Shown: positions 1 to 59,395 of the stretch, one piece after another
How the letters are laid out: every line of letters starts with the position of its first letter
Position numbering within the stretch: position 1 is the first letter of the stretch
IMG/VR virus record: IMGVR_UViG_3300036884_000265
Location: 1 to 59,395 of that record
Source of the DNA: a virus
Lineage: Duplodnaviria > Caudoviricetes
Length of the DNA: 59,395 bases
Strand: one strand, 5' to 3'
Program-made: the position numbers and the translations under genes
The notes under the pieces: model-generated
The model's input: the letters and a program-made list of their open reading frames with translations, nothing else
What the model was told of the DNA's origin: nothing
Database searches by the model: none

Positions 1-104
1 TACTTGACATAAGTAAGAATCACCTTTATGTTCCCAGCCATATAAGCCCATTTTAAAAGGAATACCCTTACAAATAAAAACATCATCTCCCGGCTCACTT
101 CCCT
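1..104. repeat. Terminal direct repeat (left copy), probably assembly circularisation overlap
   Basis: 1-104 equals 59292-59395 except position 5 (T vs C). The exact match 6-104 = 59297-59395 is 99 bp, a common assembler k-mer length. An ORF runs in frame across the junction. Confidence 0.95.
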
Positions 105-711
105 CAATAGACTTTTCAGTCATAAACTCACAAACATTTCTTGCAATACCTAAATCATGAGCAATTTGATCTAACTTACTTGCTGACTCAGCATATGAGT
201 TAACATAAAATGTCTCAAAAATTCCACGTTCTCCAACATTAGGTTTAACCCAGAACTTAGGATTATCCTTAGCAAGGGAACGCAAATTATCAATACCCTT
301 AATTAACTTCCATTTAGGAACAGCTAAGCCCCGTCTAATTAATGTCTTCTTAAATAATTCACGATCAACTTCAAGTTCAGCAATATCCTTATCTTTCTTA
401 ACTCCACCTGTTCCAAATACTGCACGACCTTGTCTTCTTAATTCACGTTGCTCAGAAACATCACCAACATCAGGAAATACGAATGTATCAACTGAGTCAA
501 GGTCATCCCAAAACTCCCAAATTCGTGTTAATCCAGGTAAGTCACGCCCAACATAACGCTTATTAGGACAGGGAAACGAGTCCATCCACGGTACATAATA
601 CTCAACAGTCCCAAAGCCTTCTTCATTTAATTCTGCACTTAAGGCCATAGCTACTGAAGTAAACATACCATAATCCCAGACCCTACATTTAAGTTTACTT
701 AAATCCTTCAT
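1..711 (-). CDS. PurD/GARS-like ATP-grasp ligase, 5' part (continues at 59291..58707; ~431 aa in total)
   Basis: Missing from the ORF track; translated by hand from ATG 711, which overlaps the stop of 708..983: MKDLSKLKCRVWDYG...VFGTGG...AELEVDRELFKKTLIRRGLAVPKW...FWVKP...EKSIEGSE. In frame with 58707..59342 (...SDICSRFGNP...). These motifs parallel PurD (VFGP..A.LE.SK, VVKA, EEFL.G.E, E.N.RFGDP). Confidence 0.75.
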   Translation of the reverse strand, partial: MKDLSKLKCRVWDYGMFTSVAMALSAELNEEGFGTVEYYVPWMDSFPCPNKRYVGRDLPGLTRIWEFWDDLDSVDTFVFPDVGDVSEQRELRRQGRAVFGTGGVKKDKDIAELEVDRELFKKTLIRRGLAVPKWKLIKGIDNLRSLAKDNPKFWVKPNVGERGIFETFYVNSYAESASKLDQIAHDLGIARNVCEFMTEKSIEGSEPGDDVFICKGIPFKMGLYGWEHKGDSYLCQV

Positions 712-983
712 TTTTTAATCACCGGCTTAGAAATAGCTTTTTCATATGATTTAGACTTAGGTCTTAAAACAACACACTGATAACCAAAGTAAATTGCTCG
801 TCCATGTCCACCTGAATCAGCATCAATTTTTGCATTACTTAAAAATTCTATATCCCAGTCCTTTTGTGCTTCCCTTATTTTAAGAGTTAAGCTTTGTGCT
901 GCAATCTCAGGACCACCTTCCTCATTACTTGCAACATAAAAAATATGATAGCCTTCAACCAATGCTAATTCTCGATTATCCAT
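708..983 (-). CDS. Hypothetical protein
   Basis: 91 aa ORF with AGGAGG RBS, coupled to the downstream ATP-grasp gene. Confidence 0.75.
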   Translation of the reverse strand: MDNRELALVEGYHIFYVASNEEGGPEIAAQSLTLKIREAQKDWDIEFLSNAKIDADSGGHGRAIYFGYQCVVLRPKSKSYEKAISKPVIKK

Positions 984-1008
984 CCTTTACCTCCTGATTT
1001 AAATTAAA

Positions 1009-1038
1009 TTAAACATCGTAATAATTACGCTAATCTTG
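1009..1038 (+). repeat. Dispersed palindromic element copy 1 (core CGTAATAATTACG 1017-1029)
   Basis: ttaaacatCGTAATAATTACGctaatctt; intergenic, overlaps the stop of the 1431-aa gene. Confidence 0.9.
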
Positions 1039-4000
1039 ATCTTCAATTTCATTACCTTCACCTTGACTTACATACTTACCATGATCCCAAGTAGGCTGCT
1101 TAATTTTCCCACTTTCAATATCATCAATAAATTGTTTAGTTACAGGTGAAATCATATCTAAGTCATCAATTACATTTTTCTTAGCAAACCAAGCATAACG
1201 ATTTAAGTCAGTCATTGTCATCTTCTTAATTAAGTGTTCTTGGTCAGTTGCGGTCAACCTGTGAAATGACCTTATGTCACCAGGTAAATCAATTGTCCTT
1301 AAGAATGAAGTAACTCCTTCATCACTAATTTTTCCTGTCTCCTTAAGTTTATCTAATTCAGTTTCCGCCTCATCATCCTTTCCTTGTTGGTATAAACTTA
1401 TTATTTTAGATTTAGCATCACTAACCTTATTTCCTTCAAGTGGTTTAACACCGGCAAACCGTTTGCTCATTAAATTACTTATTTCATTCTGCATAGCTGT
1501 ATTTGTAATATATGCAGGAGCTAAGTTAAAACCAAGTGCAGTTGCAATGAATGATTTTTGACTTGACATTCCTGCTTGCTTCTCACGTTTATATGAGTCA
1601 AATGAAATTGGACTTAATGCAGTTTTACTAAGATATTTCATTACATCCCATACTTGTTTAATTGTTGGATCATCTGCATCTTTTATTTCCCTATGCTGAA
1701 AATCTTCATTCTTCCATACTGATAAAAGGGGAGAAATCATTGGATTCATTTTACCTGAAACAACTGAAGACATACCTCCAAGTAATCCATCTTTACTAAC
1801 ATTATAATAAACCGAAAATAAATCCCTTGTTGAGAATGGTGTGTTAAATCTTATTGGACTTCCATCAGCTTTTTTATCCCCTGTTCTTGGATAAAAATAA
1901 TCAAGTCCTTTAGGAAATTCCTGTGTCATTCCATATGTTATTAAACCGCCTATAATTGCTGAATTAAATGTATAAACTCCAGTGTATAACATTTTGCGGG
2001 TAATATCATCTCGTGTAACTTTTTCAAGTTTAGATAGCTTATTTATTAAAGACAATGTATCCTTAATTCCCCCACCAAGTTCACGAACATTTCCAAGGTT
2101 CCAACCCATTGATAAGGAAGATAAAATACCAGCTTCCTTAATTGATTTGCTCATGAATACACCTTTGTAAAATACTTCACCAAAACGGTTTTGAGCTGAA
2201 TCTCCAATTGCTCTTAACTCAATCCCTCGTTCATCTGCATTTTCATCCTTAAGTAATTCAGGTCTTCGTTCTAACAATAACTTAACTTCATGTAAATAAG
2301 ATCCTGTCTTAATTGCAGGGATATACATTTCAAATAAGGGTTTTTGCATGTAATCAAGCCCTGTAGGAATAACCTTTGTAGCCATTTTAACATACTTATC
2401 TTCTCTCCAAGCTTTTTTCCAAGCATCACTTGCCTTTGACTTCCATTCTTCAGACATTTTAGGAACAACACCACCTTCTTTTAAATACTGAATTGCCATT
2501 GCATCATCTGCTGATAAATTTGGAGTTGGTTTATCCCAAGCTTGCATTATTCTCCAACCCTCACCAAGTTCTTCCTTCTGATGCATCTGTAAAAAAGCCT
2601 TCCCAATATCCTTAAACATCTCACCAATTGTCCCACCACCTTTAATTCCATGTTCTAATGCCTGAGCAATTCTCGCTGAAGGGGAGATGGTAAGAACGTG
2701 AACCGCATGAAATAAATTTAAACTAAGTTTAACTGGAACAATTAAATTCTTAGCTTCAGAAACCTTTCTAAACATATTTCCCTTAAGTGAAGGATCACTC
2801 CATAATGATGGCTGAAGAATTGCATTATTTATTACTGGATAAATATCATTAGGTACTCCATATAAATTTCCATCAGGAGCATATAATTTAGTATATCCCT
2901 TTCTTGCCATATCAGCTTCCCATTTAGCAGCTAAATTACGCCCAATTAAATCATTGACAAAATTCATCTTAGTAATTGCAGCTTCAGCACTAAATTGTCG
3001 CATCAATTTAAGTTCTTCAGGATTGGTTGTCTTAAGCTCATATCCTGCCTTAATTGCATCTTTAAGCAAATCAATTTCTCTTTCCTTAGTAAATCTATCC
3101 TTACCCAAACTTGCAATTCTTGATTGAATAAATTCATCAACACCTTTAGGATCTTTAAAAATATGTGGGAAATAATCAGTACGATAACTATAATTTATTC
3201 CAGCTTTAGTTTCTCGTTTATAAATATCATCAAGACTTTCCCTATATTCTTTAGCTAATCCCTTAAGGTTAGCAGGAAGTTTCTCAGGTTCCTCAATTCC
3301 AAACATAAATTCTAAGTGTTTCTCCTTACCTTGCCTATCCCATTCATTTTTCCTTTCCTCAGATGCTTTCATAAGTTGGGCCTTAATATGTTCATCTCCA
3401 GTAATAGCCTTAATTAACATTGCACCAACTTTTCTTGCGTTTGCTGAAATTGATTCAGGTGAAAATAATCGTTTACTTAAATCACTTATCTCAGTTCCTG
3501 TTTTAGTTTTAAAGAACTTACCCATTGAATCACGAAATGAATTTAAGCCAATTGAGTAAACTGGTTCACCTTCATTTTCCTTCAATGTTTCAGGTTTAAC
3601 TTCCTTTTCCTTACCACTCCAATCCTTCTCCCTATGTTCCTTAAGTTTATCAGCAACATTCTCCCCAACCTTAACTTCAAAATTACCACCATTTTCCGGG
3701 TCAGTAATTGTATACATATCTAAGTCAGGCCATTTCTCTGCTTTAAGATTTAAGTCCTTAGCCTGATCAGTTATTGATTTTTCAGTTTCCTTTTTCCCTT
3801 CCCCGCTTGGTTCATTGCTATCGCCACTGCTTGCTTCTGATTCCTTCCCGACCTCACCAACTCCGCTATGTTCTCCGAGATCACCCGTTTTGACTTCCCC
3901 TTCTTCAGTGGCATTTTTACCTTCCTCAGGTTTTTTAACCTCGTCCTTATTTAATTTATCAAGAGCATCATTATAATCTTCAGAATGAAGTTCATAATCC

Positions 4001-5325
4001 TCACCAAGTTTCTTAACTAATTCTTCATGAACTTCAGGTTGTTGAGTTTTAATTAAATCCTTAGCTTCATCCCTATTAAGAACATTTCCATCTTCACCAA
4101 CAAATTTCTTATCATTTTCAGCAATATCCTTAGTATCAAGCTTATGTTCCTTAATAATATCAGGATGAGACTCACCTTCCTTTCCTGGAATTATTCCATT
4201 GTCAGTTTCAATAACCGGTTTAATAATCGGTTTAGTCTTATCAATTTCTTTAGCGATATCCTTAACAACTCCTGATTCACGATTCTCAAAATCTTCAATC
4301 ATTAAATCATACTTATCCATTTTACTTCTTCTTGCTTCTTCCTTAAGATTAAGTCCACTTTCATTTATTTTTGACTTCGGAAGTTTCTTACCATAGAAAT
4401 CATCAGCTCGTTTTTTAACAATTTCATCAGGTGCAGTACCTGTTTCCTTAGCTTCTTTAGCAACATCATTTATAAATTTAACCTTATTTTCACCACCTGA
4501 AATTTTACGGACAACATCTCCAAATATACCTCTTCCAACATCTGTCATTCCACCAGCAATCATACCCTCAACAACAAACTCACCAAGATCAATTGCATCT
4601 TTAGAAAGTCCTTCAGATTTAAGTAAATCAGAAATTCCCTTACCCTCTTGAAATTTATATGGTTCTTTTTGAATTTTAGATACAATTAAATTCTTAAGTT
4701 CATCAAGACCAAAAAATGTTCCAAGTACAGTAGCAGTACTAACTGGATTAGTTGCTAAACCTGCAGTAATACCAAGTTTCATTGCCGTTCCTGCTGCTTG
4801 TTTTAAAGTAGGTTTTCCACGCTCAATAACACCTTCTTGAATATCTTCAAAATTATGTAATACCTTAGTTGGAGATATTCTAGTTTGTTCAGACATACCA
4901 ACAGTCATTGCTGCTTTTTCAGGAGTAACATTTGGTGTGATTACTTTACTTTTTATATCTTGCCAAAGCGACTGCTTAGGTGTTGTAATTAAAGATTCAC
5001 CTGGAGGCATTAATTGTTTTGCTTTAGTTAAAATACCAGCATTTTTATCAATTTGCCTTGGTTGATTTGAAGGTAAAGCCTGAGCCTGAGTTTGCTTTTC
5101 CGGTTGTAGGAGGGGTGTTTGAGGGGCAGCAGGTTGCGGAACCGTATCCTTGTTATTTGTATTCTCAGACTCAGGTGAACTAAACAATCCTTTAAATTTT
5201 TCCCATGTAGACTTAGATTTCTCTTCAGGCTGATCTATCTTAATTTTATATGAAGTATCAGCAACAATAGGTTTAAAATCTGATGATTTATCTTCAGGTT
5301 GATCTATAGTAATATTATAAGCCAT
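1030..5325 (-). CDS. Large internal virion / DNA-ejection protein (polyvalent-protein-like)
   Basis: 1431 aa, helical and charged, last gene of the ejection block. The C-terminal region (FYPRTG...PIRFNTPF...KMNPMISP...NEDF) resembles those of large podovirus ejection proteins. Confidence 0.65.
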
Positions 5326-7263
5326 TTAGTTTTTAGCTCTCCATTGCCATTTTCCATCTGCATTTTTATATGTCTCAAACTTAGTACCATCATCTCCTAC
5401 TCCTGTCATACCTTCTTTAGGAGGATTTTTTTTATCCTTATTAAGTATATTAAGTGCACTTTGTATATCACTTTTAATTTTATCATCTTCCTTTTCAACT
5501 ATTGTCCTTGCTTCAGATGCACTCTTTCCTTTTTTAATTAAATCAGTTATTTTTTCTATTTTATTATTAATATCTTCAGAATTAGATTTCTTAATTGTTC
5601 CTCCAGATTTACTCATATCCTTTCTTATACTTTCTACCTTATCCAATTCAGACTTAATATCTTTTTCCTTCTTAGTATCTTCTCTATCCTTTTTATTTCC
5701 TGCAACTTCACTTCTTCTAAGTCTTACTTCCTCATCCCTTCGATCAGACTCCCTTGCTTTTTCTTTTCTATCCTCATCAGCCTTTTTTACCTTATCTTCT
5801 TCAGTTTCTTTTCCAATATCTAATTTTCGCTCACCTTGAGCTAACTTTCTTTCTCCTTGATTAAGTTTCATTGCTTCAAGTGGAGTTATTGTTCCTTTAG
5901 GTTCAATAATTGCTGACCAATCTTTCCAATCAATACCTTCAGGTTTTCGTGCTTGTAACCAATCAGTACGATCTTGAGGACTTAAACCTTTAGGAATACT
6001 TTTTAAAACTCCAACTATTTCCTTATCAACTATACTTTTCTGAATACGATTTGTATAATCAGCAGCAAACTTATAAGGATCAGACAATATCATTATTTTT
6101 TGAAGCGCAGCTAATGTTTTAGATGCTTGACTAACCTGAGCGTGCATTAACGCACCAGGAACTTGGGCAACAGGAGCATTAGGGTTAGCATCCCTTCCTA
6201 AGCTCAGTGGAGCATTATATGTTATCTCCTTTTGTCCCTTAGCTGAATACTTCTTAGTATCCTCATTCCACATTGGATCTGAATGAAGTGCTTGAGCATA
6301 TTGATCAGCATCTTGTTCATTATTAAATTTACCTAAATACTTACCTGATTTACGATACTCCTTAATTGCCTCTTCATCACTAAGCAACTTTCCAGTATTA
6401 CTAATCTTAGGAACTAAAACTTCCTTACCATCTTCCTCAAATGACATTGATAAAACTGTTGAAATTGAACCATCAGCATTTCTACGAACAGGACGATTAC
6501 TTAAATCAATATTACCAATTTCATTTCCATCCTTAGAAGTAATTTCATCATTAACGGTAAACTTGGGTTTATCATCTCCAATATGTTTAAATACCTGTCC
6601 ATCCTTAACTGGAGTTGTAACACCAAGAATAAATGAAATTTTAGGATTACTTGGATCATCATTATTAAATAAAACTGATGTAACTTTCTTCTTAACTCCA
6701 TCCTTTTCAGTTGTTAATCCAGTTTTATCTGACCCCTTATCAATTTGTTTTCCGTAAAATATATTAATATTCTTAATAAGATCCGGTGTATCATCCTCAC
6801 TAAGAATATGACGACCTTGAGGTAATTTACCTGCATTACTTTGCATAAAATTATTAAGATAATTAGCAGCTTCAGACTGCTCAGTAATTTTATTTGGGTC
6901 ATCTGTAACAAACGGAGAATGAACTGAGGCAGTTATAATTGCTTCCTTATGTTCTTCAGATGGTTCCCAATCCTTACCTTGTTTAGATGCTTCTTCACTT
7001 TCCCTAATTGCTTCAGTATACGGAACTATTTTTTGCATATCATATGCTGGCATATCTCCAAGTTGACCTTGTAGATTATCAAGTTGATCCATCATTTGTT
7101 TTTGATTATTCATTTTCATAGTCTCAGCTTGAATTTGTAAATCAGTTAACTGACGCTTTTGTTTGTTATCACTTATGCTATCAAGTGCACTTGAAAATGT
7201 TGCAAATGATTTAACTGCTGAACCTATTGGATCAGATAAATTACTACTTAACAATCTTGCCAT
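5326..7263 (-). CDS. Internal virion / DNA-transfer protein
   Basis: 645 aa with N- and C-terminal coiled coils, in the ejection block; contains a GNIDL..RP..NADGSISTV domain. Confidence 0.6.
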   Translation of the reverse strand: MARLLSSNLSDPIGSAVKSFATFSSALDSISDNKQKRQLTDLQIQAETMKMNNQKQMMDQLDNLQGQLGDMPAYDMQKIVPYTEAIRESEEASKQGKDWEPSEEHKEAIITASVHSPFVTDDPNKITEQSEAANYLNNFMQSNAGKLPQGRHILSEDDTPDLIKNINIFYGKQIDKGSDKTGLTTEKDGVKKKVTSVLFNNDDPSNPKISFILGVTTPVKDGQVFKHIGDDKPKFTVNDEITSKDGNEIGNIDLSNRPVRRNADGSISTVLSMSFEEDGKEVLVPKISNTGKLLSDEEAIKEYRKSGKYLGKFNNEQDADQYAQALHSDPMWNEDTKKYSAKGQKEITYNAPLSLGRDANPNAPVAQVPGALMHAQVSQASKTLAALQKIMILSDPYKFAADYTNRIQKSIVDKEIVGVLKSIPKGLSPQDRTDWLQARKPEGIDWKDWSAIIEPKGTITPLEAMKLNQGERKLAQGERKLDIGKETEEDKVKKADEDRKEKARESDRRDEEVRLRRSEVAGNKKDREDTKKEKDIKSELDKVESIRKDMSKSGGTIKKSNSEDINNKIEKITDLIKKGKSASEARTIVEKEDDKIKSDIQSALNILNKDKKNPPKEGMTGVGDDGTKFETYKNADGKWQWRAKN

Positions 7264-7272
7264 AACATCTCC

Positions 7273-7572
7273 TTAAAAAAGGTCACTGAATAAATATCCA
7301 AGTCCAGCTCCTACAACCATACCAATTGGCCCTGCCCACGAACCTAATTCTGTTCCTAAAGCTGTACCACTCAACAAAGCTGAACTGGCCATATATCCAA
7401 CTGTTGCCCCAACCATTGTACCTTCAGTCTTTTGCTGAACATCTTGTACCTTTTTATTTGCTTTAAGTTCTGAATTAGCCTGATCAATTTGTTGTTGTTC
7501 AGCAGATTCTCTTACGAATCCAGATAATGCTTGATTTTTATAATTAATTCCTGTGCTTATTACACCAGCCAT
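7273..7572 (-). CDS. Small glycine-zipper membrane/ejection protein
   Basis: C-terminal GxxxG-rich hydrophobic segment (GSWAGPIGMVVGAGLGYLF); position in the ejection block. Confidence 0.6.
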   Translation of the reverse strand: MAGVISTGINYKNQALSGFVRESAEQQQIDQANSELKANKKVQDVQQKTEGTMVGATVGYMASSALLSGTALGTELGSWAGPIGMVVGAGLGYLFSDLF

Positions 7573-7582
7573 AATTTACTCC

Positions 7583-8095
7583 TTATCCTGCTGTAGACGT
7601 ACCCTTCTGAATATTATAATTAGGAAGTGAACCAAGTAAAATTTGTTCATCCTGAATCCTTACATTCTCACGTGCTTGATTACTTGCTGATGCAACATTT
7701 TCAGCAGTATTTAAATTAACCATTCTGTTCATTGTATTTTGCTGACCTACGTTAGGAGTAAGTCCTTGAGACTTATTAGTTCTACTTAAAACACCTGACA
7801 TAGTATCTGAAGTTTGTTGTGCTGCTGTACTTGCTTTACTCACAGCAGTAGTTAATACTGAAGGATTATTAAATGATATTTCATTAAGCATTGATAATTC
7901 AATAGGCTTAAATGTAGATGCCCATTCATTATACTCAGCATTAAGTAAGTCAGCTGCTATTTGAGATGGAGATTCTGCTGGTGTAGGTTCAGCTGAAGAA
8001 TATGCTGAAGGACCTAAACCATTTCCAGAATTTACTACACCTGGAGAATCAACATCACCTGGATCTGCACCTGTATCAAATGTACCATACGGCAT
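7583..8095 (-). CDS. Putative internal virion protein
   Basis: 170 aa, S/T/N/Q-rich, lies between other ejection-type genes. Confidence 0.5.
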   Translation of the reverse strand: MPYGTFDTGADPGDVDSPGVVNSGNGLGPSAYSSAEPTPAESPSQIAADLLNAEYNEWASTFKPIELSMLNEISFNNPSVLTTAVSKASTAAQQTSDTMSGVLSRTNKSQGLTPNVGQQNTMNRMVNLNTAENVASASNQARENVRIQDEQILLGSLPNYNIQKGTSTAG

Positions 8096-8109
8096 CTTAA
8101 TTACCTCAC

Positions 8110-8139
8110 TAAGATCATCGTAATTATTACGATATTTAA
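8110..8139 (-). repeat. Dispersed palindromic element copy 2 (core 8119-8131)
   Basis: taagatcatCGTAATTATTACGatatttaa; intergenic. Confidence 0.9.
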
Positions 8140-8140
8140 A

Positions 8141-8773
8141 TTAACCATCATAACTCATTACAGGATCAGTTAAAAAATTACCTATAGTATTGGTAGTATT
8201 AGGATTAATTTGTCTTGTCTTTGGTGTTTGTGAATTACCAGCTTTCATTAACCCCGCTGCAGTTGCTCCTGCCATTGATCCATAAGCATTTTCAATTGCC
8301 GCATCAGTCTGTTGTTGAAGATCAATGTTTGAAATCTCAGCCGAAATTGATTGTCCTGCTAATTCAGTAATTCCTGCTCCAGCTGTTGTTTCTTGTCCTT
8401 GTCCAATATCAATAACATTTTTAAGTTCATTAAGTTTACGAGAACGCGCAGCACCCTGACCCTGCATTTGTGCCCCAGTCTCAGTTGTTGCTAACGTATT
8501 AAGCCTTTTTTCATTAACAACCGGATTAGAACTTGCATCCCCAGGTTTAATATTCTTAACTGCCTCAGCATTAATTTGACCCGCAATTTTCCTTCCTTCT
8601 TCATCTTGAGTTTCTGGATCAGCAGTTTTAGCAACATACTTATCTACAACTGGTTTATAAGATGATTGATAATAATTCCATAACTGAGAATTTATATTTT
8701 CTTGTGCTACCATATCAGCTGTAGGTGTTACAACAGCTTGTTCTGAACTACTTCCACTATCTCCACCACCCAT
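8141..8773 (-). CDS. Putative internal virion (pilot) protein
   Basis: MGGG/S-rich N-terminus and A/G/Q-rich C-terminus, directly after the GNAT-like gene, as in many podoviruses. Confidence 0.6.
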   Translation of the reverse strand: MGGGDSGSSSEQAVVTPTADMVAQENINSQLWNYYQSSYKPVVDKYVAKTADPETQDEEGRKIAGQINAEAVKNIKPGDASSNPVVNEKRLNTLATTETGAQMQGQGAARSRKLNELKNVIDIGQGQETTAGAGITELAGQSISAEISNIDLQQQTDAAIENAYGSMAGATAAGLMKAGNSQTPKTRQINPNTTNTIGNFLTDPVMSYDG

Positions 8774-8778
8774 TTAAC

Positions 8779-9225
8779 TCACCTCACTTGCTTATAATAT
8801 CTAAATAAACCTTTATGATTAGTATTATCAAGTTGAAAGCCCATAACTGAAAACCAATTAAAATACTTACCATAATTAAATGGAGAATATGCTTCGATGA
8901 TCCCTCCAGATCGTTTAACTAAATCAGTTCCAAACTGAATTAAAAACCGTGTAAGTACTAAACCTATTTTCTCCCAAGCTCCCATAACGGTAATTAAGTT
9001 TACACACCATTTATTAAGTCCCTTAGATTCAAGAATAATCATAGCTTCAGGTTTCATTTCATTACCATAAAAAATTCCAGTAAATTCCTTATTAATATAC
9101 TTAATAAATTCATCCCTTGTTTCATCAATTGTTTTATTAAGCATACTTAATTCAAACATACTACTCAATGAAATATTGCTTAATATAAAATTAATATCCT
9201 CAACATTAAGCTTTCCAATTTTCAT
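8779..9225 (-). CDS. GNAT-fold protein (T7 gp13-like position)
   Basis: 148 aa with C-terminal 'WFSVMGF' motif; lies between the tail and ejection genes. Confidence 0.55.
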   Translation of the reverse strand: MKIGKLNVEDINFILSNISLSSMFELSMLNKTIDETRDEFIKYINKEFTGIFYGNEMKPEAMIILESKGLNKWCVNLITVMGAWEKIGLVLTRFLIQFGTDLVKRSGGIIEAYSPFNYGKYFNWFSVMGFQLDNTNHKGLFRYYKQVR

Positions 9226-9232
9226 TCATCCC

Positions 9233-10630
9233 TCAGTGAATTATAAGCTTTTCATGACCAATACGTACTTCAGGATCAATCCAAATCTTAAATCCTTTTT
9301 TCATGGCCTTCTGGCAAAAGCCATCATCATCAGTTACAACTTCACACATCTTAAAATTTTGTATCTGATAAATTTGTTTCCATGACTCAAACCAAGGAAA
9401 TCCAATAGCTTCAAATACTCCCTTTTTAATAACAGTTAAACCAAACCCAGTATAATGAGCCGGGATTAAACCCATTTCATTACGCTTAATAAATGGCATA
9501 AGACCAAGTAAATAAGGACGCCTTGTCCAAGGTTTATTAACATCACCAAATAAACCACAAGCTACCTTATTATAAGGACCAAGTAATCCAGTTTCCCTTG
9601 GTGCCATTGAATACCAACCTGCAACAATATCAACATCATGTGAACTTAGTTTAAGAACATCACTTGCTTTTATAAGATTATCAGAATCAACCCAGACAAT
9701 CTTATCATAATCCGCACAATAATCTTCAAATGGAACTTGATCAAGCTCAAATGATTTATTAGCTAAACAAATATTCCTGACATGATAAATATTATTAGCA
9801 AACCCACTTCGTATTAAAACATTTTTACCTATTTTCATAAGCTCAACAATACAACCGAGTAACGTACCTGATTGAAGTCCACTTGAAGGATTACCAGGAA
9901 CACAAAACACAAAATCAACTTTTGCATCTACTCGAGGAGGCTTAGAAATAAACATCCCATATTCCTTAAAAAAGTGCAGTGAATCAACCTTTCCATTAAA
10001 ATGTATGAAGTTTGGAAGTTGATCAGTTACTGTATCAAGTGGTCTTTGATTAAAATTAACCAACTCACCTTCATCTTCCATCATACAATAAAACATTTGC
10101 GTGTTATAATCAAGCTCAAATGTTGAATTAATACCTTGAGCTAACATTTCATTAAGCACTTCTTGATCTAAACCAATCTTAGCTAAGTGCATATTTTGTT
10201 TACATTCTTCAATAAACTCAAGTAAATTATCCCGTGTTCCTGCAAGTCCCCCAAAATTGGCAAACTTCCAAGGTGTACCTCCATCGGGTATTTCATCTTG
10301 AATTGAGCAATTAGGATAACACATTTTCTCAGCTGCAATTAAAACATGCTCCTTAGGAATGTTATTAATAATTTCTTCCTTAGTACCAAAAAATAAAGTA
10401 TCCCATCCATCAACAATTACAATATTCTTATAATCATTAAGTGAAGTAACAACATCATGTAATACATTAAGACGATTTGACACCTCACAAAAGGTAAACA
10501 TATCTCCATTATCAAGTCCATCTCGGGAATCAATATAAAAATCTATTCCAGCATTATTCAATTGTTGTTCAAGCAAACCTAACATTCCCTTTTTCTCCGT
10601 CACTGATGTTACTACAGCTAAATCCTTCAT
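9233..10630 (-). CDS. Two-domain glycosyltransferase: PLOD/LH3-type GT domain plus a second GT-A domain
   Basis: N-half: IVIVDGWDTLF, AAEKMCYP, FANFGGLAG, DQE, LDY..QMF, FIHFNG (lysyl-hydroxylase GT-like). C-half: RN, YDKIVWVDSD (DxD), GFGLTVIKKGVFE..PWF, DDGFC...GFKIWIDP...GH. Confidence 0.8.
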   Translation of the reverse strand: MKDLAVVTSVTEKKGMLGLLEQQLNNAGIDFYIDSRDGLDNGDMFTFCEVSNRLNVLHDVVTSLNDYKNIVIVDGWDTLFFGTKEEIINNIPKEHVLIAAEKMCYPNCSIQDEIPDGGTPWKFANFGGLAGTRDNLLEFIEECKQNMHLAKIGLDQEVLNEMLAQGINSTFELDYNTQMFYCMMEDEGELVNFNQRPLDTVTDQLPNFIHFNGKVDSLHFFKEYGMFISKPPRVDAKVDFVFCVPGNPSSGLQSGTLLGCIVELMKIGKNVLIRSGFANNIYHVRNICLANKSFELDQVPFEDYCADYDKIVWVDSDNLIKASDVLKLSSHDVDIVAGWYSMAPRETGLLGPYNKVACGLFGDVNKPWTRRPYLLGLMPFIKRNEMGLIPAHYTGFGLTVIKKGVFEAIGFPWFESWKQIYQIQNFKMCEVVTDDDGFCQKAMKKGFKIWIDPEVRIGHEKLIIH

Positions 10631-10652
10631 CCTTTTTCTCCTTTATATTCCT

Positions 10653-10943
10653 TTATTGAAGTACCGCTAATTTAACTTTAAGTCCTTTAATAATAACCTC
10701 AACAAACTTAGTTGTATCTAAAGCTTGTCCAGTTACTCCACCATTTATATCTCTTAATTCCCAGTTTTCAATAACCTTCAATTCCTTAGAATCAATAATT
10801 GTCAGTGTTGATTGAGTTTGTGGCTGAGTAACTATAACCTTACCAACTGAAGGGGTTGTCTCAAAATAATCCCTTAAGCTATCAATAGCCCTCTTAACAT
10901 CTGCAAATGTTTTTATTGCTGTAATAACAGGAAATTTTTTCAT
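10653..10943 (-). CDS. Hypothetical protein
   Basis: 96 aa ORF overlapping the stop of the tail gene (ATGA). Confidence 0.65.
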   Translation of the reverse strand: MKKFPVITAIKTFADVKRAIDSLRDYFETTPSVGKVIVTQPQTQSTLTIIDSKELKVIENWELRDINGGVTGQALDTTKFVEVIIKGLKVKLAVLQ

Positions 10944-13138
10944 ACTGGTATTTCACCTAATGTACTTGCCAAAAATATTCCAGATACTTGAGAAGTTCCT
11001 TGAATCCTTACTTCAAATGCTGTTGTTAATCCAGTTATGCCAAACCGAGCAGGACTTCTTTCTGTAACAATTATACTTAATGTCATAGGAATATCCCTTA
11101 ATATAATATCAACGTAAACTGGGTAATCACGTCCAACAACCTTAATCCAACTTAAGTTTGTAGGTAAGCATAAAAATCTTTTACTAAGCCAATTTAATTC
11201 TCTTAACTCAATAGTATCACTTAATGAAACAATTACCCCGTCAATTATTAAGTACAAACGCCCATCAACTGGATCATGATAACCTGCAGTTGCGTAGAAA
11301 TCAAGATCAACCCAATCACCAGTAACCAAATCAAAAATAAATCCTGCCTTAGCACTTCCATTAGTATAAAAACCAACATACTTACCTTGCCAATAAAATG
11401 CACTTATTGTAGCTGGATTATATAAATCATTCCATTCTTCTCTTGTAAATATATTAGCAGTAACTAACTTAGCTCCATCTTGTCCGATAGTCATTAAGCC
11501 TTCAGGTGATGCATAAGCAATAACACCAGCAGTAGGCACAGGACAAATACTCCGTTTAGCTATACAAGACAAACCACCTACAATTTTCTCCATTGTTGTA
11601 TTACTTGGATCATTACAAATAACTCCATAAGGATTTCCCTTAGTCATTATAACTATAGTTGTTCCAATATTTCCTAAACCTACAATATCTCGATCAGTTG
11701 CCTTTTGATATGCTACTGGCCAAGCATGTGGATAATTTGGAACACTTAAACATAATTGATTATCTACGAAACCTGCAACAACTCCATTAGGTAATGCAAT
11801 TAAGCCTGATATACCAACAGGAGGACCATCCCATTCTGCTGAAGGTAAAATCTCAGCAAGTTGAGCATCAGTTAAGGAATCAACATAAGATGTTGTAGCT
11901 GCTGCAATTTGGTCAACAAACTGAAACTGTGCACTACTTAATGATTGATTAAGTCTATATATATTTATATTCTCAATTGCATATAATGCATCAACACCTG
12001 CATTTGATATTTCAGTTATTGTAGAAGTATCTGCATCATATACATCAACTAAGTTAGATACTGGAGAAGGTGGTCCTTCTTCTCCATACGAATTAACATA
12101 GGTATAAACGTATCCTCGTGTTTCAATTAAAGTTGGATCACCAATTGAGGCATATAATGATCCAGTTCCAGATTGTGTTACTGCTGATGGTGAAGATGTA
12201 TAATTGCTTCCTTTATTAGTTAAATCAGTTGCTATTATTAAATGATTAAGAACGGTATAAGTTCCTGCAACATATACTCCTCCATCTCCACCACTGAATA
12301 TAACAGCATATGTTCCATCAGCTTCAGAACACGTTGCATTTTCAATTTTCAGAACAACCACACATCCAGCTACGGTTGTTACATTAACTACTGGAGGAAT
12401 AACTGGAGCTGGTGGGGATGGTAGTAAATAAGATGTAGGATAATCATTACCATACTTATGCATAGTAAATGTACAAGACCAATTTGCTACTAACGAATTT
12501 GTCATTGTAAGTATTGTTGCTGTTGAAGTAGCTACAAATTCAATAGTATTTGCCCCTGCTGCAAGTAAATTAGATGTTGTCGGATTAGTTAATGATAATG
12601 TTGGAGCTTGTCCTGATGTAAGTGTCAAGGTTGCAACAATTCTATATTTCTTCCCAACTATAGTTGGAACTGATGTAGAATGACCACTTTCAGACGTACC
12701 TGCTGTATTAATTGCCGCTGCTATATTTTCACTTAATACTGATGTAAATGTATTGTACCCAGGACTTCCATTAGTCCAAGTTGTAATTAATTGCAAACCA
12801 AGTCCTGTAAAAAGATATTTATCAGTTACTTTAAATACACCTGCTTCAGTATAAAAAACACGATTAAATACATCTCCAGGAAGAGGAGCCTTAATAGCAT
12901 CAACATCTGAGTTCCAAGTAAAAAACCATCCAACATCTGAATCATCGTAATACTTAAATACGGACAATAAAGGTCCTATATTTTCAGGTGTATTAATTAT
13001 ATCATCCTTAAAATATGGAGCAATTCCACCAATATCAAAGCGGCAATTTAATGCTTGTTGTGCCTTATCTTGAGGAATCGCAAAGGGATCCTTAATCTTA
13101 GGGACCACACCTCCAAATTTTTCAAGTTTAATTAACAA
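10940..13138 (-). CDS. Tail tubular/nozzle (stabilisation) protein with inserted beta-rich domains
   Basis: N-terminal FGGVVPKI..P....AQ.A.NC, YVYTYVN.YGEEGPPSP, and C-terminal propeller-like PHAWP..Y motifs; follows the adaptors. Confidence 0.75.
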   Translation of the reverse strand: MLIKLEKFGGVVPKIKDPFAIPQDKAQQALNCRFDIGGIAPYFKDDIINTPENIGPLLSVFKYYDDSDVGWFFTWNSDVDAIKAPLPGDVFNRVFYTEAGVFKVTDKYLFTGLGLQLITTWTNGSPGYNTFTSVLSENIAAAINTAGTSESGHSTSVPTIVGKKYRIVATLTLTSGQAPTLSLTNPTTSNLLAAGANTIEFVATSTATILTMTNSLVANWSCTFTMHKYGNDYPTSYLLPSPPAPVIPPVVNVTTVAGCVVVLKIENATCSEADGTYAVIFSGGDGGVYVAGTYTVLNHLIIATDLTNKGSNYTSSPSAVTQSGTGSLYASIGDPTLIETRGYVYTYVNSYGEEGPPSPVSNLVDVYDADTSTITEISNAGVDALYAIENINIYRLNQSLSSAQFQFVDQIAAATTSYVDSLTDAQLAEILPSAEWDGPPVGISGLIALPNGVVAGFVDNQLCLSVPNYPHAWPVAYQKATDRDIVGLGNIGTTIVIMTKGNPYGVICNDPSNTTMEKIVGGLSCIAKRSICPVPTAGVIAYASPEGLMTIGQDGAKLVTANIFTREEWNDLYNPATISAFYWQGKYVGFYTNGSAKAGFIFDLVTGDWVDLDFYATAGYHDPVDGRLYLIIDGVIVSLSDTIELRELNWLSKRFLCLPTNLSWIKVVGRDYPVYVDIILRDIPMTLSIIVTERSPARFGITGLTTAFEVRIQGTSQVSGIFLASTLGEIPV

Positions 13139-13153
13139 TTTACAACTCCATAA

Positions 13154-13852
13154 TTATTGTTGCTGTTGTTCTTGAGCCTGAGACTGAGTAGCCTGAACAC
13201 CCATCTGCCTATAAAATTGGCCTAAGCACATAGTTGCTTTATTAAGAGCATTAGGTATTGTTGTTTCTTCCCTCAAAATTAAGTATAAAATATAACTAAT
13301 ACAAGGTAATTTCAATGATTCTTCCAAAGGAAACGTATCATCCTCTGCAGTAAGTTGAGCAGGAAGTTCAGAAAAAATCATTTTAATTCCTTGATCAGTA
13401 TCTATAGGCTGAGGAGGAAAAACATAAAATGCATAAGGATCAAGATCATCCTTAACAACATATTTAATTGTTTTATTAGCAGCAAATGTTTGCCATGATG
13501 GTATTAACTGATCAAGATTTTTTCTTTGTAAGATTGTAATTGCATTACCTGTAAGAACCCCACCAATCATATTGCAGACAATATCTAAGATACATATCTC
13601 AACAGGATCAATTGTCTGAAGAGAACCGGCAACCAAACTAAATACCTTCATAACTGGATAAATAGTTGGATTTACCTTAATCATTTCAACAATTGCTAAG
13701 TTAATATATGGAAGTAAGTAAGCAGGAGAATAAACCGTTCCAGTTACATCCTGAACTTGTTTCTGTACATCAAGTATAATTTCTTCAGTAACCGGTAATA
13801 CCGTTATTGTTGTTGGTATTCCTGAAGCCGATCCACCATCTAAGACTGGCAT
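13154..13852 (-). CDS. Head-tail adaptor (DUF6682-like)
   Basis: LLPYINLA..E..K..P, LVAGSLQ, LDQLIPSWQ and DP..FYVFPP motifs. Confidence 0.7.
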   Translation of the reverse strand: MPVLDGGSASGIPTTITVLPVTEEIILDVQKQVQDVTGTVYSPAYLLPYINLAIVEMIKVNPTIYPVMKVFSLVAGSLQTIDPVEICILDIVCNMIGGVLTGNAITILQRKNLDQLIPSWQTFAANKTIKYVVKDDLDPYAFYVFPPQPIDTDQGIKMIFSELPAQLTAEDDTFPLEESLKLPCISYILYLILREETTIPNALNKATMCLGQFYRQMGVQATQSQAQEQQQQ

Positions 13853-13863
13853 AGCTTTTCACC

Positions 13864-14844
13864 TTACATAAAATTTGAATGATGTGTTCTTGTCTTACCT
13901 AAAATATTCATTCGTGAATTTATAACTGAATCAAATTCTCTCATTAAGAATATATTAAAATCAGGATCAGACTCAGGAATTGAAAGTCCCTTTTGTATTA
14001 TCCTTACAATACCTTCTCTGAAAATTTCATCAAATAATCCATTGAATGGAATTTCTGATGTATTTGTTAATAAAGAAGGTAAACCAAAATATCTTCCTGA
14101 AATTATAAGAGGATAAATTGCATAAGGACGGATATATAATGTTGTTCCAATTATCTTATAATGATGAGGATTTCGCGAAGGTGCTTCCCACTCCCAACCA
14201 TACATTCCGTACTGAGTCCACCATTCAATATCGTGTCCATCATCTGAGTTAAGATAATTAGGTTCTAATGTTCGCTTGCTTACATTAAGTCCAGTAGGCA
14301 TTGCTAAAGGAGTAATATATAATGGAGTACCTACGGGAAGTGTAAGTCCTGGTGTAATTACAAGTGAAACTGGATTAAGAGCACCTACAAATTCAAGTAA
14401 ATCAATTACACCAACAGTTAATGTAGATAATGATGTTCCAATTATTTCAGCATTACTTCCTGGAACAGGTACTGTTGATATGTTCCAAGCACTTATTGTA
14501 TCTGATCCATGTGAATCAAGCATGTCAATAGTTAAGGCACCAGTAGGACCCCAATAATAAGCCACAATTCCCATTATCCAATCAGTATATAAATCCTGAG
14601 ATTTGACCTTTTCAGCTAATGAAATAAATCCACTTGGTAGTGAAGCATAACAACCTTGAGATGGTATGTTAAGGGACAACGAACTTGATGCAACAATCAA
14701 ATCAGATTTACGATCTACTAATTTTTTAGCAAGCATCGACTGAATAGAATTAGCTGCACCAAGAAGCGTTATCCCTGCCTCATTTTTTAAACGCCCAGCA
14801 CGTTGCATTATATCATCAATAAGGTCAGTTACTAAATAACTCAT
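13864..14844 (-). CDS. Second adaptor-like protein with an inserted fibre-type domain
   Basis: Adaptor-like ends (YASLPSGF...P.HYKIIGTTLYIRP...Y..LP..L) flanking a ~90-aa beta-rich insert. Confidence 0.55.
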   Translation of the reverse strand: MSYLVTDLIDDIMQRAGRLKNEAGITLLGAANSIQSMLAKKLVDRKSDLIVASSSLSLNIPSQGCYASLPSGFISLAEKVKSQDLYTDWIMGIVAYYWGPTGALTIDMLDSHGSDTISAWNISTVPVPGSNAEIIGTSLSTLTVGVIDLLEFVGALNPVSLVITPGLTLPVGTPLYITPLAMPTGLNVSKRTLEPNYLNSDDGHDIEWWTQYGMYGWEWEAPSRNPHHYKIIGTTLYIRPYAIYPLIISGRYFGLPSLLTNTSEIPFNGLFDEIFREGIVRIIQKGLSIPESDPDFNIFLMREFDSVINSRMNILGKTRTHHSNFM

Positions 14845-14847
14845 TAC

Positions 14848-15522
14848 TTACCCCTTTGGTATTTGCTGATATTCTTTTCTACCTGGAGTTTTTTCAATTG
14901 GATTTGGAAGATCCTTCTCCATAAATGAATCCTTATTTTCTTTCTGGTGTGATGCTTCCCAGTGCTTAGCTAAGTCAACAGGATTTCCATATACTTCTTT
15001 ACACTCAGCACAATGATATGGTGTCTTATCAATTATTGGAGCAGGTACTTCCTTATTCTCAACAAATGATCTTAACCATACATCAGCATCATTAATATCA
15101 ACAAAAGGCCAGACTTTTTGTACGTCATCAGACCAGATGCCATTTGCACCACAAAACTTAATACTTCCATCCTTTTCCCTATGTTTAATACAATATCCTT
15201 TATCATTGCCCATAACCTTAAGAACATCAACTGAATACCCAGTAAACATTTTCTGAGTACTCTCAATTTTATTTCTCCTTGCAAGCATATCATCCTGAGC
15301 TTGTTTAGGTCGATAAGGTCTAAAATTAGCTCTTCCTTTAATTGGAGGATTCTTAGTCATATTCCCAACTAAATAATCAACTATTTCTTGATTAGCAATA
15401 TTACAAACTGAAGTTGTTTGTTCTCCTTCTAAAGCTCCAGGAATTGGCATAAATTCATAATTGTGTTCCTTAATTGATACAATTGTAAGTCCATCACGTA
15501 ATGTCAAACACTCAATTAACAT
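14848..15522 (-). CDS. Head-region protein with C2H2 zinc finger
   Basis: YHCAECKEVYGNPVDLAKHWEASH near the C-terminus. Confidence 0.65.
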   Translation of the reverse strand: MLIECLTLRDGLTIVSIKEHNYEFMPIPGALEGEQTTSVCNIANQEIVDYLVGNMTKNPPIKGRANFRPYRPKQAQDDMLARRNKIESTQKMFTGYSVDVLKVMGNDKGYCIKHREKDGSIKFCGANGIWSDDVQKVWPFVDINDADVWLRSFVENKEVPAPIIDKTPYHCAECKEVYGNPVDLAKHWEASHQKENKDSFMEKDLPNPIEKTPGRKEYQQIPKG

Positions 15523-15555
15523 CTTAAACCTCCTATTTCATTTTCCTTTTTAAAT

Positions 15556-15611
15556 TTACACAACGGTAAGATTATCGTAATAATTACGGTATTTAACTTA
15601 CCGTTGTGTAA
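15556..15611. terminator. 15-bp perfect inverted repeat (terminator-like) enclosing palindromic element copy 3 (core 15576-15588)
   Basis: ttacacaacggtaag ... attatCGTAATAATTACGgtatttaa ... cttaccgttgtgtaa, just downstream of the capsid and decoration genes. Confidence 0.7.
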
Positions 15612-15621
15612 GTACACCATT

Positions 15622-16179
15622 TTATTCTTGATCCCTGTCAATTTCAATTGCAAGTGTTAGGCTACCTGCAAGTGCTACATTAGGCAGCGTTGTAACCTGA
15701 AATGCAATGATTCGGTCTTTAACCTTATCAACTCCAATTGCAGTCATTGGTTTCAGTGTCATAGTTGTTGCTGTAGTTACACCAAGTCCTACGCGACCAC
15801 CTGCTTGACCAACAGTTAGTGTAGTCATCAAATTCTGACCACTAACCAATTGAGGATCAACACTTGTATCCGTTACTCCACCACTTGAATAAGCCGCAGG
15901 AATTGCAGCCGTTGCAGCAGCCTGACCAAAATACGTATTAAGAATACCAATACTAAAACATAATGCTGCAGCAGTTCCACCAGAGTCGAGTGAAGCTGTT
16001 TCAACAAAAGCATTTACCAAACGATGACCTGCCGGCAAAATATTAAATGCATAGATTTGAGTTGTAATCAAATCAGTCGTAAGCAAAGCAATCGTCCGAT
16101 AACTCCACCTTGCCCCACCCAGTGCATTAAGACCAGGTTTTGTATATAAATCAGTAGAAACTTTAAGAGTATTTGTCAT
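15622..16179 (-). CDS. Capsid decoration / minor capsid protein
   Basis: Immediately after the MCP; LPAG.R.V....T..LD beta-rich pattern. Confidence 0.6.
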   Translation of the reverse strand: MTNTLKVSTDLYTKPGLNALGGARWSYRTIALLTTDLITTQIYAFNILPAGHRLVNAFVETASLDSGGTAAALCFSIGILNTYFGQAAATAAIPAAYSSGGVTDTSVDPQLVSGQNLMTTLTVGQAGGRVGLGVTTATTMTLKPMTAIGVDKVKDRIIAFQVTTLPNVALAGSLTLAIEIDRDQE

Positions 16180-16207
16180 GTCATAACCTCCTTATTTACT
16201 TGACAAA

Positions 16208-17320
16208 TTATGGTTGTTTGGCAGCAGTCAGAATTGCCATAACACCAAAGTCATTACCATTGAAATTTGTCTTGACAAATCCCCACTTCGTATCTGTGTA
16301 AATGTCAAGTTGATTTCCACCATCATAGGCTTCTTCAAACCAACCAAATGTAAGTGCTCCACCTGCCTGACCCTGAGCAATTGTACCTGCCTGAATTCCA
16401 CAAAATAATGCCATAACTGCACTTACGTTTGTACCAGCACCATAATCAGTAAACTGAATACAATTCTGGTGAACCTGAAGGACAACCTTATTCCACATAC
16501 CAAGGCCACCTTTCATAAACTCATTGTTCTTTCCTGTAGCCATTGCCATCGCCTTTTGTATGTCCGCCCAGTCCATAGACGTTGTATTCCTTCTCAGGTT
16601 AAATTCCTGCCAAGGATTCATTACACACAAAAATACTTCCTCACCATCTAAACTAATTGGTTGAATCTGAGGAACTTCAGAATACGCAGGACCTCCACCA
16701 CCCATCATCTTAGCATAAGCAACAGCCTTGTCAATAGGCAACGTAGTCATTGTATCAGTATCCTGAAGAGTTAATTTAGAAGATGCAACACCACTGTAAA
16801 CAATGTGGTTAGAATCCGGAGCAGAGATTGTGTTATTTGCACGTCCTGTCCAAGTTAATGGAAACACATAATCAGTATTTACTCCACGATACCCGCTTAA
16901 ATACATAAATATAATCTGATCAAAAACACGGCCCCACAATGCAGTCGTTTGCATCCTTGCCACTTGCCTAAGATCATGGAGTGTCCGTTTTTGCGACATT
17001 CTACCACCAGTACTTACAACTTCTCTTTCCTGGTCAATATAAACAATCTGTGTATAGAAAAATAATTTTTCTCCCTTGCCACGAGCCTCATCATCACCTT
17101 CAATTGGCTGTGCGTTAAGCTGCATAGAAATATCGAATGATACCTGTTCTCCACGCTGACTTTCCAAATCTGGAACTGCATAAATCGGACGAGTTGCAGT
17201 TGGCCCACCTGCCATCCACTTGCTTGTCCACTGCCCTTTTCTTGCTGCATCAACAGCTAAGGTTGAACTAAATCGTTTAACAGCCTTAGCATCATTTAAA
17301 CCAACCATCGTTTGCGCCAC
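16208..17320 (-). CDS. Major capsid protein, N4-gp56/DUF4043 family
   Basis: MAQT.VG.ND.KAVKR.S..LAVD, DLE...GE.VSFD, IDQ.R..V..GGRMSQKRTLHDLR, NGNDFGV; GTG start with GGAGG RBS. Confidence 0.9.
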   Translation of the reverse strand: MAQTMVGLNDAKAVKRFSSTLAVDAARKGQWTSKWMAGGPTATRPIYAVPDLESQRGEQVSFDISMQLNAQPIEGDDEARGKGEKLFFYTQIVYIDQEREVVSTGGRMSQKRTLHDLRQVARMQTTALWGRVFDQIIFMYLSGYRGVNTDYVFPLTWTGRANNTISAPDSNHIVYSGVASSKLTLQDTDTMTTLPIDKAVAYAKMMGGGGPAYSEVPQIQPISLDGEEVFLCVMNPWQEFNLRRNTTSMDWADIQKAMAMATGKNNEFMKGGLGMWNKVVLQVHQNCIQFTDYGAGTNVSAVMALFCGIQAGTIAQGQAGGALTFGWFEEAYDGGNQLDIYTDTKWGFVKTNFNGNDFGVMAILTAAKQP

Positions 17321-17446
17321 TGAGTGCCTCCATTTTAAGCTATCCTTGCATATTTTTTGTTTTATTTGGTGCTAAGTAAAAAACCTCGTGTTCTTTACTT
17401 TGTATATTGTTTTCCCCAATTTTATGTTGATTTAATAATTTTCATC

Positions 17447-17650
17447 TTACTGTGTCCTGTCATTGTTATCATAATGCTGATGATTTTTTGTGTGTCTAAT
17501 GGGAACGGATTCCTTATTGGCCATAATAACTAAGATTGCTTTCCTTCCAACAACTTCAGTCAAACGTATCTTAACATTTGTCATTCCTGATTGAGGACTT
17601 AAATCAAAATCCAACTCATCCCCAATTGATATTTCCTTTTTTAAGGCCAT
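17447..17650 (-). CDS. CsrA/RsmA-fold small protein
   Basis: LKKEISIGDEL...VKIRLTEVVGRKAILVIMA...VPIRH matches the CsrA beta-strand pattern (L.R..GE.I.I...I.V....G..VRIGI.AP..V.I.R). Confidence 0.6.
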   Translation of the reverse strand: MALKKEISIGDELDFDLSPQSGMTNVKIRLTEVVGRKAILVIMANKESVPIRHTKNHQHYDNNDRTQ

Positions 17651-17651
17651 C

Positions 17652-18728
17652 TTATTTGCCTCTTGATAATGAATTTACATAGGCATCAACAACGTTTTGA
17701 GGTTGTTTCTTAAGCCATGCTTCCCGTTTTGCATCAGGCATACGATCAACTGCAGCCCAACCATCTTCAACCGAGTTCTTACCTGCATCAGGAACATCAC
17801 CTAATGTTTCATCAGGTAATTTAGCAACACCTTTTTCCTTAGCAATATCCGCATCAGATTTCTTCTTGGGTTCAATTTCTTCAATAACCTTAACCTCCTT
17901 TGGTTTCACTAAGCCAAGTGTTTCCTTGACAAGCTTATCAGCCTTGACAAGCACTTGCATACCACTTAACCCGGTATCATTAATTTGATTAATTGCTGAT
18001 TGCAAAGCACTCATAAGCATCATGCTTTTTGTGGACTTAATAATTTTACCTTCAGCATTAATTTCACCAAGGTATTCTTTCCTTGCTTTCCAAAAAGTTC
18101 TTTGTTCACTATCCCAGATGAAATCATCCCTAAGTGCATCACGAATACGTTCACGTTCTGTTGCCTTGAAATCACTTAACTTTTCCTTAAGTTCATCACG
18201 CTTATCTTCATAATCATCCTTAGAAATTTCATCATTATCAAATTTATCCTTAAGTCCTTTAAGTGATTCATTGTGCTTACTCAACATATCACTTGGAATA
18301 CTTACAACATATTTTTCCTGTACTTCCTTAGGTTGAGTTGCTAACCAAGTATTCATATCAGCAGAAGTAGCCGTTGTGCGAAAACCAAGTAAATCAGTAT
18401 CACTTACTTCTTCTTCAGGTTTAATTTCCGGTTTGATTTCCTCAACCTTCTTAACTTCGGGTTCAGGAATAACCTCCGGTTTAATTTCATCAGGCTTAAC
18501 TTCAGGAACAATACCTGCAATTTCCTTAAGCACATCTTCATCAACCGTTTCTTCCTCACCATCAGGATTTTTAATCATGTCCCTGATGCCTTCCTTATCC
18601 TCAGTTGATAAACGATCCCACTCACCTTGAGTATATCCTTCAGGTGGAGCGTCTATAACTTCAGCATCAGGAATCTTTATTTCCTCTTCTTCAATTTCCT
18701 TTGTTTCCTTTTTAGTTTCAATAGCCAT
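17652..18728 (-). CDS. Capsid scaffolding protein
   Basis: Acidic, E/K/P-rich coiled coil between portal and MCP. Confidence 0.7.
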   Translation of the reverse strand: MAIETKKETKEIEEEEIKIPDAEVIDAPPEGYTQGEWDRLSTEDKEGIRDMIKNPDGEEETVDEDVLKEIAGIVPEVKPDEIKPEVIPEPEVKKVEEIKPEIKPEEEVSDTDLLGFRTTATSADMNTWLATQPKEVQEKYVVSIPSDMLSKHNESLKGLKDKFDNDEISKDDYEDKRDELKEKLSDFKATERERIRDALRDDFIWDSEQRTFWKARKEYLGEINAEGKIIKSTKSMMLMSALQSAINQINDTGLSGMQVLVKADKLVKETLGLVKPKEVKVIEEIEPKKKSDADIAKEKGVAKLPDETLGDVPDAGKNSVEDGWAAVDRMPDAKREAWLKKQPQNVVDAYVNSLSRGK

Positions 18729-18742
18729 TTTTCATTTCCTCC

Positions 18743-18943
18743 TTAAATGTCCTTTCCTTCACCAAGTGAAATCATTTTTTCAGCTTCTTCTTTCTTAAAC
18801 TTAGACTCATCAAGCAATTCTTTAGCACGTTTCTTAACAGCTTTCATACGCTCAGGATCATTCTTAATTACACAAGCACGTGCAACAACCCTTAAATCAT
18901 CTTCAGCTTCGTAAGATAATGATACTTCACAATCATTTCTCAT
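18743..18943 (-). CDS. Small conserved head-module protein
   Basis: EAEDDLRV..RA..I..DP.RMKA helical motif; GGAAGG RBS. Confidence 0.55.
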   Translation of the reverse strand: MRNDCEVSLSYEAEDDLRVVARACVIKNDPERMKAVKKRAKELLDESKFKKEEAEKMISLGEGKDI

Positions 18944-18955
18944 CCTTAACCTTCC

Positions 18956-19354
18956 TTATGCTAATGCAATCTTAAGCAAACTACTTTTTTCCTGTTGAAC
19001 ACCTTCAAGAATAACATACAAAAAGTTTGAATAATAAAAAGCATCATACACGCCCATGTTAAGGGTTGCAATAAGTGCAACAGCTGAACCATCAGCATGT
19101 AAATTATATACACGCCCATCTGCTAAGACTGCAGTTAGTGCAGCAGTTAAACCAGTATAAACTAAGGCAACAATTCTTCCAGGTAACTTAACCTTGTTTG
19201 TCAATTCAGCCAATGTACCTGAAGTTGTCAAACTCTTAATTCTTCCATTATCATAGCCAATATACATTGTTGTCTGATATCCTGCAGCCCGTGCAACCTT
19301 ATCAGTTGCAAATATTCCCGCTGTGGGTAATTTAGTAATATCGCCCAAACTCAT
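18956..19354 (-). CDS. Beta-propeller-fragment protein, paralog B
   Basis: Shares TKxPTxG, ELTNKVKLPGxIVAL, DGRVYxLHxDG, LNM and GxQQExS with the adjacent gene. Confidence 0.7.
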   Translation of the reverse strand: MSLGDITKLPTAGIFATDKVARAAGYQTTMYIGYDNGRIKSLTTSGTLAELTNKVKLPGRIVALVYTGLTAALTAVLADGRVYNLHADGSAVALIATLNMGVYDAFYYSNFLYVILEGVQQEKSSLLKIALA

Positions 19355-19371
19355 TTTAAACCTCCTTATAA

Positions 19372-19788
19372 TTACGTTAAGCTAATTCTAATTACATTAC
19401 TTCTTTCTTGTTGCATTCCGTTAAGAATTGCATATGCATAAGTACCATAAACATAAACACCAACAACACTCATATTAAGATTTGCAATAAGTGTTATAAC
19501 CGTTCCATCAGTATGAAGTGTATAAACACGTCCATCAGATAAAATTGCAATTAATACTGTAAAACTTACAGCACCTAAAGCAACAATCTTACCTGGAAGT
19601 TTTACCTTATTTGTAAGTTCAGTTTCTGCTGCAATTGTTGTCGAGTCAATATTAGTAATTTGTTTTATTACTCCAGTATCCTTACAAATAAATAATGTTG
19701 TTCCAGTAGTTGCACCAACTATACATGTTATATTATTATTTGCATTTATACCTTGTGTAGGTATTTTTGTTAAGGTTCCAATTGCCAT
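19372..19788 (-). CDS. Beta-propeller-fragment protein, paralog A
   Basis: Start moved to ATG 19788 (AAGGAGG RBS; aligns with the paralog start). 138 aa. Confidence 0.7.
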   Translation of the reverse strand: MAIGTLTKIPTQGINANNNITCIVGATTGTTLFICKDTGVIKQITNIDSTTIAAETELTNKVKLPGKIVALGAVSFTVLIAILSDGRVYTLHTDGTVITLIANLNMSVVGVYVYGTYAYAILNGMQQERSNVIRISLT

Positions 19789-19789
19789 T

Positions 19790-22126
19790 TTACATACCTC
19801 CTTGATTAGGTAAGTTACCTTGTTGAGGTTGTTGAGTTTGATCAATTTGTTGAGGTGAGGCTATTTGCCGCTGAGAACCTTGACCTTGATCATCTTGTGC
19901 ATCCTCATTATCAGCACCAAGTTTTTTAGATTCCTTAATAATCTCATCAGCAGCTTCAGCAATTGCAGGATTCATTTGTATACCTGAAGCAACTTCCAAT
20001 GCCTTAAGATATCCTTCAAGTTCCTTAACTGTTGAATCAACTTTATCCTTAATTGCTTTTGAACTTTCAGTTGATGCCTTACCTTCAGTAACTTTCAACT
20101 TAGCCTCAAGTAACTTCATATTAATCATCTGCATCATTTGTTCTTGCTGCTCTTTCTTCTGATCTGCTTGTTGTGCTTGTTTTTGTTCATCAGGATTCAT
20201 CTCACTAAATGGTGCATGTTGTTTATTTATCTTACGGATACGTGCAACCAAATCAGATTTTAGTGGACCAAGATCATCCATGAACTCAACAACTAAGTCA
20301 AGCATGGCAATTGCAACTTGAGGAGCTGTTTTCGTAAGATACATTGTAATTTCAGTTAATGTTGATAACATTGAAGCCCTAACGGACTCACGATAATCAC
20401 GCTTTCCAATAATAAAACGTGCCTTAGCTTTCGTAATTGGATTTAAAATTGTCCCATCATCTTGCGGCTTATTGATTGACTTAAACTCAGGTTTATTCTT
20501 ATCCGTCCCGGTTATTATTTCTTCCTCAGCATCATGAAATTGTTCAATTAAGGCCAAACGAACTTCACCAATTAATTGTAAGCCAAAATAATAATTATCG
20601 AATAAAACACCTGAGGTTATTTGCGTCCCTTCCTTAAGTGAAGTTAACGCCGTACCTGAGATTTCTTTTTTAGATTCAGCAACTTGAGGATCAACATGGC
20701 CTGCAATTGAATGAATGAAACGCTCATCATCATGAGCCATGTTTAAGTGTGCCTGACTCAAATCTAAATTCTTAACGAACTCAAGTTTTTTCCCAACATT
20801 ATATTCAATATATCCATCAGGACGACTTGCCTCATTCATTGTTTCTTGCTTATTATCCGTTGCACCCTTTTCAGCTATAATCTGATTTGAAGCCATAAGA
20901 AACAATGCTCTTGACCTTCGTTTATTAAGATCAATTTGTGGATCTCTCAAGTCCCGAATAACACCATAAGGCATATTATCCCGTTCTCTTACATAACACC
21001 ATATTGGAATTAATGTAAATTCCCAGTGATTATACGGGCTTAATATATCCTTAAGATAAACATTACCACACCAATAAGCCATTCTTACAATCATTTTAAG
21101 TGATTCAGTTGTATTAAAATATCCATTATTAACTAAGTAATCCTGATCTGCATTACCTTTACGATAAACTGTCCCATCAAGGGAACCCCAAGGAATTGAT
21201 TTATCAACTAATCTAAGTATTTTAACCTTAGCTGGCATACGATATTGGCACTCAACTATTCTAACACGTTCCCTTAATGTTTCACCACGAGGAGAAAACA
21301 TTGAGTCTAATTGCCCCTCAACATCAAATTCAGAAGCCGGATCACTTAAAATAATATCATCAGGATTATAAGGATACAATGCATTAACATGGGCAGATAA
21401 TGTTTTTAAATCTTCTGCCCTATCCTCAAACATTGTCTGAGCAATATCTAAATCAATCCATTTTTCTCTTATAACAAACCGAGACATTTTGCGCATTAAT
21501 CCAACACTTAAATGATCAAACCAAACATTTCTCCATTTTTCATTTCTTATGTAAATTGGAGAATCTTCTTGGTTCCTTGCCCCAACATCAACCCAGCCTA
21601 CACCTGCCTTAACTGCTGAAGCAAATGCATTAGAAATAACATACTCAGAATGATTTATATCTGAATCAAACTTAAATATTTCAGTCTTAAGTTTTGCATC
21701 CTGAGCTTCTTCATCTCCCTTATTCCTTGGTGTAATGTTAAAATCAACCCTTATCTTCTTCTCGGTTCCAAGTAACCAATTAATTGTATCCTTAATAACA
21801 TTGAAGGTTAAGATAGGCTGTCTTCGTTCTTGTAATACATTAATATCTTCAATACTCATTTGTATTGAGTCATAAAAATCTTCATCAATTGCCATTTCCA
21901 TACGATTGTTTGCTTGTTGTATTCTTGCTTGTTGCCGGAATGTTTGTAAGTTTGCAAGACGTTGCTGCCATTTTTCATGATCAAGAACTGCACCATGAGC
22001 CTTCATAATTGTTAATGAAGGAGTTTCATTCTTAGATTCACTTAGTGATCCAGAATGAACAGGAGCATTAAAATTTGAACTTCTATCCTTAACTCCAACA
22101 ACTACTTTATTATCTAAAACACTCAT
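19790..22126 (-). CDS. Portal protein (P22/N4-like podovirus type)
   Basis: 778 aa; DFYD..Q, N.I...INW..G.E, G.GW, PYGVIRDLRDPQ..LNKRRS, SG.A motifs; Q-rich C-terminal barrel region. Confidence 0.9.
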   Translation of the reverse strand: MSVLDNKVVVGVKDRSSNFNAPVHSGSLSESKNETPSLTIMKAHGAVLDHEKWQQRLANLQTFRQQARIQQANNRMEMAIDEDFYDSIQMSIEDINVLQERRQPILTFNVIKDTINWLLGTEKKIRVDFNITPRNKGDEEAQDAKLKTEIFKFDSDINHSEYVISNAFASAVKAGVGWVDVGARNQEDSPIYIRNEKWRNVWFDHLSVGLMRKMSRFVIREKWIDLDIAQTMFEDRAEDLKTLSAHVNALYPYNPDDIILSDPASEFDVEGQLDSMFSPRGETLRERVRIVECQYRMPAKVKILRLVDKSIPWGSLDGTVYRKGNADQDYLVNNGYFNTTESLKMIVRMAYWCGNVYLKDILSPYNHWEFTLIPIWCYVRERDNMPYGVIRDLRDPQIDLNKRRSRALFLMASNQIIAEKGATDNKQETMNEASRPDGYIEYNVGKKLEFVKNLDLSQAHLNMAHDDERFIHSIAGHVDPQVAESKKEISGTALTSLKEGTQITSGVLFDNYYFGLQLIGEVRLALIEQFHDAEEEIITGTDKNKPEFKSINKPQDDGTILNPITKAKARFIIGKRDYRESVRASMLSTLTEITMYLTKTAPQVAIAMLDLVVEFMDDLGPLKSDLVARIRKINKQHAPFSEMNPDEQKQAQQADQKKEQQEQMMQMINMKLLEAKLKVTEGKASTESSKAIKDKVDSTVKELEGYLKALEVASGIQMNPAIAEAADEIIKESKKLGADNEDAQDDQGQGSQRQIASPQQIDQTQQPQQGNLPNQGGM

Positions 22127-22749
22127 TAATTCACCGTTGCATCAAAACGTTCTTCAATTAATTCACTCTCAGGAATAATCCAATCACCTGAATATATTTT
22201 AGTTGAACCATCATAAAGTGCCATTCCTCCGGCTAAATACTTATTATCAGGAATTGCCATTGGTGCATTTTTAAGATCATCCAAGGAATCTTCAATAAAT
22301 AATAATAATTGACAAGCGGCCTGAGGTACTGGTTGAATATCAAACATCTGCATACATTTAGCTAAGTTATATCCTGTAACTAATAAAATGTTATTTGTCT
22401 TACATAATACCTCAGCAAACATTAAACATGCAAGATCTGCATTAGACTTAAATATCCTATCCCTTGTTAAGATACCAACTCCCTTACCAAGTTGCATACG
22501 ATCATTAAGAAGTTCTTCCTTAAGCTCAGTAAAACGAATTGCATCCATTGTAATTAACTTAGGATCAGTATATTGAAGAAATGGATTAACATATTTATGC
22601 ATTGCGCTTAATGCAATAATAAATGAAGTTCCTTGAAAACGGGAAGAATGTTCATTTATTATATACAATGCAGGTTCATAATCCTTATCACTTCCTGCAA
22701 CATTAACATGACCAATAACTTTAGAAATTCCGTTTAAGTAAGTAAGCAT
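22126..22749 (-). CDS. Hypothetical protein upstream of portal
   Basis: 207 aa ORF coupled to the portal start. Confidence 0.7.
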   Translation of the reverse strand: MLTYLNGISKVIGHVNVAGSDKDYEPALYIINEHSSRFQGTSFIIALSAMHKYVNPFLQYTDPKLITMDAIRFTELKEELLNDRMQLGKGVGILTRDRIFKSNADLACLMFAEVLCKTNNILLVTGYNLAKCMQMFDIQPVPQAACQLLLFIEDSLDDLKNAPMAIPDNKYLAGGMALYDGSTKIYSGDWIIPESELIEERFDATVN

Positions 22750-22761
22750 AATGATGACCCC

Positions 22762-22911
22762 TTATTTTTTTCCTTTAATTGAATCCTGTTTTTCCTTTTC
22801 TTTTTTCTTTGCAATTTCTTTATTAATGCGCTGAACTTCAGGATCAGCCTTTCCTTCTTCTTCTAATTGTTTTAAATAACCTTCAAACCCTCCAAGTTGT
22901 CTTGGCATCAT
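22762..22911 (-). CDS. Small basic hypothetical protein (49 aa)
   Basis: Hand-translated MMPRQLGGFEGYLKQLEEEGKADPEVQRINKKIAKKKEKEKQDSIKGKK; AGAGGA RBS; fills the gap. Confidence 0.6.
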   Translation of the reverse strand: MMPRQLGGFEGYLKQLEEEGKADPEVQRINKEIAKKKEKEKQDSIKGKK

Positions 22912-22940
22912 ATCCTCTTTTTAATCTTAAATTAAAATAA

Positions 22941-22970
22941 TTAAATATCGTAATCATTACGCTAATCTTA
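22941..22970 (+). repeat. Dispersed palindromic element copy 4 (core CGTAATCATTACG 22949-22961)
   Basis: ttaaatatCGTAATCATTACGctaatctta, immediately after the TerL stop. Confidence 0.9.
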
Positions 22971-22971
22971 C

Positions 22972-24642
22972 TCATGCTGAAATCCAAGACCCCTTTTCCT
23001 TTCCTCTCCAAGTTAAACCACCCTTATTCTTCTTCTCAGTTGGAATGTAAATACCAATACGTTGAGCAGCTAATATTGCATAATTAAGTGAATGACGATA
23101 ATGATCTGCGCCTAATTTGCGGTAATGATATTCTTTTGAGCCCGTTTCCCGGTTCTCCTCAAGTACCTTAGCAATGTTACACATTTGTTTAACCCACTCA
23201 TCAATTTCACCTGACCTACGTGGAATACTAAGTTTCCCCTTGGTCATACACATTGTATGAGTTAAGTCACATATCTCAGTTCGATTAATGCGCACGATAC
23301 CATCAACAACATCCCAGGATGCAGGACCACGTTGATGTTCTTGATAAATGCATCCGTAAACATCAAATGATTCAGCTTCACGAAATGAACGAACTTCCTG
23401 TTGAACTGGCGCAAAGTCAATCACGCAACACTGAACATTATATTGTTTAGCCAAGTCATGTATGGGCGTGAAGTCAGTCATCTTCTTCGACCCCACCTCA
23501 ACTACCTTAACAATGTTAAAGGACTTTTCAGTTGGCCTATCAACAATTGTTATATGAAGGTTATTACCAACATCTACACCCATAGCACATGGCCCTTCAT
23601 GACTTAACGGGCTTGGTTCAGTTGAACATAATGGCCACAAGTCATGTTCTTGAAGGCGATTTTCAGCAGCAATATATGCCATACCTAATTTTGAATTATA
23701 AACTTCTTGAATGTTTCCGTTAGGAGGATTTAAAAATAACTGAAGCAATTTCCAAGGATCAATAAATTTTGAGTTTAACTGAGAAATCCACCAACCTGCA
23801 TTGTTTTTACGTGAAGGATACTGAGCGCACCATTTACCATCATGAGGGAAAATTTCCTTCTTACATTTCCTACATAAGCGCATACCTGAACCATCTTCAT
23901 GTTGTGTAATACACTCAGGAAATTCTACCTCAAGACAAGTCCATTCATTACAATGTTTACACTTAATCATCCACAATCTTTGGTCAGAATTTTGATATAA
24001 TTTGTCAATACCGAAGTCGGGAATTGATGGAGTACTTAAGTAAACCCTTTCCTGAATACTTGAGTGAGAAACACGTTCCAAGGCTAAATCAATCATCTTA
24101 GGATCCATTAAGTCACACTCATCAAATACAAGTTTATCAACCGGAATTGATCTTAATTTTGAAGAGTCCTTTTTTGAACCTGCAATGTCTGAAGTTCCTC
24201 TTGCTCCTCTTAAATATAACAATGATTTATTTATTCGCTTAATTGTTGTTGAATCAGTTGTGTGAACAAATTGTCCAATTGCTTCAAAATTATCAGAAAT
24301 TAAAGGCGCAAATCGTGCCTTGGAAAATTCAGATACATCATCAGCAGTTGGAAATAAATATAAAACACCTTGGATATATTTGTTATAAATTAAGCCATGA
24401 AGGGTTCTTAAAATCTCACATTCTGAGATACCAATTTGTGCCCCTTTCTTATTAATCCTCAATGTCTCAGGTGCATTAAGTATATCTACTTGATACTCAT
24501 GATCCTTAATTGAAAATGGGCCTGAAGGAAGCATGATTCCATTATGCTCAGCCCAGTACCAAGGTGAGTATTTTTCGACATCCTTAAGGCTTAGGTTTCT
24601 TACCTCATCATTAATTTCAAAAGCAGCATTTGACTGAATCAA
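22972..24642 (-). CDS. terL: Terminase large subunit, lambda gpA-like
   Basis: KGAQIGISE (Walker A), YLFPT, LRSIPVDKLVFDECD (Walker B), STP, SDQR.W...C..C zinc motif, MGVDVG nuclease motif, DHY.HS.NY. Confidence 0.92.
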   Translation of the reverse strand: MIQSNAAFEINDEVRNLSLKDVEKYSPWYWAEHNGIMLPSGPFSIKDHEYQVDILNAPETLRINKKGAQIGISECEILRTLHGLIYNKYIQGVLYLFPTADDVSEFSKARFAPLISDNFEAIGQFVHTTDSTTIKRINKSLLYLRGARGTSDIAGSKKDSSKLRSIPVDKLVFDECDLMDPKMIDLALERVSHSSIQERVYLSTPSIPDFGIDKLYQNSDQRLWMIKCKHCNEWTCLEVEFPECITQHEDGSGMRLCRKCKKEIFPHDGKWCAQYPSRKNNAGWWISQLNSKFIDPWKLLQLFLNPPNGNIQEVYNSKLGMAYIAAENRLQEHDLWPLCSTEPSPLSHEGPCAMGVDVGNNLHITIVDRPTEKSFNIVKVVEVGSKKMTDFTPIHDLAKQYNVQCCVIDFAPVQQEVRSFREAESFDVYGCIYQEHQRGPASWDVVDGIVRINRTEICDLTHTMCMTKGKLSIPRRSGEIDEWVKQMCNIAKVLEENRETGSKEYHYRKLGADHYRHSLNYAILAAQRIGIYIPTEKKNKGGLTWRGKEKGSWISA

Positions 24643-25074
24643 TTAGCCTTCCGGTTTCATTTCAATATCATTTTCAATTATTTCCTTAATCTTTTCATTT
24701 GCTAAATCTTCAGAAGCTTTTCTCAAAATTGCTTCCTCATCCGGTGTATATTCAGTACGCACACCATGAAGTGTCGAATCAAATTTTTCAGGGGCATAAT
24801 CTCCTCTTAACTTATGAGCATCCTGCCTTGCTTTTTGCCGTACATCCCAAGCAACAATATCACGATCACTAATTACTTCCCCTTGAAACGCAAAAAATTT
24901 CGTGTCCTTTGCTTCAAGTTCATCAAGGAGTTTCTTACCAAGCATCTCAGGAGTAATTCCAAGAGTATTCATTGCTTGTTGCATTGGAGTTAATAAATCC
25001 TTAATTGTTTCATCAAGACTCATATTACCATCATACTTAAGACTTTTTTTACCTAATTCATTTTGCTGAGACAT
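24643..25074 (-). CDS. terS: Putative terminase small subunit
   Basis: Directly upstream of TerL; helical, with 'VRQKARQDAHKLRGDY'. Confidence 0.6.
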   Translation of the reverse strand: MSQQNELGKKSLKYDGNMSLDETIKDLLTPMQQAMNTLGITPEMLGKKLLDELEAKDTKFFAFQGEVISDRDIVAWDVRQKARQDAHKLRGDYAPEKFDSTLHGVRTEYTPDEEAILRKASEDLANEKIKEIIENDIEMKPEG

Positions 25075-25636
25075 TATCTAATCTCCAGTTATGATTTAAT
25101 CCATAATAATATTTAACTAAGGCTGCCTTAAGTTGTGCTTCAAAAGCACACAACCTTCCATTAAGTGTAAAAATAAGATTATCAGCTTGAAGTTTAGGCA
25201 ACCATAAATTAACAAAAGTTGAATGGTCAATTCTTAAAAAACGATAAATATTTGCTTGTGTTTGTATTAAGTTATTAGGAATTTCAGGTATTGGTTGGTT
25301 ACGTAATTTAGCAATAAAAATGTCAAGAAGACTTTTAAATGAACAAGCAGTTCTCACGTTTCTTGATAGTTTTACAGGGCGTAAAACTTTATAAAAAACA
25401 TATCCACCTTTAACCAATAAATAAATTAATTTCTGAGAAGTTTTTCTTATTATTCTAACTAATGCACTGTCATACCCAAGATACTTAGAAATTGCAGCCC
25501 AACCAATAAGCATTGGTTCAGCTGATTTAAGTCCAATAAATTGATCTTCTTTAATACTACTAAATTTAGGCAAGGTAATTTCTTGCTTAATCATGAATAC
25601 CGTTCTTGAGTTTAAATTCGGGGTTAGTTCATTCAT
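25058..25636 (-). CDS. HTH DNA-binding protein (possible late regulator)
   Basis: LIGWAAISKYLG resembles the L.GWKEIA.YLG HTH; a second HTH-like segment QANIYRFLRID; first gene of the late arm. Confidence 0.55.
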   Translation of the reverse strand: MNELTPNLNSRTVFMIKQEITLPKFSSIKEDQFIGLKSAEPMLIGWAAISKYLGYDSALVRIIRKTSQKLIYLLVKGGYVFYKVLRPVKLSRNVRTACSFKSLLDIFIAKLRNQPIPEIPNNLIQTQANIYRFLRIDHSTFVNLWLPKLQADNLIFTLNGRLCAFEAQLKAALVKYYYGLNHNWRLDNVSAK

Positions 25637-25653
25637 TTTAGTTCTACATTATA

Positions 25654-25682
25654 ATGATATCATAATTAATCAAGGTTGTCAA
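25654..25682 (-). promoter_or_regulatory. sigma70-type promoter for the late arm
   Basis: TTGACA (25682-25677)-17 nt-TATCAT (25659-25654). Confidence 0.7.
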
Positions 25683-26208
25683 GGATTATTTTAAGGTTGT
25701 TTTCATGAAATGTTTATAATAAAAAAGTTTAAATTACTTAAAAAATGAAATTTTTTAAATTCGAGAAGACCATGATTAATTAAGATAAAATTCCGAACGG
25801 GATTAAGTTAGTGAGGAAGGAAGTTGGTGAGGGAGGGAGGTGAGTAAGGGTTTCCCCATACCCGTATCGGACAGGTGGGGTTCAATTTCCCCTTACGGGG
25901 TACGGGTGGGGCTTAACTTTGTCGTACCCAAGTATCCTGAATGTCTAACTAAGTTATTGAACGTACAACGTATCATCATTCATTATCTCAGTACAACAAC
26001 ATACATATTAATTAAGTAAATTGTTTTACTGAGTAAAACCGGAGGTCAGACTTTTGGAGGAGAAATGTTATTCGATGTATAACTCAGTCATGTATGAACG
26101 TGGCATGTATGTTGCAAGTAATTTTACTGGCAAATAATCCATTGCATAATTTATGCCAAGCTTTTTACATGTATAACATTTGTACTGCAAAGTTTTGCTC
26201 GAAACATA

Positions 26209-26237
26209 TTGACAATACTCCTGGCATGATTTATATT
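26209..26237 (+). promoter_or_regulatory. sigma70-type early promoter
   Basis: TTGACA-17 nt-TATATT. Confidence 0.7.
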
Positions 26238-26297
26238 ATATCATGGTTACATGGAATGATGATTTCATCAAATATAATTTAATCAGGAAGAAAACGC

Positions 26298-26326
26298 TTG
26301 ACAATTTCATTGACGTGTATTATAAT
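26298..26326 (+). promoter_or_regulatory. Consensus sigma70 early promoter
   Basis: TTGACA-17 nt-TATAAT, perfect consensus. Confidence 0.9.
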
Positions 26327-26373
26327 TATATCATGGAACGATGGAGTTAAATAAAAACCAAAGGAGAGTTAAA

Positions 26374-26586
26374 ATGATAACATTAATAAAACGTCATAAA
26401 ATACTTGATATGGTTGCAGTATCTTATCAGGAAAATGCCAGATGGAAAGAACAAGATGATAATCTGAGGAGAAAATACAAGAAAAAAATCGATGAAATTC
26501 CATATGAATTAGAAAAGTTATCCGCAGAACATTTATATGAAATTATCACGTGGATAATTAAATATCATGATGATAAGCAGGAATAA
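26374..26586 (+). CDS. Early hypothetical protein
   Basis: AAGGAG RBS before ATG 26374 (the track start at 26341 lacks an RBS). Confidence 0.7.
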   Translation: MITLIKRHKILDMVAVSYQENARWKEQDDNLRRKYKKKIDEIPYELEKLSAEHLYEIITWIIKYHDDKQE

Positions 26587-26646
26587 ACAAAGGCAACAAC
26601 GCCTTGCTCGTATGAGCTGGCTCAAAATTAATGAAGGAGTATCAAA

Positions 26647-27108
26647 ATGGAATTAAATGAGAATGCAGTGAAATTAACTAAGGAAAGTGCAAAATACAAT
26701 GTAGAAGAAAAATCGTTTTATGCTGGTGGTAACCTGATGAAGTACACATTCGATGGTGAAGCAGTAGACTTATTGAGTAATTCAGCAAAACGTTTACTCC
26801 TTATCGGAATTAGAAACACTGTAATTGACTCTTGCGCATCATTAACTAAGAAAGCAGGGTTTACAGATGAACAACGTCTTGTCCGTATGATGGAAACAAT
26901 GGCTTCATTGAATGATGGTAAAATTATTGAACACAAGGCGGAGAAGGCTCCTTCAGTTAAATTGTCAACCTTTGCAGATGTTGTTGGCCTTGATGAAATT
27001 AGGTTACTTGTTAAAATGCATGTTCCCTTGAATGTTGCGCAAAAAGCACTTCTTGAGAATACACTTGACAATGCAAAAATGGAAGATGATGAGGATAAAC
27101 AAATTTAA
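26647..27108 (+). CDS. Early hypothetical protein (possible distant paralog of 34433..34897)
   Basis: AAGGAG RBS; followed by a terminator. Confidence 0.8.
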   Translation: MELNENAVKLTKESAKYNVEEKSFYAGGNLMKYTFDGEAVDLLSNSAKRLLLIGIRNTVIDSCASLTKKAGFTDEQRLVRMMETMASLNDGKIIEHKAEKAPSVKLSTFADVVGLDEIRLLVKMHVPLNVAQKALLENTLDNAKMEDDEDKQI

Positions 27109-27123
27109 CGGTTGATTAATGGG

Positions 27124-27158
27124 AACGGGGTAATTCGTTCATGGATTGCCCCGTTTTA
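27124..27158 (+). terminator. Rho-independent terminator
   Basis: Stem aacggggtaattc/ggattgccccgtt followed by T residues. Confidence 0.75.
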
Positions 27159-27249
27159 GTGCATTTAATGGTCATGTGGTGATGTTTGTTTAGGGTAACA
27201 TGGATAATTGCATTGATGAAATTTCAATCAACGTCAAAATGGTTGTAAC

Positions 27250-27640
27250 ATATAAACGCCTAAACGCCTAAACAATATTTTATTCTACGGCACGTTTAAC
27301 ACCATGCAATTTTGTGCATAACATAATTCCCTTAGAGTATAACATTATCCTAAGATTAGCGTAATTATTACGCTATTTAACTTGGTTGTTTAACTCCTTA
27401 AGGGTATTTATACGTTGTATTTAATTGTTATATCATTATATTACATTGTATTCATTTATATGTATATATTATAATATATATAAATATATATATAAAAGTA
27501 TGACAAAAGACAAAGGGCGTTAAGCTTACATGATGTTCAGATGTTTAATGGAATAATGGAATGATGGGGCGGTTTTAAAATGGGTGTTTAGAAAAAAATA
27601 TTGTTTATCGGTTTAATGGTTTATATGTTTATATGTCACA
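27250..27640. other. Candidate replication origin: 8-bp repeats flanking an AT-rich core
   Basis: Non-coding. taaacgcc-taaacgcc-taaacaat on the left, (TA)-rich core at ~27430-27500, and oppositely oriented tcggttta-atggttta-tatgttta on the right. Confidence 0.45.
27351..27380 (-). repeat. Dispersed palindromic element copy 5 (core 27360-27372)
   Basis: taagattagCGTAATTATTACGctatttaa. Confidence 0.9.
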
Positions 27641-27659
27641 TAACACCTGAAAATAACTC

Positions 27660-27688
27660 TTGACAACCTTGTTGTTGTGGTGTATAAT
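27660..27688 (+). promoter_or_regulatory. Consensus sigma70 early promoter
   Basis: TTGACA-17 nt-TATAAT. Confidence 0.9.
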
Positions 27689-27718
27689 TATGTATAATAA
27701 ATAAATGGTAAATATAAC

Positions 27719-27913
27719 ATGAGAAATACTAAAAAGAAAAAAGAACATGATGAAGATGATTGTTGGAATTGGAAAGGAAATAAACTAAATCATGTTTCAA
27801 AAGGCTATTTAATAAATGATAAGGAAATAATATATATTTGTAATAATCCTGATTGTTGTAATCCTAATCATCTTAAAAAAGAGGAGGTGATTTTAAATGA
27901 AGAAGAAATTTAA
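27719..27913 (+). pseudogene. Degenerate / internally deleted HNH endonuclease
   Basis: CWNWKG...IIYICNNPDCCNPNHL: HNH_3-type ends are kept, the middle is lost, and the usual H before C.NP.C.NP.HL is Y. Confidence 0.55.
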
Positions 27914-28046
27914 ACAACAACTTAAGCATTATCGTTCAGGTTACTTAATGGATACAACTGATCCTCTTGACTTCGGTACATGTTTTGCCGTTGCATTCTC
28001 AGCCTTGTCAGGAAGGAAGCTTGAAGAAGTTCTTGGAGTTAAATAA
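27897..28046 (+). CDS. Small early protein (49 aa)
   Basis: Hand-translated MKKKFKQQLKHYRSGYLMDTTDPLDFGTCFAVAFSALSGRKLEEVLGVK; GGAGGTG RBS. Confidence 0.65.
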   Translation: MKKKFKQQLKHYRSGYLMDTTDPLDFGTCFAVAFSALSGRKLEEVLGVK

Positions 28047-28059
28047 GGAGAAATTAGAT

Positions 28060-28272
28060 ATGGAATTTGAAACGGTAGATAAGTACTGGGATTGTGAGTG
28101 TAAGACTAACTACATTCATTCTAAAGAAGTAGGAAACTTCTGTCCTATTTGCCAAGTAGTTGAATGGGATATGCCAGATGCAAGAAGTAATGAGTTATAC
28201 TTATATAATACTGAAAGAGACAAGGCAATCCATGTAGATCGAAACGAAAATGATGAAATGTTAAGCAAATAA
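28060..28272 (+). CDS. Small Cys-rich (zinc-binding) early protein
   Basis: Start moved to ATG 28060 (AAGGAG RBS); WDCEC..NYIH...CPIC...PD.R.NE. Confidence 0.75.
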   Translation: MEFETVDKYWDCECKTNYIHSKEVGNFCPICQVVEWDMPDARSNELYLYNTERDKAIHVDRNENDEMLSK

Positions 28273-28559
28273 TAAGGAGGATTTAAAATGCAATATAAAG
28301 TAATGAGAGAAGGCTTAAAAGTTATTGTACAAGATGATAATGGTATAAGAACATATGAATTTAAGGATGTTCAAAATGCCATGTTATTCAAGAAAATGTT
28401 AAAACGAGATTAACTTAACAAAAAACCTTAAGGAGGTTTAAAATGACAGTAAAAATCCGCTTACGTTCAGGTTGTATTCTTATAATTAAAAAATGGGCAA
28501 AACAACGGCTTCAAAAACTCAATCGTTTACATAAGGTTGTCTGGGTTAAGGAGGTTTAA

Positions 28560-28805
28560 ATGACATTAACTGAAGCAATTCAAACTGTTGAACTTAATTC
28601 GTTTTTAGACTTGGATGATAAGGTTATTAATCGTATTCAAGTTGAATGTTGGCATAAAACTCCCCTGAATGTTGCAATTTTAGATATATCAAAATGGGCT
28701 AAGGAACATAAGAATCCTGAGGTTAGGTTTTCGGTTGAGAAGATTAAACTTTTCCTTAAGGAAATTAGCTCAGGTCATTCATTAGTACCTTTAAAATTTA
28801 ATTAA
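28560..28805 (+). CDS. Early hypothetical protein
   Basis: AAGGAGG RBS, 81 aa. Confidence 0.75.
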   Translation: MTLTEAIQTVELNSFLDLDDKVINRIQVECWHKTPLNVAILDISKWAKEHKNPEVRFSVEKIKLFLKEISSGHSLVPLKFN

Positions 28806-28816
28806 GGAGGTTTAAT

Positions 28817-29080
28817 TTGAATAAATTAAATGAAGTTAAAAAACCAAGTGAAGAAGATATTCAAGATACATTAGATACAATTTTAAGTGATACAAGGTCA
28901 TATGCAACTTCTCTCAATTATGCAATGGGATATGTACGATATGCTAAAGGAATGACAGGAAGGGAACTTGAGGTTCAATGTATTTACATTTTAAATAATA
29001 TAAGTCATTGGAGGCATAAGGAAGCTAAAAATGTAAGGAATATATTGAAGCAATTTGCCGGTATCAAATTAATTTACTAA
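28817..29080 (+). CDS. Early hypothetical protein
   Basis: AAGGAGG RBS; QCIYILNNISHWRH..AK.VR..LK motif. Confidence 0.75.
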   Translation: MNKLNEVKKPSEEDIQDTLDTILSDTRSYATSLNYAMGYVRYAKGMTGRELEVQCIYILNNISHWRHKEAKNVRNILKQFAGIKLIY

Positions 29081-29099
29081 AATCTTAAGGAGACTAAAT

Positions 29100-29258
29100 A
29101 TGAAATGTTCTCAGTTAATTATAAAATTAAAAGAATTAAACGGAGAAGATGATTTAGACGTAAATCTTGAAAATGATAGAGGTGATGTTTTAAGTGACAT
29201 TGCTGATGTTATTCCAACTGAAGATAAAGATGGAGATGACGTCATATTAATTTACTAA
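29100..29258 (+). CDS. Small acidic early protein (52 aa)
   Basis: Hand-translated MKCSQLIIKLKEL...DVILIY; AAGGAG RBS. Confidence 0.6.
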   Translation: MKCSQLIIKLKELNGEDDLDVNLENDRGDVLSDIADVIPTEDKDGDDVILIY

Positions 29259-29320
29259 AATGTGAGAGGGGAGCCTAATGGCTCCTTAAACAACAGTCAG
29301 GTCTCAAGTCCTGACAATTT
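29256..29320 (+). ncRNA. Candidate twister self-cleaving ribozyme (circularly permuted, P5-type)
   Basis: tgt-GAGAG-gggagcc(taat)ggctcct-TAA-aca-AC-a-gtcagg(TCTCAAGT)cctgac. This gives L1 strands GAGAG and UAA and L4 UCUCAAGU, with both pseudoknot pairings complementary. P2 is only 3 bp. Confidence 0.6.
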
Positions 29321-29342
29321 AAAAACCTTAAGGAGGTTTATT

Positions 29343-29510
29343 ATGTGTATGACTTATCAAGAAGTTAAGGCAAGGGATAATGCTATTGTTGAAAGTATTG
29401 TTTTAAAAAATGAAGAGTTATTAAATTGTATGAAATGTAATTGGTCTGAATGGTGTGATAAGAACATGGCTAAATATTGCAAAGCTGAGAAGTTACAAGA
29501 TTTAAGGTAA
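29343..29510 (+). CDS. Small Cys-containing early protein
   Basis: Start moved to ATG 29343 (AAGGAGG RBS); C..C....C......C pattern. Confidence 0.65.
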   Translation: MCMTYQEVKARDNAIVESIVLKNEELLNCMKCNWSEWCDKNMAKYCKAEKLQDLR

Positions 29511-29693
29511 TTAGGAGGATGTAATGCTAATAAAAATAGACACAAATAACATCATTACACATTTTAATAAATATAGGTTTTTCTATGGATACTTAACTGG
29601 ATGTATTGCCATGTTCATTGTGGGATTATTAGCTGGAATTTACCGTTGAATTATTAAATAAAATTAGATATATAGGTGAAAGGAGGTTTTTAA

Positions 29694-29936
29694 ATGACTG
29701 ATCTTGAGTATCTTAATATTGAACATAATAGAGAAAGTAGATCGTCACGTATTATGCTTGGTAGATCCTTATTATTGATATTCATTAGTGTTATGCTAAC
29801 TATTGTATTTCTTAGCATAGTTATCAAACCGGAATTAAAATCAGTGGATAATTGGAAAGGTTGTGTAATTGCGAAGCAGTGTGTCACGCAGGATGGTTGG
29901 AAGGTATTGATAATAGCCAAAGAAGGTAAGAAATGA
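29694..29936 (+). CDS. Single-pass membrane protein
   Basis: Hydrophobic LLLIFISVMLTIVFLSIVI; AGGAGG RBS. Confidence 0.7.
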   Translation: MTDLEYLNIEHNRESRSSRIMLGRSLLLIFISVMLTIVFLSIVIKPELKSVDNWKGCVIAKQCVTQDGWKVLIIAKEGKK

Positions 29937-30165
29937 AAATATCCACTTCTGCATGGTTTTTATTCACAATAGCTTGTATCTTTTTACTTGGTTTGTTTTT
30001 TGTTGCAGTAATTTCTCAATTTTGGAGATAAGAAAATGAATATTAAGAAGATAATAAAGTATGGGGTAGTTATATTCCTTTTACTTTTTGTGGCCTGTTC
30101 TTTCTTTCCGGTAGTTATATGGTGGGTATCATTTCTATGTAAAAAGTTAGGAGTATAAAGGCAAG

Positions 30166-30657
30166 GTGAGGAAAATGAATAATGATAAATTTATAGCAGC
30201 GTTGATGGGAAAGTGCTTACACACATTCGATACAGATTATGCCGAGGAAAAGTGCAAAAACTGTGGAGAAACGTATTATTATGCCGACAAATTCTCAACC
30301 TCCCTCGATGGCGAGATCACAAAAGAGGTAAGGGATCGGATGGCAAAGGAAATGCCGGAGTGGTGGGAGAAATATTTAATACATATTACATCTGAAACGG
30401 GTAAAAACGAATTATATAAAGGTAATAATTTTGCAACTCTAACATTAGATAAACAGCTTTCCATCATCAACCTTGTTCAGTATATCGTGGATAATTATAA
30501 GGAAATGTTTATGGAGGAGTGCCCAGAGTGCTTCGGGAAGGGTGGTTGGCACAGACCAGATGATTATGGCGATATGTGTTTTGAGTGTAATGGCACCGGC
30601 AAAATTCCCATTTCCCGTTTTGCAGCAGCGGTGAAGATGATTAAGGAGGAAAAATGA
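30166..30657 (+). CDS. Protein with DnaJ-type CxxCxGxG zinc finger
   Basis: CPECFGKGG...CFECNGTG; the start may be ATG 30175. Confidence 0.75.
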   Translation: MRKMNNDKFIAALMGKCLHTFDTDYAEEKCKNCGETYYYADKFSTSLDGEITKEVRDRMAKEMPEWWEKYLIHITSETGKNELYKGNNFATLTLDKQLSIINLVQYIVDNYKEMFMEECPECFGKGGWHRPDDYGDMCFECNGTGKIPISRFAAAVKMIKEEK

Positions 30658-30881
30658 TTAAATCAATTACTTACAATGAAGATGTTTCGCACCTTCATAT
30701 TTATACTAATAAGATACATTACTTATATTATGATGTTCCTTATTCAATGTATCAAAAAGTTATGAAATTAAAAAAGTATAGTATGCTTACACAAAATCTT
30801 ATAGAAGGTAAGATATGGAATATCATTAAGGAATATAGGTTTGATAAAACAATGCTTAAATTAAAACCTAAGGAGGATTGA
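30654..30881 (+). CDS. KTSC-domain-like protein
   Basis: IKSITYNE....L.I......YLYYDVP...Y.......GK.WN.IK pattern. Confidence 0.65.
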   Translation: MIKSITYNEDVSHLHIYTNKIHYLYYDVPYSMYQKVMKLKKYSMLTQNLIEGKIWNIIKEYRFDKTMLKLKPKED

Positions 30882-30882
30882 A

Positions 30883-31161
30883 ATGCTGACACTTGAAAAA
30901 CTAAAAGAAATGGGACCCCATGAATACTTTGCTACTGGAGTTACAATAGATAGTCCAAATGGTGTAAACATGACTAACTCAGGTATACCTTTAAGGTGGG
31001 TGGCAGTAAGAGGAGAAATACCGGATTGGGCAATTTATATTGCTTGGGCATATAAGGATGAAGTTTATATAGCGAAACAAGGGGATAAAGTACATTCTCC
31101 ATTTTATATAAGAAGACTTGTCCCTTGCGATGATGAAGCATTTAAGATGTATAGATCTTAA
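30883..31161 (+). CDS. Conserved-looking phage hypothetical protein
   Basis: LRWVAVRG.I.DWAIY...GDKV...LVPCDDEA; GGAGG RBS. Confidence 0.75.
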   Translation: MLTLEKLKEMGPHEYFATGVTIDSPNGVNMTNSGIPLRWVAVRGEIPDWAIYIAWAYKDEVYIAKQGDKVHSPFYIRRLVPCDDEAFKMYRS

Positions 31162-31313
31162 AGGAGATTTAAAATGTATGATGATATAATTGCTGGTTTA
31201 ATTTTTTTCGGCCTTTGTTGTCTTTTCGTTTTCTTCGTAGATTCAGATTATATATTTAAGTCATTTTTACATTATCTCAAAAGGAAGTTAAATGAGATTG
31301 AGGATTAATTTGT

Positions 31314-31343
31314 TAAGATTATCGTAATAGTTACGATGATTAA
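31314..31343 (-). repeat. Dispersed palindromic element copy 6 (core CGTAATAGTTACG 31323-31335)
   Basis: taagattatCGTAATAGTTACGatgattaa; one core mismatch. Confidence 0.85.
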
Positions 31344-31509
31344 TTTTACGTTTTAACGAAAATTTTCCGTTGACATGACCAACCATACCGGGGTTTATGT
31401 AAAAACGTTACCACGTGCAACATGGGGCACGGTATAGGGTATATAAAACCGGGTGATCGTAAAATGATTGAAAAACGTAATAAATTTAATAAAACTGAGG
31501 AGGTTCAAA

Positions 31510-31785
31510 ATGACTCAAAAACAAACTGAAACTGCAATAAGAAAACATATGAAGGAGTTTGGTGAGTGGTTAATTTCTAAGAATCGTGCATATGGAAATT
31601 CAGTAGTTGAAAACATTAATGTTTTTGGAAAAGGAACAGCTTTAGATATTATTAAGATAAGAATGGATGATAAGTTAAAAAAGATGATTAAGGGTAAGGA
31701 TTTAAGTGAAGAAAAGGATGATGCAGGTAAGGATTTTTGTGGTTACTGGCACTTATTGAAAATACTCGAAAAAATAGGAGAATGA
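31510..31785 (+). CDS. DUF1599 / MazG-like nucleotide-modification-associated protein
   Basis: KNRAYGNS...IRMDDKL...D...D..GY; start ATG 31510 with GGAGG RBS. Confidence 0.65.
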   Translation: MTQKQTETAIRKHMKEFGEWLISKNRAYGNSVVENINVFGKGTALDIIKIRMDDKLKKMIKGKDLSEEKDDAGKDFCGYWHLLKILEKIGE

Positions 31786-32165
31786 AAATGAGTGATAAAA
31801 ATTATGATATTGTTTATGCAGATAAAGAAGAGTATGAAGAAATGCATTACTTAAATGTGAGGGATAAAATATTACATAGTATTGTACTTTACAATAAAGA
31901 AGAAGTTGGACCTGATTATGAAAGTGAAGGATATGTAAAAATTAAGATTGAAAGAATATATGAATAAACCAAGGAGGTAAAGAAAATGACAAGGAAAGAT
32001 TATACACAACTTGCTTTTGCAATTAATATGTTTTTAAAATATGCTGTAATAAATAATTATGCAGAAGAATATTTAATGGATACTTTTTGTGCTATCTTTA
32101 AGAAAAATAATAAATTATTTGATGAAAGTAAGTTTAGAAAAGCTTGCGGGATAAAGGAGGATTAA

Positions 32166-32339
32166 ATAAGTTGGTTAGAAGATGAGATGTATACTAATCC
32201 AGAGGCTTTTTATGTAAATTCTTATGTTTGTACAGATTGTATACATTTAAAAGATATTGATTTGTGGTGTAACTGGCATAAAAGATTTGTATCAAGAAAT
32301 GATGAAGCTTGTGATGAACTTGAAGAAAAGGAGATTTAA
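32166..32339 (+). CDS. Small Cys-rich protein with apparent ATA start
   Basis: GGAGG-attaa-ATA AGT TGG...; reads SWLEDEMYTNPE...CTDC.H......C..H.......AC. An alternative ATG at 32187 has a weak RBS. Confidence 0.55.
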   Translation: MSWLEDEMYTNPEAFYVNSYVCTDCIHLKDIDLWCNWHKRFVSRNDEACDELEEKEI

Positions 32340-32340
32340 A

Positions 32341-32517
32341 ATGAGCAATCCTTGTGCTACACCTAATTGTAAAAGTAAGGAACATTTTAAGGGTTTATGT
32401 GATAAGTGTTATCATACAATGACCGGACATAGTTATCAATCGGTAAGACAAAATAAGAAAAGGAATAAGGATACTAAACTTCATACTAAGAAACGTGTTA
32501 TTAATTTAGGAGCTTAA
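32341..32517 (+). CDS. Small zinc-finger protein
   Basis: Start ATG 32341 (AAGGAG RBS); C....C........GLC..CY. Confidence 0.65.
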   Translation: MSNPCATPNCKSKEHFKGLCDKCYHTMTGHSYQSVRQNKKRNKDTKLHTKKRVINLGA

Positions 32518-32518
32518 A

Positions 32519-32821
32519 ATGACAACTCCATCTTGCAGTTTGTGTTCAAACAAGAATGAATGTAGGTTATATAATGATTTTACTTGTAATTTTGGTTTAA
32601 GTAATGTCATGGATACTTTTGTGAAAAATGAATATCCTGAATTTAAGGAATCAAGTGATTATGTTGGAACCGGGATAAGATTTTGGGTAGGTATAACATA
32701 CTGTCCAAAATATAAAGAAGTTGTTACAAGTGCAATGAAGAGACAAAAAGTTAAACAAGAAGAAGTTAGTTTAAGTGAAGATGAAATAAGAATAATGAAG
32801 AAATTAGGACTTGAAATTTAA
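32519..32821 (+). CDS. Cys-rich hypothetical protein with C-terminal LSEDEIRIMKKLGL
   Basis: ORF track plus GGAG RBS. Confidence 0.7.
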   Translation: MTTPSCSLCSNKNECRLYNDFTCNFGLSNVMDTFVKNEYPEFKESSDYVGTGIRFWVGITYCPKYKEVVTSAMKRQKVKQEEVSLSEDEIRIMKKLGLEI

Positions 32822-32832
32822 GGAGGATTAAA

Positions 32833-33042
32833 ATGGATACATTGGTTATTAAGATACATGATGCAATTGAACATCATATAAGAGATATTATAAAAGAAGA
32901 AACTGAAAAGGCAGTTATACAAATTACTAAAAATATAAACGAACAAGTTGACGCAATTGTTTTGCATGTTCTTAGTAATTATGAAATAATAAGTAACTCA
33001 AATAAATTAATAGTTGAAGTTAAGAAGTCAAAGGAGATTTAA
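32833..33042 (+). CDS. Hypothetical protein
   Basis: AGGAGG RBS, 69 aa. Confidence 0.7.
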   Translation: MDTLVIKIHDAIEHHIRDIIKEETEKAVIQITKNINEQVDAIVLHVLSNYEIISNSNKLIVEVKKSKEI

Positions 33043-33044
33043 AA

Positions 33045-33236
33045 ATGGCAATTCTTAATTATTTTAATGTATACAATTTGTACAAACATGCGGAAATTGA
33101 ATTTAAAGTTAATTGTTCAAGTTGTAATAGTGAACTTACTGTAAAAAAGGTTAAATATGATAGATGGAATATACCAGTTATAAAAGTAGAACCCTGTGAA
33201 AAGTGTATACAAGAAGCATTAAGCGATGCTGTATAA
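33045..33236 (+). CDS. Small zinc-ribbon protein
   Basis: CSSC...VEPCEKC. Confidence 0.7.
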   Translation: MAILNYFNVYNLYKHAEIEFKVNCSSCNSELTVKKVKYDRWNIPVIKVEPCEKCIQEALSDAV

Positions 33237-33247
33237 AAGGAGAAAAC

Positions 33248-33550
33248 ATGCTTGACCTGAGAAGTTATTTTGATAAAAGCTTAGATTTAAACGAAGGGGA
33301 TAAATTATTTATTCCTTGTTTAAACACAACACATCAAGCTTCAATTCGGACACAAATGAGCCGAATGAGAAAGGATTATGCTAAGAAACAAGATTATAAG
33401 GTAATGGAATTAATTGGTATTTCTAATCAAGAACTTGATGATAAGTTATTTGTTGTTATTGAAAAACGGAATAAACTTGACGATGCCTTCATTCTAAAGG
33501 CTAATGGAAAAATTGAACAAGTTACAATTGGAGATGATAATGATAAATAA
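33248..33550 (+). CDS. Hypothetical protein
   Basis: Start moved to ATG 33248 (AAGGAG RBS). Confidence 0.7.
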   Translation: MLDLRSYFDKSLDLNEGDKLFIPCLNTTHQASIRTQMSRMRKDYAKKQDYKVMELIGISNQELDDKLFVVIEKRNKLDDAFILKANGKIEQVTIGDDNDK

Positions 33551-33929
33551 AAATGGTTTAAGTGATGCTGAAAAAGAACTAATAAACAAACTTGGCTTAG
33601 ATAAATTGATTAAAGGTATATCAACATTCAAAGCTACAGCTAAAAAGGTAATTCCAAAACAAGAATATAATTTAATTGGTGAAATAACATGTTTAACCTG
33701 TGGTTATATTCACTATCATTATTATATAATGAAATGGGATGAGACAAGAACATTATTATACTCAGTTCCTGTATCAAATCATCTTAAACTTATTTTATTA
33801 AATGAAACCAGAACTACAAAATCGACAAGTGAAAGATGCAGTCATTGTCAAGAAGTATTAAACAACATGACTAAGGAAGAATTAATCCAAAGAATATTTA
33901 AAATTTATGCAAGAATGGGGAGTAAATAA
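33540..33929 (+). CDS. Zinc-binding hypothetical protein
   Basis: CLTCG...CSHC; N-terminal LSDAEKELINKLGL; start ATG 33534 or 33540. Confidence 0.7.
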   Translation: MINKNGLSDAEKELINKLGLDKLIKGISTFKATAKKVIPKQEYNLIGEITCLTCGYIHYHYYIMKWDETRTLLYSVPVSNHLKLILLNETRTTKSTSERCSHCQEVLNNMTKEELIQRIFKIYARMGSK

Positions 33930-34005
33930 TGGCAAACCTCATTGTGATCTTGATTATTATTTTTATATTCTGGATTTTTGTAAAAAAATGACCTGAAAAT
34001 AGTTC

Positions 34006-34034
34006 TTGACAACTGCATGGAACGATGGTATAAT
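34006..34034 (+). promoter_or_regulatory. Consensus sigma70 promoter (extended -10) for the replication/recombination operon
   Basis: TTGACA-17 nt-TATAAT with TGn before the -10. Confidence 0.9.
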
Positions 34035-34111
34035 TATGTATAATTAAAAATGAAACATTTTAATGGTTTTATTATTTAGTAAGGAAAATAAAGGAACAAA
34101 AGGATTTTAAC

Positions 34112-34345
34112 ATGAGATTTGTTCAATCAGAAATAACAAATGATTTATATGTAAGACTTAAGTTATATGGCCTTAAGTCAAGTAAATCAGTTACGTCAAT
34201 TTTAACCTCAGCAATAATTTATTATTTAGATTTAAAAGAACAGGAAGCCTCTGCACTTAAAAAGTCGGAAGGAACGACAAACTCAAAACCTCTGCAGAAG
34301 GTTAGAGCTAAATCGTTCGCCTCTGCAGGGGAAAGCGATTCATAA
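34112..34345 (+). CDS. Ribbon-helix-helix (Arc/CopG-like) DNA-binding protein
   Basis: MRFVQSEI-TNDLYVRLKLYGLK-SSKSVTSILTSAIIYYL: strand-helix-helix pattern; first gene after the promoter. Confidence 0.7.
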   Translation: MRFVQSEITNDLYVRLKLYGLKSSKSVTSILTSAIIYYLDLKEQEASALKKSEGTTNSKPLQKVRAKSFASAGESDS

Positions 34346-34432
34346 TGGTTCGCCAGGGGCTTCATGTTCTAATTTAAACTGACCTTAATAATCCTTAAGG
34401 ATTAAAGGAATAAAAATAAAAGGAGATACATC

Positions 34433-34897
34433 ATGGCTAAGAACAAATTTAAAAAGGAGGATGCAAATATGGCAGACGAAACAGGATATGGTGAGCAAAA
34501 AGCTGAAGAAGCCGAACAGGAAACACCAAAAAAGGAGAAAGGAAATAAGAAACTAAGTAAGGGAATTGTAGGTTCAGTTGTTACAATTACTGAAGGTACA
34601 GCCGGAACAGTGATGGAATTTGATTTTGCTGAGTTACCTGCTGATATTCAGGCTAAATTAGGCCCCTTTGGTCTTGGGCATAAGTTGGGTGATGCAGCTG
34701 CTGGCAAATCAGGTCAGGATGCAGTTAATGCTATTAATAAGGTTTTTGATGGCCTTATGAAAGATGATTGGTCAGTACGTGCTCCTGCTGCTGAGAAGGT
34801 TAGCAAGTCTGATCTTATTACCAGAATTGGTGCATTGTCTGATGATGAACAGGCTGTTGCAAAAGCAATGCTTGCAAAACTTGGAATTAAGATGTAA
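34433..34897 (+). CDS. Hypothetical protein
   Basis: FDF.ELP.DIQ..L..FGL.HKLGDAAAG motif; AGGAG RBS (an internal start at 34469 is possible). Confidence 0.8.
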   Translation: MAKNKFKKEDANMADETGYGEQKAEEAEQETPKKEKGNKKLSKGIVGSVVTITEGTAGTVMEFDFAELPADIQAKLGPFGLGHKLGDAAAGKSGQDAVNAINKVFDGLMKDDWSVRAPAAEKVSKSDLITRIGALSDDEQAVAKAMLAKLGIKM

Positions 34898-34900
34898 ATT

Positions 34901-35015
34901 TAGGAAATGGGCTTAAATCCTACGGACTGACCGGGGAGATAGTCCATATGACTAAGCGGGGTAACTGGTTTTTATCTCCTTAAAGGTTTTCCAGTTACTC
35001 CGTGAAGTCATTTTT
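34901..35015 (+). ncRNA. Structured intergenic RNA / terminator with possible loop-loop pairing
   Basis: Three hairpins: tagga/tccta, ggact/agtcc, and atgact..gcggggtaactgg/ccagttactccgt..agtcat followed by TTTTT. The segment ggagat(ag) is complementary to loop (tt)atctcc. Confidence 0.4.
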
Positions 35016-35059
35016 AATGTTTCAAATGCTTAATCCATAAAATAAATGGAGGTTTCAAA

Positions 35060-36118
35060 ATGGCAGAAAATGAAGTTGATATTAATGATTTTAACTTAGA
35101 TTCAGAAAATACAAATAAAACAAACTACCCTCCAACTGAACAATTAGTAAAACAAGGCCCGCGCTCGTTCTTAAATGAAATAAGAATGGATAATACCAAA
35201 CGGTCAACTGCTGAACAATGCTTGAGAAAATTTCAGTTGTCTCATTTACTTGGACTTAAATCTATTTTTGGGTCAACTGCTTTACGTTATGGTTCAACTT
35301 GGCATAAATTTATGGAAGGATATTATGGAACAATTAAGCAAGTTGGATGGGGTTGTAGAGATCAAGCAATTAATACTGCAATTTTACTTGGTAAGAAAGA
35401 ATGGGATGGAATAACTGAGAAACAGCAGTATTTCAATGATTATCGAACCTTTGAAAATTGTGTAACTTCCTTTTTGCAGTACATTGTTCACTTTGAAGGA
35501 GATCAGGCTAAACTTGTTGTAATTGCAACTGAACAAACATTTGCGCTTCCGGTTATCTTGGAAACAGAACTTGAATTAAATTTATTTGATTCGTTACCTC
35601 CAATTATTTTCACTGGGAAACTTGACTTACAAATGGAATTAGATGGGATGCAATGGATTAATGAGTTTAAGTCAACAGGCCAAGCATTAAGTATTCAGGG
35701 AAACCGTTTATATCGGTCAAATCAAGTAATTGGATATACATATGCAGGACCACGGATTCTTAATTTTAATCCAGCAGGAACATTAGTTACACTTCATTTA
35801 TTAACTTCAAGGAAAACTAAGGATGGGACTTATGGCAAAATAACAATTGATTTTGCACGTATCCCTCAAGTTTTTAATGATGATGATTTAAGCAAATGGA
35901 AATTAAGTTTCTTAAGTACATGTAAAAAAGTTTATCATGCGTGTAAGGATAATTACTTCCCTTGTCAATTTGATTCTTGTTTTGCTTATAATCGGAAATG
36001 TCAGTTTTATGGATTATGTAGTCAAGATGCTAACCCTATGAAATATGCTGAAGAAATTCCTGAGGGGTTTATGCAAGATTTTTGGGATGTTGAAAATGTT
36101 GAAGGAGATGTTGAATGA
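35060..36118 (+). CDS. PD-(D/E)XK Cas4/RecB-like exonuclease
   Basis: C.RK, YGSTWH, EQ.F, GKLD, EFKST, Q...Y and C-terminal C......C.F..LC. Confidence 0.85.
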   Translation: MAENEVDINDFNLDSENTNKTNYPPTEQLVKQGPRSFLNEIRMDNTKRSTAEQCLRKFQLSHLLGLKSIFGSTALRYGSTWHKFMEGYYGTIKQVGWGCRDQAINTAILLGKKEWDGITEKQQYFNDYRTFENCVTSFLQYIVHFEGDQAKLVVIATEQTFALPVILETELELNLFDSLPPIIFTGKLDLQMELDGMQWINEFKSTGQALSIQGNRLYRSNQVIGYTYAGPRILNFNPAGTLVTLHLLTSRKTKDGTYGKITIDFARIPQVFNDDDLSKWKLSFLSTCKKVYHACKDNYFPCQFDSCFAYNRKCQFYGLCSQDANPMKYAEEIPEGFMQDFWDVENVEGDVE

Positions 36119-36336
36119 AAATCTGGTGTTTATTTTCAATTGAAAACGAGTATAATCAACCAAGCAATAATTTAATAGCATGGTGGAATGAGAAGCCATC
36201 ACAAGTTAAACTACAACACATAATGCTCGAAAGCAATGTAAATAAGTTATTAAATGGCTATACAGTAAGATATGGAAATATTGATTTCAGGCTTGAAGAA
36301 GTTAAAGAAGGTGTTGCTTTAAAGTATAATGAATAG
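36115..36336 (+). CDS. Hypothetical protein
   Basis: Coupled (ATGA) to the exonuclease; WCLFSIENEYNQP.NNL.AWW motif. Confidence 0.7.
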   Translation: MKIWCLFSIENEYNQPSNNLIAWWNEKPSQVKLQHIMLESNVNKLLNGYTVRYGNIDFRLEEVKEGVALKYNE

Positions 36337-36349
36337 GAATAAAATAAAG

Positions 36350-36466
36350 GTAAGGGTGGCGGAATGGGTAGACGCAGAGAGGATACGCGCTGGCAACGTT
36401 ACTAAGGGCTGTCATCCGAGACAGTTGTTCACCAGTACCGCAGGGTTCAAATCCCTGCCCCTTATC
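36350..36466 (+). tRNA. Atypical tRNA-like RNA (Leu-type D arm, no canonical anticodon arm)
   Basis: Acceptor GTAAGGG/CCCTTAT, D arm TGGCGGAATGGGTAGACGC, T arm GCAGGG-TTCAAAT-CCCTGC; ~63 nt between the D and T arms; no encoded CCA. Confidence 0.65.
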
Positions 36467-36481
36467 TTATTAGCATAAAAA

Positions 36482-36510
36482 TTAAATATCGTAATAATTA
36501 CGATATTAAT
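36482..36510 (+). repeat. Dispersed palindromic element copy 7 (core 36490-36502)
   Basis: ttaaatatCGTAATAATTACGatattaat, just after the tRNA-like gene. Confidence 0.9.
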
Positions 36511-36534
36511 TAATTAAAACCAAAGGAGAAAAAT

Positions 36535-37026
36535 ATGGAGGACAAAGAATTAATATGGGTAAGTAAAGAATTTGCTGAAAAATATAAAATAATAGGTGAT
36601 GAACAAGAACAAATGAAGATATTTCAAGAATACTTAGATCAGGTAAGCCAACAATCTAAGGACGATTATAAGGCAAATTTGGAAGCTATGGAAGAAGATG
36701 TTGCTATTTATACTGGTTTGATGCTGAAAGTTAAACATACATTTAGCAAGGCTAAAGATGAAGCATTAGATGCTTCGTATGCCATGTGGCAAGGTTATGC
36801 AAAAGAAAAGCCTAAGATTGAAAAAAACATAGATGAGATACTAAAACTCCTGAATCCACTTGATGAGAAGTTAGATAGTATAAATAAAAAGTTAGGCAAA
36901 ATAAATACATTCAGAATAGATCAGATGAGTGAATCAATTAGCAAGTTTTCTCAAATGTCAGAAAGCGGACAAGCAATGTTTGAATTTCTAGTTAAACATT
37001 TTAATGAAGAAGGAGGAAAAGGATGA
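36535..37026 (+). CDS. Coiled-coil hypothetical protein
   Basis: 163 aa, AAGGAG RBS. Confidence 0.75.
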   Translation: MEDKELIWVSKEFAEKYKIIGDEQEQMKIFQEYLDQVSQQSKDDYKANLEAMEEDVAIYTGLMLKVKHTFSKAKDEALDASYAMWQGYAKEKPKIEKNIDEILKLLNPLDEKLDSINKKLGKINTFRIDQMSESISKFSQMSESGQAMFEFLVKHFNEEGGKG

Positions 37027-37769
37027 GTTCAAGTGCTTTAAATGTTACGAATAATACTGAATTTATTAAATGTTTAATAATTGGAAGCCCGGGTTCGGGC
37101 AAGTCGATTTTTGCGTCCACCTTTCCAACAAAAGGTTACGTATATGACTTTGCTCAAGGCATCTTAAGTTACAAAGGAAAGGATTTTGATTATGACCAAT
37201 TTCAGTTAAATTCTCAAGGTTGGGGAGAATTTGAAAAAGCTCATGTTGAGTTAATTAAGCGTGCAAAAGATGGTGAGTATAAAACAATAATTGTAGATGA
37301 TTTAACTGCAATGGATTCATTAGCTATGGAAAAGGCATTAGCCCTTGATCCTAAGCGAAATGAAGCTCAAGGGCCGCTTTGGAATGTTCATTACTCATTA
37401 ACAAAAAACTTAATGGAAGGTAAGCTTAGGCAAATAATTAATTTACCAGCAAATATCATTTTTATTTGCCATGATGATATTATAACTGACAAGGTTAGTG
37501 GTGCAGTTATTAAGGTAGAACCCCGGCTTCCCGGTCAATTACCTACGGTCATTTCAGGTTATTTTGATGAGGTATATTTTTCAACTACAAGGAGGGAAAC
37601 TGGCAAGGATAATCTTCAACATACACGTTACTTACTCCAAACAGTTCCAATTGGATTTTTAAGGGCACGAAGTCGATTAAGTGGAATTGATAAATTGTTA
37701 CCAGACTTTATTGACAATAATTATACTTCACTTATGGAATATTTGAAAAGTAAAACAAAAAGTGCTTAA
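37023..37769 (+). CDS. Sak4-like (AAA_24) ATPase / single-strand annealing recombinase
   Basis: GSPGSGKS (Walker A), IIVDDLT (Walker B), ICH, P.LPGQ....I.GYFDEV, ARSR; lies between the exonuclease and SSB. Confidence 0.8.
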   Translation: MSSSALNVTNNTEFIKCLIIGSPGSGKSIFASTFPTKGYVYDFAQGILSYKGKDFDYDQFQLNSQGWGEFEKAHVELIKRAKDGEYKTIIVDDLTAMDSLAMEKALALDPKRNEAQGPLWNVHYSLTKNLMEGKLRQIINLPANIIFICHDDIITDKVSGAVIKVEPRLPGQLPTVISGYFDEVYFSTTRRETGKDNLQHTRYLLQTVPIGFLRARSRLSGIDKLLPDFIDNNYTSLMEYLKSKTKSA

Positions 37770-37812
37770 GTCCCATTAAGGGACACATCTTAAATTAAGG
37801 AGGCCACTTATC

Positions 37813-38379
37813 ATGGCAAAAAAAGAAGCATCTGACAAAGAATTTGTACCGGAAACAGCAGCACCAGCAGCAAATGAGTTTACCCCCGAAGGGGATGTTG
37901 GTATTGGAGCAGACTTTGATCTTACCGCTGAGTTCAAACCGTTTCCATTAGTCCCGAATGGAACTTATCATGGCTCAGTAACAAACGTCTCATTTGACCC
38001 CGAGAAGCAAGTAATTAATTGGCAGCTTACACTTAATGAAAATGGAGGCTTATGTAACGATGGTGAGACACCAGTTGATGGAGTTCAGTTAATGTTTAAT
38101 AATTGGCTTCCATTAGTTGGAGATGAAAATGTTACTGACCGCTCAGGAAGAGGTACAAAACGTCAGGCAAAAATCAATATGCTTTCACAATTTGCAGGTA
38201 ATATGAAAATTAATATGAACTCTGCAAAAATCATTTCTCAGGCAATTGTTAATAAGGAATGGATTGGTCTTGCCATTGATGCAAAGGTTAAAATTTCTGA
38301 GTATCAAGATGCAGTTACTAAAGTTGGAACAGGTCGTTTTAGGAATGATGTTGAACGTATGATTCAAAGAGTTAGTTAA
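37813..38379 (+). CDS. Single-stranded DNA-binding protein (DUF669-like)
   Basis: F.LVP.GTY...V..V...EY....RNDV OB-fold pattern; follows Sak4. Confidence 0.65.
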   Translation: MAKKEASDKEFVPETAAPAANEFTPEGDVGIGADFDLTAEFKPFPLVPNGTYHGSVTNVSFDPEKQVINWQLTLNENGGLCNDGETPVDGVQLMFNNWLPLVGDENVTDRSGRGTKRQAKINMLSQFAGNMKINMNSAKIISQAIVNKEWIGLAIDAKVKISEYQDAVTKVGTGRFRNDVERMIQRVS

Positions 38380-38426
38380 GTTAAAAACACCTCCGTGTTT
38401 GGAAATAAGCTAATTCAATGAATCAA

Positions 38427-38459
38427 GGATACGGGTGTAAAAAGCCCGTATCCACTTTT
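38427..38459 (+). terminator. Rho-independent terminator
   Basis: ggatacggg-tgtaaaaag-cccgtatcc followed by actttt. Confidence 0.8.
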
Positions 38460-38477
38460 AATTATTAAGGATAAAAA

Positions 38478-38660
38478 ATGCCTACATTTGGTAAGAATAA
38501 GGAATGTCCATTTAATAAGGAATGTTCAAACATTGCTTGCATTCATCGTACTGAACATAATGCTAATGTAAGTTGTGTATTAAGTTGTTGTAATCCTAAG
38601 ATATGTCCTTTTAAAAGTGTAAAAATAATTACAAGAAAGGTAATTAAAAAATGCGATTAG
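38478..38660 (+). CDS. Small Cys-rich protein
   Basis: Seven Cys in 60 aa. Confidence 0.55.
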   Translation: MPTFGKNKECPFNKECSNIACIHRTEHNANVSCVLSCCNPKICPFKSVKIITRKVIKKCD

Positions 38661-38902
38661 AGCAGACTTGCCCATTGTTTCTTAAAATGAATGAAGGTGA
38701 ACAAAGGGAGTTCTTTATAAAATATCGTAAGAAACGTGATGAGGATATTAATGCGTATTTAAGCTCGAAAATTAAACAGCCTAAACAAATTAAATTAAAC
38801 GAAAAAATAATTGCCTCGGTTACATTAACTGATGCTGAAAAATTGTTACTTAAGAAATTAGGAATTTCATTGAGTGAATTTAAAAAACTTAAAGGAGAAT
38901 AA
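38651..38902 (+). CDS. Hypothetical protein with C-terminal LTDAEKLLLKKLGI
   Basis: 83 aa, overlaps the upstream gene. Confidence 0.7.
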   Translation: MRLEQTCPLFLKMNEGEQREFFIKYRKKRDEDINAYLSSKIKQPKQIKLNEKIIASVTLTDAEKLLLKKLGISLSEFKKLKGE

Positions 38903-38904
38903 TT

Positions 38905-39132
38905 ATGTTCTATGCGAAGAGTAATGAAGAAGCAGATAAGAAATTAATGGAATTTGTTAGAGGAAGAAGTAAAAGGTTTATTTTTTGTCCTGTAATAAAT
39001 AACCAGTGTAATCCAAACTGCATATGTTATAATGACCCAAGAACTGTGTATAAAAATGATGTATTAATATATGTATATGAGTGGAGATGTTCATATGTTT
39101 TAATATCAGGAGAACTTGACATAAATCAATAA
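38905..39132 (+). CDS. Small Cys-rich protein
   Basis: FCP.I...C...C.CY...C; AGGAG RBS. Confidence 0.7.
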   Translation: MFYAKSNEEADKKLMEFVRGRSKRFIFCPVINNQCNPNCICYNDPRTVYKNDVLIYVYEWRCSYVLISGELDINQ

Positions 39133-39152
39133 GAAAAAATGGAGGAACAAAA

Positions 39153-40493
39153 TTGAACGAGATTTTTGAGCTTAAAACAGATAAAATAATAATTAATGAA
39201 GATTTACCCCGCATAAGACAAGACATGCAGAAAATAAATGCGCTTGCCGAATCATTTAAGCGTTTTGGTCAACTTCAGCCAATTATAATTAATCGAGATT
39301 ATGAATTAATTGTTGGAGGAAGACGTTTAGCCGCTTGTGTAATAAGTGGAGTGAAAGTTAAGTGTTGTTTCAATGATGCAATTGATAAGGATGTTATGCG
39401 GGAACTGGAGATTGAGGAGAATTTACAGAGGGAAAATTTTACACCTGCTGAAGAAGTATTAGCTATTGAAGAATTACATAGAATTAAGACTGCCCGTTTT
39501 GGAGAAGCTAAACTTGGTAGACCAGGAGTAGAATTTGAAGGTGAAGATAAAGATAAAGGATGGAGGGTTGAGGATACTGCTGAAGTAATGGGTAAGACTG
39601 AAGGTAACATACGGGCAGCATTAAAAATGGCAGAAATGGTTAGACAATTTCCTGAGCTTAAAGGCGCAAAAACTAAGAAGGATATTGTCCGGGCAGCTAA
39701 GGGGCTTGAACAAGTTGTAAGACGCATTGATGCAATTGATAAGTATAAAGATATGACTAAGGAAATTGAAATTCCAGTAATTATATCAAGGGCTGATGCA
39801 AGAGATTTTATGAAGGAAATTCCTACGAAGAATGTTGACTTATTATTAACTGATCCAATTTACGGAATTGACATTGATGAGGTTGCAATGGGTTTAGGTG
39901 GAGAAACTGGAGGTAGTTTAACAACATCAGGTTTTAATTATGAAGATAAACATGATGAAGCAATGGATTTATATGAAATCTTAGCTAATGAATCATTTCG
40001 CTTTTGTAAGGATGATGCTCATGCTTGGGTGTTTCTTGGTCCTGAGAATTTTTGGGTGGTAAAGGAAATATTCCAAAAAGCAGGTTGGCTTGTTCATGTT
40101 AAGCCATTTATATGGATTAAGGGGATGAGTGGTCAAGGTAATCAACCAAGTATGTGGCCAACTTCAGCTTATGAAATGTGTTTATTTGCAAGAAAACATG
40201 AGTCAAAATTAGTTATTGAGGGAAAGGTGGACTGGATACAATTACCAAGAATTAATCCCAATGAAAAAAGGCATGGAGCTGAAAAACCATTAGCATTAGG
40301 AAGGGAATTAATTTTAAGAACAACCTTACCTGGTATGATTATGGCAGATCCATTTATGGGAAGTGGATCATTTGTTGAGGCCGCTTGTGATGCTAAGTTG
40401 GCAGTGTTAGCTTGTGATATTACAATGGAAAGTTATGCTACAACAATTGAGAGGATTGGTAAATGGAAGGAAAGGAGGGATGCTGAAAAATGA
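39153..40493 (+). CDS. ParB-N domain fused to a beta-class N6A/N4C DNA methyltransferase
   Basis: N-terminal LA.S..RFGQLQPI...LIVGGRRL.A...EENLQRE then an HTH; C-terminal TDPIYG (DPPY variant), H..EKP and DPFMGSGS. Confidence 0.85.
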   Translation: MNEIFELKTDKIIINEDLPRIRQDMQKINALAESFKRFGQLQPIIINRDYELIVGGRRLAACVISGVKVKCCFNDAIDKDVMRELEIEENLQRENFTPAEEVLAIEELHRIKTARFGEAKLGRPGVEFEGEDKDKGWRVEDTAEVMGKTEGNIRAALKMAEMVRQFPELKGAKTKKDIVRAAKGLEQVVRRIDAIDKYKDMTKEIEIPVIISRADARDFMKEIPTKNVDLLLTDPIYGIDIDEVAMGLGGETGGSLTTSGFNYEDKHDEAMDLYEILANESFRFCKDDAHAWVFLGPENFWVVKEIFQKAGWLVHVKPFIWIKGMSGQGNQPSMWPTSAYEMCLFARKHESKLVIEGKVDWIQLPRINPNEKRHGAEKPLALGRELILRTTLPGMIMADPFMGSGSFVEAACDAKLAVLACDITMESYATTIERIGKWKERRDAEK

Positions 40494-40653
40494 TTGAAAT
40501 GAATGAAGAAGAAAAGAAGGAATTTTGGGCTTGGTTTTTCAATACTAAGTGTAATCATGAGCAGGAATTGTTTAAGTTAAGCTGTGCTGTTGGTCAATTT
40601 GAAGCAGTTGAGGAAATGAAAAGGATTTATTTAAAGGAGAAGGAGGATTTAAA

Positions 40654-40902
40654 ATGATAAGTAAAAATAAATTAATGATGAGAATTGTACAATTAGAAGC
40701 GGATGATATTAAACAAACAGGAGAAAATAACTTAGTATACAATGAAATACAGGGAAATAAACATGCAATACTTAGTATTAAACAACAAATTGATGCGTTA
40801 TGCCGCTATCTTAAAATAAATATGCGTGCTGTACTACCTACAGAAAACATTTGTTATATTTGTGTAAAGAAAGATATAATTAAGAAGAGGAATAAAAAAT
40901 GA
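40654..40902 (+). CDS. Hypothetical protein
   Basis: AGGAGG RBS, 82 aa. Confidence 0.65.
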   Translation: MISKNKLMMRIVQLEADDIKQTGENNLVYNEIQGNKHAILSIKQQIDALCRYLKINMRAVLPTENICYICVKKDIIKKRNKK

Positions 40903-41015
40903 AGATTGAACACTTAATGGATATTTTAGTAACATTTTGTATTTGTATAACAACTTTAAGCGTAACTGCACTTATTGTTATAGTTATAATTAAATTAATA
41001 AGGAGTATTTAATTT

Positions 41016-43406
41016 ATGTATGTTCCAATTGTGGGGCCAAGTAATGCTAAGATAATGTTTGTTGGAGAAGCGCCGGGTGAGCATGAATCAGCTGAAGGTA
41101 AGCCATTTTCCTCAATTGCTCCTGCTGGTAAAACACTTAATTGGTTATTAAGTCAAGCAGGAATTAATCGAGCTGAGTGTTTAGTTGGAAATGTGGCAAG
41201 GTTGCGCCCACCTCAGAACCGTATGGATTTTTACTTCCGTGATAAGGAATGTACAATTCCTAAGCCTGAATTAGAAGGATGGATTGCTGAGTTGAAGCAA
41301 GACATTGAAAAGTTCAGACCAAATATTGTAGTTGGATTAGGTGCTTATGCATTATGGGCCTTAACTGGTGAGAAATACATTGGAAGATTTCGTGGTTACA
41401 CGATGGAGTCAACATTAGTTCCAGGGCAAAAGGTCTTATGTACTTACCATCCAAGTAATATTAATCGAGAATGGAAGAATTTCTTTCCTGCAATAATGGA
41501 TCTTAAGAAAGCTAAGTTTCATTCTCAGTCAACTAAATTACCCCAGGACAGCCGAACGATTATTTACAATGCACCAAGGAATCAATTCATTCAATATTGT
41601 AAAGATATGCTTGAATCTTCTGAGTATAAAAGAATTGCAATTGATGTTGAAACAATTCAGCCAGGATGTCATATCTCAATTATAGGCTTAAGCCATGCAG
41701 CTAAATATGCAATTTCAACTTGGGTAGTAAATGGAAGCCCGTGTTATCCTGAAAACGATGAATTTGAGTTGTGGTATTGGCTTGCTCAGTTACTTGAAAA
41801 TAAGGAAATAATTATTCACAATGCTTCATTTGATGCAGTTATTGCATTACTTAATCATGGTATTTATATTAAGAATTTATTTATGGATACATTGATTGCT
41901 GCTCACATAATATGGCCTGAGTTACCAAGGGATTTAGGTTTCTTAAGTTCATTATGCTTAGATGTTCCATCTTGGAAAAGTTTATCAAAACAACAACCAT
42001 CTTATTATAACGCTAATGATGTAGCTAATACGTTTGGGATTGCTCAGGTATTTGAGAAGAAACTTAAGGAATCAAAACAACTTCAAGATACGTATAATTT
42101 TGAGATGAGACAATTGCCTGTCGCCATGATGCTTCAAATACAAGGAACACTTATTGATCAAGATAAGAAAAGTGAATTGATTGCAAATACACAAGAAATA
42201 ATTGATACAACGGAAGAACAACTTGAGAAATTATTTGGTAAGAAAATTAATTACCGCTCACCTACTCAAATGCAAGATTTATTGTATAATGAACTTAATT
42301 TGCCGGTTCAATATAAGCGAAGGAAGAATAAAGATGATAAACAAACAATTTCAACAGATAAAAATTCACTTAAGAAATTAGAACAATTGGCCCCGGATAA
42401 TCCTATGTTTAAGTTAATTCTTGAGCATAAGAAGAATTTGACACTGATGAATTTTTTGGATCTTGAATTAAGTCCAGAAGGAAAGGTACATACATCTTAT
42501 AACATTACAGGGAAGAAAATAGATGCTAAAGACATTGACGATGAAGGAAGAAAATCATTCGGGAGATGGAGTTCAAGCGAATCAATTATCTTACCATTTG
42601 GATCAGGTAATTTACAAAACATTCCTGAATCTGCAAGACAAATGTATGTTGCACCAAAAGGTTATCGTATTATAACTGCAGATTATATCCAAGCTGAAGC
42701 AGTAGTGGTCGCTTATCTAAGTAATGATCGGCGTTTAATTTCATTATTCAAGGATTCGTTTGGGATGAAAACTTCTGAGCGTAAAAAACACAGGGAATTT
42801 GATGTTCATATGATTAAGGCAGCTGATTTATTTGATGTTGATTTAAGCTTGGTTACAAAAGAACAAAGGGATATTGGAAAAAGAGTAAGACATGCAAGAA
42901 ATTATGATATGGGAGCAAATACCTTAGCAATACAATTAGGCTGTTCGGTAAGTAGAGCTAAGGAATTAATTAAAAAAGATAATCTTGCAAATCCACTACT
43001 TAAATTATGGCAAGAATCAATTGTTGAGGAGTTAAGACAAACACGAACCTTAACTAATTTATTTGGAAGGGTTCATCGGTTTCTTGAAAGATGGGGAGAC
43101 TCGTTGTTTAAATCAGCATATTCATATAAACCTCAATCAACAGTTGGTGATTTACTTAACCATTCAATTGTAAGAATGTATGAAAATGATGAGTTTGTTA
43201 AGGATTTTCAAATATGGCTTCAACTTCATGATGCAGTTTATGTTTTAGTTCCAGATAATGATGATACAATGTATAAGGCAATGCAAATGATGAGGAAACA
43301 TATGATTGAGAAGGTTAATGTTAATCATGAAGTTATGATGATTGATGTTGACTTTAAATGGGGTTACAACTGGGGAAACTTAAAGGAGATTGATTATGAA
43401 GGCTAA
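41016..43406 (+). CDS. polA: Family A DNA polymerase with N-terminal uracil-DNA glycosylase (family 4-like) and 3'-5' exonuclease domains
   Basis: GEAPG..E...G.PF, RPP.NR, TYHPS (UDG); DVET, HNASFD, YNANDV (exo); GRWSS, NLQNIP, ADYIQAE, R..GK...HARNY, QLHD (pol). Confidence 0.92.
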   Translation: MYVPIVGPSNAKIMFVGEAPGEHESAEGKPFSSIAPAGKTLNWLLSQAGINRAECLVGNVARLRPPQNRMDFYFRDKECTIPKPELEGWIAELKQDIEKFRPNIVVGLGAYALWALTGEKYIGRFRGYTMESTLVPGQKVLCTYHPSNINREWKNFFPAIMDLKKAKFHSQSTKLPQDSRTIIYNAPRNQFIQYCKDMLESSEYKRIAIDVETIQPGCHISIIGLSHAAKYAISTWVVNGSPCYPENDEFELWYWLAQLLENKEIIIHNASFDAVIALLNHGIYIKNLFMDTLIAAHIIWPELPRDLGFLSSLCLDVPSWKSLSKQQPSYYNANDVANTFGIAQVFEKKLKESKQLQDTYNFEMRQLPVAMMLQIQGTLIDQDKKSELIANTQEIIDTTEEQLEKLFGKKINYRSPTQMQDLLYNELNLPVQYKRRKNKDDKQTISTDKNSLKKLEQLAPDNPMFKLILEHKKNLTLMNFLDLELSPEGKVHTSYNITGKKIDAKDIDDEGRKSFGRWSSSESIILPFGSGNLQNIPESARQMYVAPKGYRIITADYIQAEAVVVAYLSNDRRLISLFKDSFGMKTSERKKHREFDVHMIKAADLFDVDLSLVTKEQRDIGKRVRHARNYDMGANTLAIQLGCSVSRAKELIKKDNLANPLLKLWQESIVEELRQTRTLTNLFGRVHRFLERWGDSLFKSAYSYKPQSTVGDLLNHSIVRMYENDEFVKDFQIWLQLHDAVYVLVPDNDDTMYKAMQMMRKHMIEKVNVNHEVMMIDVDFKWGYNWGNLKEIDYEG

Positions 43407-43761
43407 AGTTGTTTTTATCGCTCATCCCATAAGTGGAGATGTTAAGGGAAACCTTGAAAAAATAGCAAATATCATAAGAAATATTAATATACTAAGAGAT
43501 AATGTTATTCCATTTGCACCTTATTTTAGTGATTGTGTTGCCTTAAATGATAAAAATAAATGGGAAAGGGAACGAGGAATTAAAAATACTGAGTATTTTT
43601 TTAGGCTGGGAATAATTGATGAACTTTGGTTATATGGAGATGTAATTACGAATGGAATGAAAAGTGAAATTTTGTTAGCTAAAGAATTAAACATACCGAT
43701 AATTCCTCAATCAGTATCAATCTCAAATGAAATGGTAAGAGAAGTCCTCAATGGCAGATAG
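43396..43761 (+). CDS. DUF4406 / nucleoside-deoxyribosyltransferase-like protein
   Basis: VFIAHPISG..N...PFAP...DELWLYG..ITNGM..EI.LA. Confidence 0.7.
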   Translation: MKAKVVFIAHPISGDVKGNLEKIANIIRNINILRDNVIPFAPYFSDCVALNDKNKWERERGIKNTEYFFRLGIIDELWLYGDVITNGMKSEILLAKELNIPIIPQSVSISNEMVREVLNGR

Positions 43762-45025
43762 AAAATTGAAGGATTGGATTAAAAGTTACATGGATTGGAC
43801 TGAGGACACTGAACCAGCAAGGATATTCCAAAAATGGACCGGGTTGTCAATTATTGCTGGTGCATTAAGGAAAAAGGTTTGTTTATCATTAGGCCGATTA
43901 AGGGTATATCCGAATTTATACTTAGTTTTTGTTGCAGAACCTGGACGAGCAAGGAAAACTCAAGCAATTGATTTTGGAGTTTCAGTTATGAATGATATAT
44001 CTGAATTAAATATGAGTGCAGATACAACATCCAAGGAAGCCCTTATTCAAGATATGGAAGATTTTGGGGCTGATGAACAAATGCCTGATGGAACATTATT
44101 CAAACATTGTTCAGTAAATATAATATCAAGGGAATTTGAATCATTCTTAGGGCAGAAAAAAGAAAACACAAAAATGGTTGTTTTTTTAACAGATTTATTT
44201 GATGCAAAGGAAATACCTTGGAGATATAGAACTAAAACTTCAGGCTCAAATAAACTTGCTTCACCATTTCTTAACTTATTAGCCGCAACAACACCTGACT
44301 CAATTGCATCATGTCTACCAAGTTCAGCAATTGGTGGAGGTTTAACATCTAGAATGTTATTTATATGGGCTGATTGTAAGTATAAAAAAGTTGCACTACC
44401 CCAGAATACATCTGCAGTATTAAAACTAAGACAACATTTAGTTGATGACTTATTTCAAATATCAAGGATTGTAGGAAATTATGAGTTTTCAAAAAGTGGA
44501 AGCGAAAAATGGGTTACTTGGTATAATGATTATGATGAAGATAATCTTAATCGTTTATGTAAAGATCCAACATTCAATGGATGGTACTCAAGAAAGCCAA
44601 TGTATATACTTAAGGTTGCTCAAGCATTTGCAGCAGCTAAAACAAATAAATTAATAATGGAATGGGATTATATTGCTGAGTCTATTGAAGCAATTGAAGA
44701 AATTGAAAAGGACATGACTCAGGTATTTAGGGCAGTTGGTAAATCACAGGTTACATCGGAAGTTGATATGCTTATGCAGATTATAAAACAAAGGAGGGCT
44801 ATTGATGAAAAAGCACTGAAGAACTTAGTTTGGAGAGATATGGATGCAAGTAAATTTGATAATGTAATTGCTACAGTTACAGGGACAGGGAAGTTTGAGC
44901 GTAAATTTCAAGGACCTAAAGGAGAACAAGGAGTTTGGTATTATGATTCTGAGTATTATAATCAATTAGTTAAGGAATATGAAGTTAAAAAACTTAATAA
45001 GGGAGAACAAAATGAAAAAGCTTGA
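43751..45025 (+). CDS. DUF3987-like replicative helicase (P-loop)
   Basis: PNLYLVFVAEPGRARKT, E.ESFLG, LTDLFD, NLLAATTP, GGGLTSRM.F. Confidence 0.75.
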   Translation: MADRKLKDWIKSYMDWTEDTEPARIFQKWTGLSIIAGALRKKVCLSLGRLRVYPNLYLVFVAEPGRARKTQAIDFGVSVMNDISELNMSADTTSKEALIQDMEDFGADEQMPDGTLFKHCSVNIISREFESFLGQKKENTKMVVFLTDLFDAKEIPWRYRTKTSGSNKLASPFLNLLAATTPDSIASCLPSSAIGGGLTSRMLFIWADCKYKKVALPQNTSAVLKLRQHLVDDLFQISRIVGNYEFSKSGSEKWVTWYNDYDEDNLNRLCKDPTFNGWYSRKPMYILKVAQAFAAAKTNKLIMEWDYIAESIEAIEEIEKDMTQVFRAVGKSQVTSEVDMLMQIIKQRRAIDEKALKNLVWRDMDASKFDNVIATVTGTGKFERKFQGPKGEQGVWYYDSEYYNQLVKEYEVKKLNKGEQNEKA

Positions 45026-45197
45026 TAAAGTTTTATGTTTAGTTAAGGAAAGATTTCCTGATGCCTCATATCTTAATATTGCAATTGATCCAGAGGGAAT
45101 GGAAACTAAAGTAACCTTCCATAATGGACATAAAGATGAAGATACAAGGCGAATAGGCTTAAATGGAGAACCACTAAATGAAAAGGAAGGTGATTAA
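45012..45197 (+). CDS. Hypothetical protein
   Basis: Start ATG 45012 (GGAG RBS). Confidence 0.6.
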   Translation: MKKLDKVLCLVKERFPDASYLNIAIDPEGMETKVTFHNGHKDEDTRRIGLNGEPLNEKEGD

Positions 45198-45379
45198 TGC
45201 AAATCAAGTATGATGCAAAAATTGTAGCATTGAATGAAGTAAGTTTTTCGTGGAATCCAGATGACTCAAAAGCAGTGGAAGCACAAGTAACAAAAATAAT
45301 AAAACAGTTACGATTAACGATTGGAGATGTTGTTAAGGTAACACTTGAAGTAGGACCAAGTATTGAACTTAAGAATTAA
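45197..45379 (+). CDS. Hypothetical protein
   Basis: Coupled TAATG; 60 aa. Confidence 0.6.
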   Translation: MQIKYDAKIVALNEVSFSWNPDDSKAVEAQVTKIIKQLRLTIGDVVKVTLEVGPSIELKN

Positions 45380-45398
45380 ATTAAAAAGGAGGCAGCAA

Positions 45399-46055
45399 AT
45401 GAATAAAAGAATCGTAGTGATCGCAACAATCATGTTTTTGATGTTTGCACCAATGGCAATGGCGTGTGATATTGAAGCTCAATGTGAGGGACCCTGCGGC
45501 AAGGTAATTCAACCTGGTCAGCAAAGCCCTGTCACAGTCAGTCAGTCACAAAGTGAAAGCCTGGCTCAGGGACAGCAGTTTACATTAGCCTTGACAGGTG
45601 ATGAAAGAGATTTTCTCCCATCACCCGTGGTTATCCCTATTCAACCGGTTCCTATGCAGGGAGGAAGTCAAGAAAATTATACCCCTTATCTCCCCAAGTT
45701 TGCAGACCCTATGCTTCAACCGTTCAACTTCAGCACAGATGTAGTTGTAAAGCAGTTAGACATATTTAACGGAAAATGGTTGTTCGGCCTGTTTGGCAAC
45801 ATTACCCAGGATGAATTATGGGGCAAATTACTCAGCCTCCCTGGTAATTACAAAAGCTATCCTCAGGATAAAATAAGGATACAAGTCCAGGTAAGCTCGT
45901 CAAGCGTGGAGAATGGAATAGGTGGTGGTGGAAGCGGCGGGTCGTCGGTCATGAACGCCAGCAATGCAGTATCAGGATCAGCGTCCATATTACCTCATCA
46001 TACCAGATGGACAAAGGATGATACCTTTTTAATTCGCGTATTGCTCATTCAGTGA
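45399..46055 (+). CDS. Exported protein with signal peptide
   Basis: Start ATG 45399 (AGGAGG); MNKRIVVIATIMFLMFAPMAMA|C. Confidence 0.7.
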   Translation: MNKRIVVIATIMFLMFAPMAMACDIEAQCEGPCGKVIQPGQQSPVTVSQSQSESLAQGQQFTLALTGDERDFLPSPVVIPIQPVPMQGGSQENYTPYLPKFADPMLQPFNFSTDVVVKQLDIFNGKWLFGLFGNITQDELWGKLLSLPGNYKSYPQDKIRIQVQVSSSSVENGIGGGGSGGSSVMNASNAVSGSASILPHHTRWTKDDTFLIRVLLIQ

Positions 46056-46065
46056 GGAGGGGTAC

Positions 46066-46260
46066 ATGGCTAAGACACATATAATTTTGCATGTTGTTAT
46101 GGATTGGGAGTTGGGCAGGTCAGAACTCAATAATCTGTTTGACGACTCCACCATCCATCTGCCAAACGGACAAGATTTAAGAAACCCGCGAACATGAGAA
46201 CTGCCAGATATCATCGACTGTATGATGATAATACCAGAAGATATTTTAGTTGTTCAATAA
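46066..46260 (+). pseudogene. 64-codon gene with in-frame TGA at 46195-46197
   Basis: GAGGAGG RBS; MAKTHIILHVVMDWELGRSELNNLFDDSTIHLPNGQDLRNPRT*ELPDIIDCMMIIPEDILVVQ, ending at a TAA that abuts the next RBS. Confidence 0.5.
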
Positions 46261-46274
46261 AAGGAGAGTAAAAA

Positions 46275-46538
46275 ATGATAAAAATTATATTTGTAGCAAT
46301 CTTATATGTATTACTTACTATATCGTTCGTTAATGCTCAAATAATTCCATCGACACCTGCAACACATGCATTAACTCAGCCAACATTGGAACAGCTTACA
46401 ACTGAGCAAGATAGGGACTTAGCAAGGTGGCAAGTTATTCAATATCAGGCAAGGGACTTGCAAAATACAATTCAGGAAAGGGATGCTCAGATTAAGAAAT
46501 TGCAGGAAGCTAATAAACCTAAGACTGAAAAGAAGTAG
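46275..46538 (+). CDS. Exported coiled-coil protein
   Basis: Signal peptide MIKIIFVAILYVLLTISFVNA|Q; last gene of the rightward arm. Confidence 0.75.
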   Translation: MIKIIFVAILYVLLTISFVNAQIIPSTPATHALTQPTLEQLTTEQDRDLARWQVIQYQARDLQNTIQERDAQIKKLQEANKPKTEKK

Positions 46539-46546
46539 ATAATAAA

Positions 46547-46598
46547 TGGAGATTAGTGTAATTATATTTAAATACCGTAATAATTACGCTAATCTCCA
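46547..46598. terminator. 19-bp inverted repeat at the convergence of the arms, containing palindromic element copy 8 (core 46576-46588)
   Basis: tggagattagtgtaattat ... ataattacgctaatctcca (one G-U pair); the left arm is a half-copy of the element. Confidence 0.75.
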
Positions 46599-46623
46599 AT
46601 CCTCAAATAACCTACTTAAATTG

Positions 46624-46884
46624 CTACAGTGCCGTTGCGGTTTCCGTGTTCGCTGTATCAATAGCCGTCTCATCTTCCGTTAATGATGCCTTGACTGTTG
46701 CAAGCTGGTCTTCAAGTGCCTTGATCTGATCGGGATATGTCCCGACAGCCGCCTTGAGGTCTGCAACTTCCTTGATTATCGCTTCCACGTTCTTTAACAA
46801 CAGGTCTGTTTTCTCTGACATTTTTATCACCACCTTTAAAAGTCGTTCATCGAATAACTGTTCGATACGTTCAAAAATATCCAT
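46624..46884 (-). CDS. Coiled-coil protein at the end of the lysis cassette
   Basis: Heptad pattern; the start may be ATG 46822. Confidence 0.6.
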   Translation of the reverse strand: MDIFERIEQLFDERLLKVVIKMSEKTDLLLKNVEAIIKEVADLKAAVGTYPDQIKALEDQLATVKASLTEDETAIDTANTETATAL

Positions 46885-46887
46885 GGC

Positions 46888-47142
46888 CTATTCCTTTTTA
46901 TCTACTACTTGTTTGTTTTCTTCTAACGTAGATTTCGTGATGTCTGAAGCCTGTACCATCGGCGTGGCCTGTTTGGTAACACCACCTGTGACATTCCAAT
47001 CCTTAGAAAAAATACCTAACAATGCGGTAAACATGGCGGCCCCTGAAAAGAATATAGCTTGATATTTAGGAAAAGCTTGGGAAAGGAATGTGCATACCGC
47101 AGCACACACACCAAAGATTGTTGTCCATTTACTCTTGTTCAT
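46888..47142 (-). CDS. Holin-like protein (2 TM)
   Basis: WTTIFG..., two hydrophobic segments, G.FSKD.NVTGG, charged tail. Confidence 0.65.
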   Translation of the reverse strand: MNKSKWTTIFGVCAAVCTFLSQAFPKYQAIFFSGAAMFTALLGIFSKDWNVTGGVTKQATPMVQASDITKSTLEENKQVVDKKE

Positions 47143-47558
47143 GGTGCCTCCATTATTTCAGTTACGTCTGTTCCGGGAACACACGAAGATGATGCGAACA
47201 GGTGGACCGCCTCATAAACGTAAGCCGCCCTTACCGGTGACATCCCATCTTCCATACATATATTATGTAAGGTCATATCAGCATAATCTTTATAATCTCT
47301 CGGTAAGATACCCATCCTGATTGCCTGATAAAGCACATCGTGAACAAGGGATCCGCGCATGAAGTCCTTTGTGTCGAAGGTGGGCCCACTTGGACCGTCC
47401 CACGCATAGCCAGCGATAATGAGTAATACGCCATCGGTCTTCAGAATGAAGAAACCGCCAGCGCAGGTCATATCCTTGAGACCTATATCGACAGAATAGT
47501 CCTCATGAAGTTGATATTTATATTTACGTTTTCTGTATCTTATCTTGTCACCAATCAT
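47139..47558 (-). CDS. DUF1353-family protein
   Basis: GYAWDGPSGPT.DT..FMRGSLVHDVLY...AD...C.EDGM...RA..VY.AV. Confidence 0.75.
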   Translation of the reverse strand: MIGDKIRYRKRKYKYQLHEDYSVDIGLKDMTCAGGFFILKTDGVLLIIAGYAWDGPSGPTFDTKDFMRGSLVHDVLYQAIRMGILPRDYKDYADMTLHNICMEDGMSPVRAAYVYEAVHLFASSSCVPGTDVTEIMEAP

Positions 47559-47561
47559 GGC

Positions 47562-47789
47562 CTATTTCCCTGTCGAGTTCAGAAGGCCAAGTAAGGCGTT
47601 AAGGGTGGCGGCATCGATTTTTTGCCCGTTGACTTTTATGCTTGCATTGCCCACCGTTGCCTCTGTGCTATCCGCTGTCGTGAATAGTCGGGTATAGCTG
47701 ACCGTTGTCCCATCTGCCGTCTGATAATGTAGAGATGCACATCCCGTGAGACATAAACAGATAATTCCTACTACGATAAATAATTTCAT
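47562..47789 (-). CDS. Lipoprotein (possible spanin component)
   Basis: Lipobox LTG|C after a hydrophobic leader. Confidence 0.75.
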   Translation of the reverse strand: MKLFIVVGIICLCLTGCASLHYQTADGTTVSYTRLFTTADSTEATVGNASIKVNGQKIDAATLNALLGLLNSTGK

Positions 47790-48226
47790 GTTGCCTCCTT
47801 AATATTGTCTACCCATCTATAACCTAACACATCCGACTCTTGAAAAAAAGATAGTTTTACGGCATCAGACTGATTACCGCCGACTAATTGTACCCATCCG
47901 CCCGGTGATCTTCGATATTTGAATATTCCAACATGACCGCTTGGAGGATTGCCACGCTTCAGAACAGTGATACATCCAGGGAAAGGATTGTCTATTTTAA
48001 CGCCCCAGTTTAACCAGGAACGTGCCATAGCGTTGTTTGTTCCCTTACCCCCTGCCTGTATGACTACCCAATTTGTAAACGCACTGCACCATGCGATTTC
48101 GTCACTGTTCATTGAAATACCGACAGTGCTGAGATATTCAAGTATTCTCTTTGTCGATTCCGGGCCGGGAGTTTCATGGACTCCTATTTCACCTTCTGCT
48201 ATTCTCAGTACGTCTTTTGGTTGCAT
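47786..48226 (-). CDS. Endolysin candidate, TIGR02594 (NlpC/P60-CHAP-like) peptidase
   Basis: EIGVHE.PG, DEIAWCSAF.NW, ARSWL.WG, GHVG, GGNQSD.V. Confidence 0.85.
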   Translation of the reverse strand: MQPKDVLRIAEGEIGVHETPGPESTKRILEYLSTVGISMNSDEIAWCSAFTNWVVIQAGGKGTNNAMARSWLNWGVKIDNPFPGCITVLKRGNPPSGHVGIFKYRRSPGGWVQLVGGNQSDAVKLSFFQESDVLGYRWVDNIKEAT

Positions 48227-48243
48227 TTATCGTCCCCTTTAAA

Positions 48244-48313
48244 GATGGGAGTTACACAGAGGTGTATTCCGATGCACAGCAGTACCATACATCTTTCCGC
48301 GTTCACTCCCATC
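48244..48313 (-). promoter_or_regulatory. Long structured RNA hairpin directly upstream of the endolysin RBS
   Basis: On the mRNA strand: nested stems gaugggagu/acucccauc, acgcgga/ucugugu and gauguaugg/cugugcauc, with several G-U pairs. Confidence 0.5.
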
Positions 48314-48782
48314 ACTTCTGACCTCCAAAAATAGCGATCCCGCCCTTCTCTCCGGTCTTGCCTTGTATCCCTTGTGCTCCGGTATTTCCCTTATTAAACG
48401 TTTTATTCTGTTCCATCTTTTTAAGCATTTTATTATTGCTACCGCTTACATCGTTATATTTCTGCTGAAAATCTTTCTGCTGTTCAACAACTGCTGACAT
48501 GCTTTTGGTAAGTGTAGCAAGGTCTGAATACACCTTTTCAGGTACACCTCTCGGCTGACTATTCATATAAATATTGGTAGCAATGAAAGTAACCAGACCC
48601 AGAACAATAGCTATAAGCATTTGGATAGTCCTGGCCGATATGGTTTGGATAAGTGAGTTAATACTTTCAGAAAGGTGTCCATATTTATCCTACAAAGCTT
48701 TTCTATCTTCCTTAGAATCGTTTATAAAATCTGCAATGTGGTCCCTATAATCTCTAAGATCATCTTTTTCATGGTCTGTCAT
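48312..48782 (-). CDS. Membrane-anchored lysis-cassette protein with collagen-like tail; in-frame TAG at codon 31
   Basis: GGAG RBS and ATG 48782; MTDHEKDDLRDYRDHIADFINDSKEDRKAL*DKYGHLSESINSLIQTISARTIQ reads in frame into track ORF 48620 (TM, coiled coil, GNTGAQGIQGKTGEKG). Confidence 0.6.
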
Positions 48783-48793
48783 TGTTTCTCCAC

Positions 48794-49231
48794 TTAATGT
48801 AGTCGTATGATTGCACTGATTATGGCAATTATTATGCCAGTAACTGAAACGGCCATTGCAAAATTAACAGAAGACCGTGAAGCCTTGCCTTCTAACAGTG
48901 CCTTACTTAATTCAAGTTGCCTAATCTGTTCATCATACTTAGCAAATTGAGATTCGATTTCTCCCTTCATAACAAATTTAGCACACTGTTCTTTGACCTG
49001 AGTATACTCAGTCCTATCAATAAATCTTGCCGTCTGATCTCTGAGGGCATCTCTAAATTCGTTCATGGAATTTAAGCGAATATCCATTTTTTCTTCTGCC
49101 TTATCAAGGGCAATTTTATTCATCTTGAAGTGCAGGTCTACCCTTATGTCCATGTCCTGAATCTTGTGCATGATAAATTCTTTTAAAGACACTTCATCTT
49201 TAAAATCAAAACCGTTATCCTTTTCACTCAT
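48794..49231 (-). CDS. Coiled-coil protein with C-terminal TM (lysis accessory)
   Basis: ALDKAE..MD.RL.SMNEFR..L.DQ; C-terminal hydrophobic anchor. Confidence 0.7.
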   Translation of the reverse strand: MSEKDNGFDFKDEVSLKEFIMHKIQDMDIRVDLHFKMNKIALDKAEEKMDIRLNSMNEFRDALRDQTARFIDRTEYTQVKEQCAKFVMKGEIESQFAKYDEQIRQLELSKALLEGKASRSSVNFAMAVSVTGIIIAIISAIIRLH

Positions 49232-49252
49232 TAGAACCTCTCCACTGTTAAT

Positions 49253-49396
49253 TTAGCCTCGTCCTACAAACATGAGCAACATTATCACACTCATGATGAA
49301 TACTGATACCCATAATGGAACTTTGCTTGGAACCGTTATTGCCAATAATACGCAAATAAATGCTGCTACTGATAGAATGATTAAAACCATATTCAT
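49253..49396 (-). CDS. Small 2-TM membrane protein (holin-like)
   Basis: Start ATG 49396 (AAGGAGG); two hydrophobic helices around KVPLW. Confidence 0.7.
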   Translation of the reverse strand: MNMVLIILSVAAFICVLLAITVPSKVPLWVSVFIMSVIMLLMFVGRG

Positions 49397-49446
49397 GCGT
49401 TGCCTCCTTTTAATTATTTTGAACTTACCAAATTGCAATTCCTAAA

Positions 49447-50877
49447 TTAGAATTTACATCCACTGCGTGTTCCACCTGAAAAAGTTGTTGTTGTTCCTGC
49501 GGAAGTTCCTCCTGTACCAACAAGAGCTACATTTGCGCCCATGTCTGCACCCGCTTTACCGGTTCCAACGCAAGGAGCTTTTATCAGGAAATCGTTGAGC
49601 GTGTTGAGGTTTCCGCTTCCATTCGTGAAACAGGACGTTGCTGAATTCAAGCTGTGTGTATCAGGATGACCACCTCCTGACAATTCGCTCGACGCCGCCC
49701 ACGTTGCCAGCGTAGAATAGTATGAACCCGATGGACCTCTGACCATGAAGTTTGTATTACCAAACGAGTTATAGTCTTGTTCCGTAAGAACTGAACCCGA
49801 AGTGTGTCTGACCACTGAACTCCCATAATCTGTGGGAGCGTGAGGCACTTGCAGGGCATTATTGTAGAGATGATGTCCTGTGCCGTCTGCGATAATCAAA
49901 TATGCCTCGCCAGTCGTGTAAGTGGAATACATTGAATTGTTATAAATATTCTCAGTGGCAAAAGTCTGACCGTCCGATATTTCGTTATATACCCCTGTCC
50001 CTGTAAAATTAACGATCACGTTTTGATATATCAGTAAGTTGGCTGGAGACCATATATTATATGCCGATGCATAAATGCCGGTGTCGGTATCGTGGATATA
50101 GTTATAACTCACCGTACAGTTTTGACAGTCTCTCTTGAAATAGATTGTATTAGTATTGTTGGAAAACTCATTATTTTTAACGAGTGTATTCGCCGTGTCG
50201 TAGGTCTTGATTGCCGAGGTGTTATGATAATTGTTGGTCTCCATATAATGATAAAAGGTATTGTTTTGAACAGTCGTATCAGATACGCACTCTATTCTCA
50301 AACCCTCCACATTGTCAGTGTTTGTCTGTACTGTAGACCCGCCACTGAAATAGCAATTCTGAATAGTAACGTGCGTTGAAATCGGGACATAAGTCGAACA
50401 AAGGTCGTTGCTTCCTAAAACCATACGAGCAGTATTCAGACCTCCGTCTACCTGAAGAGTAAATCCATCGAAGACAATATAGGTCTTATCATAGGTCCCA
50501 AGCATCGTTTCTCCTGATTGTCCACTAACGCCTTCTCCCCCTGCAGCAGTACCGTTGAGAATGGGAGTTTCTCCTGTGTACGCCCGAAAGGTTATTGGGC
50601 TTCCTGCTGTTCCTGAATGTTGAGGCTCATAATATCCGTGGTATCCGTCTGCGGATTGACTCAGGTAGTTGTATCCATTTTTTGTAGGAACCGTGTATGT
50701 ACCTCCACGAAAGAGCCATATATCACCCGCCACTGCGTTTGACATAGCATAGGCAATGGTACAGGGAGAACCGATTGAACAGGTTGAACCGGAACCGGCG
50801 TTGGAAACATAATAAGTGGCTGAGAAAACCCATACAGGAAACAAAACAATGAACAATATTAAGATATATTTTTTCAT
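49447..50877 (-). CDS. Signal-peptide-bearing right-handed beta-helix (pectin-lyase-like) protein; putative depolymerase/tailspike
   Basis: MKKYILILFIVLFPVWVFS|ATYYVS; AGD....RGGTY; SGT..PITFRAY.GE.P; repeated I.NN.F/I.N coils; GAD.GA end. Confidence 0.8.
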   Translation of the reverse strand: MKKYILILFIVLFPVWVFSATYYVSNAGSGSTCSIGSPCTIAYAMSNAVAGDIWLFRGGTYTVPTKNGYNYLSQSADGYHGYYEPQHSGTAGSPITFRAYTGETPILNGTAAGGEGVSGQSGETMLGTYDKTYIVFDGFTLQVDGGLNTARMVLGSNDLCSTYVPISTHVTIQNCYFSGGSTVQTNTDNVEGLRIECVSDTTVQNNTFYHYMETNNYHNTSAIKTYDTANTLVKNNEFSNNTNTIYFKRDCQNCTVSYNYIHDTDTGIYASAYNIWSPANLLIYQNVIVNFTGTGVYNEISDGQTFATENIYNNSMYSTYTTGEAYLIIADGTGHHLYNNALQVPHAPTDYGSSVVRHTSGSVLTEQDYNSFGNTNFMVRGPSGSYYSTLATWAASSELSGGGHPDTHSLNSATSCFTNGSGNLNTLNDFLIKAPCVGTGKAGADMGANVALVGTGGTSAGTTTTFSGGTRSGCKF

Positions 50878-51881
50878 GGATTAGCCGCCTTAAATCCTAT
50901 TATAAGAGTTTGCCAACTACCGGATGCTACCCTTGTTGTGGTCATAGATGTAGCACCGGCAGTGGTTTGAATATGGTCAAACATATAATGATAATGGTCA
51001 TTTTGATTTACTCTAATGGTGTAACCGGCTCCAGGAGTTGGTGTACCCGCCGTTGCCTCATCTCCACACATGACTATTATCAGTGAATTGTTATAGCTTG
51101 TAACAATTGTCTCCGATGAAGGATTGGCCGATGAAGTATCCGCTCCCAAGGGTGTACCGTCTAACGTACCAGCAGCGGTTAAGCCGGAATATTCAGCCAT
51201 GCCCCATCCAAAATCTCCTCCTCCGTTTGTAACCGATACGGCATTGCTTCCAGCGGTTGCATCAGGACACCATGCAACCTTCGAATAAACATCGGTTGTA
51301 TGAATGACTGAGGAGTATTGCCATGAAACACCACAACCTCCAGAAAGTGTAGTTGTCGCAAGATCAACGCCTGACGACATACCGGCGATTAAGGCGTTGT
51401 GAACCGTTACCCCTGTTATCGTTAAAGCTGAATTGGCGTAGACCGACTGAACGTGACCAGCGATGAAGGCAGGGGCGACCGAACCGCTACTCGGTGTGGC
51501 CGTTACCTCACTACTACACGTCTGCCCGGCCAAATCAGTTCCGCATAATCTATAATAATAAGGGGTTCCATTTGTACGTCCGGTATGTACATAAGCCGTG
51601 CCAGGGAATGATGCTACAACGAGCGTGGCATTACTTATATTGTTAGCGTACAGATTGTATGTTGCGCGAGATGTGGTGTCCCAGTAAAGTACATTTGTTA
51701 AAGCTCCCACGTCACCGGAAGTTAGGGCAATAGTGACTTGAGCGGCCCCTGCTGTAGCTGAAATGACTGGGGAAGTAGGAGGTGTTCCTACTACCTTTCC
51801 AATTTGCATAAGCATTTGTGCTTGACAGGAAATACCCCATCCAATCAAAATCAGTAAAATAAATATAAGTATTTTTCTCAT
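50874..51881 (-). CDS. Signal-peptide-bearing protein with FN3 domain and C-terminal beta domain
   Basis: MRKILIFILLILIGWGISCQA|Q; P..P.ISATAG..QV.I...LYW...YVHTG.TNGTPYYYR...SSEV.ATP (FN3). Confidence 0.75.
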   Translation of the reverse strand: MRKILIFILLILIGWGISCQAQMLMQIGKVVGTPPTSPVISATAGAAQVTIALTSGDVGALTNVLYWDTTSRATYNLYANNISNATLVVASFPGTAYVHTGRTNGTPYYYRLCGTDLAGQTCSSEVTATPSSGSVAPAFIAGHVQSVYANSALTITGVTVHNALIAGMSSGVDLATTTLSGGCGVSWQYSSVIHTTDVYSKVAWCPDATAGSNAVSVTNGGGDFGWGMAEYSGLTAAGTLDGTPLGADTSSANPSSETIVTSYNNSLIIVMCGDEATAGTPTPGAGYTIRVNQNDHYHYMFDHIQTTAGATSMTTTRVASGSWQTLIIGFKAANP

Positions 51882-51884
51882 ATC

Positions 51885-54800
51885 TTAGCTCCCTGCTGAA
51901 GTTCCTGATAAAGTGGTACATTTCAAGAGCCAGGTTGAAGTATTGGTCTTAAATGAGAAACAACTTAAGCTACTTGATATAGGTTGAGCAGTAAACGTAG
52001 CATATCTTTGAGCAGTACTGCTACCATCCAAGTATAGACTACTTGCACCAGCATCCAATCTAAACCCACCAGTACTTGTCAAAGCTGTGCCCTGAATCAT
52101 AACGAAGTTTATCCCTGCTACTAAAGCTGGTGCCGTAACTGTAACAACACCACTGCTTGTTGGTGACTGACCATAGTTACCTACAATGGCATTACTCAAC
52201 TGTGCAGCTGTAGGAGTACAATTTGCTGAGCAGTCAATAGCTTGAGGAGTTACTGAAGCTGTTGTAAGAACAGGAGAAGTACTCATTACAGGTGAACCAG
52301 TTCCTGTTGAAGCTGTCCATACTGGAATTGTTGTAACTCCTGCGCCTACTAATTGATAATTTGCTGAACCTGCTGCTAAATAACTAAGTGCTGCTCCTGA
52401 ACCATTTGACATTAAGAATGAACCAACTGCACCTGGAGCCAATGCAGCAATTGTGTTTGCAGTAGCTGCATGAAGTAACCCACCCTGAACATATGTATCA
52501 GCATAAGTTGATGTAGAATCTGTATATTTACCTGCAACTGTTGTAGAAGTTGGAAATTTTCCTGCTGCTGTATCGGTTGCAGTAAGTAAGGGTATATATC
52601 CTGTTACTGCTATATCAGGAATATTAACAATCCTTGCTGCTGCTGAAGTACCAGTAATCTGAAAATTGTTTGTTGCTGCATTTCCTAAGTAAAATGAAGC
52701 AAATGGGGCAGCTGCTGTTCCAATAGTTCCTGTCCCTGCGGTTGCTGCATGAATATCTGTTGTTATTGCTGCAGTAGTTAATGCAGGTGATGTCATTGTT
52801 TGAACACCAGTAAATGAGTTTGCTGCATCAGTTCTTGCAACCGTTATTGCTGCATCAGGAAATGTAATTATTCTTGCTGTTGCACCACCAGTTGTAAATG
52901 TAAGTGGAGCAGTTGCACCTGCTAATGGTATTGAGTATCTTGTAGTTGATGGACTAAGATAAAATGATGTCCCATCAAACTCCATTGCTCCAGCTGCTGC
53001 TGTTGTTAAGTTTGTTCCTGATTGAAAATATAATGGGCCAGCTCCTACTCCAATTGCCCCAACCTTAAGTGTTAATGCAGTTGTTAGTGTACCGCCAGTA
53101 AAACCACCAGCAACAGACCAAATTGGTACATGAGTTGAAGGTGAAATTGTTAATACATAAGAATCAGTTCCAGCAGCCAAGCGAGTCCAGGCATTTGCTG
53201 AAGATGCATATAATAAATCTCCCGTTGCTTGGGATGCAATTACCATTGCAGCTGGTGATCCTGTTGTTGCAAGCAACGAAGAAGTTGTTGAAGGGAATGT
53301 ATATGTTTGTGCTGCTGTTCCTGAGAAAGTATATCCTGCATAACCCGGTGCTGTCGTAACACCACCACTAAGTAAAGGTTGACCTGCTGCAACATCGGCA
53401 AGACGAGTAATTGCAGTACCTGAAGTAGCATAAAATATATCTCCAACTGCCTGAGATGCTAAGGCAATTGGTGCAGTTAATGTACCAAGAGTACCGGAAG
53501 TTGGAAATGTAACACTCGTATTTCCCCCAAGTGTCCATGCCATTGAGTAATTGCCACCGGCAAATGTTATCGTATTAAGATCATTATTAGCAATACCTGT
53601 CCCACCCTTTGACCCAGTAACAATTGGTAAATCAGATGCTGCAATTGCCCTGAATGAAGGATCTGCTGTTGAATTAGCAAATAAGGGATATGTTGGATTA
53701 GCTACATTTGCTACGACTACTGGAGCAGTTGATGCTCCTTCCATAACAACAATACCATGAGTAGTAAGTGCAGCTGTTGAAGATATAGTATTACTTGATG
53801 AAACATAAGGTAATCCACCATTTGTCATTGTATTAATACTAATTTGATTAGCATAACTTGATGACAAAGCAGGAACAACCCAAGTCATTGGTGTTCCATA
53901 AGCTACAACTTGACCTGTTGTTGGAGTAGCATTAGGATATTGCAGCGTATATGCTGAAGCCATTGAACCAGTTGGACCTTCAAAAATAACTCCAAATGCT
54001 TGAGTTGAAGAATCATTATACAACTGAGATGTTCCAGCAGTTCCACTTGTTTTTGCTGATGCAAAACCTTTTGCGGTTATGACATAAGCCCCAACATTCC
54101 AATCTGCAGTTAATGGAATTGTGCCATCTGCTTTTAAATCACCAGTACCTGCAGGAGCAGCCCAAGAAATTGTTCCACTTGTATTAGCTAAATAATATGT
54201 ACCCGTGGCTGAAGTAATTGCACTTAAAACATTTGCTGAATTAGCTGCAAATATCGAACCTGCTGCAATTGTATCAGGCATTGTTAATGTAGTTTCAAGA
54301 TAATTTGTTCCATTTGCCCTAATTAATTTCCCTGTTGTTGCAGCTGTTGGCCAAGTTGCTGAAGACCAAGCAGGATTTGTTGCACCCATTTGAAGCATTT
54401 TGCCCGTTGACCCTGCAGCAAGAACTGAAAATGCATCAGTACCTGTACCATAAATAAGTGAACCTGAAGTAATTGTTAAACCAGCAAGGGCAGTTAATGT
54501 CCCATCAGATGTTTGATAAGTTGAAGGATTAACATTACAACCGATTAATGTACCTGAAGCAGTATAATTACACAAATCACCATCAGTAAATGTTCCATTT
54601 AAAATAAGTGTTTTACCTGCTCCAATTGTTAATGAACCTGCTGCACCAGCAATAAGTGAACCTGTCCCATTTGAGATTGTTAAGGCATTTGTTGTAGCAT
54701 CATTAATCGTAAATGTTGACCACTGAGGAGCAGTATCTCCAGCATTCATTCTTAATACATTATAAGCTGCTCCTTTAGCAAGTCTTCCATAAGATGAAGC

Positions 54801-56300
54801 ACCACGATATGCCATATCTCCAGCAGCATCAGAAGTAAAAACTAAGTCACTTGCAGTTGTAAATTGAGTATTACATGAAATCAATGTACCTGAAGTAGTA
54901 TACTTGCAATAATACCCATCAGTCATTGTACCAAGAATTGCACCTGCATTATCCGTAGCTTGTCCTGTCCCTGTAAACTTAACAAGTGAATTTGCTAACG
55001 GAGTTGATGGTCCGGTTACTGGCCTTGTAATTGTTGTTTGATAACCTGTAATTGCACCTGCTCCACCAAATGCTAAAACACCAATTGAGGAAATTGTAGC
55101 AAAATCAGCACCTGTTCCTATTTTAAGAAATTGAGTTCCATCTGCAGCTAAACCTAAGCCTAAACGCGCAAATTGAGGAGTTGCTGTTGTTCGTATATCC
55201 TGAATAGGATTAATGGTATAAGTTGAATTAGCTCCTCCATCAGTTCCTGCTGCCATTGAAGTTCCCATTGTAAGAACACGTTCACTTGTTAATGTCCCAT
55301 CTGTACCCAAGGTGATATAAGATGCATCAACTGGAGCAGCAGTTGCCCCAACTGAGTTCCATCCTGAGTCATAAAATTTAATTGCTTTAGCTGCATGATC
55401 GTAAGTTATTGGATAACCCGCACTTGGAACATTATCTACCCAAGCAGGTAATTCAAATCCATATCTTAATCCTGTTGCAGGTGAGGCTGCACTTAAATTC
55501 ATTAAGTATGTAGCACCTGCAGTTAAGTTTGGAATATCCCCACTTACTAATGCAGGTAACTGAGCATGGGGTAAGGTACCTGTTGTTAAATCACTTGCTG
55601 AAACCGTTACATTTGAACTTAAGGCATGACCATTAACTGTTGTTGAACTCAATGCAAAGTCAGTTGAAGCATGACTTGCTGCACTTAAAATTGTTGTTCC
55701 TCCACCATACTTGCTTACTGTAACTCCTCCACCAAATGCAATAGCTGCATCACCACTCATTGTAATTGGAGCATAAGCAGTACCACCAGTATTACCAACT
55801 AAAATTTGACCTGATGCTGGAGCAGTATTCGGAACAACACTTGCCTTAGTCTGAGCATCATTTGTCACTGCTGATAAACCAACCATTGTTGAAGTTATAC
55901 CACCAACAGTTCCTGTAAATGTTGGATTTGCTAAGGTTGCATAACTTGCAATTGTGGCAAAAGCACCAGTACCAAAGGAAACACCACCAGACTTAGCACA
56001 AGTAATTGCACCAGAAGCAACAACTAAGGTACAATCCCCGGACATTGTAAATCCAGCAAATGCAGTACCTCCGGAATTGTACTGAATTTGATTTGCAGTA
56101 CCTCCAGGATTTGCTGCAGTCCCTGAAACAACTGCACATGCATATTTATGTGTTGTTGTTGAGTATGTTAAGACATACCCATTAGTACTACAAGTAGGAA
56201 GTCCTGCTCCCAAAATAAACGGAGGAGGAACCTGAGCATTTAGTAATGAGCAGGTAAAAAATAATGTAATAAATGTTATAAGTAATATAAGCTTTTTCAT
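51885..56300 (-). CDS. Signal-peptide-bearing long tail-fibre-like protein
   Basis: MKKLILLITFITLFFTCSLLNA|Q; 1471 aa, T/A/G/S-rich; repeated GDL.YA.....TRLA.G units, TVNGHALSSNV, LP.A.LP, GTGSPV.STSP.L fibre motifs. Confidence 0.8.
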   Translation of the reverse strand: MKKLILLITFITLFFTCSLLNAQVPPPFILGAGLPTCSTNGYVLTYSTTTHKYACAVVSGTAANPGGTANQIQYNSGGTAFAGFTMSGDCTLVVASGAITCAKSGGVSFGTGAFATIASYATLANPTFTGTVGGITSTMVGLSAVTNDAQTKASVVPNTAPASGQILVGNTGGTAYAPITMSGDAAIAFGGGVTVSKYGGGTTILSAASHASTDFALSSTTVNGHALSSNVTVSASDLTTGTLPHAQLPALVSGDIPNLTAGATYLMNLSAASPATGLRYGFELPAWVDNVPSAGYPITYDHAAKAIKFYDSGWNSVGATAAPVDASYITLGTDGTLTSERVLTMGTSMAAGTDGGANSTYTINPIQDIRTTATPQFARLGLGLAADGTQFLKIGTGADFATISSIGVLAFGGAGAITGYQTTITRPVTGPSTPLANSLVKFTGTGQATDNAGAILGTMTDGYYCKYTTSGTLISCNTQFTTASDLVFTSDAAGDMAYRGASSYGRLAKGAAYNVLRMNAGDTAPQWSTFTINDATTNALTISNGTGSLIAGAAGSLTIGAGKTLILNGTFTDGDLCNYTASGTLIGCNVNPSTYQTSDGTLTALAGLTITSGSLIYGTGTDAFSVLAAGSTGKMLQMGATNPAWSSATWPTAATTGKLIRANGTNYLETTLTMPDTIAAGSIFAANSANVLSAITSATGTYYLANTSGTISWAAPAGTGDLKADGTIPLTADWNVGAYVITAKGFASAKTSGTAGTSQLYNDSSTQAFGVIFEGPTGSMASAYTLQYPNATPTTGQVVAYGTPMTWVVPALSSSYANQISINTMTNGGLPYVSSSNTISSTAALTTHGIVVMEGASTAPVVVANVANPTYPLFANSTADPSFRAIAASDLPIVTGSKGGTGIANNDLNTITFAGGNYSMAWTLGGNTSVTFPTSGTLGTLTAPIALASQAVGDIFYATSGTAITRLADVAAGQPLLSGGVTTAPGYAGYTFSGTAAQTYTFPSTTSSLLATTGSPAAMVIASQATGDLLYASSANAWTRLAAGTDSYVLTISPSTHVPIWSVAGGFTGGTLTTALTLKVGAIGVGAGPLYFQSGTNLTTAAAGAMEFDGTSFYLSPSTTRYSIPLAGATAPLTFTTGGATARIITFPDAAITVARTDAANSFTGVQTMTSPALTTAAITTDIHAATAGTGTIGTAAAPFASFYLGNAATNNFQITGTSAAARIVNIPDIAVTGYIPLLTATDTAAGKFPTSTTVAGKYTDSTSTYADTYVQGGLLHAATANTIAALAPGAVGSFLMSNGSGAALSYLAAGSANYQLVGAGVTTIPVWTASTGTGSPVMSTSPVLTTASVTPQAIDCSANCTPTAAQLSNAIVGNYGQSPTSSGVVTVTAPALVAGINFVMIQGTALTSTGGFRLDAGASSLYLDGSSTAQRYATFTAQPISSSLSCFSFKTNTSTWLLKCTTLSGTSAGS

Positions 56301-56318
56301 TTCACTCTCCGTTTTATA

Positions 56319-56774
56319 TTAACGTCTCTGGTTCCATATCCAAGCTCTTATTGTAAATATTGCTCCATGCACAATATTACTTGTTATTACTGGAGTCAAT
56401 GTACCATTAATCCATCCACTTATTGCAGGAGCAACTCTATTTGCTGTTGCCCCAAGCATTGTTGATCCGGTACTGCTTAGAACATCAGCACTTGATTCTG
56501 ATGATAATAATGTAAATCCACTTGACGCAGTTGGTGAAGGGCTTCCTGGAGTTGTATCAACTGAATAAACCCACCCCCTAAATGTAGGTGAAGGAGTGAT
56601 TGTAGTTGGAAATGTTCCATCACCTGAATTACCTGTACATACCCATGTAACACTTGAAATAGCATCAAGATCTTGATGAGTCATTACACACGAACCAGCA
56701 AGTGCATGTGCAAATAACGGAAAGAATACCGTAATTATTACGATGTTTAATAAAATGCATAAATACCTTTTCAT
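56319..56774 (-). CDS. Signal-peptide-bearing small beta protein
   Basis: MKRYLCILLNIVIITVFFPLFAHA|L; one Cys pair in the mature part. Confidence 0.75.
   Translation of the reverse strand: MKRYLCILLNIVIITVFFPLFAHALAGSCVMTHQDLDAISSVTWVCTGNSGDGTFPTTITPSPTFRGWVYSVDTTPGSPSPTASSGFTLLSSESSADVLSSTGSTMLGATANRVAPAISGWINGTLTPVITSNIVHGAIFTIRAWIWNQRR
56721..56750 (-). repeat. Dispersed palindromic element copy 9 (core 56730-56742), inside a coding sequence
   Basis: aagaatacCGTAATTATTACGatgtttaa encodes LNIVIITVF of the signal peptide. Confidence 0.85.
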
Positions 56775-56799
56775 AAGTCCTCCATTAAGTTAAATTAAA

Positions 56800-58710
56800 C
56801 TAAAAACCTCTTTCTATAGAAATTCTTGAGTTTCCATTAATTGCTGTCCATATAGTTGTATCCTCCGTAAGTGTGAAGTCCTTTGAATATATTTGTGTGC
56901 GAAGTCCAGGATACCCTTCCCAAAGAAAAACCTTTTTTAAATCCACTCCCATATAATCATATAAGGTTGTCAATGTTGGATATGATCCACCTGAATGAGT
57001 AATTAACTCACCCGAATCATATCTTCCATTTAAGGCATAATTAATAACACTTGTTATTGTAGTTGCACCTGCAAGGGCTTCCCCAACAAAAACAACTTGT
57101 GTAGGTGTTACCCAATTGTTATAATATCCTGAATACATAATAGCCTGAAGAATATTATAATAATACAATGTATCTGGACTTAAGGCCGTAGGTGGAGTAA
57201 ATGCAGTTGTATAACGTGCATAAGGAGTATACCTAAACTCATCATAATATCCACCATCAGCACTAAATCCCAAGCCTGTTTCAATACCTAAGTAAAATAA
57301 TCCAGTTACATTATAAATAGAAAGAGAAGATGTTACTGCAATATCCTGAACTCCATCTACATAAATTTTATATGTAAGTCCACTCCAGACAATGGCAATG
57401 TGATACCAATTATCTTTAAGTAATGTTGCAGTTCCAGTATTACCATTTGCAATATCTTGTGAATTACCAGCAGAAGACATAAATATCTCTAAATGGTTAA
57501 ATGAGTTTCTTGTCAATTGTAATGAACGCAATGATTCACCATATACAACAGGATAATTATTTCCACTTGTTTGTGTTGGTCTGTAATAAAATTCTATTAC
57601 CCAGGGATGAGAACTCCATAAATAAGGTAATGTAGTATTCCAAACCGGTCCGGCTACTGGATATATATAAGGAGTATATGCAGATGCAGTTCCATATTTA
57701 GATTGAGCAGTAGAAATAACAGCATAATCAGTTGTTCCTGTCCACACATTTCCGTAAGTATCCGTGAAAGTTGTTGCCCCATTTGTACCATCAAAATTTG
57801 CAAGAACAGCAGCATTTTGGCCAGCTCCCGTTGGAGCAACAACTGAATATGATGGTTTATAAGGAGTGCTTCCAAGTGTAATTGCTCCAGTACCTGAATC
57901 TCTACTTGCATAAAGGTAATTGTTTGCATAAGCCTGAACTGCTGGCCATGCAGTATCTGCAACAATTGCCCCAACATAATCTGATCTTCCAGTTACTTCA
58001 AATCCAGCTGCAAAAGACACATACACAGGAGTTGTTGTTGCTGCAAGGGCAGGTAATAAACCAGTCCCAGTTGATATGAAATTAGGATGTCCATTTGCAT
58101 CAACTGCTGAATTTAATACAGTTTGTCTTGTACTATTTAAGGAAGCTGAATTTTCACCAGCAGGTCCTGTTGGCCCCTGTGGTCCTTGTGGACCAGTTAC
58201 GGAATCACCTTTATCTCCTTTAGGGCCAGCAGGACCTGATGCTACCCATATAACCCAAGGAGTTAATGCTGAACCTGAGCCACTTGTATTTGTTACATTA
58301 ACAACAAGTATGCCTGTCGTATAATTATAACTTGTAATTGTACCAAGCATATAATCACTAACATCAGTTGCATAAGTAATTTCAACAACCATTCCGGTAA
58401 TGAAGGATAGACCGGCTTCAACAGTTAATGTTTTTGTACCTGTACCTATTGTCAGCATTGATGTTGAACTTCCATAAATGTTTCCAAGGTAAGGTAGGTT
58501 AATCCAGTGACTTAAACCATCACCAATTTTAAGTCGGTTAGCATCATACTCAAAACCTGGTTCACCTTGTAATAAAACTGGATTGTATCGTGTCCAGTTA
58601 CTTGCAGTATCTCTTCTTAATTGATACTGATTAAATAAGGTATCTCCATTTACAACTGTTGAGATGAATAACATCAAGAATATAAATAGCCCACAAATAA
58701 GTTTTTTCAA
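56800..58710 (-). CDS. Signal-peptide-bearing fibre: Mtd_N/hyaluronidase-N-like domain, collagen-like repeat, LamG/ConA-like lectin domain
   Basis: MKKLICGLFIFLMLFISTVVNG|D; QLRRDTASNW...NPVL..GE.G.E.D...LKIGDG..W..LPY; GPAGPKGDKG..GPQGPQGPTGPAG; F.G.NG.T.F.D...WYHIA.V....YVDG...GYYDEFR. The TTG start overlaps the ATP-grasp stop. Confidence 0.85.
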   Translation of the reverse strand: MKKLICGLFIFLMLFISTVVNGDTLFNQYQLRRDTASNWTRYNPVLLQGEPGFEYDANRLKIGDGLSHWINLPYLGNIYGSSTSMLTIGTGTKTLTVEAGLSFITGMVVEITYATDVSDYMLGTITSYNYTTGILVVNVTNTSGSGSALTPWVIWVASGPAGPKGDKGDSVTGPQGPQGPTGPAGENSASLNSTRQTVLNSAVDANGHPNFISTGTGLLPALAATTTPVYVSFAAGFEVTGRSDYVGAIVADTAWPAVQAYANNYLYASRDSGTGAITLGSTPYKPSYSVVAPTGAGQNAAVLANFDGTNGATTFTDTYGNVWTGTTDYAVISTAQSKYGTASAYTPYIYPVAGPVWNTTLPYLWSSHPWVIEFYYRPTQTSGNNYPVVYGESLRSLQLTRNSFNHLEIFMSSAGNSQDIANGNTGTATLLKDNWYHIAIVWSGLTYKIYVDGVQDIAVTSSLSIYNVTGLFYLGIETGLGFSADGGYYDEFRYTPYARYTTAFTPPTALSPDTLYYYNILQAIMYSGYYNNWVTPTQVVFVGEALAGATTITSVINYALNGRYDSGELITHSGGSYPTLTTLYDYMGVDLKKVFLWEGYPGLRTQIYSKDFTLTEDTTIWTAINGNSRISIERGF

Positions 58711-59395
58711 AGTGTACCCCCTAAACCAAATTTTTCTCCTTCCTTAATCATTTCTTTCAACTCCTCAAATGAATTTTTGTTATAAGATTTATGTGGGCAC
58801 TTAAAATTTTCAGCTGCCTTTAAACATTCTTCTTCAGCCTCATCCTGCGTATCTCCTAATCCAACTACTTTAACAATTGTTGAACCATTTTTCTTAAATG
58901 GAATATGCTGAAATATACCTTCAACTTTACAAGCTGTTCTCAATTTAACACTAAGCCAATCCTTAGGATCAAACTCAAATGGAGTAGGTTCATCTGCACA
59001 ATCAGCAGAATCAACACTTAATTCAGCTCCAAATTTTGTGCGAAATTCAGGTTCAACAACTTCCCCATGAGCAATTCCTTGGACAATTTTAGGAAAGTTT
59101 TTATATTCTGATGTAATAACCCCAGCAGGTGGATTACCAAATCTTGAACATATATCACTGAAGTGAGGAACTTTATTCTTTCCTTGTCTAAATTCAGTTG
59201 ATATTGCCCCATCAACTTCACAACCTAAATAAACTGGAGCCATAGCTTCATGTATTGTCTTAAGTGGTTTAATAATTTCATTCATATTAACTACTCGACA
59301 TAAGTAAGAATCACCTTTATGTTCCCAGCCATATAAGCCCATTTTAAAAGGAATACCCTTACAAATAAAAACATCATCTCCCGGCTCACTTCCCT
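58707..59395 (-). CDS. PurD/GARS-like ATP-grasp ligase, 3' part (joins 1..711)
   Basis: In-frame continuation across the terminal overlap; G.IS.EFR, D.CSRFGNPP, VVGLGDT.DEA... Confidence 0.75.
   Translation of the reverse strand, partial: GSEPGDDVFICKGIPFKMGLYGWEHKGDSYLCRVVNMNEIIKPLKTIHEAMAPVYLGCEVDGAISTEFRQGKNKVPHFSDICSRFGNPPAGVITSEYKNFPKIVQGIAHGEVVEPEFRTKFGAELSVDSADCADEPTPFEFDPKDWLSVKLRTACKVEGIFQHIPFKKNGSTIVKVVGLGDTQDEAEEECLKAAENFKCPHKSYNKNSFEELKEMIKEGEKFGLGGTL
59292..59395. repeat. Terminal direct repeat (right copy)
   Basis: Matches 1-104 with one mismatch (59296 C vs 5 T). Confidence 0.95.

What the first reader, a model, noticed from the sequence alone, without database searches (positions are those of the whole stretch)
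49447..58710. All five fibre / receptor-binding genes encode Sec-type signal peptides: a possible exported tail-fibre system
Seen: five consecutive late genes each begin with a basic n-region, a hydrophobic h-region and a small-residue cleavage motif (MKKLICG..VVNG|D, MKRYLC..AHA|L, MKKLILL..LNA|Q, MRKILIF..CQA|Q, MKKYILI..VFS|A). Their mature parts are typical virion-fibre modules: Mtd_N-like, collagen, LamG; 1471-aa fibre repeats; FN3; beta-helix. They sit in the tail-fibre slot between the ejection genes and the lysis cassette, and I see no fibre gene without a signal peptide. Established: caudovirus fibres normally fold and attach in the cytoplasm without signal peptides. Inference: these fibres are exported, mature in the periplasm or outside, and join virions at or after lysis; alternatively they act as host-surface adhesins or receptor blockers.
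Basis: partly seen in the sequence, partly recalled or inferred. Interest (0 to 1): 0.9.

Follow-up and report, generated by a model that had tools for sequence, protein, structure and literature searches.

The report
Tail-fibre-like phage proteins with export signals
Five neighbouring late genes of an uncultured short-tailed phage encode fibre-like and sugar-cleaving-like proteins that all begin with a classic bacterial export signal, which suggests that this phage sends its host-recognition proteins out of the cytoplasm instead of keeping them beside the assembling particles.

Summary
The window is a whole, circularly assembled podovirus genome of about 59.3 kb. Genes P1 to P5 (49447-58710, minus strand) each start with K/R, a hydrophobic core and a small-residue cleavage motif, behind a Shine-Dalgarno site. 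My rule flags 8 of 88 ORFs, including all five.

The leaders are conserved features:
- P2, P4 and P5 homologues nearly all carry them.
- A sister phage keeps them on four of the five genes.
- At least nine other Mtd_N fibre-type proteins carry one.
- Close cysteine pairs occur in leader-bearing versions and are absent from leaderless fibre homologues, which fits folding outside the cytoplasm.

- The sister phage's P1 orthologue has no leader.
- P5 belongs to a secreted beta-helix family found in cellular genomes.
- P4, P5 and the lysis genes form a compositionally foreign block.

Best reading (0.45): a late, Sec-exported cassette of receptor-binding-like and glycan-active proteins that acts in or on the envelope. 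The bolder reading, fibres that join virions after export, stays open (about 0.3), mainly because of P1. I found no paper describing this. No signal-peptide predictor, host or proteome was available.

The parts
56800..58710 (-). P1: leader (residues 1-22, nt 58645-58710), then Mtd_N fibre N-domain (30-65), collagen-like G-X-Y run (about 159-186) and Laminin_G_3 lectin-like domain (366-496). An alternative ATG lies at codon 13.
   Evidence: The start TTG overlaps the upstream stop and has AGGGGG 6 nt upstream. The orthologue in L001 lacks the 20-residue leader. A 72%-identical relative, P0073, has its own leader, MKKFVLGLLFCLVFILSSVFTYGA. The mature part has no Cys.
56319..56774 (-). P2: leader (residues 1-24, nt 56703-56774) and a small jelly-roll beta-sandwich. 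Cys29 and Cys46 are invariant.
   Evidence: All 3 homologues have leaders. AF2 model at pLDDT 75: the two Cys sit opposite each other in the hairpin E28-36/E39-47. Atlas look-alike clusters are viral.
51885..56300 (-). P3: leader (residues 1-22, nt 56235-56300), conserved mature N-terminus QVPPPFILG, and a 1450-aa Thr/Ser/Ala/Gly-rich fibre with 12 Cys in 6 close pairs.
   Evidence: At Cys90/Cys101 the leader-bearing L001 protein also has Cys/Cys, whereas three leaderless fibre homologues have G and V/I.
50874..51881 (-). P4: leader (residues 1-21, nt 51819-51881), a conserved FN3-like N-domain (about 30-130, Cys113/Cys122) and a variable C-domain.
   Evidence: Eight homologues all have leaders. 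Their local matches, 61-87% identical over 26-47% of P4, cover the N-domain, and their C-termini are unrelated. Both Cys are kept in six of the eight homologues and both are replaced in two. The AF2 N-domain is a beta-sandwich at pLDDT 60-76 and the rest is unmodelled.
49447..50877 (-). P5: leader (residues 1-19, nt 50821-50877) followed directly by ATYYVS and a right-handed beta-helix. 10 Cys.
47139..49438 (-). Lysis cassette directly downstream: 61-aa two-TM holin-like protein, 145-aa C-terminal-TM protein, 102-aa N-terminal-TM protein, TIGR02594 endolysin (47786-48226), lipoprotein (47562-47789) and a phrog_1158 protein.
   Evidence: It shares the high GC3 (0.40) of P4 and P5.
45363..46538 (+). 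Two further leader-bearing genes on the opposite strand: 45363-46055 (leader from an internal Met) and 46275-46538.
   Evidence: GC3 is 0.43 and 0.31. L001 has a counterpart of the first.

Best explanation
P1 to P5 are late genes of a lytic-type podovirus. They are transcribed and translated with the virion genes, but each is made as a precursor with a Sec-type, signal-peptidase-I-type leader.

Proposed mechanism:
1. The precursors cross the inner membrane before lysis.
2. The leader is cut after the small-residue motif.
3. The proteins fold outside the cytoplasm, where P2, P3, P4 and probably P5 gain disulfide staples.

Together they form an exchangeable 'exported specificity cassette' of receptor-binding-like and glycan-active proteins, placed between the virion genes and the lysis genes. 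I think it most likely that P2 to P5 work as free extracytoplasmic proteins on the glycans or receptors of the infected cell's envelope and its debris. Possible effects are destroying or masking receptors, helping release, keeping progeny from sticking and shutting out rivals.

P1 is a true tail-fibre orthologue that has taken on the same leader. It is the one part for which loading on the particle outside the cytoplasm has to be considered.

Shown by sequence: the leaders, their conservation, the homologies and the cysteine patterns. Inferred: export, cleavage, disulfides and function.
For: Leaders
- 5 of 5 block genes are flagged against 3 of the 83 other ORFs. All five have SD sites.
- No minus-strand terminator-like site lies in the block, and promoter-like sites are at chance level: 43 found against 43.9 expected.

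Conservation of the leader while its sequence drifts
- P2: 3 of 3 homologues.
- P4: 8 of 8 homologues.
- P5: my rule flags 43 of 68 family members, including P5 itself. By eye nearly all the rest have one behind a longer or uncharged start, or are truncated.
- Sister phage L001: 4 of 5 genes.

P1's leader is not an ORF-calling artefact
- P0073 (72% identical) and P0077, P0150, P0152, P0153, P0155, P0197, P0200 and P0219 have leaders in front of Mtd_N, among the best 150 of 19,510 hits.
- L050, a syntenic relative, and L047 have them too.

Folding outside the cytoplasm
- P3's 12 Cys form six local pairs, and P2's two Cys are invariant.
- The C90/C101 pair is present in both leader-bearing proteins and absent from 3 of 3 leaderless fibre homologues.
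- P4's pair is kept together (six homologues and P4) or lost together (two homologues).
- In the models, both the P2 and the P4 pairs sit as cross-strand neighbours.

Accessory, envelope-directed nature
- The P5 family lives in cellular genomes as secreted proteins. It has no tblastn hit in 50,697 GenBank phage records.
- P4, P5, the lysis genes and two more leader-bearing genes share GC3 of 0.31-0.43, against 0.14-0.23 for P1-P3 and the rest of the genome.
- In L001 the fibre P1 is cytoplasmic while the other four are not.
- In other viral contigs the P5-like gene carries a leader in 9 of 19 loci, and in 8 of those 9 it sits in a run of 2-5 or more leader-bearing genes. Two cultured relatives of one such phage (RAP44, Versailles) have no such run between the tail protein and the lysis genes.
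Against: - No signal-peptide predictor, no proteome and no host were available. Export and cleavage are inferred only.
- If P1 to P5 are not on the virion, this genome has no recognisable receptor-binding protein. PHROGs and Pfam find no other fibre among the 25 other ORFs searched. Several of those ORFs have no hit at all, so this is weak.
- In L050 and L047 the leader-bearing Mtd_N gene is the only fibre-like gene seen between the giant internal protein and the lysis genes.
- P1 and P3 share modules with genuine fibres.
- P3 and P4 show the conserved N-end and swapped C-end pattern that is typical of virion-anchored receptor-binding proteins.
- The five genes take 15.6% of the genome, which is a lot for accessory functions.
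- A public gene call starts P1 at ATG codon 13 (P0072, 624 aa).
Confidence: 0.45

Rival explanations
1. Exported virion fibres. All five are the phage's receptor-binding proteins. They are exported, oxidatively folded in the periplasm, and attached to finished fibreless particles when holin lesions mix cytoplasm and periplasm, or just after lysis.
For: - P1 is orthologous to a leaderless fibre. After the predicted cut, its new N-terminus (DTLF...) lines up with residues 3-6 of that fibre.
- In SU10 the free fibre N-termini make the docking contacts on adaptor and nozzle (PMC9509320, passages read). This phage has an SU10-type adaptor.
- No other fibre gene was found.
- The leader-bearing Mtd_N gene is the only fibre-like gene in that slot in L047 and L050.
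- P3 and P4 evolve in the modular way of receptor-binding proteins.
- The genes are translationally coupled to late genes.
- Fibre attachment being a last assembly step that works by simple mixing is recalled from T4, P22 and T7 work and was not tested here.
Against: - No case or mechanism for tailed phages was found in eight of the nine answered literature searches; the ninth sought the SU10 structure paper only.
- In L001, P1 stays in the cytoplasm while the other four are exported, so the block is not one co-assembling unit.
- P5 is a captured secreted-enzyme family.
- Comparable leader-bearing runs look like insertions that are absent from cultured relatives.
Confidence: 0.3
2. The hydrophobic N-termini are not cleaved export signals. 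Either they are uncleaved signal-anchors that hold the proteins in the inner membrane, or, for P1, they are not translated at all because the true start is ATG codon 13.
For: - P1 has a TTG start, and an in-frame ATG lies 12 codons downstream. A public gene call uses that ATG.
- P1 has no Cys in its mature part, and its L001 orthologue is leaderless.
- My rule cannot tell a signal-anchor from a cleaved leader.
Against: - No SD lies before the ATG: the nearest GGG is 15 nt upstream. A good SD lies before the TTG, at the same overlapping start position that L001 uses.
- Relatives with ATG-initiated MKK leaders exist.
- All leaders in the window, L001, and the P2, P4 and P5 families end in small residues at -1/-3 and are 19-24 residues long.
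Confidence: 0.12
3. Artefact: a chimeric assembly that joins a phage to bacterial or other-phage DNA encoding secreted proteins.
For: The region 45.3-51.9 kb has about twice the GC3 of the rest.
Against: - The ends overlap by 104 bp with 1 mismatch and close an ORF of the length seen in L001.
- L001 is collinear through the fibre block, the lysis genes and the opposite-strand genes.
- The exact P2, P4 and P5 proteins were seen on 8, 5 and 5 contigs.
- P1-P3 have native GC3.
Confidence: 0.03

Closest known systems
Leaderless Mtd_N-type tail fibres (Pfam PF18454; the Bordetella phage BPP-1 Mtd namesake is recalled; cyanophage 'structural proteins' and S-CBS1 'tail fiber' are; the L001 orthologue is)
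   Same: P1 has the same N-domain, and overall fibre homology with L001 (41% over the full length). It sits in the same slot after the ejection genes.
   Different: P1 carries a 20-22-residue Sec-type leader in front of the domain. About 75 of the best 150 database representatives have the domain within 16 residues of Met1.
Phage-encoded exported envelope proteins next to tail or lysis genes: T5 Llp, phi80/N15 Cor, lambda Lom and Bor (recalled, not tested)
   Same: They are phage proteins with signal peptides that act in the host envelope. Llp-type proteins block the phage's own receptor, which protects progeny and excludes rivals. They occupy a similar place in the genome.
   Different: Those are single small lipoproteins or outer-membrane proteins, and many are expressed early or from the prophage. 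Here there are five large, late, fibre-like or beta-helix proteins of up to 1471 aa with SPase-I-type sites.
Filamentous-phage adsorption protein g3p (recalled)
   Same: It is a receptor-binding virion protein made with a Sec signal peptide and folded with disulfides in the periplasm.
   Different: Inoviruses assemble at the membrane and g3p has a C-terminal membrane anchor. This is a tailed phage with cytoplasmic capsid assembly, and the five proteins have no C-terminal anchor.
Secreted right-handed beta-helix proteins of bacteria (PF13229 Beta_helix; homologues in MAGs)
   Same: P5 shares a full-length 29-49% identity, the leader, and the immediate 'TYYVS..GS' start with them.
   Different: P5 is encoded in a phage late operon. 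No enzymatic activity or catalytic residues are known for this family.
Sec-exported and SAR endolysins (recalled), and diffusible phage depolymerases (PMC10521650, passage read)
   Same: They are late phage proteins that reach the envelope or surroundings and act there rather than on the particle.
   Different: Endolysins cut peptidoglycan. Known free depolymerases are released by lysis or from alternative starts, not reported with Sec leaders in what I could search.

Membership tests
Sec / signal peptidase I signal peptide | Positively charged n-region | tested here: met
   KK, KR, KK, RK and KK at residues 2-3 of P1-P5.
Sec / signal peptidase I signal peptide | Uncharged hydrophobic h-region of about 10-17 residues | tested here: met
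   Best 10-residue Kyte-Doolittle means are 3.0-4.05.
Sec / signal peptidase I signal peptide | Small residues at -3 and -1, total length about 18-30 | tested here: met
   By eye the sites are VNG|D, AHA|L, LNA|Q, CQA|Q and VFS|A. The rule, which reports the first permissible site, gives the same cut for P1 and P5 and cuts 2-5 residues earlier for P2-P4. Homologues end in FGA|G, SFA|G, SMA|G, VQA and the like.
Sec / signal peptidase I signal peptide | Call by a trained predictor (SignalP or similar), and experimental export and cleavage | not testable with these tools
   No predictor was on hand. No proteome or host is known.
Lipoprotein (SPase II) signal | Lipobox L-[AS]-[GA]-C at the cut | tested here: not met
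   P1-P5 have no lipobox. The Cys in the P3 and P4 leaders is not conserved in homologues. Only 47562-47789 has LTG|C.
Caudovirus tail fibre / receptor-binding protein | Homology to known fibre or spike domains | tested here: met
   P1: Mtd_N and 13 PHROG families in the 'tail' category, seven of them named tail fiber protein. P3: modules shared with leaderless fibres. P5: Beta_helix, plus a weak tail-spike PHROG hit at E 0.001. P2 and P4 have none.
Caudovirus tail fibre / receptor-binding protein | Conserved N-terminal part with exchangeable C-terminal part | tested here: met
   P4 family. P3 against the L001 300-aa protein. P1 against L001 has a swapped central domain.
Caudovirus tail fibre / receptor-binding protein | Made without a signal peptide and attached in the cytoplasm | tested here: not met
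   All five have leaders.
Caudovirus tail fibre / receptor-binding protein | Present in purified virions | not testable with these tools
   This is an uncultured phage. There are no P3 or P5 relatives in GenBank phages.
Receptor-blocking / superinfection-exclusion exported proteins (Llp, Cor type) | Small lipoprotein or outer-membrane protein that binds the phage's own receptor | tested here: not met
   P1-P5 are 151-1471 aa and are not lipoproteins. Receptor binding was not tested. The functional analogy remains possible.
Secreted beta-helix family of P5 | Leader, then N-terminal cap 'TYYVS..GS..W/C', then PF13229 repeats over the full length | tested here: met
   67 homologues with E-values from about 4e-4 down to 1e-115. 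For the N-termini.

The most novel reading that the evidence does not exclude
A tailed phage matures its receptor-binding proteins outside the cytoplasm. Fibres and spikes are exported by Sec, trimmed by signal peptidase, disulfide-stapled in the periplasm, and loaded onto finished fibreless particles in the interval between holin-made membrane lesions and outer-membrane rupture, or just after it. The leader can be gained or lost on the same fibre between sister phages because fibre attachment is the last, self-contained assembly step.
Probability: 0.3. Interest if true: 0.9.

Novelty: new variant of a known kind. Interest (0 to 1): 0.68.

Why it matters
Textbook caudovirus assembly keeps every virion part in the cytoplasm. 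Annotation pipelines and host-range predictors treat 'tail fibre' and 'secreted protein' as exclusive labels.

Here the same fibre modules occur with and without a Sec leader, even between sister phages. Whole runs of leader-bearing fibre-like genes recur in unrelated uncultured phages.

If these proteins act on the envelope, phages commonly export copies of recognition or depolymerase modules. That would be a late 'receptor-clearing' function comparable to a viral neuraminidase. If they join virions, a new assembly route exists.

Either way the finding gives concrete test objects: orthologue pairs with and without the leader, and cysteine pairs that track the leader. It also flags a class of genes that receptor-binding-protein prediction and phage engineering would mishandle.

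Tried and rejected
- Complex prediction of mature P2 with the mature N-terminus of P3 gave no answer (score 0.02). I do not count it either way.
- The AF2 model of P4 was poor (mean pLDDT 41; the C-domain unmodelled), so I made no fold search with it.
- Foldseek of the P2 model against PDB gave 0 matches at E <= 0.001. The best were CBM86 and phage cement proteins at TM 0.3-0.48. I draw only 'jelly-roll sandwich' from this.
- PDB sequence searches of P4 and of the ATP-grasp-like protein gave 0 hits.
- The metagenome scan and the viral scan with the P2 alignment found only the L001 contig again. The P4 alignment found nothing in IMG/VR.
- P3 and P5 gave no tblastn hit in GenBank phages. BLAST's low-complexity filter may hide P3.
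- I looked for a cultured phage with a leader-bearing Mtd_N fibre. Cellulophaga phiST gp030 and cyanophage S-RIM4 are leaderless.
- The host was not found: no tRNA genes, and only distant portal relatives, at most 38% identical, in Proteobacteria phages. The TIGR02594 endolysin and a lipoprotein hint at a diderm host.
- I rejected dual-start expression of P1 (TTG exported form, ATG-13 cytoplasmic form) as a general answer, because P0073 and L050 have no internal start in their leaders.
- Literature: nine answered searches (one search was a format error). sought the SU10 structure paper; the other eight gave no paper on Sec leaders on tailed-phage fibres. [quoted passage not shown] PMC5723332 and PMC9144972 (passages read) were not relevant. 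Supplements were closed and not consulted.

Full report
**What the window is**

The window is the whole record. Its ends overlap by 104 bp with one mismatch, so it is a circularly assembled genome of about 59.3 kb.

The minus strand carries a podovirus late operon:
- terminase, 22972-24642
- portal, 19790-22126
- major capsid protein, 16208-17320
- an SU10-type adaptor, 13154-13852
- a nozzle-like phrog_511 protein, 10940-13138
- several unknown proteins
- a 645-aa and a 1431-aa ejection-type protein

After these come a 91-aa gene and a gene of about 431 aa that spans the ends and resembles phage ATP-grasp clusters. Then follow P1 to P5 and a lysis cassette: a TIGR02594 endolysin, small membrane proteins and a lipoprotein.

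The plus strand holds a replication module: a UDG-PolA fusion, ParB-methylase, AAA_24 and DUF3987. The nearest cultured portals are at most 38% identical and come from Erwinia, Klebsiella, Ralstonia and Pseudomonas podoviruses. There are no tRNA genes, and the host is unknown.

**The observation**

Each has an SD-like site 4-7 nt upstream. P1's TTG overlaps the stop of the ATP-grasp-like gene, and P5's ATG overlaps the stop of P4. No minus-strand terminator-like site interrupts the block.

A rule of my own flags 8 of 88 ORFs. The rule asks for K/R early, an uncharged hydrophobic core, small residues at -1 and -3, and a length of 15-32. The eight are the five block genes, the lipoprotein, 46275-46538(+) and one likely spurious antisense ORF. 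Structural core proteins are not flagged.

Around 50 leaderless Mtd_N fibre genes in other viral contigs, only 7 of 447 neighbour ORFs are flagged. Five in a row is therefore not chance. This rule is not SignalP, and it cannot separate a cleaved leader from a signal-anchor.

**Are the leaders selected features?**

Yes.
- The three P2 homologues all have leaders of different sequence, followed by a conserved mature start with two invariant cysteines.
- Eight P4 homologues all have leaders. Each is followed by the N-domain, which their 61-87%-identical local matches cover, and then by unrelated C-domains.
- Of 68 members of the P5 family, including P5 itself, my rule flags 43. By eye almost all the others also show a leader, placed behind a longer start or lacking K/R, or they are truncated. 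The leader is always followed at once by (A/G)TYYVS.
- The sister phage L001 is 88% identical in the upstream gene and collinear through the lysis genes and the opposite-strand genes. It has leaders on its P2, on a 300-aa P3-like protein (mature start GAPPPFIMG against QVPPPFILG here), on a 253-aa P4-like protein and on a P5-like protein.

**P1 is the critical case**

In L001 the orthologue (41% identical over the full length) starts MSGTIFETIKMRRDT at an ATGA overlap. That is the same position as the window's TTGA. The window has 20 extra residues, which make up the hydrophobic leader.

One public gene call starts P1 at ATG codon 13 (P0072). However, that ATG has no SD, while the TTG does.

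A search of 1.84 billion representatives with P1 residues 1-120 found a 72%-identical relative with its own ATG-initiated leader, MKKFVLGLLFCLVFILSSVFTYGA. It also found eight further Mtd_N proteins with leaders among the best 150 hits. About 75 of the 150 have Mtd_N within 16 residues of Met1. The ranking favours leader-bearing hits because the query includes the leader.

Among 80 IMG/VR loci with Mtd_N genes, two carry a leader: L050 and L047.
- L050 is a syntenic relative. Its order is a 2044-aa protein, a 90-aa protein, a 428-aa ATP-grasp-like protein, a leader-bearing 416-aa Mtd_N fibre, and then a leader-bearing 251-aa protein. Identities to the window's proteins are 33-44%.
- In L047 a leader-bearing Mtd_N gene is the only gene between a 2593-aa protein and lysis-type genes.

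Leader plus Mtd_N is thus a recurrent architecture, gained or lost between close relatives.

**An independent sign of export**

Mature P1 has no cysteine. P2 has two. P3 has twelve, arranged as six local pairs, three of them with identical C-x10-C spacing. P4 has five and P5 has ten.

In the fibre module that P3 shares with other phages, the two leader-bearing proteins have Cys at both positions of one pair. The three leaderless fibres have Gly and Val/Ile there. In the P4 family the pair C113/C122 is either kept (six homologues and P4) or replaced at both positions (two homologues).

In the AF2 models, both the P2 pair and the P4 pair fall on directly opposed positions of a beta-hairpin. The P4 model is weak.

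Paired cysteines that track the leader fit oxidative folding outside the cytoplasm. The samples are small.

**What the mature proteins are**

- P1 is a fibre with Mtd_N, a short collagen-like run and a LamG-type lectin domain.
- P2 is a small jelly-roll sandwich. Its look-alike clusters are viral.
- P3 is a long fibre. It shares 35-56% identical stretches with leaderless tail-fibre genes in six viral contigs, one of them (L006) from a phage with the same replication module.
- P4 has an FN3-like N-domain and a variable head.
- P5 is a right-handed beta-helix. Its relatives are secreted proteins in cellular contexts of Nitrospirae, Opitutales, Moraniibacteriota and Terriglobia MAGs. In Moraniibacteriota they lie in tandem, beside genes that by my reading of their first residues resemble sugar-nucleotide enzymes. 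I ran no family search on those neighbours. P5 has no tblastn hit in 50,697 GenBank phage records.

**Wider pattern**

P5-like genes occur in 19 IMG/VR loci (L020 and L021 carry the same sequence). In 9 of them the gene has a leader (L012, L014-L018, L020, L021, L026). In 8 of those 9 it lies in a run of two to five or more consecutive leader-bearing genes. In L017 the run holds at least seven, including a 1505-aa protein, and is followed by an endolysin.

In L011, L019, L022, L028 and L029 the same domain starts directly at Met1, so both forms exist in phages.

The L026 type is related to Bacteroidota siphoviruses. Two cultured relatives, RAP44 and Versailles, have no such run between the large tail protein and the lysis genes. 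There, the run looks like an accessory insertion.

**Composition**

P1-P3 have GC3 of 0.14-0.18, like the rest of the genome (0.20-0.23). Their higher total GC comes from the second codon position, that is, from amino-acid content.

P4 (0.36), P5 (0.41), the lysis genes (0.40) and the two opposite-strand leader-bearing genes (0.43 and 0.31) form one foreign-looking block from about 45.3 to 51.9 kb. P4 and P5 therefore travel with the lysis and envelope end of the genome.

**Weighing the readings**

I take export of the five proteins as likely: about 0.85 for P2-P5 and about 0.65 for P1. What they do afterwards is open.

Points in favour of an envelope-directed accessory cassette:
- P5's ancestry in secreted proteins of cellular organisms
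- the composition block shared with the lysis genes
- the split of compartments in L001
- the insertion-like runs in other phages
- the recalled precedents of Llp, Cor, Lom and Bor

Points in favour of exported virion fibres:
- P1's orthology to a leaderless fibre, and the way its predicted mature end matches that fibre's N-terminus
- the absence of any other recognisable receptor-binding protein here and in L047 and L050
- the receptor-binding-protein-like modular evolution of P3 and P4
- the size of the investment, 15.6% of the genome

In SU10 the fibre N-termini make the docking contacts (PMC9509320, passages read). A cut that recreates a free N-terminus would therefore be compatible with docking.

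I put 0.45 on the accessory cassette, with P1 left unresolved, 0.30 on exported virion fibres, 0.12 on uncleaved or untranslated leaders and 0.03 on an assembly artefact. The rest is unassigned.

**Novelty**

Of the nine answered literature searches, eight looked for a description of Sec leaders on tailed-phage fibres or of runs of exported fibre-like genes and found none; only retrieved the SU10 structure paper. One paper states the opposite expectation for phage DGR targets (PMC6199706, passage read). The library lacks most subscription journals, and supplements were closed, so absence from print is not proven.

I class the finding as a new variant of known kinds (exported phage envelope proteins; receptor-binding modules). 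It would become categorically new if the proteins prove to be loaded on virions outside the cytoplasm.

Noticed in passing
window 1-104 and 59292-59395: The two ends are the same 104 bp with one mismatch at position 5. Removing one copy closes a minus-strand ORF of about 431 aa (1-711 plus 58707-59395). It matches the 430-aa gene of L001 and resembles phage ATP-grasp ('biotin carboxylase' / GARS_A) clusters by language-model features only. Pfam, PHROGs, NCBIfam and PDB give nothing.
   Followed up: partly
window 9233-10630 (-): A protein inside the structural module has a PLOD-type glycosyltransferase domain (Pfam E 1.7e-14), a weak 2OG-Fe(II) oxygenase PHROG hit and 12 Cys, and no leader. P1 carries G-X-Y repeats with lysines (GPKGDKGD), and the 102-aa lysis-region protein 48312-48620 ends in a collagen-like run. 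This could be a phage collagen-modifying enzyme.
   Followed up: no
window about 45300-51900: A block with GC3 of 0.31-0.43 against 0.14-0.23 elsewhere. It comprises P4, P5, the whole lysis cassette and two opposite-strand leader-bearing genes. It looks like one recently acquired envelope and lysis module.
   Followed up: partly
window 45363-46055 (+) and 46275-46538 (+): Two more proteins with signal-peptide-like starts lie at the end of the early/middle operon. The first has its leader from an internal Met, and its mature part may start with Cys. L001 has a counterpart of the first (L130 3665-4363). No family hits.
   Followed up: no
protein P0223 (301 aa, from a 1457-nt contig): The C-terminal two thirds of P4 recur at 93% identity behind a quite different, Cys-rich N-terminal part. 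This suggests a recent domain swap. The start of that gene call may be truncated.
   Followed up: no
L017 1475-13717; also L012, L014, L015, L016, L020/L021, L026: Unrelated viral contigs carry runs of 2 to at least 7 consecutive genes with signal-peptide-like starts. The runs sit between tail genes and lysis genes and include beta-helix, LamG-like and 800-1500-aa proteins. One of these contigs (L026) is related to Bacteroidota siphoviruses by its tail protein; most of the others have leaders ending in AQ, SQ or GQ. Some run proteins carry C-terminal matches to 'minor tail protein' PHROGs.
   Followed up: partly
L050 (IMG/VR contig of 145,243 bp): A syntenic relative of this 59-kb phage's fibre region sits in a contig 2.5 times as long. 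It may be a concatemer, a misassembly or a larger relative.
   Followed up: no
window 41016-43406 (+) and 39153-40493 (+): There is a fusion of a uracil-DNA-glycosylase-superfamily domain with 3'-5' exonuclease and family A DNA polymerase. A second fusion joins a ParB N-terminal domain to an N6/N4 DNA methylase.
   Followed up: no
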